DNA from: a bacterium
GTDB taxonomy: Bacteria > SAR324 > NAC60-12
Length of the DNA stretch: 64,000 nt
Direction of reading: 5' to 3'
Assembly: GCA_965205865.1 (NCBI GenBank)
Contig: CBDBHR010000030.1
Span: forward strand, 64,001 to 128,000
Below, one piece after another: positions 1-64,000 of this stretch. Below the pieces are notes generated by a model, which saw only the letters and a list, made by a program, of their open reading frames with translations, was not told the origin of the DNA and did not search any database. Numbering within the stretch: position 1 is the first letter of the stretch; the number at the start of each line of letters is the position of its first letter. The translations under genes and the position numbers were made by a program.

Positions 1-33
1 TTAAAATCAATTATGGACTAGGTCATGTGTGTG

Positions 34-93
34 AGATGGGGTCAGGCTTGCATACTTGTATTTCTTTCCAAATATGCAAGCCTGACCCCATCT
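34..93. repeat. GGGGTCAGGCTTGCA-family inverted-repeat hairpin (RAYT-associated REP-like)
   Basis: agatggggtcaggcttgcata (34-54) is the perfect reverse complement of tatgcaagcctgaccccatct (73-93); the same motif recurs at 1499-1738, 1987-2031, 2206-2572, 3545-3703 and 56888-57148. Confidence 0.85.
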
Positions 94-143
94 AAAATGA
101 AACCTCGAGATGGCAGGCCGGGTGACCTCCCGGCCAAAAATGT

Positions 144-968
144 ATCGAGTTGTCATTCCTGGCAAAGACCTGGAATCCACCGGTATGCCTCTCATCGAGT
201 TGTCATTCCATCGAGTTGTCATTGCTGGCGCAGACCAGGAATCCACCGCTATACCTCTCATCGAATTGTCATTGCTGGCGCAGACCAGGAATCCACCGCT
301 ATGCCTCTCATCGAGTTGTCATTGCATCGAGTTGTCATTGCTGGCGCAGACCAGGAATCCACCGGGCTGGCGATTCAGGGTGACTCATGGATTCCTGGTC
401 TGCGCCAGGAATGACACGCTTGTGGGGACAGGAATGACACACTTGTATAGAGTGCCATTTCTTTTACTTGCTAAGATATAAACGTAGTAGGTTTTCATGA
501 TGGCGACTCCTGGATTCCTGGTCTTCGCCAGGAATGACACACTTGTGGGGACAGGAATGACACGCTTGTATCCAGGGTGACTCCTGGATTCCTGGTCTTC
601 GCCAGGAATGACACGCTTGTGAGGCCAGGAATGACACGCTTGTATCCAGGGTGACTCCTGGATTCCTGGTCTTCGCCAGGAATGACACGCTTGTGGGGAC
701 AGGAATGACACGCTTGTATCCAGGGTGACTCCTGGATTCCTGATCTTCGCCAGGAATGACACGCTTGTATCCAGGGCGACTCCTGGATTCCTGGTCTTCG
801 CCAGGAATGACACGCTTGTGGGGACAGGAATGACACGCTTGTATCCAGGGTGACTCCTGGATTCCTGGTCTTCGCCAGGAATGACACACTTGTGGGGACA
901 GGAATGACACGCTTGTATCCAGGGCGACTCCTGGATTCCTGGTCTTCGCCAGCAATGACACGCTTGTA
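144..968. repeat. Tandem arrays of TGTCATTCC-type REP palindromes (tgtcattcctggcgaagaccaggaatcc)
   Basis: Four forward units at 144-361, then reverse-oriented copies; from 507 seven units start at 507, 581, 655, 729, 780, 854 and 928 (74-bp period, one 51-bp unit); spacers are not unique. Confidence 0.9.
445..498 (-). pseudogene. GIY-YIG nuclease (UPF0213/YhbQ-like) N-terminal fragment
   Basis: Translates [18 protein letters not shown] and then runs into the REP array. Confidence 0.8.
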
Positions 969-1498
969 TGGATAAATTGAAAGAAGATGTTTCAGCTATC
1001 TCAAAAGACGTCGCAGTGATAAATGTTAAATTCGAGACAGTCTGTACCAAGGAAGAGCTTTTAAATGTTTCAAATTAAGATACTAAACGAATTCGCTACG
1101 ATGGTACAACGTCGTTTGGATTCTTGTAGAGAAGAAAGTAGATGGAGGACCGCTGGTGCAGTCCCCCATCCGAAAGGTAATTATGAAACTGCGGGTGTTA
1201 TGAAGGCACCGCCCGCTGGCCTGGAATGCTCTCAAAGGGGGAGTTTAAAACAATGACCTGGAGCCGCCTCATAGATGAAGGGAGCCCTCTCGAGAACCCG
1301 TTTGGTTGAATAAGACACTTGGCTGAGGTGACTTTGATCATGGCAATACGAATTATATTTTCAGCAGTGGTTGTGAAGGTTCCCAGACGATCGATAAAGT
1401 ACCGACACTGATCGCTTGAATCGCTTGCATACATCCATCTCCTCCTGAATAATGGAATCAGACATGCAATTTATTTGCCAAACACTTCTCTAAATGAG

Positions 1499-1738
1499 GT
1501 GGGGTCAGGCTTGCATACTTGCGCATTGGTATTTTTTTCGTTTCATAGGTAAAGAGTCTCCCTCAGAACTCTCTCGGTTTTTATGTTTCTTCAGGAAGCC
1601 ATAGAGGTCTTTATCCTTCCGGTTTCCCATGCAGGACTCTCATGGTGGAGCCAATCAGAGTGCCTCCGTCCTTTTCCCGGAACCAGCGAGCCCAACTTCT
1701 TTTTCCATGCATTTACAAATATGCAAGCCTGACCCCAC
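1499..1738. repeat. Pair of GGGGTCAGGCTTGCA inverted repeats bracketing ~200 bp
   Basis: gtggggtcaggcttgcata ... tatgcaagcctgaccccac. Confidence 0.75.
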
Positions 1739-1740
1739 TC

Positions 1741-1950
1741 TCAGTTTGAAATCGACGCCATTTTTTGTGCTGCAAAACTTATGGCAATAGCAATTCCAAT
1801 ATTGCTGACAACCAATCCTACTCCCCATTGAAACATTTTGCCTTCCAGACGCACTATTTCCGTTTTAAGGTTCGCGATATCCTCTTTGGTTGCCATTTGT
1901 TCGATAATTGTTTCCAATCGGGTTATTCGGTTTTCAGATGTGGATTCCAT
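1741..1950 (-). CDS. Small coiled-coil protein with C-terminal TM helix (DUF1640/CCDC90-like)
   Basis: MATKEDIANLKTEI motif followed by hydrophobic WGVGLVVSNIGIAIAISFAA; GGAG upstream. Confidence 0.7.
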   Translation of the reverse strand: MESTSENRITRLETIIEQMATKEDIANLKTEIVRLEGKMFQWGVGLVVSNIGIAIAISFAAQKMASISN

Positions 1951-2040
1951 GATTATCTCCGATTCAAAAGATGAAATGGAAATAAGTCAGGCTAGCATAC
2001 TTGTATTTCTTTCTGAGTGCAAGCCTGACCCAATTATTGG

Positions 2041-2154
2041 CTCTACGAGATTGTTTTTATGTTCATAAACTCTTTTAAGAAGATCATTGGTCACTCCAAT
2101 ATATAGAATGCCATTTCTTTTACTTGCCAAGATATAAACGTTGTAGGTTTTCAT
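2041..2154 (-). pseudogene. GIY-YIG nuclease fragment, second copy
   Basis: [38 protein letters not shown], truncated by a GGGTCAGGCTTGCA element; a REP unit lies directly upstream (2165-2200). Confidence 0.85.
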
Positions 2155-2205
2155 GAGGGCGACTCCTGGATTCCTGGTCTTGGCCAGGAATGACACACTT
2201 GAGTC

Positions 2206-2572
2206 GGGGACAGGCTTGCAAGTTTGCAAAAATGAGTATTTTTTAAATTTTAACCTTTTTCAAATTGCCAAGATGTCTCGGATAACGCGTTTGTACGACG
2301 CTGGTACGCTTTATCATGTAATATTTCGAGGCAATGGGGGCCAACGTATTTTTTCGATGACTGCGACTCTCGACGCTTTTATCAGTCTTCGATTGGAAAT
2401 CCGCAAAAATCCGGGAAGTGGCAAATACTCTCAAGCGAGATGATGCTACTTTCAGTCGTGGTGCGCATAAGTTGTGAGAAAGATTGAAGGAATCCACAAA
2501 TCTCCAAAAGCGGTTAAAAGAACTCAACCTGAAAATGTTTTCTTAAATTCGCAAACTTGCAAGCCTGACCCC
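2206..2572 (+). mobile_element. Internally deleted RAYT (Y1/HUH transposase) mini-element
   Basis: Terminal IRs ggggacaggcttgcaagtttgc / gcaaacttgcaagcctgacccc; contains MSRITRLYDAGTLYHVIFRGNGGQRIF (RAYT N-terminus) joined to a C-terminal HTH-like piece IREVANTLKRDDATFSRGAHKL. Confidence 0.75.
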
Positions 2573-2693
2573 TTCATTTTTTGAATGAATATAAACCATT
2601 TCAGTAACCGATCATTTTGACCCCCTTCCAGGCAAGGCATCTAATTAAAATGAAAAAAACCTTGAACAAAGACAAAGATTTCAACAAGATTCA

Positions 2694-2817
2694 TCAGAAC
2701 AAGGCGTTCTAGCGGAGGCCCAACGTAGCGTTTTTCAGTCATTTTGAGATTATCACTCTGTTCATCTCATCATCAATTTTCTTCGTAGGGTGGTCGCCCG
2801 TGAACTCAACGTTCCCC
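2694..2817 (+). other. attC-like integron recombination site
   Basis: tcagAAC aaggcgttctagcgg ... ccgtgaactcaacGTTcccc: R''/L''/L'/R' layout, upstream of the DUF4160/DUF2442 pair. Confidence 0.55.
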
Positions 2818-2945
2818 AATATGATCCCTTAAATTCACATGAAACAATTTCATCAATGAGATATATTTGAAGAAAAGATAAAATAAAAAGACAAATAGAA
2901 AATCGAAAAATTAAAAGTTATTCAAAAAAAAAAAGAGAGGGCATC

Positions 2946-3215
2946 ATGCCATCAATATCAATGTTTTATGGGATCATCGTCTATCTGTACTTTAAAGACA
3001 ATAAACAGCATAGAGTCCCACACATTCACGCAAAATACCAAGGACAAGAAGTGGTTATTGCGATTCCGGAAGGTGATATTCTAGAAGGAAGCCTTCCAAA
3101 ACCAAAGTTAAAACTGCTTCAAGCCTGGGTCGAAATTCATCGAGATGAGTTAGTAGCAGATTGGGAACTAGCTGTTTCAGGACAACCACCGTATAAAATC
3201 GAACCTTTGAGGTAG
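2946..3215 (+). CDS. DUF4160 domain protein (TA pair component)
   Basis: MPSISMFYGIIVYLY..HRVPHIHAKY..W..IHRDELVADW signature; followed by DUF2442. Confidence 0.9.
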   Translation: MPSISMFYGIIVYLYFKDNKQHRVPHIHAKYQGQEVVIAIPEGDILEGSLPKPKLKLLQAWVEIHRDELVADWELAVSGQPPYKIEPLR

Positions 3216-3217
3216 CC

Positions 3218-3466
3218 ATGAATCCAAGAGTGACCGCAGTGACCGCAATGCCTGATTATAAATTAGGACTTATTTTTTCAAATGGAGAAGAGGGTATTTA
3301 TGATTGTTCTGAACTTCTTGATTTTGGTGTTTTTAAAGAATTAAAAGACGAAAACTATTTTAAACAAGTAAAAGTTTGGGATGGGACAATTGCATGGCCC
3401 CACGAACAGGATATTTGTCCTGATACTCTTTACCTAGACTCCAAGAAGGTAAATACCGAACAATAG
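3218..3466 (+). CDS. DUF2442 domain protein (TA pair component)
   Basis: DYKLGLIFSNGE...GVFKELKDENYF...GTIAWPHEQDICPDTLY. Confidence 0.9.
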   Translation: MNPRVTAVTAMPDYKLGLIFSNGEEGIYDCSELLDFGVFKELKDENYFKQVKVWDGTIAWPHEQDICPDTLYLDSKKVNTEQ

Positions 3467-3527
3467 AATGGAGAAGGGTTACCTACACCACGCTCGTCCC
3501 TCGCTCCATTTCAGCAATCTCTCATCA
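3455..3527 (+). other. Truncated attC-like site after DUF2442
   Basis: accgAAC overlaps the gene end; atggagaagggttac pairs with gcaatctctcat; R' box missing. Confidence 0.45.
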
Positions 3528-3544
3528 TCAATAAAATTTGAGAA

Positions 3545-3703
3545 GGGGTCAGGCCTTTGATTATTTGATTAGGATGGGGGTCAGGCTTGCATACTTGTAT
3601 TTCTTTCCAAATATGCAAGCCTGTCCTAATCTCTGAGAAATACAAGTATGCAAGCCTGACCCCAATACGGAAGTTCCCTTTCACAAGTATGCAAGCCTGA
3701 CCC
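3545..3703. repeat. Cluster of five GGGGTCAGGC(TTGCA) repeats
   Basis: Two forward and three reverse copies (caagtatgcaagcctgacccc). Confidence 0.85.
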
Positions 3704-3781
3704 CAATAGAAATCTCTCTTTGTGAGAGACCCGGACACCAGTGACCAAAGTCCATCATGGCCCTGATTCGGAAGTTTCCTT

Positions 3782-4090
3782 TCAGATAGTTAAAAGTTCT
3801 GGTGGGGTAACAAGAAAATCAAAGGAAAATATTTTCCTTAGTTTTTTGTCTACCTCGATTTTTTTGTCTACCTTGAATTTTTTGTTCATTTTTACAATTT
3901 TTTCAACTGGTATACCATCTTCCAAATTTCCGACTATATGCATATGTAAACATTCCTTGAAATTATCATATGCTTCATCAAATGAGTCTTCTACGGAAAA
4001 GCATGCCAACACGTCAGGAGAAAAAGAACAATAATTATTTCCAGCTTTTTCTATAACGACTCTTACCGAAAATGTTTTTGCAGTTTTCAT
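3782..4090 (-). CDS. hicB: HicB-family antitoxin
   Basis: VVIEKAGNNYCSFSPDVLACFSVEDSFDEAYDNFKECLHMH pattern; start overlaps the upstream HicA stop (TAATG). Confidence 0.75.
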   Translation of the reverse strand: MKTAKTFSVRVVIEKAGNNYCSFSPDVLACFSVEDSFDEAYDNFKECLHMHIVGNLEDGIPVEKIVKMNKKFKVDKKIEVDKKLRKIFSFDFLVTPPELLTI

Positions 4091-4182
4091 TATAATTTTA
4101 TAGAGGCTTGTTTTAAAATATTCTTATAAAGGGTAATTGGTACACCTTTGTTAGTCCCATGATATGGAACCGTTACTTTTCC
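4090..4182 (-). pseudogene. hicA: HicA toxin C-terminal remnant
   Basis: Manual translation GKVTVPYHGTNKGVPITLYKNILKQASIKL*; N-terminal half absent. Confidence 0.75.
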
Positions 4183-4261
4183 TATTAGTACGCTCGAGCC
4201 ATGCTACATGCCTCGCTTGATGTGGTTGTGGTCAAATTGGCCTGGCAAATCCGGCACCTGC

Positions 4262-4945
4262 TCAGAATGAGTAGAACGCCCCTAGATGGGCGCGATGTTC
4301 GTCCCCACCGTGATCGTCACTGAGCGGCAGGTACAGGTACTCGATACGAAACGAAGCGGCGTTGGTTATCGGCACGTCGAGGCCGCCACCCAAGAGGAGC
4401 CCAAGGCCGTTGTCGTCATCATCGAATGGCACCGATACCAGGTTGTCCGCAATCGTTATCGTTCCCGTTCCCTCGAATTCATCATGCCATCGCCTCACCC
4501 CGATCTTGACGAAAGGCATGACGAAGGAGGAATCAAGCGACACTTGCCTTACGAGGGCGCCGTACAGTGACCAACGCCTCACCTTGACCTTGGCATCAAA
4601 GGATACCTCGTATTCGTCAAACGTTGCCGTCAGGTCCATACTCTGGTTCACCTCGCCACTGCCAAGATAACCAACCTCCAGCGCGAAGTCGTCATTCAAG
4701 TTGTACCCCGCAAAGGTGCTCCAGGCGAACGCCCGATCGTCAGTCGACAAGGACAAGTTGTTGATATTGTTATGCCCCTCTTGGCGTAGCTCATTCTCAA
4801 ATTTTCCGGTATGCTCTTCCAATTCCGGATACAACACCATCCCTGGAGCCGCACCCACATACATATCACCCACGCGATCCTGCGGATATGCCGAGGTCGC
4901 CATGAGTACTGCGCAGACCCCCGTCAACCATTTCAATATTTTCAT
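4262..4945 (-). CDS. Outer-membrane beta-barrel protein (OmpA-like transmembrane domain)
   Basis: Signal peptide, FAGYNLNDDFALEVGYL, C-terminal GAFYSF aromatic end; more GC-rich than its flanks. Confidence 0.85.
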   Translation of the reverse strand: MKILKWLTGVCAVLMATSAYPQDRVGDMYVGAAPGMVLYPELEEHTGKFENELRQEGHNNINNLSLSTDDRAFAWSTFAGYNLNDDFALEVGYLGSGEVNQSMDLTATFDEYEVSFDAKVKVRRWSLYGALVRQVSLDSSFVMPFVKIGVRRWHDEFEGTGTITIADNLVSVPFDDDDNGLGLLLGGGLDVPITNAASFRIEYLYLPLSDDHGGDEHRAHLGAFYSF

Positions 4946-5056
4946 GATTATCTCCTCTCAAATACTATTGAATTAAAAAGGGATTTCGTACCCCTGCCAT
5001 TGAGCGCATCGTAACTATTCAGATCTCTGAAAAACCCGTTTAGTCAAATAACGTTG

Positions 5057-5146
5057 AAAAAATTCCCAGGTAAAATTTTCACGTCCTCCCACGATATTGT
5101 TCAATCGAGCGGGAACCCTCTCCTTCACTGAAATAACTCAGTCAAG
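5057..5146 (-). ncRNA. Putative IS66-end structured RNA unit (copy)
   Basis: Homologous to the units at 20047-20412; TGcTATAAA upstream, stem cttgactga/tcagtgaag, gagggttcccgctcgattgaacaatatcgtgggagg, T-tract. Confidence 0.5.
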
Positions 5147-5259
5147 ACATGTTTATAGCACTTAAACAGAGGAATGAATAGAACTTGAAATGTTTGAATT
5201 GTTCCCGTACTTCAGAAGTTGATTCATCAAATGAAATTTCTGAGGAAAAAGGAATAAAA

Positions 5260-5526
5260 ATGGAAGCAGAAGTCGAATTTGATCCTATTGACAGGCTACT
5301 CAAAAAATTAACGGACCACGCTGTTGATCACAAATCAAAAATTGTTTCTATGAATAAGGAGATGACAAAAGAATTTGTCAGTGTGAAGAAGCAACTCACC
5401 CAATTGACTAATGTAAACAAGGAAATGGACGAGCGACTCAAAGAAATGGACGAGCGATTTCAAGGTCAATTTAGTGAAATGGGAAGTAAGATTGATGCGC
5501 TGGCAGACCTTTTGAGGAAGGAATGA
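5260..5526 (+). CDS. Hypothetical coiled-coil protein
   Basis: Heptad repeats KEMDERL KEMDERF; AAGGA upstream of ATG 5260. Confidence 0.6.
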   Translation: MEAEVEFDPIDRLLKKLTDHAVDHKSKIVSMNKEMTKEFVSVKKQLTQLTNVNKEMDERLKEMDERFQGQFSEMGSKIDALADLLRKE

Positions 5527-5713
5527 AACTTATGAGGAGAGGGGTATAGCTCCTGTGCGGGCGTTGTCATATTCCATGACTCTATGATGAAGAGAGCTCG
5601 CGCAGGGGTTTGTAACAATGAAAGGAGATATCCATGGAAAGAGGACCTGAAGGAGAGAAGCGAATCGAAGGGGTCTCTGAAGATACCCGAATAGTTACCA
5701 TAAACTCTCTTAA

Positions 5714-6313
5714 AAGGTTGGAGGAAATGGGCGGGAGCGCGGAAGACACCTGCGCCATAACCGCCGATCTCACCGACACCAAATCAGTCATTTCATTAAT
5801 TGAACAGGTTGAAGGCGCTTTAGGTCCTATTGATATTGTGATCAACAATGCAGGGATGGTGCAAACTGGCAGGGAATTACCCCGTTTATTGCTTCATGAA
5901 ACAAGCGATGATCGCTGGCGGTACGGAATCGATATCAATCTCACCAGCGCATTTCTAGTCACCCGAGGGGTTCTTCCGGGCATGATGGCGCGTCAGTATG
6001 GCCGTATTGTACAAGTGTCCTCGGTCACTGGGCCTCTGGTTGGTATTTCAGGCAGGCATGCTTGGCATGACTCGATCACTGGCTATTGAAATCGGCAGTT
6101 ACAACATCACGGTAAACTGTGTGGGGCCGGGTTGGATTCAGACATCATCCAGCAGTGAAAGTGAGATTACCGCTGGAAAATATACACCGGTTGGTCGCCC
6201 GGGCACACCCAATGAGGTTGGTCATGTCGCTGTCTTCCTTGCTGGCGAAGAGGCAAGTTATGTGAGCGGTCAGCTGATCGTTGTTGATGGTGGAAATACG
6301 GTACAAGAATATA
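5714..6313 (+). pseudogene. SDR oxidoreductase, 5'-truncated and frameshifted copy of 35843-36619
   Basis: Near-identical DNA; a 26-nt deletion between aggcag repeats removes the catalytic YGTAK. Confidence 0.9.
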
Positions 6314-6490
6314 ATGTTCCTCATCCGGTGGGCCATGATAGCACTGAATACTCACCAGCTCGTTGTTCGGCGGAGGCAGTTTGCCTGTTGCTGCCGTTTG
6401 GAATTCGGCGGCGCCTTCCGGGCGATACTGGGCCTCCCATGAATTAGCGGTAACCACCAACCGAAGTCGGACGCTTTTCGTCGGCATCGG
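6314..6490 (-). pseudogene. Fragment of the DUF1349-like gene at 14035-14601
   Basis: MPTKSVRLRLVV..WEAQYRPEGA..VSIQCYHGPPDEEH, near-identical to that gene. Confidence 0.85.
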
Positions 6491-6699
6491 CTACTGTCCT
6501 GGTATGATGTAGCGTGGGCCGCACCCTCTCAATGAACGGCCTCTCGTCTCTTAGATAATCATTTCTTGTTTGGCTGCACCGGAGCGAACCATAGCAAACT
6601 GTAAATCTGCTTGGCTTTGGGCGTCCGAAATTCGTGCTTGCCCAAAAAAAATAAGAGGAAGATCTCCTCAGTGAGGTCATTGAACGGGTTCCCTCAATA

Positions 6700-7704
6700 C
6701 TATTGAGGATCAGTGTGTTTATTTTGAAGCAAGACGCGTAAATGTTTGATCTCTTCCAGGGCTTGTTCCTTTTGTTGTCGCTCCTGTTCTTTTTGTTGTC
6801 GTTCCTGCTCTTCTCTTTTCAAGGCTTGTTCCTTTTGTTGTCGCTCCTGTTCTTTTTGTTGTCGTTCCTGCTCTTCTCTTTTCAAGGCTTGCTCTTTTTG
6901 TTGCCGCTCCTGTTCTTTTTGTTGTCGTTCCTGCTCTTCTCTTTTCAAGGCTTGCTCTTTTTGTTGCCGCTCCTGTTCTTTGAGTTGCCTTTCCTGCTCT
7001 TTTTGTTGCCGCTCTTCTTGGAGGGATTTTAAGAGATAGGGTTGGTAGAGCGGATCATTCATCAGGGTCTTGAAAGAGGTCTGGGCCTCCAGGTCTTGGC
7101 GCCGAAAAGCAAAATGCTCCAAGACGGTGGATTGAATCAGGCCCTCTTCTGCCGAATCCAATCGTTGATAGGTTCCCGCTTCATGGAGTCGATAAAAACA
7201 TGTATGTTTTCCCAAACGATCTAAAATATAATATTCTGCCACCCCCGCTTTGGCGTATTCTTCTTTTTTGAAGACGGTGTCCCGTTCCACCTCCGAGGGA
7301 GTCGAGTCGGATAAAAACTCTATACAGAGGTCACAGACCCCATGAAACGAACGATCCGTGGGGTGGGGCACTACCGGATTGGAATGCAGAAGGACCGCGA
7401 GATCCGGTTTCCGTACGCTGACTTTATCCCCCAAATCCAAACGAAAGCCCATGTCCAATGCCATGATTCGCCCGCGAGGGAAGACGGTTAAATATTCTTC
7501 TAATAAGCGCAAGAACCATTGATACAGAGAGATGCTCAAAAAATCCGGCATGGGCTTTTCCTCCAAGAGTCCATTGTTCCACTCATATTGACCATCCGGG
7601 TGTTGGTAATACTCCTTCCAATAGAGCTCCTCACTGATCCGATGGTGTTCTTGTAATGAGGGGCTCTGAGAGGAATCACTGATGATGGATTCGCGAGTTT
7701 CCAT
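6700..7704 (-). CDS. Uma2 family (DUF820) PD-(D/E)XK endonuclease-like protein with coiled-coil heptad tail
   Basis: RKPDLAV..DLCIEFLS..RDTVFKKEEYAKAGVAEYYILD; EQERQQK/EQALKRE repeats. Confidence 0.9.
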   Translation of the reverse strand: METRESIISDSSQSPSLQEHHRISEELYWKEYYQHPDGQYEWNNGLLEEKPMPDFLSISLYQWFLRLLEEYLTVFPRGRIMALDMGFRLDLGDKVSVRKPDLAVLLHSNPVVPHPTDRSFHGVCDLCIEFLSDSTPSEVERDTVFKKEEYAKAGVAEYYILDRLGKHTCFYRLHEAGTYQRLDSAEEGLIQSTVLEHFAFRRQDLEAQTSFKTLMNDPLYQPYLLKSLQEERQQKEQERQLKEQERQQKEQALKREEQERQQKEQERQQKEQALKREEQERQQKEQERQQKEQALKREEQERQQKEQERQQKEQALEEIKHLRVLLQNKHTDPQ

Positions 7705-8234
7705 GGAGCCTCCATAAGAATGATGGGGAAAAAATACTGATTATCAAACATAACATATCAGAGGGGAAACAGCAACTAGTGATAGAGGCGACAGCGATTA
7801 CGAGTAAATATTCTTAGCATAAATCGGATATTCCCCAAAAATAATCGTTGACTTCCTGTTCCAGATATGAGATAAGATTGGCCTTAAATAGTCGCAGTCG
7901 CTAAATGGCTTTTAGCCCTCTGCTGTCAGCTATCAGTTTTTGAATCATAGTTGATATAGTTTTTTTTGTAAGTGAAAACCCTACGCGGGCCGCTGTAGCT
8001 GAGAACAGAAAACCTTAAATGCTTGACAAACATTTGCAGAGCGATTATATAATATTTTATTCTAGGGACAAAAGGGCGATAATGCGATCCTTCGCTTTTG
8101 ATCAGGATGACATGAAAGTCTGAAATTAACCTGCTTTCAATATAAAAGCATCTTGACAATAAGGTGAATATGAGAGTAAGCTTAAACACCCAGTTCTCAG
8201 TAATAAGTTCCAGATCACAAGTTCTACCCCTTGG

Positions 8235-8339
8235 TGTCATCTCGACGGGGCCGTCGGTACGCCCGATCTTCGCACGGTGGCCCGCATACGGAGCATGGGC
8301 GTACCGGAAGCGGCGCCCAGTCCGAAGGGGAGAGATCCT
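8235..8339. repeat. TGTC-type REP with nested GC-rich palindrome
   Basis: tgtcatctcgac ... cgaaggggagagatcc enclosing cggtacgccc/gggcgtaccg. Confidence 0.55.
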
Positions 8340-8509
8340 TAAATTGCACCTCAATTCATTTCAGCATATGGAAATTCCTCAAGAAAATTTAAAGGTCATG
8401 GTTCATTGCCCAATCCTGGAGCCAATGAATCGGTTTTTTTTCATCACTTGAAAATGAAGCAGGTTTTAAAGCAATCCTTAATTTTGAACATGCAATCGAA
8501 AGGAAAAAG

Positions 8510-10287
8510 ATGGATCATCAAAAAGCAAATCAACCTTCAGTACAATCCTGCTCACCCTCACCCTGATGGTGGCCGCCCTCGGGGTCAGTTCGGCAGCCGT
8601 TGCTGCCGAGAAAAAGATGGTCAAAGATCCGACCACTGATGAAATGGTGAGTGCATCAGAGTACGGCGGGACCTTGACTGTCCAACTGCAAGCGTGGGCG
8701 GGAGCAGTTGACCCCTATTTCGGCTATCCGAATACAGGCCCAACAGACGGCGTCGGAGAAAAGCTCGGTATCATGAACTGGGCAGTAGATTGAGACGTAT
8801 GGGACTTTAAGACGCTCTTCACCCCCGTCACATACATGAGAGGGAGGCTGGCAGAGAGCTGGGAAATCTCCCCGGACGGTCTCACCTATACCTTCCATAT
8901 CCGCCAGGGCGTTCGCTGGCATGATAAGGCGCCGATGAACGGGAGAGCCTTGACAGCGCAGGATGTCGAGTATAACTTTCACCGTATGCTAGGCTTGGGC
9001 AAGTTTGCCGAAGCCGGACCGACCCCCTTTGGCGGTGCTGACCCACTGAAGAACATCCCCTTCGAATCGATCACGGCCACCGACGATTCGACGGTGGTGA
9101 TGAAGCTGACCGAGCCACGCCTCGATTTTCTACGGGTGGTGCTCATGAACGAAGCTGCGACCATCATGCCCCCCGAGGTCATCGAGCAGCATGGCGACGT
9201 TCAGGACTGGAGGAACCTGGTCGGCACCGGACCCTTTATGCTGATTGACGTAGTCGAGGACAGCCAGATCACCTGGGCCAGGAATCCCGACTACTGGGGC
9301 TACGACGAGAAGTATCCCGAAAACCGCTTGCCCTACGTTGATGAGTTAAAGGCTCTGATCATTCCAGAGGAAGCATCAATCCTGGCAGCCCTACGCTCAG
9401 GCAAGATTGATTTCAGGACTTGGAGTAATTCGCTAGACTCGGCACAGAGCATCCGGAAGACAAACCCCGACATCGTGGTGCACGCGATCTGGTTTCGCTC
9501 CAGTGATTCTTTTGCTCCTGACCATCGCAAGCCACCCTTAAACGACATCAACGTGCGCCGCGCCATGCAGATGGCGCTCGACAACGAGACCATTGCCAAG
9601 ACGTACTGGAATGGCTTTGCAGACCCGACACCCTATGGGCTGATAGGGGTGGACGGGTACTACATCCCCTTCGAGCAGTGGGACGAAGAGGTCAAGCAAT
9701 GGTTCAGGTATAACCCGGAAGCTGCCGAGAAGCTGCTCGACGAGGCGGGATATCCGCGCGGTGCCGACGGTACGAGATTCAAGACCACCCTGAACTACGG
9801 GACTTGGGCAACCCTGGACTTTGCGGAAATAGCGGCCGCTTACTGGGCTGAGATTGGCGTCGAGGTCGAAATTGATGCTCTGACCTCAGCCGAATATCAC
9901 GAGAGGATGTGGGGGCGTACCGGAGAAGGCATGTACAGTGCCATTGCGGGCAACGAATTCGACCCTATCATGGCCGCAGGTTGGTATCACACGGATTCCC
10001 AGTGGAACCGCGGTGGGTCCCAGTGGCCTGAGCTGGACGCCATGGTTGACGCCGCCTTGGGCGCCCGTACGATTGAGGAGCAGCGGAGGCTGATTGCCGA
10101 GGCAGATAAGTACGCGATGTCGCGGCACTGGCTGATATATGGTCCCAGAAGTCCTATTTTCTATTACACCCAGCCATGGGTCGTCGGCTACAGCGGTGAA
10201 ATTCCATACTTGGCCACCGGCGAACAACAACTGGTTTTTGCCCGCCTGTGGATCGATAGCGCGCTGAAGAAAGAAATGGGGTATTAG
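8510..10287 (+). pseudogene. ABC transporter substrate-binding protein, family 5 (disrupted)
   Basis: GRLAESWE, GTGPF, DINVRRAMQMALD motifs; one A fewer in a homopolymer near the start than the 22332 paralog; in-frame TGA at 8791 where the paralog has CGA. Confidence 0.85.
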
Positions 10288-10297
10288 TGGGTTTCCC

Positions 10298-11254
10298 ATG
10301 AGAGCGTATATCATCCGGCGGTTATTGCTAATCGTGCCGACGCTGTTCATCTTGAGCATCCTGGTCTTTCTCTCGGTGCGTTTCCTCCCCGGCGATGCCA
10401 TAGATGCGATGTTGGGTAAAGCCGAATTCATCAGTGCTGAGGTGGACCGGGAAGCGCTTGAGCAGATGTTGGGACTGGACCTGCCCGTACACGTGCAGTA
10501 TGGACGCTGGATCGGAAATATTCTCCGGCACGGCAGCCTCGGCCACTCACTGCTTGGCAGCCGTGAAGCCGTGGAGGAGAAGCTAATCGACAGGCTGCCG
10601 GTCACCATCGAACTCGGTGTGCTGGCAATCCTCATCGGGCTGGCGATAGCACTGCCGGTCGGCATCTACTCGGCAATGCGCCAGGATACGTCCGCCGACT
10701 ACGTGGGGCGTTCCTTCGCCATCCTTGGCTTGGCCATGCCGAACTTCTGGCTGGCCACCATGGTCATGCTCTACCCCTCCCTCTGGTGGGCGTGGTCGCC
10801 ACCGATGGAGTGGGTTCCTTTCAGCGAAGACCCGCTGGGGAATCTCGGGATGTTGATCATTCCCAGCGTGATTTTGGGAACGGCGATGGCGGCGGCCACC
10901 ATGCGGCTGATGCGCACCATGATGCTGGAAGTGCTGCGGCAGGACTACATCCGCACCGCCTGGTCCAAGGGGCTCCGGGAGCGGGTCGTGATCATCCGGC
11001 ACACTGTCAAAAATGCCCTCATCCCGGTGGTCTCCCTGATCGGTCTGCAATTACCGATCCTGGTCGGCGGCGCGGTGATCATGGAGGTCATCTTCAACCT
11101 GCCTGGGCTCGGGCGTCTCATGGTGACGGCCCTCGAAGACCGCAACTACCCGGTGGTCTCCGGAGATCAACCTGTTATTCGCCACCGGGGTGGTGCTGCT
11201 CAATCTCCTCATCGACCTGATTTATCCCTATTTGGACCCCAGGGTGCGCTATGA
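10298..11254 (+). pseudogene. DppB/OppB-like ABC permease (3' frameshift)
   Basis: EAA-like QDYIRTAWSKGL; frame shifts near 11165 before the DPRVRYE end. Confidence 0.8.
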
Positions 11255-12189
11255 GTGAATCCAAGCGACGAGGCCGGTTTGCGGATTTCTTCATCCGGCT
11301 GTGGCAGGAGAAGCCCCTGGGCACGATCAGCGGGCTCATCATCCTGCTCTTGATTTTTGTGGCGCATCTTTGCCGATGTGTTGACCCCTTATGGCTTATG
11401 ATAAACTCAACCTGGTAGACCGGTTGCAAGGGCGCCTCCGCTCGGCATCTTCTGGGGACCGACCAGTTGGGCCGAGACCTCCTGAGCCGCCTGATTTACG
11501 GGGCTCGTATTTCCTTAGTGGTGGGTCTGGCCGCAACCACCCTCAATGTGTTGGTCGCGCTCCTGGTAGGCGGCACGTCCGGATTCCTTGGGGGGAGAGT
11601 GGACCTGGCTGCGCAACGCTTTGTCGATGCCTGGATGGCTTTCCCGGGACTGCTGCTCTTGTTAACCATCATGTCGGTCGTGGGGCAGGGCTTGCTCCAG
11701 ATCATCGTGGTCCTGGGGGTCGCCGGCGGCATCGGGGGCTCCCGAGTCGTGCGAGGGGCGGTGATCGGCATCAAAGAGAATGACTATTTTCTAGCCGCCC
11801 GGGCCGTGGGCACCCCCACGGGTCGAATCCTGACCCGCCATGTGCTGCCCAATATCATGGCGCCGATCATCATCATCTTCAGCATCAACATCGGCGGGGT
11901 CATCATTGCCGAGGCGTCGCTGAGCTTCCTCGGATTCGGGCTGCCCATCAAGGTGCCTAGCTGGGGAGGGATGCTCAGCCGGGAAGGGCGCCGCTTCATG
12001 GAGCAAGCCCCCTGGCTGGCCTTCTGGCCGGGGCTTTTCCTGACGATTGTCGTCTACTCCCTCAACATGTTCGGCGACGCCCTCAGGGACCTGCTCGACC
12101 CCCGACTGAAGGGCGGTCAGGGCAGCTACGGCGCCGCAAAGAAACGCAAACGAGGCCTCCTCGCCCGACTGATCAACCCCATTGGTTAA
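11251..12189 (+). pseudogene. DppC/OppC-like ABC permease (5' frameshifts)
   Basis: MSESKRRGRFADFFIRLWQEKPLG start out of frame with GRDLLSRLIYGAR..HVLPNIMAP..GDALRDLLDPR. Confidence 0.8.
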
Positions 12190-12295
12190 CGCTGTCTCTC
12201 GGAGGCGGACGAATGCTCTGACGATATAAACACTCATTTTATTGGCCTGGGCCGAATTAAGAACATTTGCCGCCTGCAAGGCTCCATGACGCGCA
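12185..12295 (-). pseudogene. ORF6N-domain protein fragment (second copy 43742-43852)
   Basis: HGALQAANVLNSAQANKMSVYIVRAFVRLRE resembles the ORF6N C-terminal motif. Confidence 0.65.
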
Positions 12296-12544
12296 AGGCA
12301 ATCCAACGCTTTTTGAAAAAAAGTCAACTCAGGGGGTTGACATCCTCCTCCTGAAACTGTATTAGTTGGAAAGTATTTTGGGAAGGTGATAAAATGAAAA
12401 AAAATCAGCCTCCTGAGCAATCTTGTTGTCATCCCCTCTTCATGACTCGTGAGTCGAAAGTTCTCGAGGGTCATCCGAGAAGGCTTCCCGCTCGAGGGAG
12501 TAAAGAAGGGGGGGAATGATTAATCTGTAATAGGGAGTAATCTT

Positions 12545-13009
12545 ATGAAATCAAAGTTCAAGTTCAAGCGGTTGGATCACATAGGATTAGCAACAGCCAA
12601 TGCCGAAAGATTCCTCGATTTCTACAGCGGAATCCTCGGCTTTGAAGTCCGGGAGCGGTGGACGGTGAAAGGCAATGAGCGGTTGAAAGAGGTGGCCAAC
12701 CTTTCACTCAACGCCCCGAAGGCCGGAGAAGATGGCTCGATCATCGAGTTGTTTTCGATCGACCCGGATGCGCCGGCCAATCCCGATTACAAGGAACCTG
12801 CCCTGGAGCAGACCGGCTTTCGGCTCCTCGCGCTCGAAGTTGACGACATGGACGAAGCAATTGCTTATCTCGAGAGTAAAGGTATCGAAGTCCACTCGGC
12901 GCACCCGAGCAATCCGGCTCGCTGGTTCAGGGACCCGGATGGGAACCAGATCGTCGTCTTCCCCTCCAGCGTCTATCAGATGTACAAGAGACTGGACGAA
13001 ACCCATTAG
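12545..13009 (+). CDS. VOC/glyoxalase family protein
   Basis: LDHIGLAT..FYSGILGF..IELF..LALEVDD..FRDPDGNQI. Confidence 0.9.
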   Translation: MKSKFKFKRLDHIGLATANAERFLDFYSGILGFEVRERWTVKGNERLKEVANLSLNAPKAGEDGSIIELFSIDPDAPANPDYKEPALEQTGFRLLALEVDDMDEAIAYLESKGIEVHSAHPSNPARWFRDPDGNQIVVFPSSVYQMYKRLDETH

Positions 13010-13019
13010 AGGACTTTCT

Positions 13020-13958
13020 ATGACAGAGACACTGGAACAACGCCCCTTCGGGCGTACAGGTGAGACGGTCAGCCTCATCGGGCTGGGTGGCGCCGCTCTC
13101 CATAAGCATAGCTATCAGCACGGGCTGGCCACCGTCAAACATGCGCTTGATCTGGGGATCAGCTATTTTGATACCTCTCCTGGGTATGGTATCGGGGGCC
13201 CTGATGGGAAGTGGATCAGCCAGGGTGAGTCGCAGCGCATTGTGGGTGAGGGGCTCGAGGGGACTGGCAAGCCGCATCTGCTGGCCACGAAGATCAATGC
13301 CTGGCAGACCTCCAATCATTCGGTAGAAGATTGTCTCGCGCAGGTACGAGACAACCTCCGTATCCTGCGTCGTGACCGGGTCGACGTGCTCCTGGGCCAC
13401 GATATGGAGCAGAGACGATTCTGGAAGCCGGAGGCGAACACGGGTGAGCTGCTGGAGATCGATGAGTCGCTCGACTACGAGAATGCGCCGGTGATGCAAG
13501 CCCTTCGTGAGGCAAAGGCGCAAGGGTTCTGCCGCTACCTGGGTCTCAGTACCAACCGCTCGGAGCCACTGGCTCATGTCTTGCAGCGGGTAAAACTCGA
13601 CATGTGTCTGTCCGCCAATCAGTATTCGCTGATGGACCGTCGTTCTCCGCGTGTGATGCTCCCGCTCATTTATGAACAGGGAATTGCCTACGTGATTGGC
13701 GGCATTTTTTGTGTGCCGGGCAAAGGCGTCATCAACGGAGCGCTCTTCAAGGATGCGCGCCTCCTCGAGTTGGCCCGGACCACGGGTCTTTCGATTGCGG
13801 CAATGAGTGTGCGCTTCTTGATGGCCAATCGGGAGATTGCGACCATCCTTGTGGGTGCGTCCACACCCGAGGAACTCGAGGAGAGCGTCGTGGCTGCGCA
13901 GGCAGGTCCGCTCCCGCCTGATATTCAGCAAACCCTGGAAGCGCTCACCTCGCCATGA
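13020..13958 (+). CDS. Aldo/keto reductase
   Basis: GISYFDTSPGYG, ATK, LVGASTPEELEE; GAGGA RBS before ATG 13020. Confidence 0.9.
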   Translation: MTETLEQRPFGRTGETVSLIGLGGAALHKHSYQHGLATVKHALDLGISYFDTSPGYGIGGPDGKWISQGESQRIVGEGLEGTGKPHLLATKINAWQTSNHSVEDCLAQVRDNLRILRRDRVDVLLGHDMEQRRFWKPEANTGELLEIDESLDYENAPVMQALREAKAQGFCRYLGLSTNRSEPLAHVLQRVKLDMCLSANQYSLMDRRSPRVMLPLIYEQGIAYVIGGIFCVPGKGVINGALFKDARLLELARTTGLSIAAMSVRFLMANREIATILVGASTPEELEESVVAAQAGPLPPDIQQTLEALTSP

Positions 13959-13959
13959 C

Positions 13960-14031
13960 CTCGTCACTTTCTCTTGACAGACCCATTTTCAAATGTTATC
14001 GTCTTAGGTCATTTTTTATTATGCTATGGGG
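13960..14031 (+). promoter_or_regulatory. Dispersed ~72-bp sigma70 promoter-like repeat (copies 32315, 37437, 45555, 50830)
   Basis: TTGACA(13974)-17 bp-TATCGT with TG extension; -35/-10 spacing kept in all five copies. Confidence 0.6.
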
Positions 14032-14034
14032 CCA

Positions 14035-14601
14035 TTATGATAATTGCTTGATGCTGAAATTCTCGAAGCGAATCCAATGTTCCTCATCCGGCGGGCCATG
14101 ATAGCACTGAATACTCACCTGCTCGTTGTTCGGCGGAGGCAGTTCGCCTGTTGCTGCCGTTTGGAATTCGGAGGCGCCTTCCGGGCGATACTGGGCCTCC
14201 CATGAATGAGCGCTAACCACCAATCGAAGTCGGACGCTTTTCGTCGGCATCGGCTGCTTTCCGGGGATGATGTAGAGATTGCCGTCGATCAGTTCCTTGA
14301 CTTCCTTAAAGACCGGTTTGCCATCATTATACCAGGTAATGCCAGCCTGCTCGTACTGTTGCCTCGGCAGCGAATGGTTCGTCACCGTGACCTCAATGGC
14401 GAACCTGCTCTGCGCCCGATCCGGCGCAGCCCTCAGCAAGGCGTTCTTAACGGTATCTTCCGCGCCGGGTTCAACGCAGATCTCCAACCCTCGGTTTTGG
14501 ATGCGCCATCGCTCCGAATTTTCGCGTAACCAGGACCATCCTTCCTCCAGTTTACCGTCAAAGTTGTCCTCGAAAATCACTTGCTCATTGGATAAGTTCA
14601 T
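14035..14601 (-). CDS. DUF1349/concanavalin-like beta-sandwich protein
   Basis: FEDNFDGKLEEGWSWLRE..QQYEQAGI..FENFSI; GGAGG RBS. Confidence 0.65.
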   Translation of the reverse strand: MNLSNEQVIFEDNFDGKLEEGWSWLRENSERWRIQNRGLEICVEPGAEDTVKNALLRAAPDRAQSRFAIEVTVTNHSLPRQQYEQAGITWYNDGKPVFKEVKELIDGNLYIIPGKQPMPTKSVRLRLVVSAHSWEAQYRPEGASEFQTAATGELPPPNNEQVSIQCYHGPPDEEHWIRFENFSIKQLS

Positions 14602-14969
14602 ACGAATACCTCCATTTTGATAGATCTGTCATTTTGTCTTAACTCTTAAGCCATCTGCCGACTGTCAACAGATGGAGAGCGACGATTCATTATTGCAGAA
14701 ATCTTCAATGACGTCAACAAAAAATACCCTCATCCCGGTGGTCACGCGTTCAGCTGGGCTTATTGGCCGCGCTGCGGCCGCCCAGCCTCTCTGCGGCCTG
14801 CAGTTGCCGATCTTGAAAAATCGTTGTTTCTCTTGTTTATTGTTTTTTATTTCCGCTTTTGCTATAGTGCTCCCTTGATACTATGTGAGAAACGAGGTAG
14901 GCGATGACAGCAGCCCTGCAACAAACTTTCAAAAGGCACTCGTGAAAAAGATTGCAAGGGGGGGAGACT

Positions 14970-15304
14970 ATGCCGGGAAGACAAAGACCATCCGATTTGA
15001 AAGAGCTTCATTTTAAGCCATTGCTGGAGGTAGCCGCCCTCCTGCAAAACCGGGACATTTCTTCAGTCGAACTGACCCAATCTCTCCTGAAGCGAATTGA
15101 ATCCCTGGATGGGAGGCAGAAAAGTTATGCCACGGTGATGGCCGACCGGGCCCTGGCTGCAGCGGAGCTGGCAGATCAGGAGCTGGCAGAGAAGAAGTAT
15201 CGGGGTCCTTTACATGGGATCCCTATCGCGGTGAAAGATCTGTGTTTTACCAAGGGGATCCGAACGATGGGGGGAGCAGCGTTACTGGCCGATCATATTC
15301 CCAA
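14970..15304 (+). pseudogene. Amidase, internally deleted copy of 45812-47242
   Basis: GPLHGIPIAVKD present, then a jump directly to the last codons (gagggatag). Confidence 0.9.
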
Positions 15305-15349
15305 GAGGGATAGGCATTGTCTTTTCCGAACAGGCCTTGACCACTTCTG

Positions 15350-15622
15350 AGGTATCAACTTCTTCGATACCGCCGATATCTACGCGCATGAACAGTATGG
15401 GGTCTCTGAGGAAACCCTGGGACGCTGGTTTGCCCAGGTGGATGGAAGGCGCGATGCGATCGTGCTGGTAACCAAGGTCTACAAGGAGTTCTTGAAGGAA
15501 TGGCTCCGTCCGGAACCGAATCGGCAATCACCGGTGATAGGCGCGATGACGAGACGCTAAAGCAACTCGATGAGATCTGGCCGGGAACGGGAGGTGAAAC
15601 CCCGGAAGCTTATGCCTGGTAG
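15350..15622 (+). pseudogene. Aldo/keto reductase remnant (copy of 47280-48145)
   Basis: GINFFDTADIY start joined to the PEAYAW* end. Confidence 0.8.
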
Positions 15623-15779
15623 AGAGATGATTGGTCCACCCCCCTTTCTTGTTTGGCTGCACCGAAGCGAACTATAGCAAACTGTAAATCTGCTTGGCGG
15701 TGGACGGGCGATATTTGCGCTTGCCCAAAAAAAGTAAGAGGAAGATCTCAGTGAGGTCATTGAATGGGTTCCCTCAATA

Positions 15780-16700
15780 CTATTGAAGATCAGTGTGTTT
15801 ATTTTGAAGCAAGGCGCGTAAATGTTTGATCTCTTCCAGGGCTTGCTCTTTTTGTTGTCGTTCCAGTTCTTCTCTTTTCAAGGCCTGCTCTTTTTGTTGC
15901 CGCTCCTGTTCTTTTTGTTGTCGTTCCAGTTCTTCTCTTTTCAAGGCTTGCTCTTTTTGTTGCCGCTCCTGTTCTTTGAGTTGCCTTTCCTGCTCTTTTT
16001 GTTGCCGCTCTTCTTGGAGGGATTTTAAGAGATAGGGTTGGTAGAGCGGATCATTCATCAGGGTCTTGAAAGAGGTCTGGGCCTCCAGGTCTTGGCGCCG
16101 AAAAGCAAAATGCTCCAAGACGGTGGATTGAATCAGGCCCTCTTCTGCCGAATCCAATCGTTGATAGGTTCCCGCTTCATGGAGTCGATAAAAACATGTA
16201 TGTTTTCCCAAACGATCTAAAATATAATATTCTGCCACCCCCGCTTTGGCGTATTCTTCTTTTTTGAAGACGGTGTCCCGTTCCACCTCCGAGGGAGTCG
16301 AGTCGGATAAAAACTCAATACAGAGGTCACAGACCCCATGAAACGAACGATCCGTGGGGTGGGGCACTACCGGATTGGAATGCAGAAGGACCGCGAGATC
16401 CGGTTTCCGTACGCTGACTTTATCCCCCAAATCCAAACGAAAGCCCATTTCTAATGCCATGATTCGCCCGCGAGGGAAGACGGTTAAATATTCTTCTAAC
16501 AGTCGAAAAAACCACTGGTAGAGTGAGATACTTAAAAAATCCGGCATGGGCTTTTCCTCCAAGAATCCATTGTTCCACTCATACTGACCCTCCGGGTGTT
16601 GGTAATACTCCTTCCAATAGAGCTCCTCACTGATCCGATGGTGTTCTTGTAATGAGGGGCTCTGAGAGGAATCACTGATGATGGATTCGCGAGTTTCCAT
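15780..16700 (-). CDS. Uma2 family protein, second copy with shorter heptad tail
   Basis: Near-identical to 6700-7704 but 28 aa (4 heptads) shorter. Confidence 0.9.
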   Translation of the reverse strand: METRESIISDSSQSPSLQEHHRISEELYWKEYYQHPEGQYEWNNGFLEEKPMPDFLSISLYQWFFRLLEEYLTVFPRGRIMALEMGFRLDLGDKVSVRKPDLAVLLHSNPVVPHPTDRSFHGVCDLCIEFLSDSTPSEVERDTVFKKEEYAKAGVAEYYILDRLGKHTCFYRLHEAGTYQRLDSAEEGLIQSTVLEHFAFRRQDLEAQTSFKTLMNDPLYQPYLLKSLQEERQQKEQERQLKEQERQQKEQALKREELERQQKEQERQQKEQALKREELERQQKEQALEEIKHLRALLQNKHTDLQ

Positions 16701-16890
16701 GGAGCCTCCATAAGAATGATGGGGAAAAAATACTGATTATCAAACATAACATATCAGAGGGGAAACAGCAACTAGTGATAGAGGCGACAGCGATTACGAG
16801 TAAAAATTGCTGTAACTATTTAGGTTTCTTTAGAGCCCCCCTTCGATTTAAGCACGGAATTTGCATAGCATAAAATTCAGGAAGGATTTT

Positions 16891-18387
16891 ATGCTCTCGA
16901 AATTTCAAAAAAAATATATTAATTCCATTTCATCGACTTCCCTCCTTGAGGCTCTTCAAGAAGCCTGTCAACTCTTTGAAGAAGAACGGGACCAATGGAA
17001 AAAAGAGCGATTAAAACTCCTCGAACGTCTCGAAATAGAAAATAAGCGTATTGAAGCTCTCGAAACAGAAAATAAGCAACTTCGGGATCAGCTGGTTCTC
17101 AACAGCCAAAACTCAAGTAAACCTCCTTCCACCGATCAAAGTCGAAAGAACAAAAGCTTACGTAAAAGCAGGGGTCGCTCTCGCGGAGGTCAACCCGGTC
17201 ATAAAGGCCATCATTTGGCTTTCAGTGAATCACCAGATCATGTGGAGCCTCATTTTGTCAACACCTGTGAAACTTGTGGAGAAGATTTATCCAAGGTGGC
17301 GGTTGAGGCCAGGCATAAACGTCAGGTGTTCGATCTCCCCTCTCTGCAATTAGAGGTTACTGAACACCAGGTGGAACAAAAAATTTGTCCCTGCTGCCGG
17401 CATCTGAATCACTCGAGCTTTCCAGCAGGGATAGAGGCGCCCACTCAATATGGTCCCCGGATCAAAGGCTTAGCGGTTTATCTCAATCAATATCAGTTTC
17501 TGCCCTTTGATCGATGCCAGCAATTCTTTGAGGATCTGTTCGGCCAGCCGCTCAATGCGGCCACGATTTATGCTAGCCTCCGGCAAGCCGCCCATAGGCT
17601 TTATCCCTTCCAACAACAAGTGGCTGAAGCTCTGATTCAAGCGGAGGTGGTTCATTTTGATGAAACCTCTTTGTTTGAAAACAAACAACGTCGCTGGCTT
17701 CATTCAGCCTCTACCGAAGAGCTGACCTTTTATTTTATCCACGACAAACGGGGTCAAGCCGGAATGGATGCCGCCGGTATCCTGCCTCAGTTTGAAAAGA
17801 CAGCCATTCATGATCACTGGGAGAGCTACCAGCATTATGAGTGTGATCATGGCTTTTGCAATGCGCATCATTTACGTGAACTCACTCGGGCCTATCAACA
17901 AGAAAAGGCCTTGTGGGCTCAGGAGATGAGCGACTTACTGGTAGAGATCAAAGAGCAAGTAGACCAAGCCAAGTTCAAAGAACAATCTGCTTTGAGTCCA
18001 ATCCAACTCGATCACTTCCGGCAACGCTATCGTGATATCACCCAAGAAGCCCTTAAGCTCTATCCTCCCCCTCCTCAAACAAAGAAACGAGGACGCCCCA
18101 AACAGAGCAAAGCCAAAAATTTACTCGATCGCTTGATCCTCTATGAAAAGGAAAGCTTGTTATTCATGGATGACTTCCGGGTTCCTTTTGACAACAACCA
18201 AGCCGAGCGAGATGTGCGCATGGTTAAACTGAAACAAAAAATCTCCGGCGGCTTTCGAACGGCTGAAGGATCTCAGGCTTTTTGTATCATCCGGGGAGCC
18301 ATTTCCACTACCAGAAAACAGGGAAAATCCATCCTCGATTTGCTCACTCAGGCTTTGCATCCTTCACATGCTCCTCTTTGTTACTGA
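16891..18387 (+). CDS. tnpC: IS66 family transposase
   Basis: NSQNSSKPPSTD, GGQPGHKG, CxxC zinc motifs, [39 protein letters not shown]; no tnpA/tnpB. Confidence 0.95.
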   Translation: MLSKFQKKYINSISSTSLLEALQEACQLFEEERDQWKKERLKLLERLEIENKRIEALETENKQLRDQLVLNSQNSSKPPSTDQSRKNKSLRKSRGRSRGGQPGHKGHHLAFSESPDHVEPHFVNTCETCGEDLSKVAVEARHKRQVFDLPSLQLEVTEHQVEQKICPCCRHLNHSSFPAGIEAPTQYGPRIKGLAVYLNQYQFLPFDRCQQFFEDLFGQPLNAATIYASLRQAAHRLYPFQQQVAEALIQAEVVHFDETSLFENKQRRWLHSASTEELTFYFIHDKRGQAGMDAAGILPQFEKTAIHDHWESYQHYECDHGFCNAHHLRELTRAYQQEKALWAQEMSDLLVEIKEQVDQAKFKEQSALSPIQLDHFRQRYRDITQEALKLYPPPPQTKKRGRPKQSKAKNLLDRLILYEKESLLFMDDFRVPFDNNQAERDVRMVKLKQKISGGFRTAEGSQAFCIIRGAISTTRKQGKSILDLLTQALHPSHAPLCY

Positions 18388-18409
18388 AACTCTCCTTTTT
18401 TTTAAACGT

Positions 18410-18680
18410 TCCGCCCCCTGCGTGGCCAAAAGTATTCATAGCAAACATAGCATCGTCAATGCGATTTTGTATGTCCTGAAAACAAGTTGTCAGTGGAGCA
18501 TGCTTGCCCATGATTTACCTCCCTGGCAAAGCGTTTACGATCATTATCGCCGTTGGAAAAAACGCTGGATTGTGGAGCGAACATTCGCTTTTTGGTTCAT
18601 GCCGAAGATGGACCGCAATATATCTTTTTATAGCTGACCTCCATTGTTGCGCAATTCTCCTGATCCAAACTTGCTATAGG
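18410..18680 (+). pseudogene. IS5-family transposase remnant, internally deleted
   Basis: IVNAILYVLKTSCQWSMLAHDLPPWQSVYDHYRRW fused directly to KRWIVERTFA. Confidence 0.8.
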
Positions 18681-18713
18681 CTTTGCGCCGCGTAGTAGTG
18701 CTGAAATCATGCC

Positions 18714-18847
18714 TTGTTGTTTTAGGGAAGGAGAGGATTTCCGCTCGTTTGATTCAAAATTAGCTGTGGGAGGGTTCCCGCTTGATCGATTGAACAATAC
18801 CCCGGGAGGATGTGAAAACGATGGATCCTTCCCGGGAATCTTTTTTC
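18714..18847 (+). ncRNA. Putative IS66-end structured RNA, unit 1
   Basis: Two hairpin modules plus gatccttcccgggaatc-T tract; promoter partly lost; IS1595 inserted in the T-tract. Confidence 0.5.
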
Positions 18848-18849
18848 AA

Positions 18850-19903
18850 GGCTCTGTTTGTGATAAATATTGATAAATTTTTTGCATCTGTCATACTGTC
18901 TCCTGAACCGCTAAATTTTTTATAGGAGAAGGAGATGGATCATACAGAATTCAAACAATATCTTTCACGTCTTGAGGGGTTGAGTCCGGCACAAAAAAGG
19001 AAGCTGTCCGATGTTTTGCGAGTCAAGGATGAAGGCGAGGCAGTCGCAGAGACACTTGAGAAGCGCATCAGCGGTGGCGGGCACTGTCCTCATTGCAAGC
19101 ATGTTCAATTTCAAAGGTGGGGAATATCAAATGGGATGCAACGCTACCGTTGTAAAAGCTGCCTGAAGACCTTCAACGCAGCCACTGGGACTCCCTTGGC
19201 GCGCCTGCGGAAAAAGGAGAAGTGGCTGGAGTATTCCAAGGCGATGATTGACGGCCTGAGTGTCCGCAAGGCGGCCAGAAAATGCGGGATCGACAACACC
19301 ACCAGTTTCCGGTGGCGTCACCGTTTCCTGCATGGGTTGAGGGACAAGAAGGACAGCAGCCTCAAGGGGATAGTCGAGGCCGACGAGACCTTCTTCCTGG
19401 AGTCGTTCAAAGGTTCGCGGAACCTGGGGCGCACAGCTCGCAAAAGAGGCGGCAAAGCCACGAAGCGGGGGTTGTCTGCGGAGCAAATCCCGGTTCTGAT
19501 CGTAAGGGACCGCCACAGAGAGATGACAGACGAAGTGCTGAAAGACCTCAGCGAAGTCTCGATCACCAAAGTGCTCAAGCCTGTCTTGGCACAGGATGCG
19601 GTCCTTTGCACGGACGGGAACAAATCTTATTGGGCATTCGCGGACACTGAGAACATCGCGCATGTCCGGCTGATCGCCTCCAATGAGAGCAGGGTCATTA
19701 ACAAGGTCTATCACATTCAAAATGTCAACGCATATGACAGCCGTTTAAAAGGCTGGATGCGTCGATTCAATGGGGTTGCAACAAAATACCTCCCGAATTA
19801 CTTGGGATGGAGGCGATGCCTTGAAAAACAGGGAAATTCAATCGCACCGGTGACCTATCTCAACTGTGCTTTGGGGTGACCAATGCTAAACGCAAACAGA
19901 GCC
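18850..19903 (+). mobile_element. IS1595-family element nested in IS66
   Basis: TIRs ggctctgtttg / caaacagagcc; 8-bp TSD tttttcaa (18842-18849, 19904-19911). Confidence 0.9.
18935..19879 (+). CDS. IS1595 family transposase
   Basis: CPHC..RYRCKSC zinc ribbon, GIVEADETF, CTDG, HIQNVNAYDSRLKGW..GVATKYLPNYLGW. Confidence 0.95.
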   Translation: MDHTEFKQYLSRLEGLSPAQKRKLSDVLRVKDEGEAVAETLEKRISGGGHCPHCKHVQFQRWGISNGMQRYRCKSCLKTFNAATGTPLARLRKKEKWLEYSKAMIDGLSVRKAARKCGIDNTTSFRWRHRFLHGLRDKKDSSLKGIVEADETFFLESFKGSRNLGRTARKRGGKATKRGLSAEQIPVLIVRDRHREMTDEVLKDLSEVSITKVLKPVLAQDAVLCTDGNKSYWAFADTENIAHVRLIASNESRVINKVYHIQNVNAYDSRLKGWMRRFNGVATKYLPNYLGWRRCLEKQGNSIAPVTYLNCALG

Positions 19904-20012
19904 TTTTTCAATGTTATTGAACTGAACGGCTTCTGACTGTCCCCGGATTTGAGCAGATTTATTGATTTTTTATTTTTTTTTGCGAATCCCGCATTTATTT
20001 TATGTCAGGGGG

Positions 20013-20040
20013 TTGACATTGTGTTGTTTTGTGTTATAAT
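20013..20040 (+). promoter_or_regulatory. Consensus sigma70 promoter of RNA unit 2
   Basis: TTGACA-16 bp-TATAAT with TG extended -10; repeated at 20282-20307 (14-bp spacer, TGtTATAAT). Confidence 0.75.
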
Positions 20041-20046
20041 CTTGCC

Positions 20047-20178
20047 ATTGCTGAGTTGCTTTGGTGAAAGAGGGTTCCCGATCGATTGAACAAAATCTTG
20101 GGAGGGTTCTCGCCCGTTCGATTCAAAATAGGTGCGGGAGGAAGTGAAGTGATGGATCCTCTTCGGGAATCTTTTTTT
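20047..20178 (+). ncRNA. Putative IS66-end structured RNA, unit 2
   Basis: Promoter, 5' stem, two hairpin modules, weak stem plus T7; no long ORF. Confidence 0.6.
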
Positions 20179-20313
20179 ACCGATATTGAACTAAACGGCT
20201 TCTGACTGTCCCAGGATTTGAGCAGATTTATTGTTTTTTTAAATTTTTTTGCGAATCCCGAATTAATTTTACGTCAGGGGGTTGACATTACTTTATTGTG
20301 TTATAATCACGTC

Positions 20314-20412
20314 TTCGTTAAGTTGTGTTTATGAAAGAAGAGGGTTTCCGATCGATTGAACAATATCGTGGGAGGACTTGAAAACGATCGATCCTCTCCG
20401 GGAATCTTTTTT
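20314..20412 (+). ncRNA. Putative IS66-end structured RNA, unit 3
   Basis: 269-bp period from unit 2; one hairpin module; ends ~45 bp before the element terminus. Confidence 0.6.
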
Positions 20413-20469
20413 AACGATATTTAATAAACGGGTTTTTCAGAGACCTAAATAGTTACAAATTGCTTAACA

Positions 20470-22165
20470 CCTAAATCCTGCAATTGAATATTTTGATTGA
20501 GTTTCCCCCCACTCTTTGAGAGGTTTTTTTAAAAAAAAGGATTTGAGAGTTGAATTTCCATCAGTCCTTGCTCATAAAGGTTTTTCCGCCCTCCATTAGA
20601 TCGTCATATTTTGTGATGATCTGATACCCGCTTTCGCGGGCACAAGATTCAAGACGTACTTCTCCCTGGATTTGGGAATTTACATCTCAGCAAAATGTAT
20701 CCACTGGAGTGAAACAAAGGATCTAGGTCTCTCCAACAGCGACCCATGCATCCCATTGAGCATTGTAAAGTGTTCTTTCCGGAACTCTCAGTTTTTGTTG
20801 ACGAGCGCCACTCGTCCATTTTCCTGCCATTCGGACAAGATAGGTGCGCATGGTGGCCGGTTCCCAACGGCGCAGTATTGCGTTACCACTACAAAGGGCC
20901 ATCCAGCGCAGCGTGTTGTAAGCGAGTATCGCGCATTGGAACAAGGCACTGTTGGCCCAAAAATCGTCGGTTTTAATCTGAGCCAGCGCAGTTTGATTTT
21001 TTGCTTCCTCAATCCATGTCTCAGCGACCGCCCTTTGGCCATACTCTTTGTGAGCCTGCCAGGGAGTGAGCGCGTCAGTGAGAACATAACAAAAATAATC
21101 GTACTCCTTCATCTCAAAGAGGGTGGCCATCCCTTTGAGTTCCTCCTCTTTCTCCCTGCGTACGGCCATGAATTTTCTTGACCTCCTCCAAGTTTCACAT
21201 TGGTGGGAAAACTCACACCCTTCCCAAGCGGGCTGCCCCTTCACTTTTTGCCATTTTTGGGTTTCCAACAACGAGACAAGCCCCTTGAGTTTGACCTTGA
21301 TCAGATAGCCATGGCCTCGTTCTTCGAGGAAATCCAGCAAATCCCCCACAAAAAAACCACTGTCTCCACGAAACAGAGTGCGAGTCCGATTTGGAAGGTG
21401 AGCGAGAAGTTGCCGCATGAATTCAACGACTCCATTGCTGGTATAGGCACTCCCATCACGAAGCCAACCCTGAAGAATCTCCTTTGTCTCTGTGCAAAAT
21501 GCCAGCAGAGGATGATACGAAGCTGCACCGCGTTTGTGGGGATTATATCCGACAGACACTCCTTGCTGCTTGCCGTAGGCCGTTTTCACAGTGGAGTCCA
21601 CGTCAATCACAAGACAGTGTAACACCCCAACGATGCTTGTCCCACTTCGAAGCGCCTTACGCCAGATACCGGCTCGAATCCGATGGTTCAAGCTCTCCAT
21701 CTCATTGATGTTTTTCTGTGTGAAAGTACGCAGTATCCGGCCGAATGTGGTTTCATCCGGAATCCTCAGCCAACCGGCCACACGACTCAAAACACGGTCG
21801 TTCCAAACTGTCACAATCGAACGAATCGAACGGGCGCCACCAACAATGCCGACCACCGACAAAATGACCATGTCCACCGCGTCATAAAGACCCGTGGCGC
21901 CACGCCGATGATCTACGGTCTGCTCTGTCTTTGAAACAATCCCTTCTTTGTGAAAAAATTTGACAACCGGAATCAAGCCTGCTTGCGCGGTCAGGTCTCT
22001 GCCTCCCTGGCTGATATGGATGTTTTTTGCTGTCGTTCTTGCCGATCTTGCGCTACCTTTGTTTTTCATGGTAATGGTGATCTCTTAAAATGTTGATTCT
22101 GGTGTTAACTATTTGAGTATATTACCATTTCCATGTTTGATTGTCATCTAATTGCAGGATTTAGG
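20470..22165 (-). mobile_element. IS1380-family element
   Basis: 16-bp TIRs cctaaatcctgcaatt / aattgcaggatttagg; 5-bp TSD taaca. Confidence 0.9.
20723..22069 (-). CDS. IS1380 family transposase
   Basis: LTAQAGL, IDVDST, GYNPHKRGAASYHPL, RGDSGF, YGQRAVAETWIEEAK. Confidence 0.95.
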   Translation of the reverse strand: MKNKGSARSARTTAKNIHISQGGRDLTAQAGLIPVVKFFHKEGIVSKTEQTVDHRRGATGLYDAVDMVILSVVGIVGGARSIRSIVTVWNDRVLSRVAGWLRIPDETTFGRILRTFTQKNINEMESLNHRIRAGIWRKALRSGTSIVGVLHCLVIDVDSTVKTAYGKQQGVSVGYNPHKRGAASYHPLLAFCTETKEILQGWLRDGSAYTSNGVVEFMRQLLAHLPNRTRTLFRGDSGFFVGDLLDFLEERGHGYLIKVKLKGLVSLLETQKWQKVKGQPAWEGCEFSHQCETWRRSRKFMAVRREKEEELKGMATLFEMKEYDYFCYVLTDALTPWQAHKEYGQRAVAETWIEEAKNQTALAQIKTDDFWANSALFQCAILAYNTLRWMALCSGNAILRRWEPATMRTYLVRMAGKWTSGARQQKLRVPERTLYNAQWDAWVAVGET

Positions 22166-22331
22166 TAACATAAATTTGTAATATTCATGGTGAATATTGC
22201 TTTTTTAACTCCTTATATTAAAGGTCAAAATGAAACGAATCATCAGAAGCATCGTCGAGAACGTGTTTTCGATAACGAAAGCAGTTTTTAAATCAATCCT
22301 TAATTTTGAACATGCAATCGAAAGGAAAAAG

Positions 22332-24104
22332 ATGGAAAATCAAAAAAGCAAATCAACCTTCAGGGCAATTCTGTTGGCCTTCATCATGGGGGTGGCAGTT
22401 TTCTTGGGCAGCCCGGTCTGGGCAGCCGAAATGGTCAAAGATCCGGCCACCGGAGAGATGGTGACGGCGCCGAATTATGGGGGGAAATTAACCTACCCCT
22501 TGGCTACGGATCCTCTGAATATTGACCCCTATGCCTGGGTATATGCGGGAATGGTCGTCGGTCCCGTTAATGAGAAGCTAGGCATCGCGGACTGGGCAGT
22601 ACCCAGGGACGAATTCGACTTTAGAAGCCTTTACATCCCTGATCATTTGCTAAAAGGTAGGCTGGCTGAAAGCTGGGAAACGCCCGACCCCACAACGATC
22701 ATCTTCCATATCCGCCAGGGCGTTCACTGGCACGATAAGGCACCAATGAATGGGAGAGAATTAACGGCCAAGGACATAGAATATACCTTTCACCGTCTAT
22801 TGGGCCTGGGCAGCGGCTTCACCGAGAAGTTCCCCCAATGGAGCGATTTGTGGGAGCCTATAGAATCCGTAGAGGCTACCGATAATTGGACGGTTGTTTT
22901 TAAGCTGAATCGGGTATCCCTCACTATGCTGAAGATTATCCTCTCCAAAGAGCATGCTGCCATTGTAGCCCCCGAGGTAATCAAGGAACACGGCAACGCT
23001 GAGGATTGGAGGAACGTGGTCGGCACCGGTCCCTATGAGCTGACTGACCATGTCCCGGGCAGCTCTTGGAGCTACACCAAGAATCCTGACTACTGGGGCA
23101 CCGACGAAAAATACCCGGAGAACCGCTTGCCCTATGTTGACGAGCTAAAGATGCTGTTTATGCTGGAACCGGCAACACGTCTGGCGGCATTGCGCTCGGC
23201 TAAGGTTGATATGCTAAGTAACGTCAGCTACTCTTCAATAACCTCTATCGACCAGGTAGAGAGCCTGCAGAGGACCAACCCCGAAATCGTGCTGTACCCG
23301 TGGTCAATGCGGGCCCAAACGGCTCTTCATGCTGACGTGCAGAGGAAGCCCTGGAGCGACATCAGGGTGCGTATCGCATTACAGATGGCAATCGACCGTG
23401 AGACACTTAACGCGACCTACTTTAAGGGTTGGGCAGACACCAGACCTGAGGGGAGTAACGGGAGAGCCTTTGTCGGGTATAGCAACCCATATGAAACGTG
23501 GCCCGAAGAGCTTAAGGAAGAATTTGCCTATAACCCGCAAAGGGCCGAGGAGCTCCTTGATGAGGCCGGATATCCTCGCGGCGCGGACGGTATTTGATTC
23601 AAGACGACTTATCAACACTTGGATTTCTACGATTTAGACTATTATCAATTGGTCATGTCATACTTGCGTGAGATTGGCATTGAGACAGAGATTACGGTAC
23701 ATGACAATCCTTCTCATATGGCTCTTTGGCGAGAGCATACTTATGAAGGTCTGATTAATGGTAATACCGGCCAGGAGTGGTTCCCTCCCGAGCAGCCGAA
23801 ATGGTTTTACTCGACCTATTGGAACAATAAATCGAATGCCCAGGACCCGGTTTATGACGCCATGGTTGACGCCTTTCTTGCCGCTACCACCATTGAGGAG
23901 CAGAAGAGGTACTTTAGAGAGGCCGATATGTACGTAATAAAGAATCACTGGGTGATAGCTGGTCCCAGACCTCCAATGTTTAATGCGGTCCAGCCGTGGG
24001 TCATAGGTTATAACGGCGAAAACGACCTTGGCACTACTGAGGGACCTGTCATCTTCTCCCGCCTCTGGATTGATAGTGAGCTGAAGAAAGAAATGGGGCA
24101 TTAG
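22332..24104 (+). pseudogene. Family-5 ABC substrate-binding protein with one in-frame TGA (23595-23597)
   Basis: ORFs 22230-23597 and 23619-24104 are in the same frame; TGA aligns with Arg of GTRFKTT in paralogs. Confidence 0.85.
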
Positions 24105-24217
24105 GGGTTTCGCCCCTTGTGACTGGGCTCAGGGGAAAAAGGGGGTCGGGGGTCCTTGGCGCGGAAGCTCAAGCTTCCCAGCTCCCTAACTTATTGAATA
24201 ATGAGAGGACGGCAACG

Positions 24218-24277
24218 AGATTGCCACGCCCTTCAGTGGAAGGGCTCGCAATGACGAAAGAGGGCTCGCAATGACGA
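24218..24277 (-). repeat. CGTC-type REP-like palindromes
   Basis: gagattgccacgcccttcagtggaagggctcgcaatgacg plus a partial repeat; degenerate copy at 50427-50487. Confidence 0.65.
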
Positions 24278-24290
24278 GGAGTAGTGTTAC

Positions 24291-25295
24291 ATGAAAGCCT
24301 ATATCATCAGGCGCTTATTGCTGGTGATCCCCACCCTATTTATATTGAGCATCCTGGTCTTTCTCTCTGTCCGCTTCATCCCCGGCGATGTCATAGACGG
24401 AATGGCGGCTAGGATGGAAGCAGCGGGGGGTGCCGTTATTGACCGTGAAGCTCTTGAGCATATGCTGGGATTAGACATGCCTGTCCACGTGCAGTATGGA
24501 CGCTGGATGGGAGTGTTGCCGACCCCTGACGGGGTTACCGGTGAGTCCCACTTGAAAGGTCTCCTCCAGGGCACCCTTGGCGAATCAATGATGCCTGGCC
24601 ATTTCACGGTAGAGGAGAGGATATTAGGTAGATTGCCAGTAACCATTGAGCTTGGCGTCCTGGCCATCGTCATCTCGCTCTTGATAGCCCTGCCAGTCGG
24701 CATCTACTCGGCGATTCGCCAGGATACCGCCGCCGACTACGCTGGGCGCTCCATCGCCATCATCGGCCTGGCAACTCCTAACTTCTGGCTGGGAATTATG
24801 GTCATGACCTTCCCGGCAATCTGGTGGGGCTGGTCGCCACCGATGGAAGTGGTTCGGTTCACGGAAGACCCGCTGGGGAACCTCGGGGTGTTCCTCATTC
24901 CCAGCTTGATTCTGGGGACGGCCATGGCTGCAGCCACCATGCGGATGACGCGTACCATGATGCTGGAGGTGCTCAGGCAGGACTATATCAGGACGGCCTG
25001 GTCCAAGGGTCTCAAGGAGAGGGTAGTTATTATCAGACACGCTTTCAAGAATGCCCTCATCCCGATAGTTACCCTGGTAGGCCTGCAGTTACCTATCCTG
25101 GTCGGGGGCGCCGTTATTATGGAGAACATATTTAACCTGCCGGGGTTAGGTCGTCTCCTGCTGTTTGCACTCAATGACAGAGACTACCCGACAGTCTCCG
25201 GAGTCAACCTGGTTCTCGCCACCGTGGTTATAGGGGTCAATCTCCTCATCGACCTGATTTATCCTTATTTGGATCCGAGGGTGAGGTATGAGTGA
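24291..25295 (+). CDS. DppB/OppB-like ABC permease
   Basis: Intact 334 aa; RQDYIRTAWSKGL; DPRVRYE. Confidence 0.92.
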   Translation: MKAYIIRRLLLVIPTLFILSILVFLSVRFIPGDVIDGMAARMEAAGGAVIDREALEHMLGLDMPVHVQYGRWMGVLPTPDGVTGESHLKGLLQGTLGESMMPGHFTVEERILGRLPVTIELGVLAIVISLLIALPVGIYSAIRQDTAADYAGRSIAIIGLATPNFWLGIMVMTFPAIWWGWSPPMEVVRFTEDPLGNLGVFLIPSLILGTAMAAATMRMTRTMMLEVLRQDYIRTAWSKGLKERVVIIRHAFKNALIPIVTLVGLQLPILVGGAVIMENIFNLPGLGRLLLFALNDRDYPTVSGVNLVLATVVIGVNLLIDLIYPYLDPRVRYE

Positions 25296-26235
25296 GCCCA
25301 AGCAACGAAGCCAGATTGCGGATTTCTTCATCAGGCTGTGGCGGGAGAAACCACTGGGTACTGCCTGCGGTATTATCATATTGATATTGATTTTTGTCGC
25401 GATCTTTGCCGATGTTCTGGCCCCTTATGGATATGATGAAATGCACGCGGTGGACAGGCTTCAGGGCTCATCATACCGGTATCTCCTCGGGACCGACCAG
25501 TTGGGGCGAGACCTCCTGAGCCGCCTGATCTACGGGGCTCGTAATTCGTTAATTGTCGGTCTGGCAGCGACCGCTCTCAATGTGATCGTCGCTGTCCTGA
25601 TCGGCGGCACTTCAGGATTCATTGGTGGAAAATTGGACCTGGCTATGCAGAGATTTGTCGATGCCTGGATGGCTTTTCCGGGACTGCTCCTCTTGTTAAC
25701 CATCATGTCCATAGCGGGGAGGGGTTTATTACAGATCATCGTGGTCCTGGGGATCGCAGGAGGCATCGCCGGCTCAAGAATAGTCAGAGGCGCCGTGATC
25801 GGCATTAAGAAGAATGATTATTTTCAGGCCGCCAAAGCCGTGGGCACCCCCACGCGCCAAATCCTCTTACGACATGTGCTGCCCAATATCGTACCGCCTG
25901 TCATCATCATCTTCTCAATCAACATCGGGGGGGTGATTATCTCCGCGGCTGCTCTGAGTTTCCTGGGATTCGGTTTGCCACCCCAGACTCCTGACTGGGG
26001 CGCTATGCTCAGCAATGAAGGGCGTCGCTACATGGAGATGGCGCCACGGCTGGCTCTCTGGCCTGGTCTATGCCTGACTATGGTCGTTTACAGTCTGAAC
26101 ATGTTTGGCGACGCCATGAGGGACTTGCTCGACCCCCGTCTGCGAAGCGGTCAGGGCAGTTATGGCACCGCAAAGAGAAAACGCAAACGAGGCTTCCTGG
26201 CCCGATTGATCAACCCCTTCTCTATTGATGAGTAA
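25288..26235 (+). CDS. DppC/OppC-like ABC permease
   Basis: Intact 315 aa; LGTDQLGRDLLSR, HVLPN, GDAMRDLLDPR. Confidence 0.92.
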   Translation: MSEPKQRSQIADFFIRLWREKPLGTACGIIILILIFVAIFADVLAPYGYDEMHAVDRLQGSSYRYLLGTDQLGRDLLSRLIYGARNSLIVGLAATALNVIVAVLIGGTSGFIGGKLDLAMQRFVDAWMAFPGLLLLLTIMSIAGRGLLQIIVVLGIAGGIAGSRIVRGAVIGIKKNDYFQAAKAVGTPTRQILLRHVLPNIVPPVIIIFSINIGGVIISAAALSFLGFGLPPQTPDWGAMLSNEGRRYMEMAPRLALWPGLCLTMVVYSLNMFGDAMRDLLDPRLRSGQGSYGTAKRKRKRGFLARLINPFSIDE

Positions 26236-26306
26236 TTAATTGGAATAAACCCCCACCTCCGGTGAGGGACCCATATAGGTTTGAGCGTGCGCAGTAGTCA
26301 TAGTTT

Positions 26307-26498
26307 AGTCCCGGAGGGACGAAAGATCATAGCCCAGCCATTGATGGCTGGGGACTGATTTTGATGCTGGATCCAGTCCCGGAGGGACGACACTTAAAGC
26401 GCACTGAAGAAAAAGTGTCGTCCCTCCGGGACTAAAAAACTTTTGTGGCCTATCCCAGCCATCAATGGCTGGGCTATGCCCTGTCACCCCTCCGGGGT
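26307..26498. repeat. gtcccggagggac / cccagccattgatggctggg palindromic REP cluster
   Basis: Inverted arrangement of two hairpin types; same family as 58760-59320 and 48737-48815. Confidence 0.8.
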
Positions 26499-26668
26499 TT
26501 TCTCACCTTCCCCTGTGTGAGATCGAACCGGATCCCTCGGGGGGACCCAATAAATATCCTTTGAGACGTTCACAATAATAAGCCACCGGCTTTACCGGTG
26601 GTCACTTTAACTGATGAATAAACTGCCATGCGCAACTTCAGCACTCCCCGGATTCTCAAGGAGACACT

Positions 26669-29359
26669 ATGAGTAGCACCCAGGTATACCCCTTTGCAGT
26701 TCTAGACAACGCACTGGTTGTCGATCCGGATACGGTCGGGGGCAAGGGGCTGTCGTTGGCACGCATGACTGCTGCCGGATTTCCAGTTCCGGCCAGCTTT
26801 ACGGTCACAACCGCCGCCTACCGGCAGTTTGTTTCTGACAACGGTCTTCAAGCGGCCATCATCGATGGGGCAAAACCGGAACTCGTGGGCACAGCGGTGT
26901 CTTTCGATTCCGCCTCGGCGCGTATCCGGTCGTTGTTTGCCAAAGCTGAGCTAAGGGAGGAACTGAAGGCGCAGATCGCGGAGGTCTATGCCGCCCTGGG
27001 CGCCGGCGAGCCACCGGTTGCGGTGCGTTCCTCGGCAAACGCGGAAGACCTGCCGGACCTGTCTTTTGCGGGGCAGCAGGACACCTATCTCAATATACGC
27101 GGTAGCGATGCGGTGTTCGCCGCGGTGCGCGACTGCTGGGCGTCGTTGTGGAGCGCACGGGCCCTCCGTTATCGGCATGAACATGCCATCGCCCAGGAGG
27201 CGGTTGCCATGGCGGTGGTGGTGCAGAAAATGGTATCCTCGGAAGTCTCCGGCATCCTCTTTAGCGCCAACCCGGCCACCGGGGAGCGCTCTGAGATGAT
27301 CGTCAATGCCGGCTTCGGGTTGGGCGAAGCGATTGTCGGCGGCGAGATCACTCCCGATACCTACCTCATCGACAGGGACGCCTTGACCGTCAAAGAGACC
27401 ATCATCGGCAGCAAGGAGCACATGATGGTGTCCACTGCAGGCCAGGGTACCGACAACCGTGAGTTGAGCGCGGTGGAACGGGAACAGTCGTCGCTGGCGG
27501 AGCCGGTGTTGCGGGAACTGGCCCAACTCGCCATCGCCGTGGAGCAGCACTTCGGCCAGCCCCAGGATATCGAGTGGGCGGTCGTCAACGGGACCCTGTC
27601 GCTGCTGCAGTCGCGGCCCATTACCAACCTGCCTCCGGCACCGCTGAAGGACGTTCGGTGGGAAAAACCCGACCTGCCGGATTGGGTCTTAGATATTCCG
27701 CTCATACGAAGAAACCTGGTGGAGCATATCCCGGGTCCGGTCTCGCCGCTGTTCGAAGATCTCTACCTGAAGGATGCGGTGGGCGTGGGTGGTGGAGCGG
27801 GGCAGGGTTTTCATTACGCTGTCAATGGTTATGCGTATTGGACGGGGGGTACGCCCCCAGGTGTGGAATCGAGAACTACGGCCCACTGGCCCGGGTCTGC
27901 GAACGAACAGACCCCTATCACGAGTATGCGGATGTTCAAGAACCCGCCAAAGTATGTCCTCAACCATATCTACAGTACGAGCAAATGGGCCAGGGTTTAC
28001 ACTGAGCGGTTTGCCTCGTGGCGCAAGGAAACGTTGCCCGCGTTCCTGGCCGTGATTGATGAGTGGCGGCAGGTGGACCCGCGGGCAGCATCGGATGTGG
28101 CACTGCTGGATGGCATGCGTGCCCTGGCAAGAGCGGATGGTGAGACCTGGTGGTCACCCGCGATGAAACTGGAATCGAGGGTCAGCCGTGTCGGCACGGG
28201 GTTGGTCATGAATATGCTGCGGGGTGCGGAAATGAGATTCCATGAATTTCTGCGGAAAGCGGCCCCGGGGAAGGGGTTTAGCAGCGGCCATTTCCTCAGC
28301 GGCCTGCGCTCGCTCTCCATGGAAGCCCAGGACGAGATCTCCGACATTGCCGAACTCATCCGTGCCAATGAGGGACTGTTTGAACTCGTGCTGACCACTC
28401 CTGCGCAACGGCTGCTTGCCGCGTTGAGTGAGCGCTCAGAGGCAGCGCTGATCGTTCAGGCGATCGATCAGCATCTGGAGCGCTACGGGCATCAGATCAC
28501 TACGCTCGACTTTGTCGAACCAACGCTTGCGGAAGACCCCTTGCCGGTGATGTTGAACCTGAAAGCAGTGGTCCAGGACACCGACCACGACCCGGCCGCC
28601 ACGCAGATCGACCTCGCCAGGCGACGTCAGGCGGCCCTGAGGGAGGCGAAGCAGGCCTTCAGCGACGAAGATTGGCGGGAATTGTGCGAATTCCTCTGGG
28701 TCATGAAGCGGGTTTATCCTGATCGCGAACAGGCGCTGTTTTACCTGGGTGCCGGATGGCCGACGCTGAGAGGGCTCGCCCTCGAACTGGGGCGTCGTCT
28801 CGTCGAGGCCGGCACTCTCACCCAGCCGGACGACCTCTTCTACCTGTGGAGGGCACAGCTCGAAGAGGCTATGGCGGCGCGCCAGGCCGGTCAGGCGCTG
28901 CCGGAACTGAAGGAACGTGTCACCGAGCAGCGCGAACTGCAGCAGGCGCGCCTGCGGCTGGTGCCACCGAACACGGTGCCACCGGAAGAAGGCTGGGGGC
29001 CTGGCTGGGGCAAGACCGCCAACGACGCGGACAACGACAGCCTGAACGGCAACGCCTGCAGTCCCGGCCAGATCACCGCGCGCGCCAGCCTGGTCATGTC
29101 CCCGGCCGATTTTGCGAACATGCAACCCGGCACCATCCTCGTCTGCCCGATGACCACTCCTGCCTGGACGCAACTATTCTCCCAGGCCAAGGGTCTGGTG
29201 ACCGATATTGGTAGCATCCTCACCCATGGCTCGATCGTTGCCCGCGAGTACAACATCCCCGCGGTGCTCGGAGTCGGGATTGCCACCCAGCGGATCAGAC
29301 ACGGGCAGCTGATCCGTGTCGATGGCGACAACGGTGTGGTCGCTCTCCTTGACGAGTGA
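26669..29359 (+). CDS. PEP-utilizing enzyme, rifampin-phosphotransferase-like architecture
   Basis: N-terminal ATP-grasp (VGGKG, VRSSANAEDL..SFAGQQDT, QDIEW, QSRPIT); C-terminal swivel phospho-His domain (THGSIVAREYNIPAV); no PEP/pyruvate barrel. Confidence 0.88.
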   Translation: MSSTQVYPFAVLDNALVVDPDTVGGKGLSLARMTAAGFPVPASFTVTTAAYRQFVSDNGLQAAIIDGAKPELVGTAVSFDSASARIRSLFAKAELREELKAQIAEVYAALGAGEPPVAVRSSANAEDLPDLSFAGQQDTYLNIRGSDAVFAAVRDCWASLWSARALRYRHEHAIAQEAVAMAVVVQKMVSSEVSGILFSANPATGERSEMIVNAGFGLGEAIVGGEITPDTYLIDRDALTVKETIIGSKEHMMVSTAGQGTDNRELSAVEREQSSLAEPVLRELAQLAIAVEQHFGQPQDIEWAVVNGTLSLLQSRPITNLPPAPLKDVRWEKPDLPDWVLDIPLIRRNLVEHIPGPVSPLFEDLYLKDAVGVGGGAGQGFHYAVNGYAYWTGGTPPGVESRTTAHWPGSANEQTPITSMRMFKNPPKYVLNHIYSTSKWARVYTERFASWRKETLPAFLAVIDEWRQVDPRAASDVALLDGMRALARADGETWWSPAMKLESRVSRVGTGLVMNMLRGAEMRFHEFLRKAAPGKGFSSGHFLSGLRSLSMEAQDEISDIAELIRANEGLFELVLTTPAQRLLAALSERSEAALIVQAIDQHLERYGHQITTLDFVEPTLAEDPLPVMLNLKAVVQDTDHDPAATQIDLARRRQAALREAKQAFSDEDWRELCEFLWVMKRVYPDREQALFYLGAGWPTLRGLALELGRRLVEAGTLTQPDDLFYLWRAQLEEAMAARQAGQALPELKERVTEQRELQQARLRLVPPNTVPPEEGWGPGWGKTANDADNDSLNGNACSPGQITARASLVMSPADFANMQPGTILVCPMTTPAWTQLFSQAKGLVTDIGSILTHGSIVAREYNIPAVLGVGIATQRIRHGQLIRVDGDNGVVALLDE

Positions 29360-29373
29360 GGGGTGTGGGGATT

Positions 29374-29711
29374 ATGAAGATTCTGGTCACGAACGACGAC
29401 GGCATCGAATCGCCCGGCATCCGGGCTCTTGCCGACGCGATGAGAGAGAGCCGATTTTTGACCTTGCCGCTACGGTTTCCGAATTGTTGGCGCGAAACAT
29501 GGCAGACGGTGAAATGCCACCGGGTCTCACACTCAATGTCAACGTTGCCAGTGTCCCCCGCGGAGAAATCCGGGGTATTGCCGTCACCAAACTCTCTCCT
29601 ATTCTTTACTGGAGATTGAGAACGGAACAGGGCAGCGATGGACTCTACTATAACAAGCTCTCCGCAATCACGGAGGACCATCCCGAAATCGTAGAGGGGA
29701 GCGTTTGCTAA
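29374..29711 (+). pseudogene. surE: SurE nucleotidase remnant
   Basis: MKILVTNDDGIESPGIRAL joined out of frame to LTLNVNV..GIAVTKL. Confidence 0.8.
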
Positions 29712-29742
29712 ATCGTATGTGGTGAATGATTGAATTTGTATC

Positions 29743-29867
29743 GTTTAACATTAAGCTAAGCCACGCCTACTCAACAGAAATTGAAGAATGAAAGAAGGCT
29801 GTTTCAAAGGCGAGATTAATGGTAGCGAAGCGAAGGGCAGGCGTCGGTCTTCAGCGACTTGTTCGCA
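29743..29867 (-). other. attC-like site
   Basis: Minus strand: tgcgAACaagtcgctgaagaccgacgcctgccc ... gagtaggcgtggcttagcttaatGTTaaac, overlapping the end of the antitoxin-like ORF. Confidence 0.65.
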
Positions 29868-30211
29868 TTTTTTCAATCTTTTTGAACACTTCTTCTATAT
29901 CTGATCCACTAAGCCATTGATGCCTCTCCTCCGTGTAATTTCCTTTTCCTGCTTCAAACTGCTGAAGAAAACGAGCCATAGCAACTGGTCCTAATTTTTT
30001 ATTCATACTGTGAACGGATGATTTCTTCATTTTTGTCATCCTGAGGGAACCGAAGGATCTTCTTGATTCCCATGAGATTCTTGCTTAGGCAGCCCCCTTA
30101 GCTCGGAATGACAGGTCTTTTGAAAAGTGAAATTTAAACCGGTTCAGAGTATAATACTTCAAAACCAAGTTGGCGTATTTGGGTCAAATTCGTTGGTTCT
30201 GTTTTTTCCAT
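29851..30211 (-). pseudogene. PIN-associated antitoxin-like gene split by a REP pair (30034-30112)
   Basis: MEKTEPTNLTQIRQLGFEVL and KKLGPVAMARFLQQFEAGKGNYTEERHQWL separated by tgtcatcctgag...ggaatgaca. Confidence 0.6.
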
Positions 30212-30390
30212 TGACTTACCTCTATTAACCATAAAACCGGATCAATTACTCGAACTTCAAGTTCTTTCGAGAATTTTGATCCTTTTTTGAAACCTTGTCA
30301 TCCGTTGTCAAAAATATGTCTGCATTTCCGCTTTCTGCACAGGCAATATGCAAAGCATCAAGAGTATCAAATCCAAAAGTCTGTGTCACA
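30200..30390 (-). pseudogene. PIN-domain toxin C-terminal remnant
   Basis: Manual translation FGFDTLDALHIACAESGNADIFLTTDDK..VIDPVLWLIEV. Confidence 0.7.
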
Positions 30391-30653
30391 CAATCGAACT
30401 TCCTGTCCGAGTGTTTCTTGGCTCTCCCGGTATTGTCGTGGTTCGTTTCTGTCAGGAAGAGATATTTCAGGAGGTACCATTGATTCTGACACCAACGGTA
30501 CGGGGGAATGCGCCCGGGTGGGATGATATCCGTGTGCTCAAGGTGACGTGCTATGCCGAAAACGTATTGTGCCTGACCTCAAACTTGCCATGTGGGGTCT
30601 GATGGCATTACTTCCCGACCAGATCAACTTGATGGAGTAAAACTCGAGGGAAA

Positions 30654-31076
30654 TTACTCATTAAGAAAGTTTTCAATTTCACCTTCAAACTGTTTCCACA
30701 CCTTGGGCAGTTCTTCAGTTAAGGGTCGAAATTCTTCTTCTTTTAACAGAATTCCATAAGCATGCACGAAGAAATGACGAAATCCTCGATATTGATCCAG
30801 TTTGTCTGATAACTCTTTGGAAAGAATACCCTGCTGTATCGCAATGTCTATTAGATCTTTGTGAGAGGAAGAGGACTCCGGAATGGTAATATTTTGATGT
30901 TTGAGTATCCGCTTCAGAATGTTTTCTATGCCCGTATAACAATGGTGTAAACTCGCACCAATCGCTGTTAATTCAACAACGGTCTTCTCAGAGCGATTGG
31001 AAGCCTCCTGAAGAACCTCAATGGTTTCATTAATATGCTCTTTTTCAATTGCAATTTCTTCAAGGAGTTTCTCCAT
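30654..31076 (-). CDS. HEPN-domain RNase toxin (HepT-like)
   Basis: RHFFVH = R-X4-H; LHHCYTGIENIL; overlaps the upstream MNT. Confidence 0.85.
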   Translation of the reverse strand: MEKLLEEIAIEKEHINETIEVLQEASNRSEKTVVELTAIGASLHHCYTGIENILKRILKHQNITIPESSSSHKDLIDIAIQQGILSKELSDKLDQYRGFRHFFVHAYGILLKEEEFRPLTEELPKVWKQFEGEIENFLNE

Positions 31077-31347
31077 ATATTTTGACGGCGTTATGTTCAA
31101 TGAATTCTGTAAAGTGTGACTTGTTAGATAAATTGACCACATCCACAGGTTTGGAGAGATATCTCAGCAATTTTCCATAAAAATCGAAAAAGGCATTCGC
31201 TGCAATGCCTCTTACGGCTAAATCAATATCATTCGCCTCATGCTCACTTTCAAGCGACGAACCAAATAAATAGATTTCCTTTACATCAAACTTTTGAGCC
31301 CAGGAAATGATGATTGCTTTATCTTTCTCTGTAATCATGGTCTCCAT
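31060..31347 (-). CDS. Minimal nucleotidyltransferase (MNT) antitoxin
   Basis: YLFGSS..NDIDLAV..VDVVNL. Confidence 0.88.
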   Translation of the reverse strand: METMITEKDKAIIISWAQKFDVKEIYLFGSSLESEHEANDIDLAVRGIAANAFFDFYGKLLRYLSKPVDVVNLSNKSHFTEFIEHNAVKIYGETP

Positions 31348-31459
31348 GGATTTCCATCATTTTATGTATCGTAACCTACAAATTTACATCTAAGCCAGTC
31401 AAGATTATATCTAAGTTTCTAGGACAAGCAAGTTGATAGGGCTTGAACCTGATGAAGGA

Positions 31460-32312
31460 GAGAATCCTGACCCGCCGTGTGCTGTCCAATATCATGGTGC
31501 CGATCCTCATTGTCATCTCGATCAACATTGGCGGCGTCATCATTGCCGAGGCGTCGCTGAGCTTTCTCGGATTCGGTCTGCCCGTCGGCATCTACTCGGC
31601 GATTCGCCAGGATACGGACGCCGATTACCTGGGGCGCAGCATCGCCTTCATCGGCCTGGCCACGCCGAACTTCCGGCTGGGAATTATGGTGATGATATTC
31701 CCGGCAATCTGGTGGGGCTGGGCACCGCCGATGGAAATGATTCCTTTCACGGAAGACCTGCTGGGGAATCTCTGGGGGCTCTTCTTCCCCAGCCTGATTC
31801 TGGGAACGGCCTCGTCGGCTGCCACCATGCGGATGATGCGCACCATGATGCTGGAGGTGCTGAGGCAGGACTATATCCGCACCGCCTGGTCCAAGGGGCT
31901 CAAGGAGCGGGTCGTGGTGATCCGGCACACCCTCAAAAATGCCCTCATTCCGGTGGTCACGCGTTCAGCTGGGCTTATTGGCCGCGCTGCGGCCGCCCAG
32001 CCTCTCTGCGGTCTGCAGTTGCCGATCCTGGTCGGGGGCGCGGTGATCATGGAGAACATTTTCTACCTGCCGGGGGTCGGGCGTCTCCTGGTGAATGCCC
32101 TCAATGAGAGAGACTACCCGATGGTCTCCGGAATCAACCTCTTTTTCGCCACCGGGGTGGTGGGGATCAATCTACTTATCGACCTGGTCTATGCCTTCTT
32201 GGACCCCAGGGTGAGGTATGAATAGTCGCTGGCGTTCTGGCCAGGGCTGTACCTGACGATTGTCATCTACAGTCTCAACATGTTCGGTGACGCGATGAGA
32301 GACCTGCTGGAT
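31460..32312 (+). pseudogene. Chimeric DppC/DppB/DppC permease fragments
   Basis: SLSFLGFGLP|VGIYSAIRQD..DPRVRYE* followed by LAFWPGLYLTIVIYSLNMFGDAMRDLLD. Confidence 0.85.
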
Positions 32313-32557
32313 CTCTCGTCACCTTCTCTTTACACCCCCATTTTCAAATGGTATCTTCTTACGTCATTTTTGATTTTCTATGGGGATGAACAATCGGTGG
32401 GAGGCCAGGCGACTCTTTGGCAAGGCAGAGCACATCTCGCCTCATCCCATGCTTTATTTATGAGGCTACTCACCTAAGCTGGGACATCCAATGATTTCAG
32501 GGAGTCAGGTTTTTTAACACCGTAAGGATTGACAGCGTCTTTGTCATTCCCGCGAAG

Positions 32558-34294
32558 CAGGCTGTTGCAGATTTTTTTGCCTGCATAACGGGGCATACAA
32601 TCAGTGAGAACGGGGTATGATCCCAATTCTCATCATAATGATGAAATGGTTTTTGATCTTTAAAATTGTTAGAATCATATAAACCTTTGCGTATGAAGCG
32701 TAGAGAAAGCGAATCAATCGAATCACCTCAAGGAGGCGATAGAGAATATTGAGGTTGTGAGCAATGGCCATGAGCATAAATTCGCCTTTGACTTGTCTCT
32801 GCCCTCGAAATCGAAATGAGGTAAAACCGAGATTGGCCTTCAAGTTGCCGAAGACCGGTTCGACGGTACTCATGCGCGTTTTGAGTCGTTGTTTGGCTTC
32901 TGGGGTTTGCAATTTATTGCGCATGGCTTCGGCGTAGGGCTCGCGCTCTTGGCGATGGATCTGTTTGAGTCGCGAGCGATTCTTCGGGGGCAGACACCGC
33001 TGAGCGAGGGGACAATCTTCACAGGATGGGGCCTGATAGGTGCTCCCTTGGGCCTGGCCCCGCTTGAAGTTACGCTGAAAGGAGAGCTGTTGCCCATTGG
33101 GACACTGATAGACATCATTTTTTGCATCGAAGAAAAAATCAGAACGTTCGAGCTTTCGATCGTTTTGCAGTAATTCTTCCAGGGGGGTCGGCTGGAGAGG
33201 GTTGGCTCTATTTTGCGGTTGCGGGTCGGCAATGACGGCATCAATCTGATGCTGCTCGATATAGTTGAGTTGCTCAAAACTATGATAACCGGCATCCATA
33301 TTATAACGACGTTGCCGATCTTCGGGAAGGTGGGTTTCTGCCTGTTGATGCATCGGCGCAAATTGTTGGGTATCGTTGGCTTCGCAGACCACCTCAGCGG
33401 CCACAATCAGATGAGTGGCACGATCGACGGCTGCCTGCACATTATAACCGGGTGTGTTAATCGAGGGCATCATGCGTGCGTCGGCATCGGTCAGATTGAT
33501 CTTATGGCCATCCCGATGTTCGGGTTTGAGGGTTTGCTGACGCGCTTGAAGATCTTGCTGAGATTGGAGAATCGTTGCTTCGAATTGCTCAAGACGGGCT
33601 TTTTCGCCACGAAGGGCGGCTAAGTCTTCTTCATCGCCTTGATGATCTTCAGACTCGCAATTTAGAGGGGAGGCGATCGATTGACGCGTTTTTTCTAAAA
33701 GACGTTCTAATTGTTCTGCATTTTTCGAGCGTTTCTTACTGGCAGAGGTTTTCAGCTTCGAACCGTCAAGGTTTATTTCAGCGAAACCGGAGACCTGCTG
33801 ATCAATGGCCATTTGAATCAATTGCTCAAAATAGAAGGGCAGGCGTTGCAAATGACGACGACGGAACCGGCTCAAGGCACAGTGGTCGGGGGTCAGATGC
33901 GCTGAAACATAGATATAACAAAGATCGCGTTTACAAAGTTTCTCCAAAACACGACTACTCTCAATGCCTTCACTGTAGGCATAAAACCAGGTCGCTAACA
34001 GAATCGCCGGATCATAGGCATCCCCCCCTTGCGATTTGTAGGAGCCATAAAGCGAGGATAAATCCAAGCGGGAAACGAAATCTACCACAAAACGGCATTT
34101 ATCGTTATCCGGGATCAAGTGGTTCAAATCGGTGGTGGATAATTGGAGGGTGGAACGATCATTACTCAGAAAACCCATAATAGAAATCCATTTTTACTAT
34201 GGTTATATGAAAAGTGGACTCAAACCAGATACTAGACTATGAAAAGTGTAGCAAAATCCACCTGGAAAAAGCAAATAAAATCTGCAACAGCCTG
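32558..34294 (-). mobile_element. IS1182-family element inserted in a REP loop
   Basis: TIRs caggctgttgcagattt / aaatctgcaacagcctg; 4-bp TSD gaag. Confidence 0.9.
32601..34178 (-). CDS. IS1182 family transposase
   Basis: AYDPAILL..YAYSEG, PDHCALSRFR, LDGSK, TDADARMM, GYNVQ, DAGY, VEPVFGNLK. Confidence 0.93.
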   Translation of the reverse strand: MGFLSNDRSTLQLSTTDLNHLIPDNDKCRFVVDFVSRLDLSSLYGSYKSQGGDAYDPAILLATWFYAYSEGIESSRVLEKLCKRDLCYIYVSAHLTPDHCALSRFRRRHLQRLPFYFEQLIQMAIDQQVSGFAEINLDGSKLKTSASKKRSKNAEQLERLLEKTRQSIASPLNCESEDHQGDEEDLAALRGEKARLEQFEATILQSQQDLQARQQTLKPEHRDGHKINLTDADARMMPSINTPGYNVQAAVDRATHLIVAAEVVCEANDTQQFAPMHQQAETHLPEDRQRRYNMDAGYHSFEQLNYIEQHQIDAVIADPQPQNRANPLQPTPLEELLQNDRKLERSDFFFDAKNDVYQCPNGQQLSFQRNFKRGQAQGSTYQAPSCEDCPLAQRCLPPKNRSRLKQIHRQEREPYAEAMRNKLQTPEAKQRLKTRMSTVEPVFGNLKANLGFTSFRFRGQRQVKGEFMLMAIAHNLNILYRLLEVIRLIRFLYASYAKVYMILTILKIKNHFIIMMRIGIIPRSH

Positions 34295-34448
34295 GAAGGC
34301 GAGAATCCAGGGGATTGAAACGAACCCTGGATTCCTGATCAAGCCAGGAATGACAACGCTCGCGGTTGTCGCTAGTTCATGATTTTAACATTTTGTCCCA
34401 CTTTTGGCAGATAGTCATTTATCACACTCTCAAACAGGCCATTCACCA

Positions 34449-35822
34449 ATGAAAACAAACAAAAAGAAAGTCAAAGACATCATCGGATTGATTGACCATT
34501 GGGTGGATTACCAAACCTATATCAAAGAAATTCCCAGTGTGGCTGTTGGCATTTTTATGGAAGATGAGACCCTTTTCCAAAAAGCCTATGGTTATGCCAA
34601 TTTGGAAACCCAAACCAAAGCCACCCCCTCGACTTTATATCGAATTGCTTCTCGCTCCAAATTATTCACGGCCACCGCGATTATGAAGTTGTATTCGGAG
34701 GATAAATTGTCTCTGGATGATCGCGTCTCTCAACACTTGGAATGGTTCCAATCCCCCCATGATGAACAAATGGAGCATATTCGCATCAGGCATTTATTAA
34801 CGCATTCCAGCGGGATCACGCGGGACAGTGATTATGGGCATTGGATCACCCAGCAATTCCCCAGCTTTGATGAAATGAAAGCAATGATTCAAAAGGGGAT
34901 CACGGTTTTTGGCATCAATGAACATTACAAATATTCCAACATCGGATTCACCATTCTTGGCATGATTGTCAGCAAAGTCAGTGGTCAATCGTACGAAGAC
35001 TATATTTTAGCATTGGTCCATTCCCTCGAGATGGAACACACTTACCCCGACCTTTCAGAAGAAAATCTTCCACAGCATGCCACCGGGTATGGCCTGAAAT
35101 TCCCCAATGAACCCAGGCCAGTGTTTAAGCATACCTCGGCCAATAGTATGAATAGCGCCACAGGACTGAGTAGCAATGTGGAAGATTTGATCAAATTTTA
35201 TCAAGCCCACATGTTTGGCAATGATCGCTTATTTCCTGATCTGTACAAACGTGAAATGCAGCGAGTGCAATTTCAAGATAGAGATTTTCAAAGGGGACTT
35301 GGGTTTACGATCAATAAAATGGGACAACTCTCCTATGTCTTTCATGGAGGGGGTTATCCGGGGTTTGCGACTTTCTCGGGATTGAATCAAGAGCACAAAT
35401 TGATCCTTGTCGTTTTAGTGAATGCCATCAATGGCCCCGCACAAATGCTTTTTACCGGGATCTCTGATTTGATCCATCATGCCCTTACCCATTATGAGGA
35501 TTACGGATCAAAATCCAAAGCAACTCAGGAATTGATGAAATCGATAGATTTTTCAGAAATCCAGGGATTTTATTCTTCTGTCTGGGGAGTTTCATTGTCT
35601 CATAAAGTTCGGGATTCCATTGTGAGCAGCGAACCCGGTTCTGACAATCCTGCTGGGACCTTACAAATCTGTCAGCATGAAAGAGATCTCGCATTCAAGT
35701 TTCCCACAACTAACCCAGATGAATCGCCAGGAGAAATCCTCAAATTTGAAAAGAATGAGGAGGGTGATTATCAAATCAACTACTGTGGGGCAATTTGGAA
35801 AAAATTTGAATTCCCATACTAA
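34449..35822 (+). CDS. Serine hydrolase, beta-lactamase family
   Basis: SxxK (IASRSK), LLTHSSG, YSN, HGGGYPG. Confidence 0.9.
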   Translation: MKTNKKKVKDIIGLIDHWVDYQTYIKEIPSVAVGIFMEDETLFQKAYGYANLETQTKATPSTLYRIASRSKLFTATAIMKLYSEDKLSLDDRVSQHLEWFQSPHDEQMEHIRIRHLLTHSSGITRDSDYGHWITQQFPSFDEMKAMIQKGITVFGINEHYKYSNIGFTILGMIVSKVSGQSYEDYILALVHSLEMEHTYPDLSEENLPQHATGYGLKFPNEPRPVFKHTSANSMNSATGLSSNVEDLIKFYQAHMFGNDRLFPDLYKREMQRVQFQDRDFQRGLGFTINKMGQLSYVFHGGGYPGFATFSGLNQEHKLILVVLVNAINGPAQMLFTGISDLIHHALTHYEDYGSKSKATQELMKSIDFSEIQGFYSSVWGVSLSHKVRDSIVSSEPGSDNPAGTLQICQHERDLAFKFPTTNPDESPGEILKFEKNEEGDYQINYCGAIWKKFEFPY

Positions 35823-35842
35823 ACATAAAAGAAGAGGTATTG

Positions 35843-36619
35843 ATGGCAGGAGTTAAAAACAGGGTGGCTTTAGTGACTGGAGCTGGAAGTGCGCATGGTA
35901 TCGGTTATGCCACTGCTATTTTACTGAGAGCTGCTGGCGCCAAAGTAGCCATCACATCAACGACAGAAAGAATATATCAAAGGTTGGAGGAAATGGGCGG
36001 GAGCGCGGAAGACACCTGCGCCATAACCGCCGATCTCACCGACACCAAATCAGTCATTTCATTAATTGAACAGGTTGAAGGGGCTTTAGGTCCGATTGAT
36101 ATTGTGATCAACAATGCAGGGATGGTGCAAACTGGCAGGGAATTACCCCGTTTATTGCTTCATGAAACAAGCGATGATCGCTGGCGGTACGGAATCGATA
36201 TCAATCTCACCAGCGCATTTCTGGTAACCCGAGGGGTTCTTCCGGGCATGATGGCGCGTCAGTATGGCCGTATTGTACAAGTGTCCTCGGTCACTGGGCC
36301 TCTGGTTGGTATTTCAGGCAGCACGGTCTATGGGACAGCAAAGGCAGGCATGCTTGGCATGACTCGATCACTGGCTGTTGAAATCGGCAGTTACAACATC
36401 ACGGTAAACTGTGTGGGGCCGGGTTGGATTCAGACATCATCCAGCAGTGAAAGTGAGATTACTGCTGGAAAATATACACCGGTTGGTCGCCCGGGCACAC
36501 CCAATGAGGTTGGTCATGTCGCTGTCTTCCTTGCTGGCGAAGAGGCAAGTTATGTGAGCGGTCAGCTGATCGTTGTTGATGGTGGCAATACGGTACAAGA
36601 ATATAAAGTTGCCTTGTAG
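35843..36619 (+). CDS. SDR family oxidoreductase
   Basis: VTGAGSAHGIG, NNAG, YGTAK. Confidence 0.93.
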   Translation: MAGVKNRVALVTGAGSAHGIGYATAILLRAAGAKVAITSTTERIYQRLEEMGGSAEDTCAITADLTDTKSVISLIEQVEGALGPIDIVINNAGMVQTGRELPRLLLHETSDDRWRYGIDINLTSAFLVTRGVLPGMMARQYGRIVQVSSVTGPLVGISGSTVYGTAKAGMLGMTRSLAVEIGSYNITVNCVGPGWIQTSSSSESEITAGKYTPVGRPGTPNEVGHVAVFLAGEEASYVSGQLIVVDGGNTVQEYKVAL

Positions 36620-36707
36620 TTAATGTCAAGTGGAAAGGTGGGCTCCAAATAACCTTGATAGCCGGCCATTGCTAATGTGGCTAATTCCTGAAAAATGAGG
36701 GATATCT

Positions 36708-37392
36708 ATGGATTACATTCAGTTTGGCTCGACCGGTCTCAAGGTAATTGGACACCGATCACATAGACCTCTACCTCGCTCACCACCCGGACCCTGCAAC
36801 ACCGCTTGAAGAGACGGTGACTACCTTCGATCACTTGGTCAAGGCCGGTAAGATCCGCTACTACGGATTCTACAATTTCAAGGCCTGGCAGGCCACCAGA
36901 GCGTTATGGGTGGCTGATCGTAGCAGGCTTGAGCCGGCGGTTTGTCTGCAAGCCCCCTACAATCTAATCGACCGGAGGTTGGAAGAGGAGGTGTTCGGTC
37001 TCGTGAGGGACCAGGGACTTGCCTTTATGGCGTATAGTCCTCTGGCAAGGGGACTCCTGACGGGGGTCTACTCACCCGAAGAACCCCCTCCGGGAGACAG
37101 GCTATGGGGTTCAAAATGGAGGCATCGGTTCGAGGGGCAACTGCAGGGCCGTCCTGGTCTCATACTGGCGACGATACGCGAAATCGCGGCCGAACAGGGA
37201 AAAACGCCTGCCCAGGTAGCGCTGGCATGGGTGCTTGCTCGTCCTGAGGTCACTGTAGCGATCCTCGGTTGTGACGATACGAACCAGCTCGACGAGAATC
37301 TAGGCGCGCTGGGCTGGAATCTGAGTGAGGATCAATTGGACCGGCTGAATCGCCTCTCCGAACCCGCAAAGCAAACTAGGATATACGATTGA
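36708..37392 (+). pseudogene. Aldo/keto reductase with N-terminal internal deletion
   Basis: MDYIQFGSTGLKV joined out of frame to LDTDHIDLYLAH..YSPLARGLLTG. Confidence 0.85.
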
Positions 37393-37692
37393 AAACGGGA
37401 CCGTTAAATGATGAAGCCAAAAAATCAAAAAATGCTCTCGTCACTTTCTCTTGATAGCCCCATTTTCAAAGGTTATTCTCTTGCGTCATTTTTGATTTTC
37501 CCATGGGACCATTATGATAATTGCTGATGCTGAAATTCTCGAAGCGAATCCAATGTTCCTCATTGTTCTTTATTTCCGCTTTTGCTATAGTGCTCCCTTG
37601 ATACTACGTGAGAAACGAGGTAGGCGATGACAGCAGCCCTACAACAAACATTCAAAAGGCACTCGTGAAAAGAATAGCAAGGGGGTGAAACT

Positions 37693-38292
37693 ATGCCGGG
37701 AAGACAAAGACCATCCGATTTTAAAGAGCTTCAATTTAAATCATTGCTGGAGGTAGCAGCCTTCCTGCAAAACCGGGACATTTCTTCAGTCGAACTGACC
37801 CAATCTCTCCTCAAGCGCATTGAATCCCTGGATGGGAGGCTGAAAAGTTATGCCACGGTGATGGCCGACCAGGCCCTGGCTGCAGCGGAGCTGGCAGATC
37901 AGGAGCTGGCGGAGAAGAAGTATCGAGGTCCTTTACATGGGATCCCTATCGCGGTGAAAGATCTGTGTTTTACGAAGGGGATCCGAACGATGGGGGGAAC
38001 GGCGGTACTGGCCGATCATATTCCCAATGAGGATGCGACTGTCGTGACACGGCTGGCAGAAGCAGGGGCTGTTTTGCTGGGCAAGCTCAATCTGACGGAA
38101 GGAGCCATGGGGGGCTATCATCCTCACTTTGAGACTCCCTTGAATCCCTGGAATCCGGGCGTGGGGTCGTGGGCTTGAAGCTAACCTGGGGTTGGACACC
38201 CGCTCAGTGAACCTCTCCTTTGCCAGGTCGGCCATGCCTACGAGCAGGCGACGGAATGGCATACCCTGCGACCGAATTTAGAAGAGGGATAG
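37693..38292 (+). pseudogene. Amidase copy with two internal deletions
   Basis: Matches 45812-47242 but lacks the GxSSSG and GSDTGGSIR regions; an AKR stub follows to ~38417. Confidence 0.9.
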
Positions 38293-38528
38293 GCATTGTC
38301 TTTTCCAAATAGGCCTTGACCACTTCTGAGGTATTAACTTCTTCGATACCGCCGATATCTACGCGCATGAACAGTATGGGGTCTCTGAGGAAACCCTGGG
38401 ACGCTGGTTTGCCCAGGAATCGCCTGGTCTCAAATCCACCCTTTTCAAACCAGCACAGAAGAAAAGCGCTAAAAAATTCAGGAGGACCTTCCTCTATCCT
38501 GTCTGAAGAGATTTCAGTCCGTGGCAAG

Positions 38529-38740
38529 CTAAGCGGCCAATTTACGTTGTCTACGCCTTAACTCGACCATTCGGTAGAAATTATAGGCGATAACTTTATC
38601 CATGAGTTCCGCTCGCGCATTTTCTATTCCCCGGCGCATCACCTCCCCAAAGTCAAATCCATGCTTGATGGTAAACATTAAGGATTCGACAGCTGAACGA
38701 CCATTTCCGGAATTTTGATAAAGCGGACTATTGTATTCTT
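38529..38740 (-). pseudogene. DDE transposase C-terminal remnant
   Basis: Manual translation GRSAVESLMFTIKHGFDFGEVMRRGIENARAELMDKVIAYNFYRM. Confidence 0.6.
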
Positions 38741-38774
38741 CTTCAGAAATTGAATGTTTCTTCTCTTGTCCCCT

Positions 38775-39129
38775 GGATCTTGCCCACTTGAGCAGCGCGG
38801 CAAGATAGGTGGAGCGAAACCCGGTTCGTGCTGGAATCTGCCGCTACGCCAAAGATTTTCCCTGGTCTAGCGCCCGATTTCATCTGGGGATGATTGATAG
38901 AGCTCCCTTGGTTCAACAAAGTCAATGGTTTGGGAGTTCTGACGATTGGAAGGAGTCTCAATGAGGAGTCTCATGATTTAGAATGATTTCGAGCGCATTT
39001 TCGGACGGGTCGACCCTTAGGAGATGACCGTTTTTTGAGAAAGGCGGAAGCCATGAGCAAACGAGAATGGAGACCCAAGAAACCAGGGAGACCTAAAAAA
39101 GATAGAAATTAGTAACTGTCCCCGGATTT
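38775..39129 (+). pseudogene. RAYT (REP-associated tyrosine transposase) C-terminal remnant with end motif
   Basis: AAR*VERNPVRAGIC..FPWSSARFH..RTGRPLGDDRF..PKKPGRPKK*, then gtaactgtccccggatt. Confidence 0.8.
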
Positions 39130-40286
39130 TATCTCCAGGGCCAGTGGTCGGGTATCAGTTGGAGGAGAAAATTATCAACCGGCCAACACGAAATTCCATC
39201 TACCAACAGCTTTTCGGTTCCTCGATAGAGCAATATCGTGTTTGCCTCAGGATAATCATCTTGAAACACTTTGAGTGATCTCAAGGTTTTTGGGTGGATC
39301 TGTTTGGAATTTTTAACCTCCATCGCATAGAAATGGTGGTTCCCATATAATACAATATCAACCTCTGACCCTCCCCGCGACCGCCAAAAATAACAATTTA
39401 CATTACCATCAGAATAATCGCACCAAGATTTTAAATGTTGTAAAACCAAACCCTCCAAGGCCATACCCCCTATTTCGTCTGGGCTGTCAATGGGCCCTTT
39501 GGGACGCAAATGGTTGTAAACACCGGCATCAAACAGATAAAATTTCGGTTGCGCTGTCATGGCGCGTCTGGCTCGTTTTGAAAAGACCGGTAGCTTATAT
39601 CCCAATAGTAGATCTTCAAGAATCGATAGATAATTCTCAACAATTTTTCGGGATACCTGGCAATCTCTGGCAATATTGCTGAGGTTTAAAACACTGCCGT
39701 GTGAAAAACTAATTACTTCCAGAAAGCGAGCAAAGGTCCCGATATCTCTGACTAACGCCTCTTCCTTGACTTCTTCCTTCAAATAAAGAGAGATGTAAGT
39801 AGCCAGCGTCTTATCAGGTTCACTTGCCGAAACAATCAACGGAATCAACCCATTTCTGAGTACCGCATCAAGTGAAAAATCGGCACCCATTTCGGAAGCT
39901 ATAAATGGATGGAAGCGGGTTAATAAGGCGCGGCCGGCTAATAGATTGACGCCCCCACGGCGCAATTTTCGAGTACTCGAACCGGTCAGAATAAACTGAT
40001 GGGATTTGTGCTCCTCAATCAAACTGTGGATGCTGTCCAGCATCGCAGGCACTTTTTGAACTTCATCAACAATGTAACGTTTTATTTGCGGGTTTGCGGT
40101 GACGATTTGTTTGATTCGCTCCGGGTAGGCAACGTGGTTTCTAAAAGTACTGTCGTCCAACAAGTCTATGAAATACGCGTCCGGAAAAGTTTTTTTTAGC
40201 CAGGTTGACTTTCCTGTACCTCTTGGACCAAATATAAAGAAGCTGTCAACAGGAGCGTTAAAAAATCTTTTGAAATATCTGTCCAT
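39129..40286 (-). CDS. AAA+ ATPase with DUF4143 (COG1373-like)
   Basis: GPRGTGKST, IVDEVQK, LTGSS, PKFYLFDAG, EVDIV..MEVK. Confidence 0.92.
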   Translation of the reverse strand: MDRYFKRFFNAPVDSFFIFGPRGTGKSTWLKKTFPDAYFIDLLDDSTFRNHVAYPERIKQIVTANPQIKRYIVDEVQKVPAMLDSIHSLIEEHKSHQFILTGSSTRKLRRGGVNLLAGRALLTRFHPFIASEMGADFSLDAVLRNGLIPLIVSASEPDKTLATYISLYLKEEVKEEALVRDIGTFARFLEVISFSHGSVLNLSNIARDCQVSRKIVENYLSILEDLLLGYKLPVFSKRARRAMTAQPKFYLFDAGVYNHLRPKGPIDSPDEIGGMALEGLVLQHLKSWCDYSDGNVNCYFWRSRGGSEVDIVLYGNHHFYAMEVKNSKQIHPKTLRSLKVFQDDYPEANTILLYRGTEKLLVDGISCWPVDNFLLQLIPDHWPWR

Positions 40287-40693
40287 TATATACACCATTC
40301 TCTCACAAATTTTAACTGAATAAGTAAATATTGAGTATCAATTTTACCATTTCAGGTAAAAAAATCAAGCTATTTTAGAATATTTGATATAGAAGCTTTG
40401 ATCAAGAACGTGTCGCCAAGCGAGAATGAGCAGATGTAGCAATACGGCTATGATGGCGCGTTTACTACCCACACGACTAAGCAAAGATTTATTTTTTTTT
40501 GAAAATTTAGTCTTATCAGGAGAAGCCTATGGTGAAATCACGTCAGCAGAAAATACATTTTTATTCCTTCAACTTAAATAACAAGAAAGGCAAAATTATG
40601 GAGATGACCCAAAATAATAGAAGCCATGATAGGGGGACGAAATCACTTTCGAAATCCCTGTTTAATTCAATCGTATTTGGAAAGGAAATTATC

Positions 40694-42475
40694 ATGAAAA
40701 AGATGAATAATCATAAAAGCAAATCAACCTTCAGTGCAATCCTGCTGTCCCTCATCCTGATGGTGGCTGCCCTCGGGGTGGGTTTGGCCATTGCGGCTGA
40801 GAAAAAGATGGTCAAAGACCCCACAACCGGCGAGATGGTGAGTGCGCCGGAATACGGCGGGACATTGACCTTTCAACAGGGGGGTTTAATCTAAATTGTG
40901 ACCCCTATTTCGGCTATCCAGGCCCAACCGACGGCGTCGGAGAGAAGCTCGGTATCGTGAACTGGGGAGTAGATCGAGACGTATGGGACCTGAAAACGCT
41001 CTTCACGCCCCCCACATACATGAAAGGGAGGCTTGGCGGAGAGCTGGGAAATCTCCCCGGACGGTCTCACCTATACCTTCCACATCCGCAAGGGCGTTCG
41101 CTGGCATGATAAAGCGCCGATGAACGGCCGTCCATTGGCTGCAAAGGATGTCGAGTATAACTTTCACCGTATATTAGGTTGGGGAAAGTTCATAGACGCC
41201 GGACCGACCGCCTTTGGTGGTGCTGACCCACTCAACGTCATCCCCTTCGAATCGATCACGGCCACCGACGATTCGACGGTTGTGATGAAGCTGACGGAGC
41301 CACGCCTCGACGCGCCGCGGGTTTTGCTCCTCGACCAATTTACGACCATAATGCCCCCCGAGGTGATCGAGCAACATGGCGACGTAAAGGATTGGAGGAA
41401 CCTGGTTAGCACCGGGCCCTTTATGCTGACGGACGTGGTCGAGGGGAGCAGCATAACCTATACCAAGAATCCCGACTACTGGGGCTATGACGAAAAGTAC
41501 CCCGAGAAACGCTTGCCCTACGTTGACGAGTTAAGGGGAACGGTTATTACAGAAGACGCCTCAATTCTGGCGGCACTACGCTCAGGCAAGATTGATTTCA
41601 GAACGTGGAGTACTTCTGTAGACTCGGCAGAAAGCATGCGGAAGACAAACCCCGAGATCGCGGTGCACACGATATGGTTTCGGTCCAGTGATTCTTTTGC
41701 TCCTGACCATCGCAGGCCGCCCTTCAACGACATCAACGTGCGCCGCGCCATGCAGATGGCGCTGGACAACGAGAACATCGCGGCGACTTACTGGAAGGGT
41801 TTTGCAGACCCGACACCTGCGGGGATGGTAGGGGTGGACGGGTACTACATCCCCTTCGAGCAGTGGGACGAAGAGGTCAATCAATACTACCTGTATGATC
41901 CGGAAGCTACCGAGGAGCTTCTGGATAAGGCTGGCTATCCGCGCGGCGCCGACGGCACGAGATTCAAGACCACCCTGAACTACGGGTCTTGGGCAACCTT
42001 GGACTTTGCATAAATTGCTGCCGCCTATTGGTCTGAGATTGGCGTCGAGGTCGAGATTGATGCACTGACCTGTGCCGAATATCACGAGAGGCTATTCGGG
42101 CGTACCGGGGAAGGCATGTACAGTGCCATTTCGGGCAAAAAATTCGATCCTATCATGGTGGTAGGTTGGTATCACTCGGATTCACAGTGGAACCGCGGCG
42201 GATCCCAGTGGCCTGAGTTGGACGCCATGGTCTGAGCCGCCCTGAGCGCTCGTACGCCCGAGGAGGCGCAGGGGCTGATTGCCGAGACAGACGAGTACGC
42301 GATATCGCGGCACTGGCTGATATGGGGTCCCATGTCCCCAATATTCTACTACGCCCAGCCGTGGGTTGTCGGCTACAACGGTGAACTCGACAACGGCTTA
42401 GGGTGGGGGAAAGATGCAACACTGTTCGCCCGCCTCTGGATCGATAGTGCGCTGAAGAAAGAAATGGGGCACTAG
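40694..42475 (+). pseudogene. Family-5 ABC substrate-binding protein (multiple lesions), paralog of 8510-10287
   Basis: Frameshifts near 40890 and 41033; stops at 42011 and 42233. Confidence 0.88.
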
Positions 42476-42569
42476 CGGGTTTCAAGCTGGGGGCCCCAAG
42501 GCCCCCGCATTGCTTCCGAGCCCCGCTTTAGAGCGCCTTCCCAATCACATCCACCACTCCGAATTTGTC

Positions 42570-43746
42570 ATGAGAGCGTATATCATCCGGCGCTTACTGC
42601 TGATCGTCCCGACCCTGTTCATCTTGAGCATCCTGGTCTTTCTCTCGGTGCGCTTCATCCCGGGAGATGCCATAGACGCAATGTTGGGTAAGTCCGAATT
42701 CATGGCCGCGGAGGTGGACCGTGACGCGCTCGAGCGCATGCTCGGACTGGATGTGCCCGTCCACGTGCAGTATGGACGCTGGATTGGAGACATCCTCCGG
42801 CACGGCAGCCTCGGCCACTCACTGATTGGCAACCGTGGAGCGGTGGAGGAGAAGATCATCGAAAGGCTGCCGGTGACCATCGAGCTCGGTGTGCTGGCAA
42901 TCTTCATCGGGCTGGCGATCGCGCTGCCGGTCGGCATTTACTCGGCGATGCGCCAGGATACCGCCGCCGACTACGCGGGGCGCTCAGTCGCCATCCTCGG
43001 GCTGGCCACGCCCAACTTCTGGCTGGCAACCATGGTGGTGCTCTACCCGGCCCTTCGGGGCTCGTATTTCCTTAGTGGTGGGTCTGGCCGCAACCACGCT
43101 CAATGTGTTGGTCGCGCTCCTGGTAGGCGGCACGTCCGGATTCCTTGGGGGGAGAGTGGACCTGGCTGCGCAACGCTTTGTCGATGCCTGGATGGCTTTC
43201 CCGGGGCTGCTGCTCTTGTTAACCATCATGTCGGTCGTGGGGCAGGGCTTGCTCCAGATCATCGTGGTCCTGGGGATCGCTGGCGGCACCGGGGGCTCCC
43301 GAGTCGTGCGAGGGGCGGTGATCGGCATCAAAGAGAATGACTATTTTCTAGTAGCCTGGGCCGTGGGCACCCCCACGAGCCAAATCCTGACCCGCCATGT
43401 GCTGCCCAATATCATGGCACCGATCATCATCATCTTCTCAATCAATATCGGCGGGGTCATCATTGCCGAAGCCTCGCTGAGCTTCCTGGGATTCGGGCTG
43501 CCCATCAAGGTTCCCAGCTGGGAAGGGATGCTCAGCCGCGAAGGGCGCCGCTTCATGGAGCAAGCCCCCTGGCTGGCCTTCTGGCCGGGGCTTTTCCTCA
43601 CGATTGTCGTCTACTCCCTCAACATGTTCGGCGACGCCCTCAGGGACCTGCTCGGCCCCCGACTGAAGGGCGGTCAGGGCAGCTACGGCGCCGCAAAGAA
43701 ACGCAAACGAGGCCTCCTCGCCCGACTGATCAACCCCATTGGTTAA
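42570..43746 (+). pseudogene. DppB-like 5' half fused by deletion to DppC-like 3' part
   Basis: Junction ctctacccggcccttcggggctcgt at ~43050. Confidence 0.88.
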
Positions 43747-44100
43747 CGCTGTCTCTCGGAGGCGGACGAATGCTCTGACGATATAAACACTCATTTTATT
43801 GGTCTGGGCCGAATTAAGAACATTTGCCGCCTGCAAGGCTCCATGACGCGCCAGGCAATCCAACGCTTTTTGAAAAAAAGTCAACTCAAGGGGTTGACAT
43901 CTTCCTCCTGAAATTGTATTAGTTGGAAAGTATTTTGGGAAGGCGATAAAATGAAAAAAATCAGCTTCCTGAGCAATCTTGTTGTCATCCCCTCTTCATG
44001 ACTCGTGAGTCGAAAGTTCTCGAGGGTCATCCGAGAAGGCTTCCCACTCGAGGGAGTAAAGAAGGGGGGGAATGATTAATCTGTAATAGGGAGTAATCTT

Positions 44101-44565
44101 ATGAAATCGAAGTTCAAGTTCAAGCGGTTGGATCACATAGGATTAGCAACGGCCGATGCTGAAAGATTCCTCGATTTCTACAGCGGAATCCTCGGCTTTG
44201 AAGTCCGGGAGCGGTGGACGGTGAAAGGCAATGAGCGGTTGAAAGAGGTGGCCAACCTTTCACTCAACGCTCCGAAGGCCGGGGAAGATGGCTCGATCAT
44301 CGAGTTGTTTTCGATCGACCCGGATGCGCCGGCCAATCCCGATTACAAGGAACCTGCCCTGGAGCAGACCGGCTTTCGGCTCCTCGCGCTCGAAGTTGAC
44401 GACATGGACGAAGCGATTGCCTATCTCGAGAGTAAAGGTATCGAAGTCCACTCGGCGCACCCGAGCAATCCGGCTCGCTGGTTCAGGGACCCGGATGGGA
44501 ACCAGATCGTCGTCTTCCCCTCCAGCGTCTATCATATGTACAAGAGACTGGATGAAACCCATTAG
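44101..44565 (+). CDS. VOC/glyoxalase family protein (copy of 12545-13009)
   Basis: Two amino-acid differences from the first copy. Confidence 0.9.
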   Translation: MKSKFKFKRLDHIGLATADAERFLDFYSGILGFEVRERWTVKGNERLKEVANLSLNAPKAGEDGSIIELFSIDPDAPANPDYKEPALEQTGFRLLALEVDDMDEAIAYLESKGIEVHSAHPSNPARWFRDPDGNQIVVFPSSVYHMYKRLDETH

Positions 44566-44575
44566 AGGAGTTTCT

Positions 44576-45553
44576 ATGACAGGGACCCTGGAACAGCGCT
44601 CCTTCGGGCGTACAGGTGAGACGGTCGGCGTTGTCGGGCTGGGTGGCGCCGCTTTGTATAAGCACTCCTATGAACAAGGGGTAGAAACCGTCAAACATGC
44701 GCTTGATCTGGGTGTTAGCTATTTCGATACCTCTCCCGCTTACGGTAAAGCGGGCGAGGATGGCCGTTGGATAGACAGGTGTAAATCGCAGTTAATCATG
44801 GGTGAGGGGCTTGATGGGACCACGAAACCGCATCTCCTTGCTACAAAGCTAATAGACTATACGACGGTAGAAGACTGTCTCGCCCAAATACAAGACAACC
44901 TACGTGCTCTGCGTCGCGATAGGGTCGACGTACTCCTGGGGCACGACATAGAGAAGGCAAAAGCCTGGATACCCGACGCGCGGGACGATAGCCGGCTTCT
45001 CGACCTGGATGAGGAGTTCGACTACCAGAACGCAACCCTCATTCAGGCGCTTCGTGAAGCAAAGGCGCAGGGGCTGTGCCGTTACATTGGCCTCAGTTCA
45101 AACCAGTCCGCGCCCTTGGCTCAGGTCCTGAACCGGGTAAAACTCGACATGTGCCTGTCGGCTCACGAGTATTCGCTGCTGGCCCGCCGTTCCCCGCAGG
45201 TGATGCTGCCGGTCATTCGTGAGCAGGGGATTGCTTATGTCGTGGGAGGAATTTTCTCCAACGTTGGTCTGGGCGTGTCAAATGAAGCCTCGCCGTTTCA
45301 GCTCGCCCCCAAAGGTCCTCTGGCTCAGGTTGGCGGGATATTCGCGGATGCTCGCCTCCTCGAGTTGGCCCGGGCGACTGGTATTTCGGTCGCAGCATTG
45401 ACGGTTCGCTTTTTGATCGCTAATAAAGAACTGTCGACCATCCTTGTGGGTGCGTCCACACCCGAGGAACTCGAGGAGAGCGTCGTGGCCGCGCAGGCAG
45501 GTCCGCTCCCGTCTGATATTCAGCAAACCCTGGAAGCGCTCACCTCGCCATGA
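44576..45553 (+). CDS. Aldo/keto reductase, diverged paralog of 13020-13958
   Basis: GVSYFDTSPAYG, ATK, LLGHD. Confidence 0.9.
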   Translation: MTGTLEQRSFGRTGETVGVVGLGGAALYKHSYEQGVETVKHALDLGVSYFDTSPAYGKAGEDGRWIDRCKSQLIMGEGLDGTTKPHLLATKLIDYTTVEDCLAQIQDNLRALRRDRVDVLLGHDIEKAKAWIPDARDDSRLLDLDEEFDYQNATLIQALREAKAQGLCRYIGLSSNQSAPLAQVLNRVKLDMCLSAHEYSLLARRSPQVMLPVIREQGIAYVVGGIFSNVGLGVSNEASPFQLAPKGPLAQVGGIFADARLLELARATGISVAALTVRFLIANKELSTILVGASTPEELEESVVAAQAGPLPSDIQQTLEALTSP

Positions 45554-45811
45554 CCTCGTCACTTTCTCTTGACAGACCCATTTTCAAATGTTATCGTCTT
45601 AGGTCATTTTTTATTATGCTATGGGGCCATTATGATAATTGCTTGATGCTGAAATTCTCGAAGCGAATCCAATGTTCCTCATTGTTCTTTATTTCCGCTT
45701 TTGCTATAGTGCTCCCTTGATACTATGTGAGAAACGAGGTAGACGATGACAGCAGCCCTACAACAAACGTTCAAAAGGCACTCGTGAAAAGGATTGCAAG
45801 GGGGGGAGACT

Positions 45812-47242
45812 ATGCTGGGAAGACAAAGACCATCCGATTTTAAAGAGCTTCATTTTAAGCCATTGCTGGAGGTAGCCGCCCTCCTGCAAAACCGGGACAT
45901 TTCTTCAGTCGAATTGACCCAATCTCTCCTGAAGCGCATTGAATCCCTGGATGGGAGGCAGAAAAGTTATGCCACGGTGATGGCCGAGCAGGCCCTGGCT
46001 GCAGCGGAGCTGGCAGATCAGGAGCTGGCGGAGAGCAAGTATCGGGGTCCTTTACATGGGATCCCTATCGCGGTGAAAGATCTGTGTTTTACGAAGGGGA
46101 TCCGAACGATGGGGGGAACGGCGTTACTGGCCGATCATATTCCCAACGAAGATGCGACTGTCGTGACACGGCTGGCAGAAGCAGGGGCTGTTTTGCTGGG
46201 CAAGCTCAATCTGACTGAAGGAGCCATGGGGGGCTATCATCCTCACTTTGAGATTCCGTTGAATCCCTGGAATCCGGGCGTGTGGTCGGGGGCTTCCTCC
46301 AGCGGATCAGGGGTTGCTACCGCGGCAGGACTGGCCTATGGGACCCTGGGAAGCGACACGGGCGGCTCCATCCGCTTCCCGGCTGCCGCCTGTGGGGTCG
46401 TGGGCTTGAAGCCAACCTGGGGCAGAGTCAGCCGCTATGGAGTTCTGGCCCTGGCAGAGTCGCTGGACCATGTCGGTCCACTGACCCGCAGAACCGCCGA
46501 TGCGGCAGTGATGCTCCAGGCAATCGCCGGTCACGATCCGAAAGACCCTACCTCGCTTCCTGTCCCGGTTCCGGACATGGTGAAAAACCTGAATGCCGGG
46601 GTGAAAGGTGTCCGGATAGGGTTCGATGAACAAGGTCTGGGGCAACACGCCGATGCGGAGTTGACCGAAGCTGTCGCTTCCGGAGTGCGGGTCTTAGAGC
46701 AGCTTGGCGCCGAAGTGATCGAAATTCAGTTCCCCGATGTGGATGAATTTTTACCCGCCTGGCCCACCCTCTGCTCTGCCGAAGCGGTATTAGCCCATGA
46801 AGCGACCTATCCCTCCCGTTGTGATGAGTATGGGCCCTGGTTTCGCGGTTGGCTGGATATGGGAGCAAAGGTCAGTGGCGCAGAGTACGCCAGGGCCAAT
46901 AACCTGAGGGCTGCCTGCAATGGCCGGTTTCGAGAAATCTTTGAGACCATTGATGTGTTGGCTTGTCCCTCGATGCCCGGACCCCCATTTCCGGTGACCC
47001 CTGAAAAGTTATATGGCCCCATGGATGAATATGACCCTTCTTTGCAAAGATTCACCATACCTTTTGATTTCAATGGCACTCCGACACTCTCGGTTCCGTG
47101 TGGGTTCAATCAGGACGGCTTGCCCCTGTCCCTCCAGTTCGTCGGACACCCGCTCAGGGAACCTCTCCTTTGCCAGGTCGGCCATGCCTACGAGCAGGCG
47201 ACGGAATGGCATACCCTGCAACCGAATTTAGAAGAGGGATAG
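45812..47242 (+). CDS. Amidase signature family enzyme (intact)
   Basis: PIAVKD, GASSSGSG, GSDTGGSIRFPAAACGVVGLKPT. Confidence 0.95.
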   Translation: MLGRQRPSDFKELHFKPLLEVAALLQNRDISSVELTQSLLKRIESLDGRQKSYATVMAEQALAAAELADQELAESKYRGPLHGIPIAVKDLCFTKGIRTMGGTALLADHIPNEDATVVTRLAEAGAVLLGKLNLTEGAMGGYHPHFEIPLNPWNPGVWSGASSSGSGVATAAGLAYGTLGSDTGGSIRFPAAACGVVGLKPTWGRVSRYGVLALAESLDHVGPLTRRTADAAVMLQAIAGHDPKDPTSLPVPVPDMVKNLNAGVKGVRIGFDEQGLGQHADAELTEAVASGVRVLEQLGAEVIEIQFPDVDEFLPAWPTLCSAEAVLAHEATYPSRCDEYGPWFRGWLDMGAKVSGAEYARANNLRAACNGRFREIFETIDVLACPSMPGPPFPVTPEKLYGPMDEYDPSLQRFTIPFDFNGTPTLSVPCGFNQDGLPLSLQFVGHPLREPLLCQVGHAYEQATEWHTLQPNLEEG

Positions 47243-47279
47243 GCATTGTCTTTTCCAAATAGGCCTTGACCCCTTCTGA

Positions 47280-48145
47280 GGTATCAACTTCTTCGATACC
47301 GCCGATATCTACGCGCATGAACAGTATGGGGTCTGAGGAAACCCTGGGACGCTGGTTTGCCCAGGGGGATGGAAGGCGCGATGCGATCGTGCTGGCAACC
47401 AAGGTCTACAAGGAGTTCTTGAAGGAGGGACTCCGTCCGGAACCGAATCGGCAATCACCGGCGATAGGCGCGGTGAAGATCCGCCGGCAGGTGGAGTCGT
47501 CGCTGCACCGGCTGCAAACCGACGTCATCGATCTCTATCAAATGCACCACATCGACCGGGAGTGTCCCCTGGGAGGAGACCTGGCAGGCCTTCGATACGC
47601 TGGTGAAACAGGGCAAGATCCACTATGTCGGCTCCTCTAACTTTGCCGGATGGCACATTGCCACGGCCTGTCAGGAGGCCTCCCGGCGTAACCTGATGGG
47701 ACTGGCGAGCGAACAGACCAGGTACAACCTTGCTTGCCGTACACCGGAGTTGGAGGTGATCCCCGCCTGCCGGCATTACGGACTGGGATTGCTAACCTAT
47801 AGTCCGGTGCATGGGGGGGTTCTTGGCGGCATTCTGCAAAAACCTCCGAAAGGCGGACGCCGGGAAAAGTCAAAGTACAAAGAATTTCTGAAAAAACACC
47901 GCAACCAGGTCGAACAGTACGAGGCCCTCTGCAAGAAACTGGGTGAGGAGCCTGCCGTGGTGGCCCAGGCCTGGCTCCTGCGCAATCCGGCGGTGACTTC
48001 CGTCATCATTGGGCCTCGCACCCTGGAGCATTTGGAGAGTTCGATCCGGGCGACCGAGATCACCCTGGATGAAGAGACGCTAAAGCAACTCGATGAGTTC
48101 TGGCCAGGACCGGGAAGTGAAGCCCCGGAAGCTTATGCCTGGTAG
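47280..48145 (+). pseudogene. Aldo/keto reductase, N-truncated and frameshifted
   Basis: GINFFDTADIY, VLATKV, LQTDVIDLYQMHH and GKIHYVGSSN lie in different frames. Confidence 0.85.
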
Positions 48146-48365
48146 TCGGATAAAAACTCTATACAGAGGTCACAGACCCCATGAAACGAACGATCCGTGG
48201 GGTTGGGCACTACCGGATTGGAATGGAGAAGGACGGTGAGATCCGGTTTCCGTATGCTGACTTTATCCCCCAAATCCAAAAGAAAGCCCATGTCCAATCC
48301 CATGATTCGCCCTCGAATGAGGGGCTCTGAGAGGAATCACTGATGATGGATTCGCGAGTTTCCAT
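48145..48365 (-). pseudogene. Uma2 remnant, third copy, with its upstream region (to ~48540)
   Basis: Matches 7304-7470 and 7655-7704 with an internal deletion. Confidence 0.85.
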
Positions 48366-48882
48366 GGAGCCTCCATAAGAATGATGGGGAAAAAATACTG
48401 ATTATCAAACATAACATATCAGAGGGGAAACAGCAACTAGTGATAGAGGCGACAGCCATTACGAGTAAAAATTGCTTAACATAAATCGGATATTCCCTAA
48501 AAAATAATCGTTGACTTACTGTTCCGGATCTGAGATAAAATTTAAATGACTAATCGGAAAATTGGTAGTCACCCTCTGGAGTGTTGGTGCGTGTTCTCAG
48601 CAAAATTGACCCTCCGGAGTGTTGTTATTTTGCAAATAGACGGCGTTTTCCGGTGCGTTTCCCCCGGTTTTCAGGGTAACAACACTCAAGAGGGAGACCA
48701 TTTGAAATCAAAAAGCGCCTTTTTCCTTATTTGACATCATGAGCGTTATATTTGGGAGTAACTCGCTGGATCGAAGAAGTGTCGTCCCTCTGGGACTAGC
48801 TGAGGAGGAGGAGGGGTCCTTGGGTGCCCTCTATCTTCCTTCCTGGCTGCTCCATTTCTATAGGATCTTCTTCCTTTAGAAC

Positions 48883-49560
48883 CTACAATAAATGAAATTC
48901 TTTTAGCACGTTTTCAAGAGGCGGGTCGGTGGCGGCCAGTTTGCGTAAAGCAGCAATCAAGTCTTGCAGACGATTGTCTTTTTTGATTTCTTGGACAGCC
49001 TGAGCTACAGCCCGCTCGATCATCGCTTCTTCTTTAGGGACGGCCTCGCGTTCCAGCGTTTCCAGGGTCTCTTCTTTTGCTTTCCGAATAATGGTACGTC
49101 GATCCCAATAAGCAAATCCGATCACTCCCAGGGTCAGGGCCGTAAAAATGCCGGCAATCAGTTGCAACGTATCCATCATCTGTTCAAAGCGTTTATCCAC
49201 TTGTTCAAAGCGCTTATCTACTTGTTCAAAGCGTTTGTTCATATCTTCCCGTAATTCGACAAAGCGCTTGTCCATCTGCTCCGAGCGTTTGTTCATGTCT
49301 TCCTGTAATTCGATAAACCGCTGATCCACCTGTTCAAAGCGTTGATCCACCTGTTCAAAGCGTTGATCGGTGGCTTCCATAAAGAGAGTCAAGGTCGTTT
49401 CCAACCGAATGATGCGCTCTCGATCTTCCTGGGTAAATCCAATGGTGGGTTGTCCATAAACCGGCAGAGCCTGCAGCCCCATGATCCCTGCTCCGAAGAA
49501 CAAGATCCAACATTTTTTCATAACCTCTTTCCCAATCTGAATAGCGACAGTAGGTCCCAT
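48883..49560 (-). CDS. Membrane-anchored coiled-coil protein with DKRFEQV heptads
   Basis: Signal-like N-terminus (likely start 49521), (D/N)(Q/K)RFEQV repeats, TM helix ending GFAYWDRRT. Confidence 0.8.
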   Translation of the reverse strand: MGPTVAIQIGKEVMKKCWILFFGAGIMGLQALPVYGQPTIGFTQEDRERIIRLETTLTLFMEATDQRFEQVDQRFEQVDQRFIELQEDMNKRSEQMDKRFVELREDMNKRFEQVDKRFEQVDKRFEQMMDTLQLIAGIFTALTLGVIGFAYWDRRTIIRKAKEETLETLEREAVPKEEAMIERAVAQAVQEIKKDNRLQDLIAALRKLAATDPPLENVLKEFHLL

Positions 49561-49573
49561 ACCTCCTCTTTGT

Positions 49574-49717
49574 GTAACTATTTAGGTGCGAGTTTCCTGG
49601 GTTTGCGGGTATTTTCCTTGGAAAAAGCGCAAAAAATCATTCACTTTTAAGGTATTTTGACGCAATTTAGAGGTTCTGTCGCCCTCTAGCCCAGTGTTTT
49701 AGCACCTAAATAGTTAC
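49574..49717. mobile_element. 144-bp IS66-type MITE
   Basis: 16-bp perfect TIR gtaactatttaggtgc; 8-bp TSD ctctttgt. Confidence 0.9.
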
Positions 49718-49789
49718 CTCTTTGTTTAACCTTGATGGTGATTGGCCATTATACCCCTTCTTTCCTGACTCTCCATCCTTTTCTTTCCT

Positions 49790-50095
49790 CTCAAAACTCA
49801 AAATTGAATATCCCCCTGCTTGGTATCATGTGATGAATCGGGGCAGACCAGGAAACGGGGTCATTCAGGCTTTGATTCAATCCCCGCTCATTTATTTTGA
49901 TGAAACCTCCCTCTTTGAAAACAAACAACGTCATTGGCTTCACTCGGCCTCGAGCAAAAAATTTACTCGATCGTTTGATCCTCTATGAAAAGGAAAGCTT
50001 GTTGTTCATGCATGACTTTCAAGTTCCTTTTGACAACAACCAAGCCGAGAGAGATATCCGCATGGTCAAATTGAAACAGAAAATCTCCGGCGGCA
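49790..50095 (+). pseudogene. RAYT N-terminal stub fused to deleted IS66 transposase pieces
   Basis: KIEYPPAWYHVMNRGR, then [20 protein letters not shown] and [30 protein letters not shown]. Confidence 0.8.
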
Positions 50096-50400
50096 TGTTT
50101 ACGACGAGCTTGCTCATTCGTGGCGAAGTCTGAAACTAACTGATCCCGTTACGGTGGTGGATAAAACGGGGGTCAGGCGCATAACGTGGTTGGGGACGGA
50201 ACATCAGGAAGGTTAAGCGAGATAAGCAGGGAGACCTCTGCCTTTGGTGAGAGGTAGAGGAGTCAAAACCCTGATAGTACCGTAATGGAGTTGTGTTTGG
50301 CAAGAGGGTAAGGATATTGTGACGCCATCGGGAAACCAGATGGCCAACAGGGAAAACAAACACAAACCCAAGTTGACAAACAGGCTTCATGAAACGCGGA
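50092..50400 (+). mobile_element. Group II intron 5' RNA remnant (putative)
   Basis: gcgaagtctgaaactaactg, gcataacgtg, aagcagggagacctc, gaggagtca..gatagtacc resemble domain I-III motifs; followed by ATG AAA CGC and truncated. Confidence 0.5.
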
Positions 50401-50501
50401 TACCTGATACGAGGTTGGGATATATACCGCAATGACAAAAGAGGGTTGGCATTGACGAAAGAAATGACGGGGTAAATCGCAATGACGAGGAGGAGTGTGA
50501 C

Positions 50502-50815
50502 ATGAGGGCCTATATCATCAGGCGGTTATTGCTGGTAATCCCCACCTTGTATATATTGAGCATCCTGGTCTTTCTCTCCGTCCGCTTCATCCCGGGCGAC
50601 GTAGTAGACGTAATGGCGGCCAGGTAAGGATTTAGCGGGGGATGGCTTTATTGACCGTGAAGCTCTTGAGCATATGCTGGGATTAGACGTGCCTGCCCAC
50701 CTGTAATATGGACGCCGGATAGAAGTGTTGCCGACTCCTGACCGGGTCACCGGTGAGTCCCACTTCAACGGTATCCTCCAGGGCACCCTTGGCGAATTGA
50801 TACTGCCTGGCCATT
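50502..50815 (+). pseudogene. DppB-like permease 5' fragment (copy of 24291 type)
   Basis: MRAYIIRRLLLVIPTLYILS with stops; shares the LPTPD.VTGESH insert. Confidence 0.85.
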
Positions 50816-50932
50816 GGTCGATAAATGCTCTCGTCACTTTCTCTTTACAGACCCATTTTCAAATGTTATCGTCTTGCGTAAATTTTTAATTTTCCTATGT
50901 GAACAGAACACCAGTCAAGCAAGGTAAGTTTT

Positions 50933-52168
50933 ATGAACAAATTGAAAAACAAAAAGGATCAAGAGTATGTTCGTCGTGCAAAAGAAGTCATTCCCGGTAC
51001 GATGTATGGCCACATGTCGGTTCAAAGGCAAATGCCGTCAGGGTATCCCCAGTTTTTTGAACGTGCGGAGGATTGTCGATTGTGGGATGTGGACGGGAAT
51101 GAGTATATCGATTTTATGTCTGCGTATGGCCCGATGATCCTGGGATATCAACACCCTGTTGTGGAGGAAGCGGCACGTCGCCAAAGTTCAAAATTAGAGA
51201 TAGCCAGCGGGCCTGCTCCGGTGATGGTGGAATTGGCGGAACAGCTGGTAGAACAGGTTTCTCATGCAAAGTGGGCCATGTTTGTCAAGAATGGCAATGA
51301 TGCGACTACGACCTGCATTACCATTGCCAGAGCGGCAACCCGTCGCAAAGTTATTCTCCTGGCTGAAAATGCTTATCATGGCTCAATGCCCTGGTGCACC
51401 CCAAACAAGAAGGGCGTTGTCGAAGGAGATCGAGCCCATTTGCTCTACTATCAATACAATAATGTAGAAAGCCTCCTTGAAGCAGCAGAGCGAGGGAAAC
51501 AGGATTTGGCGGGAATCGTCGTTTCTGCCTTCAAACACGATACGAGGGTCGATCAAGCAATGCCGACTCTCGAATTTGCAAAAGCGGCACGTCAGCTATG
51601 TGATGCCAATGAGGCGGCCTTGATCCTGGATGACGTCCGGGCGGGTTTGCGTCTGAGCTTGGATGCCAGTTGGACGCTCCTGGGGATTCAGCCGGACCTC
51701 ACAGCCTGGGGAAAAGCGCTGGCCAACGGTTTGAGTCTCTCCGCAGTGACGGGCAATGAAAATTTTCGACAAGCCGCTGCCAGTATCTTCGTCACCGGAT
51801 CCTTTTGGTATCAAGCCTCCCCCATGGCAGCAGCCTTAGCCACGTTAACTTTACTTGAAGAAGCCAAAGCCCCGGAGTATTTGGAAAAAATTGGCCATCA
51901 ATGGCGCCTGGGTTTGTCAGAACAATCCCAGTATCATGGCATCCCGATCCGACAAACCGGGCCTGTGCAAATGCCGATGGTCCTCTTTGATGACGATCCT
52001 GATTTTGAGAAAGGATTTCAATTTTGCCAGGCTGCCTTGGAAAAAGGAGTGTATTTGCACCCCTGGCACAATTGGTTCCTTTCCCTGGCGCACACCAGTG
52101 AAACGATAGAAAAAGCCTTAGAGGCCACCAATCACGCTTTTGAAAAATTAGCGCAAAGCCGGAAGTGA
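50933..52168 (+). CDS. Class-III PLP aminotransferase (glutamate-1-semialdehyde aminomutase-like)
   Basis: WDVDGNEYIDF, AYHG, LILDDVRAG, PDLTAWGKALANG. Confidence 0.92.
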   Translation: MNKLKNKKDQEYVRRAKEVIPGTMYGHMSVQRQMPSGYPQFFERAEDCRLWDVDGNEYIDFMSAYGPMILGYQHPVVEEAARRQSSKLEIASGPAPVMVELAEQLVEQVSHAKWAMFVKNGNDATTTCITIARAATRRKVILLAENAYHGSMPWCTPNKKGVVEGDRAHLLYYQYNNVESLLEAAERGKQDLAGIVVSAFKHDTRVDQAMPTLEFAKAARQLCDANEAALILDDVRAGLRLSLDASWTLLGIQPDLTAWGKALANGLSLSAVTGNENFRQAAASIFVTGSFWYQASPMAAALATLTLLEEAKAPEYLEKIGHQWRLGLSEQSQYHGIPIRQTGPVQMPMVLFDDDPDFEKGFQFCQAALEKGVYLHPWHNWFLSLAHTSETIEKALEATNHAFEKLAQSRK

Positions 52169-52169
52169 A

Positions 52170-53741
52170 ATGACTAATCGACGTGACCAAACTTACTATG
52201 AATCATCCATCTGGTGCTACACCGACAAGTTGAGCTTTTTGCCAGGTGAAACCATCGCATTTCGTGTCTCCAGTCCGGAACCTGCGTTTGCTTGCAGGAT
52301 TTCTCGTCTCGGCGCCCAGGAAGTTGTTGTCTTTGAACAAGGTGGCTATAGCGCCGCGCCCCAAGAGATTCCTGACGATGTTTACCGAACGGGTTGTCAT
52401 TGGCCCGTTGCGTTTGAACTGAACATTCCCGTGGAATGGAGGAGTGGTTATTATCGTGCGCAGCTGATTGCGGAAAATTCGGATTGCGAGCATTTTGTGG
52501 TGATCAAAAATCCGACCCCGGGAAGACAAGCCAAGCTTGCTTTTGTACTCGCAACCAATACCTGCCATGCCTATAATGCTTGGGGAGGGATGTGCCTCTA
52601 TGGGACGGACGATCCGAAAGCCTTTACGAATCCTAAGCTTGATTTGAAAGGAGATCGATCTCCGATTTTGTCCCTGGAGCGGCCGTTTTCCCGCTATCTG
52701 ATCGCCTCGCCGGTGAAGATGCGTTTGGGTGCGAGGACACCTCGCGGGTTTCTGGAAAATGCAAACAGGGCGGACTTCGCGCTTAATCGAGTATTGGAGC
52801 TGGATTTTCCGATATGGGAACCGTGCGCAGGCTTTCTCAATAATTGGGAACATCAGTTTGTGGTATGGGCTGAAGCAAATGGCTATGAGTTGGATTACTA
52901 TGCCCAGTACGATCTGGATGAAAACCCGGAGTGCTTATTCCCTTATCAATGTTATCTGAGTGTCGGCCATGATGAATATTGGTCCTGGGCTGAACGCGAC
53001 GCCGTAGAATCATTTACCGAACAAGGCGGCAAGGCGTTCTTCATGTCTGGGAACACCAGTTATTGGCAAGTGCGTTTTCACCAAGAAGGCAGGGAGATGG
53101 TGGGTTATAAATACGACACATTGGAAAAAGATCCCATTGTGGGCACCAAGGATGAAAAATACATGTCCGGCATGTGGTCTGATCCGCTGACGGGTCGACC
53201 TGAAACCCAGATGACGGGAACGACTTTCACCCGGGCAGGCTATGCCAGAATCGGTTTGACTGCTAGTGCAGGGGTCGGGGGTTATACCGTATACCGGCCG
53301 GACCATTGGGCTCTTGAAGGCACAGAGCTTTGTTATGGGGATGTGTTTGGGCAAGAGAATATTTTGTGTAGTTATGAAATGGATGGGTGCGCCTACACCA
53401 TCCGGGAGGGACTGCCGGTTCCTACAGGGGAAGATGGGACCTCACTCGACTTTGAGATCATCGCCACCGCGCCTGCATCCCTCGGTGAACCTGAAAACAC
53501 AAAACTGCCAGGAAGGATTGGCAATGTTGATGACTCTTTCGTGGCAAAACGGATTTTTGGGGCTGATACGAAAGAGAATCGTGATCGAGCGAGGCGAGGT
53601 CAAGCCACCATGGGCACCTTCAAAAAAGGACGTGGAGAAGTTTTCTCGGTGGGCACCACCGAATGGGCTTGGGGTTTAGCCGAGGGAAATCCTTATGTCG
53701 ACCGCATCACCCGAAATGTATTGGATCGGTTCTTGAAGTGA
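52170..53741 (+). CDS. N,N-dimethylformamidase large-subunit-like protein
   Basis: WRSGYY, TCHAYNAWGG, SVGHDEYWS, FMSGNTSYWQVR, VFSVGTTEW..RITRNVL. Confidence 0.8.
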   Translation: MTNRRDQTYYESSIWCYTDKLSFLPGETIAFRVSSPEPAFACRISRLGAQEVVVFEQGGYSAAPQEIPDDVYRTGCHWPVAFELNIPVEWRSGYYRAQLIAENSDCEHFVVIKNPTPGRQAKLAFVLATNTCHAYNAWGGMCLYGTDDPKAFTNPKLDLKGDRSPILSLERPFSRYLIASPVKMRLGARTPRGFLENANRADFALNRVLELDFPIWEPCAGFLNNWEHQFVVWAEANGYELDYYAQYDLDENPECLFPYQCYLSVGHDEYWSWAERDAVESFTEQGGKAFFMSGNTSYWQVRFHQEGREMVGYKYDTLEKDPIVGTKDEKYMSGMWSDPLTGRPETQMTGTTFTRAGYARIGLTASAGVGGYTVYRPDHWALEGTELCYGDVFGQENILCSYEMDGCAYTIREGLPVPTGEDGTSLDFEIIATAPASLGEPENTKLPGRIGNVDDSFVAKRIFGADTKENRDRARRGQATMGTFKKGRGEVFSVGTTEWAWGLAEGNPYVDRITRNVLDRFLK

Positions 53742-53959
53742 AGTTCACTCTTCACTGATGGGGAATGAAGCCTGATACTCCGACGCTTGCTGCGGGGAGT
53801 GGCTTCATTGAAGCTATTCATCAGCAAGAAGCCGCGACATGGTGTCTCCCACATGAGCTGGCAGAGCGTCAATAGTTGAAATATCGGCTAGAAGACCAGT
53901 GAAATTGGGCATTGCAAAAGAGTCTGAAAATCACTGGAATCAAATTTTTAACAAACATG

Positions 53960-54458
53960 GCTCGACTCCCTGGTGCACTCCGGTCCAGGAAGGGGTGGTT
54001 GAAGGAGACCGTGCCCCATCTGGTCTATTATCAGTATAACAATGTGGAAAATCTTCTGGAAACGGCTGAGCGATATCTGATATGGATGTTTTTTGCTGTC
54101 GTTCTTGCCGAGCACGATTTGGCAGGGATCGTGGTTTCCGCGTTCAAACACGATGCGAGAGTCGATCAGGAAATGCCTCAACCGGTATTTGCGAAAACGG
54201 CTCGGAGAATCTGTGATGAAACGGGAGCCGCTTTGATCCTGGATGATGTGAGAGCCGGGATGCGCTTGAGTTTGGATGCCAGTTGGACCCTGGTGAATTT
54301 CCAACCGGATCTCACTACCTGAGGGAAAACATTGGCCAATGGCTTGAGCCTCTCTGCAGTGACCGGAAACGATGCCTTTCGAAAAGCGGCCGCTAGTATT
54401 TTTGTCACAGGATCGTTTTGGTACCAAGCTCCTCCGATGGCAGCAGCCTTAGCAACTT
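53960..54458 (+). pseudogene. Class-III aminotransferase internal fragment (paralog of 50933)
   Basis: DLAGIVVSAFKHD..LILDDVRAG; TGA at the WGK position. Confidence 0.85.
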
Positions 54459-54536
54459 TTTTGTTGTTGTTTAATTTAGTTGAGGTTTAAGTTGTTATTT
54501 CCCCTTTGTCAAAGGGGAGCTTATGGATCTTCATCT

Positions 54537-55389
54537 TTACACCCCTTCAATTTGTTTAGCAATCCTTTGCCTCCGGCTGATGAGGTCCTGCCAGGGGCGA
54601 TTGTGGCACGTTAGTCCGGAATCCACGCGCAAGTTGAGTCCGGTGGTGTGAAGGCTCTCATCGCTTGCCAAATACAAGGCAGCGTAGGCAATGTCTTCCG
54701 GGGTGCCTGCCCGTTTGAGCCCTACATTCTCATCAAAAAATTCGGTAAGCCGTTGCGCCCGAATGGCATTTTCCTCATCAGATTGGGAATGATGCCCCCC
54801 CCAAAAGATTGGGGGTGACGATGGCACCTGGAGAAATGCAATTGACCCGGATGCTATGTTCGCCCTGTTCAACCGCCCAGACCTTGGTCATATGGATCAC
54901 CGCGGCTTTGGTACCGCAGTAAAGGGGGCCGGAACCATCGGTGGTCACCCCGGCGGTGCTGCCATTGTTGATGATACTGCCCCCGCCTTGCTGTTTCATG
55001 ATCGGCGCCACGTATTTGATGCCAAGGTAACAAGAAGCGAGGTTGGTTTTAAAGAGGGCGTCGAAATCTTCCATCGTAAATTATTCCGCCAGGACATACT
55101 TCTGCCCAATCCCGGCATTGTTGAACAGTACATCAAGGCGTCCCCACTTTTCCATGGTGGTGTCGACCAAGGCCTTCACATCGGCTTCGACGGAGACATC
55201 GGTGCGCTTGAAAATCGCATTCTCGCCGAGCCTATTGGCCAGGGCTTGTCCGGCTTCCTCACCTCGGGCGGCAATCACCACCCGGGCGCCTTCCTCGACA
55301 AACAATTCTACAGTGCCGGTCCCCATGCCACTGTTGCCTCCGGTAACGATGGCCACTTTGCCGGCCAGTCTTCCATTGTTTTTTGTCAT
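54537..55389 (-). pseudogene. SDR oxidoreductase, frameshifted
   Basis: Three ORF pieces with TGGNSGMG, NNAG, YCGTK. Confidence 0.85.
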
Positions 55390-55434
55390 TGTCTTCTCCT
55401 CTTTATTTTAGGATTATTTTGATGTTAATTTTAG

Positions 55435-55832
55435 CGCCTGAGCCGCCTGATCCACGGGGCTCGCATCTCGCTATTCGTCGGGCTGACGGCGACCACGCCG
55501 CATGTTGTAGTCGCGGCGTTGATCGGCGGCACCGCCGGTTTTCTCGGTGGGAGATTCGACCTGGTGGCGCAGCGCTTCATCGACGCGTGGATGGCGATGC
55601 CGGGGCTGTTGTTGTTGCTGACGATCATGTCGCTGACGGGCCCTGGCTTAGTGCAGATCATTCTCGTTCTCGGTTTATCCTCCGGCGTCACCAATTCCAG
55701 GGTGGCGCGCAGTGCCGTCATCGCCATCAAGGAGAACGACAACTTCCAGGCAGCCCTGGCGGTTGGAACCAGCAAGAGCCGGATCTTCATCCGCCATGCG
55801 CTGCCCAATATTATGCCTCCGATCATCATTCT
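55435..55832 (+). pseudogene. DppC-like permease internal fragment
   Basis: SRLIHGARIS..QRFIDAWMAMPG..HALPNIMPPIII. Confidence 0.85.
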
Positions 55833-55861
55833 GGTTGAGGCGCCAAGCGGTGAAGGGAAGC

Positions 55862-56704
55862 TCACTCTCCAGCAATTTTTTGATTTCTTTCAATGTGTCC
55901 ATCGACCAATTCCGATGAGGGAGCCATCCGCACTGTGATGCCCGCATCGACCATCAGATTGTGTCCGGTAGTGTGGCGGCTTTCATCGCTGGCAAAATAT
56001 AAGGCCGCATAGGCAATGTCTTCCACGGTACCTGCATGGCTAAGCGGTAACACTTTATCAAAATATTCAGCCAACCGTTGGGTCCGGCGTTCGTTTTCCT
56101 CGGCAGATTGCGTATGGTGGCCTCCCCAGAAAATGGGGGTGACGATCGCTCCCGGGGAAATGCAATTGATGCGAATCCCAAATTCTGCCAACTGGGTGGC
56201 CCAGACTTTTGTCATATGGATCACCCCGGCTTTGCTTGCCGCATAGAGCGGGCCTGAACCATCAGTGGTCACTCCGGCGGTGCTGCCATTGTTGATGATG
56301 CTGCCACTGCCCTGCTTTTTCATCACTGGCGTCACATATTTGAGAGCAAGAAAACAGGAACCGAGATTGGTCATCAATATCCGATTGAAATTTTCCACGG
56401 TAAACTCTTCCGGGGGAAGAAAGGGTTCTCCGATCCCGGCATTGTTGAACAAGACGTCCACGCGTCCCCATTTGTCTACGGTGGCGTCGATCAACGTATT
56501 GACGTCGGCTTCCACCGAGACATCGGTACGGATGAAATGAGCATTTTCGCCCAATCGGTCTGCCAATGCCTGTCCGAGTTCTTCTCCCCGGGCGGCAATC
56601 ATCACCCGGGCGCCTTCGGCAACATATAATTCCACCGTGCCCGCACCCATGCCACTGTTGCCTCCGGTGACGATCGCAACTTTGTCTGCAAGTCTTCCTG
56701 CCAT
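55862..56704 (-). CDS. SDR family oxidoreductase
   Basis: TGGNSGMG, NNAG, YAASK; intact 280 aa. Confidence 0.93.
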   Translation of the reverse strand: MAGRLADKVAIVTGGNSGMGAGTVELYVAEGARVMIAARGEELGQALADRLGENAHFIRTDVSVEADVNTLIDATVDKWGRVDVLFNNAGIGEPFLPPEEFTVENFNRILMTNLGSCFLALKYVTPVMKKQGSGSIINNGSTAGVTTDGSGPLYAASKAGVIHMTKVWATQLAEFGIRINCISPGAIVTPIFWGGHHTQSAEENERRTQRLAEYFDKVLPLSHAGTVEDIAYAALYFASDESRHTTGHNLMVDAGITVRMAPSSELVDGHIERNQKIAGE

Positions 56705-56887
56705 TGTGTTCTCCTTTGTTGTTGTTTAATTTAGTTGAGGTTCAAGTAGTTATTTCCCCTTTGTCAAAGGGGAGCTTATGGATCTTCATCTTTACACCCC
56801 TTCAATTTGTTTAGCAATGCTTTGCCTCCTTCTGATGAAAAAGATTTATAATCGCCCTGAAAATGTTTCTCAAGCTTTTTTTTAAAT

Positions 56888-57148
56888 GGGGCAGACTTGC
56901 AAGTTTGCAAAAATGGGAGCCAACGTATTTTTCGATGACAGCGACTCTCGTCGCTTTTATCAGTCTCCGATTTGAAATCTGCAACAATCCGGGAAGTGGC
57001 AAATGCTCTCACGCGAGATGATTCTACTATCAGTCGTGGCGCGCATAAGTTGAGAGAAAGATTGAAGGAATCCACAAATCTCCAAGAGCGGTTAAAAGAA
57101 CTCAACCTAAAAATGTTTTCTTAAATTCACAAACTTGCAAGCCTGACC
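56888..57148 (+). mobile_element. Second, shorter copy of the RAYT mini-element (2206-2572)
   Basis: Same IR ends and internal junction, with an additional 5' deletion. Confidence 0.8.
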
Positions 57149-57315
57149 ATTTCATATTCTTTTACAACCTGTGGTAAAGTCACACCATTTGACTGAATGA
57201 TCACAATTCGTTGATGATACATTAAAATCAAAGCAGACGCTTATTCTATTGTGAAACAATAGTAGTTGCATTTGTCAGGCAGTACTAAGAATTTAAAATC
57301 AATGAGGTAAATCTT

Positions 57316-57702
57316 ATGGGAAGAATTATGGCGTCCGTCAGCATCAGTAACGTGCTGGATATCGAAAAAAAAATACGCTGTGATACGCTGGTTGATACCG
57401 GAGCCTCTTTGCTGGTGCTGCCTTCGGCATGGCGAGATAGGTTGGGTGAACTGCCCGTGATTCGTCAGCTTGAAATGGAAACAGCAACGCAAGATGCTGT
57501 CGAAGCAATAATCTGCGCACCTGTAAATCTCCGGATCGAGGAATTCCCTCCGATCGTGACTGAGGTCGCTTTTGTGGAAATGACCCCGAAAAACGGAGAA
57601 TATGAGCCCCTTCTCGGATACATCCCACTTGAGCAGTCTCAAGCTGCTGTCGACATGCTCGGGCAGCGGCTCGTTTTTGTTAAGCGGCTGGACCTCAAAT
57701 GA
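57316..57702 (+). CDS. Clan AA (retropepsin-like) aspartic protease
   Basis: LVDTGASLLVLP and PLLGYIPLEQ motifs; GAGG RBS. Confidence 0.85.
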   Translation: MGRIMASVSISNVLDIEKKIRCDTLVDTGASLLVLPSAWRDRLGELPVIRQLEMETATQDAVEAIICAPVNLRIEEFPPIVTEVAFVEMTPKNGEYEPLLGYIPLEQSQAAVDMLGQRLVFVKRLDLK

Positions 57703-57706
57703 CATC

Positions 57707-57787
57707 GTCGAACATGGCACTGGGGCTGATCCTGATTACTCGCCGCTTCGCTATGAGCATTCAGGAAAACTCAGTTTGTCGTTAGCG
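57707..57787 (+). other. attC-like site
   Basis: gtcgAAC atggc actgggg..cctga ... tcagg..ctcagt ttgtc GTTagcg directly after the stop. Confidence 0.7.
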
Positions 57788-57840
57788 GGAATATTGCTTA
57801 TCCGGTACAGATATCAAACTAAAGGAAAGGGATGCTCAAA

Positions 57841-57990
57841 ATGAAAGGACAATTCGAAGATAAAGTCGCACTGATAACGGGTGGAAGTTCAGTGATTGGT
57901 CGGGCAACTGCCCTGGCGTTGGCCAGGGAAGGGACAATGGTCGTGGTTGCCGATCTCAACGTTTCTGAGGGCGAGAAAATTAAGCTCTGA
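57841..57990 (+). pseudogene. SDR N-terminal fragment
   Basis: MKGQFEDKVALITGGSSVIGRATALALAREG..*. Confidence 0.8.
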
Positions 57991-58041
57991 TCAAAGTTAG
58001 CGGTTTTCGAGAGCAACCCGGTGGAGATTGCCTTTTAGGCG

Positions 58042-58736
58042 CTATGCCTCCGACATGATGACGGCACCAATGTTGATGGAGAAGATGATGATGAGGGGCG
58101 GCATGATATTGGGCAGCACATGCCGCCTCAGGGTGGTGGGCAAAGGACTGCCCAGGGCTTTCGCCGCCAGAAAGTAATCATTCTCTTTAATGGCGATCAC
58201 GGCGCCCCGCACGACTCGGGAGCCGCCGATGCCTCCAGCGATCCCCAAGACCAGGATGATCTGTGGCAAACCCCGCCCCACGATGGACATGATGGTTAAC
58301 AAGAGCAGTAGTCCCGGGAAGGCCATCCAGTCATCGACAAAGCGCTGTATGGCCAGGTCACTTTCCCTCCCAGGAATCCGGAAAGGCCGCCGACCAGGAG
58401 CGCGACGAGCACATTGAGCGTGGTCGCGGCTAGACCGACCCCTAAGGAAATCCGCGCTCCGTGGATCAGGCGGCTCAATAAGTCCCGCCCGACGTGGTCG
58501 GTTCCGAGGAGATACTGGGCCGAGGCCTCCTGCATCCGGTCTCTCAAGTGGATTTTATTATAAGGATAAGGTGCCAGCGCATCGGCAAAGAGACTGAGCC
58601 CGATCAAGAGCAGGATGATCACCCCGCCGAGCATCCCGAGGGGTTTCTCCTTGAGAAGCCTGATGAAGAAATCCGCAAACCGGCCCCGTCGCTTGGGCAT
58701 ACTTTCTACTGATGGTGTTTCTTGGGTGTTGCTCAT
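58042..58736 (-). pseudogene. DppC-like permease, frameshifted and 3'-truncated
   Basis: LGTDHVGRDLLSR and HVLPNIMPP in different frames; ends at AVIMSEA*. Confidence 0.85.
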
Positions 58737-58759
58737 GTTCTCGATTTTTCTATAACACA

Positions 58760-59320
58760 GTCCCGGAGGGACAAAAGGGAATAGCCCAGCAATTCATTGC
58801 TGGGAAAGGGAAACTCCCTCCTCCTCAGCTAGTCCCAGAGGGACGACACTTCTTCGATCTAGCGAGTTACTGCTAAATATAACGCTCATCATATTCGAAA
58901 TTATGCTTGCATGGAACATGAAACCTCATTGTTGTGTCGTCCCTCCGGGACTTTGAAGGAGACTGTCATTTGTTCCCAGCGATGAATCGCTGGGAACTTC
59001 CTTTCGTCCCTCCGGGACTTCTGCTGACAAAGGAGACTGTCATTTGTTCCCAGCGATAAATCGCTGGGCTACTTCCTTTCGTCCCTCCGGGACTTCTGTT
59101 GACAAAGGAGACTGTCATTTATTCCCAGCGATGAATCGCTGGGTTACTTCCTTTCGTCCCTCCGGGACTTCTGCTGACAAAGGAGACTGTCATTTATTCC
59201 CAGCGATGAATCGCTGGGCTACTTCCTTTCGTCCCTCCGGGACTTCTGCTGACAATGGAGACTGTCATTTGTTCCCAGCGATGAATCGCTGGGCTACTTC
59301 CTTTCGTCTCTCCGGGACTT
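58760..59320. repeat. REP cluster with a 75-bp tandem array of triple hairpins
   Basis: cgtccc starts at 59005, 59080, 59155, 59230 and 59305 (last one cgtctc), plus a shorter unit at 58938; inverted partner at 58760-58850. Confidence 0.92.
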
Positions 59321-59367
59321 CTTCTGGCAGACGAATCTCAAACCTGTATTTACCAGAAACATAACGA

Positions 59368-60324
59368 TTATTCATACCGGATCCTGGGGTCCAAATAGGC
59401 ATAAATGAGGTCGATGATGAGATTGTTCAACAAAACGATGCAGGCGAAAAACAGGTTGACCCCGGAGACCACCGGGTAATCCCGGTCTGAGAGGGCATCC
59501 ACCAGGAGACGGCCCAAGCCCGGCAGGTTAAAGAGGTTTTCCATGATGACGGCGCCTCCGACCACGAGAGGCAACTGCAAGCCGACCAGGGTGACGACCG
59601 GGATGAGGGCATTTTTGATGGCGTGTCTCAGCACGACCGTTTGTTCCTTGAGCCCCTTGGCCCAGGCGGTCCTGATGTAGTCCTGCCGCAGCACCTCCAG
59701 CATCATGGTGCGAGTCAGGCGCATGGTGCCGGCCGAGAGGGCCGTCCCCAGAATCAGGCTGGGAATGACCAGGATCCCCAGGTGGCCCCACGGGTCTTCG
59801 GCAAAAGGCACCAACTCCATCGGGGGCGACCAGCCCCACCAGATGGCCGGGTAGATCATCACCATCGTTCCCAGCCAGAAGTTGGGGGTGGCCAGGCCGA
59901 GAATCGCCAGGATGCGGCCCGCGTAGTCCGCGACCGTATCCTGGCGCACCGCCGAGTAGATGCCGACAGGCAGCGCGATCACCAGCCCAATGAGGATGGC
60001 CATGATGCCCAACTCCAGGGTGATAGGCATACGATCGAAGAGCCGCTCCTCGATCGGCCAACCTCCCAGCAGCGATTCGCCGAGGGTGCCGCGCAGCAGG
60101 ATGCCGCCGATCCAGCGTCCGTACTGCACATGGATCGGCAGGTCCAGTCCCAGCTTCCGCTCGACTGCTTCACGGTCAACCCTGCCTCCCCCAAATTCTA
60201 TCCGACCCGCTATGACGTCTATGACATCGCCCGGCAGGAAACGTACCGAGAGAAAGACCAGGATGCTCAAGAGAAACAGGGTCGGGATCAGCAGCAAGAG
60301 CCGCCTGGTGAGATAGGCACTCAT
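59368..60324 (-). CDS. DppB/OppB-like ABC permease
   Basis: MSAYLTRRLLLLIPT..RQDYIRTAWAKGL..DPRIRYE. Confidence 0.92.
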   Translation of the reverse strand: MSAYLTRRLLLLIPTLFLLSILVFLSVRFLPGDVIDVIAGRIEFGGGRVDREAVERKLGLDLPIHVQYGRWIGGILLRGTLGESLLGGWPIEERLFDRMPITLELGIMAILIGLVIALPVGIYSAVRQDTVADYAGRILAILGLATPNFWLGTMVMIYPAIWWGWSPPMELVPFAEDPWGHLGILVIPSLILGTALSAGTMRLTRTMMLEVLRQDYIRTAWAKGLKEQTVVLRHAIKNALIPVVTLVGLQLPLVVGGAVIMENLFNLPGLGRLLVDALSDRDYPVVSGVNLFFACIVLLNNLIIDLIYAYLDPRIRYE

Positions 60325-60425
60325 GGGACGGATCTCATCATTTTTAAAATTAGCAGGGAAACGCGGGGTATCCTGGAGTGGACCGGGCATTACTGCCCGG
60401 TCCACAAGTGCTTCCAGTCGGCCTG

Positions 60426-62270
60426 TTACTGGGTCCTGTCCTTCAACTCCTGGTCAATCCAGAGGCGGACAAGGACGTCATATTCCCTCACGTTTCCTAT
60501 GTGGAATTCACCATTAAAACCTTTCACCCACGGCTGGTTCACCTGATACTCTGGAGTAATAGGACTCCATACCTGAAAATGCTGCTTTATGAGATACCCG
60601 TCAAACGCCTTAAACGCCTTCACTCGCTCCTCCTCGGTGGTAGCGGCCTGAAAGGCATCATAGGCGGCGGTCAGCTCAGGGGTATCGATTTGGCCCACTA
60701 ACTCCTTGCAACCCCACGTACAGTTTATGCGGTACAAGCTTACCCACCAGGCAGGGTCGGAAGGAAAACCCAGGTTGCCAGAGCTCATCTCATAAACCTC
60801 TGTATTCTTACGTTCTACCCAAGTGGGAGTGTCCATTACAGTGGTCTCTACATCAACACCGATTTCAGCCCAGTAGCCGGTCACTATTTCTACATAACCA
60901 AAATCATAGGCGTTGCGAAAGTCAAAGGTGACCTTGAGTCGAACGCCGTCTGCGCCGCGCGGATACCCAGCCTCCTCGAGGAGCTTCTCAGCACCTGCCG
61001 GGTCATAGGTATAGTATTGCTTGATCTCTTCGGGAAACTCTTCAAATGGGGTGACATACCCCGGGACGGAAATCCCTCCCATCGGCTCCACACTTGCAAA
61101 ACCGCCATAGTAGGTGTCGTTAATCGTCTCGAGGTCCAATGCCATCTGCATGGCGCGCCGCACCCTGATGTCATCAAAGGGTGGCTTGCGCACGTTCATA
61201 ATCTGGGTTAAATCCGTACGCTGGAAATAGTTGCTCACCTGGAGGTCGGGGTCGGTCCGCTGGAGGCTCCTTATAACATCGAGGATTTTTATAGCAACGC
61301 CTTGGCCGGCGCCATGTATGATATCAACCTTACCCGTGCGTAGGGCCGATACGCGGGTTGCTTCTTCGGCCATGAACAGGCTCCTTAGCTGGTCAATATA
61401 GGGCAGGCGGTTCTCCGGGTATTTTTCGTCGTGGCGCCAATAGTCAGGATTCCGGACATGGGTTTTGGAGACGCCTTCGACAGATTCTTTCAGCATAATG
61501 GGCCCGGTGCCGACCACGTTTCGCCAATCCTCATAGTTGCCGTATTTGTCGATTACCTCCCGGGGTAATATGAACATCGAAACGTCTTGGAGGATAGCCC
61601 TCAGCGCATCGAGAGATGGCTTCGTCATCTTCATAACAATCGTATATTTGTCGCTGGCCTCTATCGATTCCCATGGCAGGTTGGCCGCATCGTATTTCCT
61701 GACGGAAGGTTCGGTGAATTCGCCCATCCCGAGATTCCGCTGAAAGGAGTAGACCACGTCGGCAGCGGTTAGCTCGCGACCATTTACGAGCCGGCTGGCC
61801 TCACTGTCCGGATCGAGAGCGAAGTGAACCCCCTGGCGGATGTGGAAGATGTAAGTCAGTGGGTCGGGCGTTTCCCAACTTTCCGCCAACTGCCCGGTTA
61901 TGGCAAAATCAGGGAGATAAGTAGTTCTAAAGTCAAACTTGTCTCTGGCTATTCCCCAGTCGCCCCAGGCGAGCCTCTCATTCACGCTACCGATGCCGGC
62001 GGAGGCCGGAAGGTGGCCAGTAAGAAAGGGGTCTGTGCCAACGTTTTTATTTTGGTAGGGATAAGTTAACGTCCCGCCATACTCCGGCGCGGTCACGACC
62101 TTACCCGTGCTGGGGTCCGTCACATACTTCTGGGCTGCAGCCGGGCTGACCCAGAAAGCGGTCACCATCAGGGTGATGGTGAGCAATAATGATTGCAGTT
62201 TTGCAGCAGACCAGGCGCCTGCCGGGTTCAGCCCCACGAGGGAGGCGACAAGTTTCTTTAGAATACCCAT
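60426..62270 (-). CDS. Family-5 ABC substrate-binding protein (intact; start uncertain, ORF extends to 62456)
   Basis: PEYGGTL, GQLAESWE, VGTGP, PFDDIRVRRAMQMALD. Confidence 0.9.
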   Translation of the reverse strand: MGILKKLVASLVGLNPAGAWSAAKLQSLLLTITLMVTAFWVSPAAAQKYVTDPSTGKVVTAPEYGGTLTYPYQNKNVGTDPFLTGHLPASAGIGSVNERLAWGDWGIARDKFDFRTTYLPDFAITGQLAESWETPDPLTYIFHIRQGVHFALDPDSEASRLVNGRELTAADVVYSFQRNLGMGEFTEPSVRKYDAANLPWESIEASDKYTIVMKMTKPSLDALRAILQDVSMFILPREVIDKYGNYEDWRNVVGTGPIMLKESVEGVSKTHVRNPDYWRHDEKYPENRLPYIDQLRSLFMAEEATRVSALRTGKVDIIHGAGQGVAIKILDVIRSLQRTDPDLQVSNYFQRTDLTQIMNVRKPPFDDIRVRRAMQMALDLETINDTYYGGFASVEPMGGISVPGYVTPFEEFPEEIKQYYTYDPAGAEKLLEEAGYPRGADGVRLKVTFDFRNAYDFGYVEIVTGYWAEIGVDVETTVMDTPTWVERKNTEVYEMSSGNLGFPSDPAWWVSLYRINCTWGCKELVGQIDTPELTAAYDAFQAATTEEERVKAFKAFDGYLIKQHFQVWSPITPEYQVNQPWVKGFNGEFHIGNVREYDVLVRLWIDQELKDRTQ

Positions 62271-62490
62271 AGAAACCTCTTTCAATTGAGGGTGAAGAGA
62301 ATGATTCACCCGCCCTGGGGCGAATCGGATCCCCGCTCCCCGCTTTCGCGGGGACAAGTTTGCGAGGACAAGTTTTTGTACAGCAGACACGACGTCTGCC
62401 ACGATCAGCCCCACTAAAGAGGTGAGACATAACGAAAACGATGTTTTCTGTTTCATAATATTACTCCATCATTTCAGATTAAAAATTTTG

Positions 62491-62834
62491 GTAACTATTC
62501 AGGTCTCTGAAAAACCCGTTTAGTTCAATATCGGTGAAAAAAGATTCCCGGGGAGGATCGATCGTTTTCAATTCCTCTCACGATATTGTTCAATCGATCG
62601 AGCGGGAACCCCCTCTTTCACCAAAACAACTTAGCGAAAGCATGATTCTAGCACTACTACTACGCAATGTCTACCCCCGGCTGTAAAATAAATGCGGGAT
62701 TCGCAAAAAAAAATCAATAAATCTGCTCAAATCCGGGGACAGTCAGAAGCCGTTCAGTTCAATAACGTTGAAAAAAGATTCCCGGGAAGGATCCATTACT
62801 TCACTTCCTCCCGCACCTATTTTGAATCGAGCGG
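62491..62834 (-). mobile_element. Isolated IS66 right-end fragment with 1.5 RNA units
   Basis: TIR gtaactattcaggtctctg; inverted homolog of 20110-20456; TAGACA-17-TAGAAT promoter at 62673-62645. Confidence 0.8.
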
Positions 62835-63050
62835 TGAGAAAGATAGAATTTTTTTGCGCAAAGGGTGTCTTCATCACTCAAAAGAATTGAATTTGCGATT
62901 GCAGGTGTGCTACAAACTATTTTTCTTTCAGTCAGTTCTGAGCAAGCAAATGGTACCGTTATTTGCACGAGGTCCAATTGGGCTTCTTGTTTTTGTGATG
63001 GTTGTTGCTTACAGAATCACGGTAAAAACATTCATAAAAAGGAATAATAT

Positions 63051-64000
63051 ATGAAAAAAACATGGATATTGATTAGTTTGCTTTTGTTTTTCTCAGCACA
63101 AATTTGGGCCGAAACGAAGGTTGCTCTTATTTTTGATGCAGGTGGAAAATTTGACAAGAGCTTCAATCAATCTGCCTGGGAAGGGGCAGTGAAAGCGAGA
63201 GATGAATTGGGAATCACGCTCAAAGACGTGGAACCCGGAGACACGAGTGCCATTGAAGAAGCGTTCCGCGCTTTTGCAGGGCAAGGTTACGACATACTAT
63301 TTGGTATTGGTTTTGCCAATGCGCCCAGTGTGGAGAAAGTGGCATTGGAATTCCCCAATGTCAATTTTGCCATCGTGGACAGTGTTGTTGATTTGCCAAA
63401 TGTGGCTTCTTTGGTTTTCAAGGAGCATGAAGGATCTTTTCTGGTCGGCATGATTGCCGCTATGCGTTCCCGTGAAATCGATGGTCAACGAAAAGTGGGA
63501 TTCATCGGAGGGATGGATATTCCCTTGATTCATAAATTCGAGGATGGATATCGCCAAGGGGCGCAATTGGTCCAACCGGGTATTGAAGTGATTGCCAATT
63601 ACGTGGGAAACACCCCGACCGCCTGGAATGATCCCGCAAAAGCTAAAGAGATCGCCACTTCTCAAATCTCGAAAGGCGCTTCTGTCATTTATTCGGCTGC
63701 CGGTGCATCCGGAAATGGTTTGTTTGATGCCATCAAAGAAACCAATCCCAAAGGGCCGTGTCTACCCAAAACAGAAAATATGAACCGCATGGATTCTTGT
63801 GTCTATGCAATCGGAGTGGATGCCAATCAAAATTACATAATCCCCGGTCAGGTGCTGACCTCCATGCTCAAACGCGTCGACGTTGCCGTGTTCGAAACCA
63901 TCCGGCGCGTCGACGATGGTAGTTTCCAAGGGGGAATCAACGTCTTTGATTTGACAAACAATGGTGTGGGTTATGCCTTGGATGAGCATAATCGACCCCT
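63051..64000 (+). CDS. BMP family (PnrA/TmpC-like) ABC substrate-binding protein, partial
   Basis: MKKTWILISLLL..GGKFDKSFNQSAWEG..FKEHEGSFLVG..GFIGGMD..IGVDANQ..TSMLKRVD; runs off the window end. Confidence 0.9.
   Translation, partial: MKKTWILISLLLFFSAQIWAETKVALIFDAGGKFDKSFNQSAWEGAVKARDELGITLKDVEPGDTSAIEEAFRAFAGQGYDILFGIGFANAPSVEKVALEFPNVNFAIVDSVVDLPNVASLVFKEHEGSFLVGMIAAMRSREIDGQRKVGFIGGMDIPLIHKFEDGYRQGAQLVQPGIEVIANYVGNTPTAWNDPAKAKEIATSQISKGASVIYSAAGASGNGLFDAIKETNPKGPCLPKTENMNRMDSCVYAIGVDANQNYIIPGQVLTSMLKRVDVAVFETIRRVDDGSFQGGINVFDLTNNGVGYALDEHNRP

Follow-up and report, generated by a model that had tools for sequence, protein, structure and literature searches.

Positions 16812-20456 of the window (the whole stretch of 64,000 nt analysed here, from a bacterium of the SAR324 lineage) are a single insertion sequence of the IS66 family, ISBst12 type, whose inverted repeats are intact and which is flanked by an 8-bp target duplication. 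This 3,645-bp ISBst12-type element very probably stems from a lineage that gained a cassette between the transposase gene, tnpC, and the right inverted repeat. Judged by sequence, one cassette in all probability consists of an extended -10 promoter of the sigma70 type, a structured RNA of ~100-135 nt running in the direction of tnpC, and a tail of ~20 nt. The best reading, which we hold tentatively, is that of a portable outward promoter-leader or small RNA cassette, for which we infer transcription, partial termination, read-through and a benefit to the host.

The IS66 element and its array of units

The original prediction placed a 3.6-kb element between terminal inverted repeats (TIRs) and an 8-bp target site duplication (TSD), and these boundaries hold. 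The TIR arms (16811-16838 and 20430-20457) are 28 nt long and 82% complementary, an exact copy of the 14-nt terminus GTAACTATTTAGGT is present at 16812 (+) and at 20456 (-), and AAATTGCT flanks the element on both sides. The tnpC reading frame is listed as 16861-18387 from a TTG at 16861, with a probable start at ATG 16891. Its product carries DDE_Tnp_IS66 (PF03050; 9.8e-47), zf-IS66 (PF13005; 1.9e-08) and DUF6444 (PF20042; 6.8e-11), and falls in a 98% identical cluster of 127 members. Besides tnpC, the TIRs enclose just two coding features, an IS5-type remnant and the transposase of a nested IS1595 element; neither the list of reading frames nor a domain search between the TIRs revealed tnpA or tnpB. 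A catalytic domain with a zinc finger, no accessory genes, TIRs and an 8-bp duplication are together what defines the ISBst12 type. The features are as follows.

16804-16811, no strand: left TSD copy AAATTGCT, read in the sequence and the same as 20457-20464
16812-16838, +: left terminal inverted repeat, starting GTAACTATTTAGGT (inverted-repeat search)
16891-18387, +: tnpC, single-ORF IS66-family DDE transposase (profile domain matches)
18368-18690, +: IS5-type remnant, internally deleted, the DUF4096 N-terminal part being joined to a C-terminal transposase motif
18704-18849, +: unit 1, with shortened 5' hairpin, two hairpin modules, P3, 3' strand of P1 and U-tract (covariance model, 51.7 bits)
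18850-19903, +: nested IS1595-family insertion sequence (domains, inverted repeats, 8-bp duplication)
19912-20180, +: spacer and unit 2, RNA ~20043-20177, two modules (covariance model, 57.2 bits)
20181-20412, +: spacer and unit 3, RNA ~20310-20412, one module (covariance model, 108.7 bits)
20413-20456, +: tail (partial, module-like CGATATTTAATAAACGG) and right terminal inverted repeat
20457-20464, no strand: right TSD copy AAATTGCT, read in the sequence
20470-22165, -: later IS4-like insertion, transposase 20723-22069 (DDE_Tnp_1_4)
22230-23597, +: co-oriented SBP_bac_5 (Opp/Dpp-type solute-binding) gene past the element (1e-57)
5011-5149, -: single unit and IS66-type right end, RNA 5055-5149 (covariance model, 79.4 bits)
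62491-62850, -: right-end array without tnpC, consisting of a 5'-truncated unit, a full unit and the right inverted repeat (103.8 bits)

The 2,069 nt 3' of tnpC hold three RNA cassettes, the IS5-type remnant and the nested element. An IS5 scar after tnpC had been predicted and is borne out by a reading frame at 18368-18637 with DUF4096 (5.4e-16); in alignment, the right edge of this remnant takes the place of the -35 box of unit 1, and the same junction is kept in locus L017 (94.4% over 252 nt). The three units, described earlier as related, are homologous by alignment and by the covariance model (matches at 18742-18846, 20043-20177 and 20310-20412), and units 2 and 3 are spaced by 269 nt. What had been overlooked is a complete IS1595-family element of 1,054 bp between units 1 and 2, past which the tail of unit 1 resumes at 19912. 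Its transposase (18935-19879) has DDE_Tnp_IS1595 (PF12762; 6.5e-12) and a zinc ribbon (Zn_ribbon_IS1595, PF12760; 1.8e-4, under the curated cut-off), and the element has inverted repeats of 25 nt (80%) and is flanked by the two copies of an 8-bp duplication, TTTTTCAA (18842-18849 and 19904-19911), all features of that family. Very probably, tandem duplication of the cassette gave the three copies, the IS5-type remnant severed the promoter of the first, and the IS1595-family element was inserted later between cassettes 1 and 2.

The unit also recurs beside IS66-type ends at 5011 and 62491, as had been noticed. The 5011 copy is the right part of a 688-bp element bounded by inverted repeats (5011-5698), at which a target duplication is absent. 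The array at 62491 has a full-unit RNA at 62537-62642 (-) and a truncated unit at ~62771-62850 (model match 62782-62834). Chance predicts 0.68 occurrences of the core motif, whereas 5 were counted.

Promoters, fold and distribution of the units

A sigma70-like promoter had been ascribed to each unit, and this stands for some of them. Unit 2 has TTGACA-16-TATAAT with TG at 20013-20040, and is the only one of the element's three units to score 12/12 in the promoter scan; for the 62491 copy (62673-62645) the score is 10/12 with TG. Unit 3 has hexamers identical to those of unit 2, TTGACA at 20282 and TGtTATAAT with the -10 at 20302-20307, but the spacer is 14 nt by reading and it is absent from the scan list. 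The promoter of unit 1 is degraded as described, the -35 having been lost where the IS5 remnant ends and TGcTGAAAT alone being left as -10; like those of unit 3 and the 5011 copy, it falls short of the scan thresholds. On contig OZ242383.1, two units score 12/12 with TG and unit L003b 10/12 with TG, so that 5 units in total have promoters of 10-12/12 with TG.

The predicted RNA starts with a 5' hairpin, P0, followed by a closing helix, P1 (12 pairs), which encloses between one and three hairpin modules as well as P3, a GGGAGGA/UCCUCUCC hairpin. RNAalifold recovered P0-P3 from 8 single-module units. Across 13 units (36 pairs, 423 cells), 93.6% of cells pair, compared with 47.3-63.1% when the partners are slid by 1-3 columns. 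The same units have a covariation score of 0.181 (shuffled alignments 0.155+-0.009; reached by 0/500), 8 cells changed on both sides (reached by 2/500) and 4 pairs with a compensatory change (reached by 124/500), in a small sample (13-15 units from two related genomes) of related sequences, which may beat shuffles without any structure. The compensatory changes concentrate in P0, where 89.5% of cells remain paired, among them a change from C-G to U-A that 3 units share; alignment and covariation thus confirm the observation that the 5' stem changes sequence and continues to pair. Pairing depends on G.U (102 cells, against 4 of A.C) and is 93.6% on the tnpC strand versus 70.4% on the opposite strand, which indicates RNA rather than recognition of double-stranded DNA. 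Folding energies are mixed, with z-scores of -3.34 (unit 2; 0/200 shuffles fold equally well), -3.09, -1.63 (unit 3), -1.51, -0.63 and 0.01. Altogether, support for the RNA fold is modest.

The 3' ends had been described as a weak stem plus T-tract. The T-tract is present, and the stem is better described as P1, whose 3' strand runs into it. A canonical intrinsic terminator is not formed, for the U-tract of 4-7 is preceded by a long-range helix that closes a three-way junction, and a simple terminator scan called no unit end in any unit scanned in the window and on OZ242383.1. One possibility is a housekeeping device, in which P1 and the U-tract would terminate or insulate tnpC, and the CGAT(CG)ATTGAAC repeats of modules and tail would be subterminal DNA sites for TnpC binding. 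Downstream of tnpC, and on its strand, there are indeed a stretch rich in A/G, a stem and a U-tract, the tail echoes the start of a module (CCGATATTGAAC and CCGATCGATTGAAC, by reading), and a related TTCGATTTAAGC is found ~31-42 nt inside the left end. This left-end motif is, however, direct and not inverted, the scan result and the G.U-dependent pairing speak against terminator and DNA site, respectively, and terminators need no promoter of their own, yet five units have one. We consider such a device decidedly unlikely.

The covariance model gave 15 matches at E<=1 in 127,858 bases, 6 in the window and 9 in loci of OZ242383.1, and none in 12 chance loci. OZ242383.1 is the only contig outside the source genome on which units were found, and searches of plasmids and phages gave no unit match. 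The predicted tie to IS66-type right ends is without exception in the two genomes: 8/8 arrays stop 40-45 nt before such a terminus, one of these being a deleted version. The array was said to be unlike any described RNA family, and Rfam agrees. At the gathering threshold, the sole match of Rfam 15 in the whole window was Acido-Lenti-1, elsewhere than the units; at E<=10, region 18640-20460 gave three chance-level matches, none on a unit; and the five OZ242383.1 loci gave no match at E<=1.

So narrow a distribution (two genomes; the pattern used picked up no more than 5 real loci in 185,579 species representatives) would also be expected if the units had no function and were the 3' non-coding end of an IS66 lineage, multiplied through slippage or unequal recombination, now decaying as relics with fold and boxes inherited and unselected. 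The units are 77-96% identical, the count of compensatory pairs is not significant, several copies (unit 1, 62761 and L017b) show degradation, and arrays have been hit by other insertion sequences. On the other hand, a DNA palindrome drifting neutrally would hardly arrive at such an excess of G.U over A.C, pairing in P0 is preserved, relic copies retain 12/12 promoters, and the bias among neighbouring genes, described below, is specific to the right end. A lack of function is in our view quite unlikely.

Comparison with other insertion sequences and a possible role for TnpC

The element resembles the ISBst12 group in having a lone DDE_Tnp_IS66 transposase that carries zf-IS66, tnpA and tnpB both being absent, in termini that start GTAAC (a relative on a Bacillus plasmid has the terminus GTAACTACTCAGCC) and in the 8-bp target duplication or flank repeat seen in both. 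It is unlike them in its 3' part. Members of the group had been called compact, and the 3' tails of three of four plasmid comparators are indeed 1, about 8 and 129 nt, as against 2,069 nt here; the fourth has no detectable TIR. The RNA unit is absent from all four, and its absence from compact relatives suggests a lineage-specific addition.

Small RNAs of insertion sequences are known in other forms. In IS10, pOUT drives RNA-OUT, an antisense RNA directed at the 5' end of transposase mRNA. The unit RNA would likewise be small, stably folded and expressed outwards from the element's own promoter near its end, but it is of the sense strand and 3' of tnpC. An antisense of this type was rejected: at the translation-start region of the transposase there is neither overlap nor complementarity above shuffled sequences. 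Bridge and seek RNAs (IS110/IS1111) and omega RNAs (IS200/IS605 TnpB/IscB) are element-encoded structured RNAs with families in Rfam, and share with the units the position of a structured non-coding RNA beside a mobility gene within an element. Unlike these, the units lack Rfam matches at E<=10 or E<=1, and the 8-bp duplications share no target sequence. The transposase is DDE_Tnp_IS66 and not a partner enzyme of the IS110/IS1111 DEDD or TnpB/IscB kind, and segments matching ends or targets were not found, the longest matches being within shuffled ranges (9/200, 12/200).

The units may nevertheless be trans-acting transposon RNAs: a regulator of TnpC, an assembly cofactor, a guide or decoy, or an antitoxin-like addiction RNA. 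Their own promoter, a compact strand-specific fold that begins at the predicted transcript start, the U-tract end, the invariable link to IS66-type right ends, arrays that multiply units as though dosage counted, and compact relatives without the cassette are all in keeping with this. None of the specific roles for TnpC in the original prediction gained support, nor did an antisense role: the complementarity of the units to the tnpC 5' region, the ends and the flanks stays within shuffled controls. Towards the tnpC 5' region, unit 3 reaches -39.2 against -35.3+-5.3 shuffled, and the 62491 unit -35.4 against -38.5+-4.5. The best match to the inverted repeats or own flanks is 8 nt (reached by 9/200 shuffles), and in 14 comparisons of 7 terminal units with the 300-nt downstream flank none is below 5% (best 12/200). 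A guide-like hypervariable unpaired segment is absent, variation being located in the compensated P0 stem, and no toxin-like reading frame accompanies the units. Furthermore, the upstream ~1.75-1.9 kb are devoid of tnpC in four of the five arrays on OZ242383.1 (the remaining one is not judgeable), and the survival of these four is hard to reconcile with an RNA serving TnpC alone. A trans-acting transposon RNA thus appears unlikely.

Genes faced by the right ends

The strongest functional clue, unnoticed in the original prediction, is the genes that the right ends face. A promoter near the end points out of the element, and a co-oriented reading frame starts 17-472 nt past the right end in 8/9 cases, or 9/9 after removal of the IS4-like insertion that parts the right end of the main element from its SBP_bac_5 gene. 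This insertion has inverted repeats CCTAAATCCTGCAATTG and a flanking direct repeat TAACA (read in the sequence); without it, the gene would start 72 nt from the inverted repeat, or 175 nt if ATG 22333 is used (by reading). Six of the nine genes are SBP_bac_5, and the others an OppB-like permease, an OmpA-like gene and PhyH. In the window, the 5011 copy has the OmpA-like gene (4262-4945) 65 nt downstream and co-oriented, with a separate terminator-like hairpin (4995-4979) between element end and gene, and the 62491 array has a co-oriented SBP_bac_5 gene (60426-62456) downstream. Genes of Opp/Dpp-type ABC transporters thus occupy 7/9 positions on the right-end side and 0/8 on the other side (Fisher p = 0.0019). 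The SBP proteins beside the right ends are just 26-57% identical in pairs and the insertion junctions differ, which argues for separate insertions.

Orientation alone is weak evidence (binomial p = 0.02-0.07 for 8/9), because 5/9 right ends are situated between divergent genes, so that a gene start would be faced in either orientation. The source genome is also unusually rich in SBP_bac_5, with 4 genes in 64 kb, several of which look disrupted, and with an assumed SBP_bac_5 background of 0.25 the p-value for 6/9 rises to 0.01. Tolerance of insertions beside redundant operons could account for part of the Opp/Dpp enrichment.

The same neighbours, together with a G/U-rich P0 loop (GUUGUGUUU / GUUGUUUU), raise the possibility of a host-directed small RNA acting in trans on the mRNAs of Opp/Dpp solute-binding proteins, as GcvB acts on oppA and dppA through a G/U-rich region. 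We regard this as highly improbable, since the G/U stretch is mostly enclosed by the P0 hairpin and mean P0 duplex energies are no better for the start regions of 4 SBP genes than for 29 other genes of the window (-9.1/-11.8, -12.6/-15.9 and -14.8/-15.2 kcal/mol).

An outward promoter-leader has precedents in part. ISAba1, ISEcp1, IS481 and others switch on neighbouring genes by outward-facing promoters, and have in common with the right ends a consensus-like promoter near one end, pointing out, with co-oriented genes soon after. They differ from them in that the promoter is here followed by a conserved, structured RNA of ~100 nt and a U-tract before the end, that the arrangement is repeated in tandem, and that most of the genes faced share a functional class. 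Read-through would be impeded by a structured RNA that has a U-tract at its end and sits between promoter and gene; the lack of a canonical terminator at the unit ends leaves room for it. In the promoter-leader reading, the cassette would be transcribed outwards, some transcription would end at the non-canonical P1/U-tract to give a small RNA, and the remainder would pass the right end into the adjoining gene. The element would thereby install a portable promoter and structured leader ahead of host operons. Selection on this neighbour effect could preserve right-end cassettes once tnpC is lost, which would account for the ends that survive ahead of Opp/Dpp-type ABC-transporter operons. The element may therefore act as a portable gene switch.

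The composite IS66 element and its later insertions

Inverted repeats of 28 nt (82% complementary) delimit the IS66 element at 16812-20456; each end carries an exact copy of its 14-nt terminus, GTAACTATTTAGGT, and an 8-bp direct repeat, AAATTGCT, flanks it, which confirms a single element defined by terminal repeats and an 8-bp target duplication, as originally predicted. The ORF listing holds neither tnpA nor tnpB within these borders, and the element is therefore a single-ORF, ISBst12-type member of the family. Its TnpC belongs to a 98%-identical cluster of 127 member sequences. Among the matches listed, three further relatives follow at 88, 80 and 69% identity; the remaining ones do not exceed 57%, if shorter partial proteins (97% and 78%) are disregarded. 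An IS5-type remnant follows tnpC, and three homologous units come after it.

Features of the main element and its right flank
16861-18387: tnpC ORF, probable ATG at 16891; DDE_Tnp_IS66, zf-IS66 and DUF6444 domains
18368-18637: ORF (DUF4096) of the internally deleted IS5-type remnant, directly after the tnpC stop codon
18704-18849: unit 1
18935-19879: ORF of an IS1595-family transposase (domain match), between units 1 and 2
20043-20177: unit 2 (RNA)
20310-20412: unit 3 (RNA)
20470-22165: IS4-like element, transposase at 20723-22069 (DDE_Tnp_1_4); terminal repeats CCTAAATCCTGCAATTG, flanking direct repeat TAACA

The three-unit array was recognized correctly in the original prediction, but the nested transposase ORF at 18935-19879 was overlooked. 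Together with its own 25-nt inverted repeats (18848-18872 and 19881-19905) and a flanking 8-bp duplication, TTTTTCAA (18842-18849 and 19904-19911), this ORF defines a complete IS1595-family element of 1,054 bp between units 1 and 2. With that element taken out, the end of unit 1 runs on into the same spacer as is found between units 2 and 3. Unit 1 becomes homologous to the others only from ~15 nt upstream of its -10 box, where the edge of the IS5 remnant lies, and it consequently has no -35 box. The IS4-like element lies 13 nt past the IS66 right end and is a later insertion than the arrival of the main element.

The left end of the element adjoins one of two Uma2-family ORFs (6700-7704 and 15780-16700). 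Both match this putative restriction endonuclease family with identical Pfam scores (1.6e-17, 64.0 bits) over the same residues, 29-196, and they are probably recent duplicates.

Promoters and fold of the unit

A promoter scan gave 12/12 with a TG extension for unit 2 and for two units on OZ242383.1, a contig of another genome, and 10/12 with TG for the 62491 unit and for L003b, a unit in one of the OZ242383.1 loci. Unit 3 has the hexamers of unit 2 with a 14-nt spacer and is absent from the scan's list, and no promoter was called for the 5011 copy. The sigma70-like promoter predicted for each unit is thus borne out for unit 2 and the 62491 copy but uncalled for these two. One might regard the units as terminators combined with DNA-binding sites; such a role has no need of promoters, and we consider it quite improbable.

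Single-sequence folding and RNAalifold agree on four helices. The predicted P0 is a 5' hairpin of 9-10 bp with a GUUGU loop; P1 is a closing helix of 12 bp (AGAGGGUUCCCG with CGGGAAUCUUUU) whose 3' strand enters a U-tract; P2 pairs CGAU with AUCG around the loop UGAACAAU; and P3 pairs GGGAGGA with UCCUCUCC. Each unit has one, two or three P2-like modules. In units with several modules, a model-fitted alignment (A3) wrongly sets the first of them onto P0, and counts were taken from a second alignment (A4) of 13 units, 36 pairs and 423 cells. Standard pairs occupy 93.6% of these cells, compared with 47.3-63.1% after a shift of the 3' partners by 1-3 columns; shuffles gave 91.9+-0.6%, and none of 500 reached the observed value. 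The covariation score of 0.181 likewise exceeded that of all 500 shuffles (0.155+-0.009), and the 8 cells in which both sides had changed were matched by 2/500; however, both-sided change is confined to only 4 pairs, a count reached by 124 of the 500. Three of these pairs lie in P0, in agreement with the predicted 5' stem that changes sequence yet keeps pairing, and the fourth in inner P3. Variation in P1 and the main P3 stem consists of G-C/G-U/A-U switches only. The fold is strand-specific, since G.U cells (102) far outnumber A.C cells (4); pairing amounts to 93.6% for the tnpC strand and falls to 70.4% for its complement. MFE z-scores of the units range from -3.34 to 0.01. These comparisons, on a small and closely related sample, point to a likely RNA-level structure on the tnpC-sense strand.

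Multi-module units also contain a 17-codon ORF (MDP[S/L]RESFF..ELNGF, with GGAGGA 9 nt upstream). We regard it as incidental because single-module units have ATC for ATG, a frameshift affects one relic copy and the U-tract lies inside the ORF.

Distribution of the unit

The core motif of the unit occurs five times in the window, where 0.68 occurrences are expected, and IS66-type right ends were found beside the further copies at both 5011 and 62491, as had been proposed.

Further IS66-related features of the window
5011-5698: 688-bp stretch bounded by inverted repeats, with IS66-type left and right ends and no target duplication; holds one unit
5055-5149 (-): single unit, adjoining the IS66-type right end at 5011
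49574-49717: 144-bp MITE sharing the 14-nt termini of the IS66 element; 8-bp duplication CTCTTTGT
49860-50130: two tnpC fragments beside the MITE, 64-67% identical to intact TnpC
62491-62850 (-): full unit and 5'-truncated unit, adjoining another IS66-type right end, without tnpC

On the strand opposite to its unit, the 5011-5698 stretch has a repetitive, lysine- and glutamate-rich ORF of 113 codons (5185-5526). A search with R1, the covariance model of the unit, found no unit in the MITE; MITE and tnpC fragments (49574-50130) are what is left of a second, related IS66 element.

We scanned 185,579 species-representative genomes with a degenerate 33-38-nt module pattern by exact matching, which would miss divergent units. 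Of 17 loci (chance expectation ~26 by our own estimate), five are real, all on OZ242383.1, and the other 12 have no further resemblance to the unit and no R1 match. At E<=1, R1 detects 15 copies in 127,858 bases, six in the window and nine in the OZ242383.1 loci. The arrays of the two genomes are 77-96% identical. The junction of IS5 remnant and unit 1 recurs in locus L017 at a different genomic site (94.4% over 252 nt), so this composite form has moved. In four of the five OZ242383.1 arrays tnpC is absent within about 1.75-1.9 kb upstream; for the fifth, L005, the upstream view is ended by the locus boundary and by an insertion sequence of ~1.5 kb that splits the array. With tnpC nearby or not, every array in both genomes terminates at an IS66-type right end, as expected from the proposed linkage. 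The L005 insertion sequence (~440-1930), with terminal repeats TGGGTGTAATTAAAAGTGAGGGGCA, encodes a UPF0236-type protein and is flanked by a TTTTACA repeat; the A/T-rich array spacer was the landing site of both this element and the IS1595 element of the window.

As anticipated, no described RNA family matches the units in Rfam, whether the gathering threshold or permissive E-values are applied, and a distant-mode blastn search of plasmids and phages yielded no homologues. Among plasmid-borne transposases, identity to TnpC reaches at most 49%. The expected compactness of relatives holds for three of four plasmid elements examined, whose 3' tails measure 1, about 8 and 129 nt, but the fourth has no clear TIR; R1 matches none of the four. 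Literature searches combining IS66 with non-coding RNA, TnpC or RNA-guided returned unrelated matches only, in the parts of the sources available. In the accessible part of a 2026 preprint on prokaryotic non-coding clusters (10.64898/2026.10.21.760802), "IS66" has 0 occurrences. Within these partial sources, a structured RNA cassette with its own promoter, tandemly multiplied at the 3' end, is not described for any IS66-family element. The unit is a candidate new lineage-restricted RNA cassette of an IS66 element. Outward promoters let insertion sequences activate their neighbours, and a few insertion sequences encode small RNAs; the unit is best filed with such IS-borne outward promoter/sRNA modules, as a new variant.

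Neutral amplification agrees with this narrow distribution; the G.U asymmetry and the right-end bias do not fit it, and we hold it to be unlikely. The original prediction was a transposon-encoded small-RNA system, as a regulator or guide for TnpC, a protein decoy or an antitoxin RNA. The structured, promoter-bearing unit stands, but guide or antisense complementarity does not rise above shuffles: duplex energies for antisense control of tnpC, computed for its 5' region, were no better than shuffled sequences, and guide-like matches to the inverted repeats, the element's own flanks or downstream flanks were within chance. Arrays with no tnpC nearby are also a poor fit, and a trans-acting RNA serving TnpC appears rather unlikely.

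Genes facing the right ends and a possible outward role

Nine right ends were compared, eight with arrays and one unit-less solo end in locus L008. A co-oriented ORF starts 17-472 nt beyond eight of them, and at the ninth, that of the main element, only the IS4-like insertion separates the end from the co-oriented gene 22230-23597. The right ends face six genes of SBP_bac_5 type, one for an OppB-like permease (with an OppC-like one behind it), one for an OmpA-like barrel and one for a PhyH protein. On the other side (n=8) are Uma2, Bmp, an SDR fragment, a 23S-IVP protein, an aldolase, an SDR, PhyH and DUF3226, none of them of Opp/Dpp type. Genes of Opp/Dpp type are thus faced by 7/9 right ends, compared with 0/8 on the other side (Fisher p = 0.0019). 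For SBP_bac_5 at 6/9, the binomial p is 6e-4 at an assumed background of 0.15 and 0.01 at 0.25; the background is high, since the window has four such genes in 64 kb, some apparently disrupted. Orientation carries no information for five of the nine right ends, which sit between divergent genes. The SBP proteins are 26-57% identical to one another, which speaks against orthology or recent duplication behind the association; as the units are 77-96% identical and the junctions differ, the insertions were independent and comparatively recent.

SBP_bac_5 genes of the window, with Opp-type permeases
8836-10287
22230-23597
41033-42013
60426-62456

A nearly identical leader and N-terminus is common to three of these four genes. 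At least two look interrupted, as stops precede the 8836 and 41033 ORFs and the domain is cut short by the end of the 22230 ORF, which suggests a transporter family that is expanded and partly decaying. A leader motif, ...CGAAATCCCT(T/G)TTTAATTCAAT.GTATTTG..AGGA..ATCATG, which includes a terminator-like hairpin, is common to the OmpA-like gene (start 4945, minus strand; motif at 4950-5000) and an SBP gene (start 40695; motif at 40630-40694). Between IS66 end and SBP gene, an element of ~100 nt with CCCGCGAAAGCGGGGAGCGGGGATCCGATTCG occurs at ~62320-62420 (-) of the window and ~1670-1770 (-) of L017, 89% identical over 99 nt between the genomes and at different distances from the IS66 end. A palindrome at 20620-20650 is related to this element, which may be a REP-like repeat. 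Just beyond the 3' end of the permease gene 59368-60405 is a tandem repeat with matches to Acido-Lenti-1 (RF01687), of which the window has seven (46.5-56.3 bits; 26307-26499 and 58759-59319). Four of them (59049, 59124, 59199 and 59274) are exactly 75 nt apart and the entire 75-nt unit recurs; without variable spacers, the repeat is not CRISPR-like.

Two further explanations were rejected. Capture of a native SBP leader was not seen in local alignments with three SBP upstream regions (z -0.7 to 3.2), where the sole signal, a 14-nt GAAAA.GATGGATC in one pair, was equalled by the best shuffle. Site-specific targeting found no motif common to the 8-bp duplications (AAATTGCT, CTCTTTGT) and the nine downstream junctions; two pairs of right-end flanks are alike, but at different distances from the inverted repeat.

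We tentatively favour, at somewhat less than an even chance, a cassette that combines an outward-firing promoter with a structured leader or sRNA and leaky termination. The promoter would fire outward, and the structured RNA would come next. Termination at the non-canonical P1/U-tract may be incomplete, because the terminator scan calls no canonical terminator at any unit end, and transcripts would then cross the right end into the adjoining operon, with a presumed benefit to the host. Such an effect on neighbours could account for right-end cassettes that outlast tnpC and for their locations. Against this outward model, the U-tract is itself a barrier to read-through, an extra terminator-like hairpin lies between the 5011 end and its gene, and insertions beside redundant transporter operons may possibly be merely tolerated. 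Regulation of SBP mRNAs in trans, in the manner of GcvB, is very improbable, as pairing of P0 with SBP start regions is not enriched.

In a further version, which we regard as decidedly doubtful, the cassette would be a mobile riboregulator, a promoter with a conditional attenuator RNA whose P1/U-tract would form or not in response to a ligand or protein. The IS66 lineage would install it before Opp/Dpp-type peptide-transporter operons and rewire a whole paralogous family; more boldly, the RNA would also work with TnpC and bias insertion towards these operons. The right-end-specific Opp/Dpp association and the conserved RNA-level fold are compatible with both forms, but neither an alternative antiterminator pairing nor guide-like complementarity was found.

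Whatever its role, the unit is a new candidate RNA family, for which a covariance model is available. A link of the RNA to TnpC would give IS66-type DDE transposases their first RNA partner. Were the cassette instead to drive or gate the operons that it faces, this bacterial transposon would be spreading a ready-made promoter and leader RNA across a gene family, and the relics would record repeated co-option.
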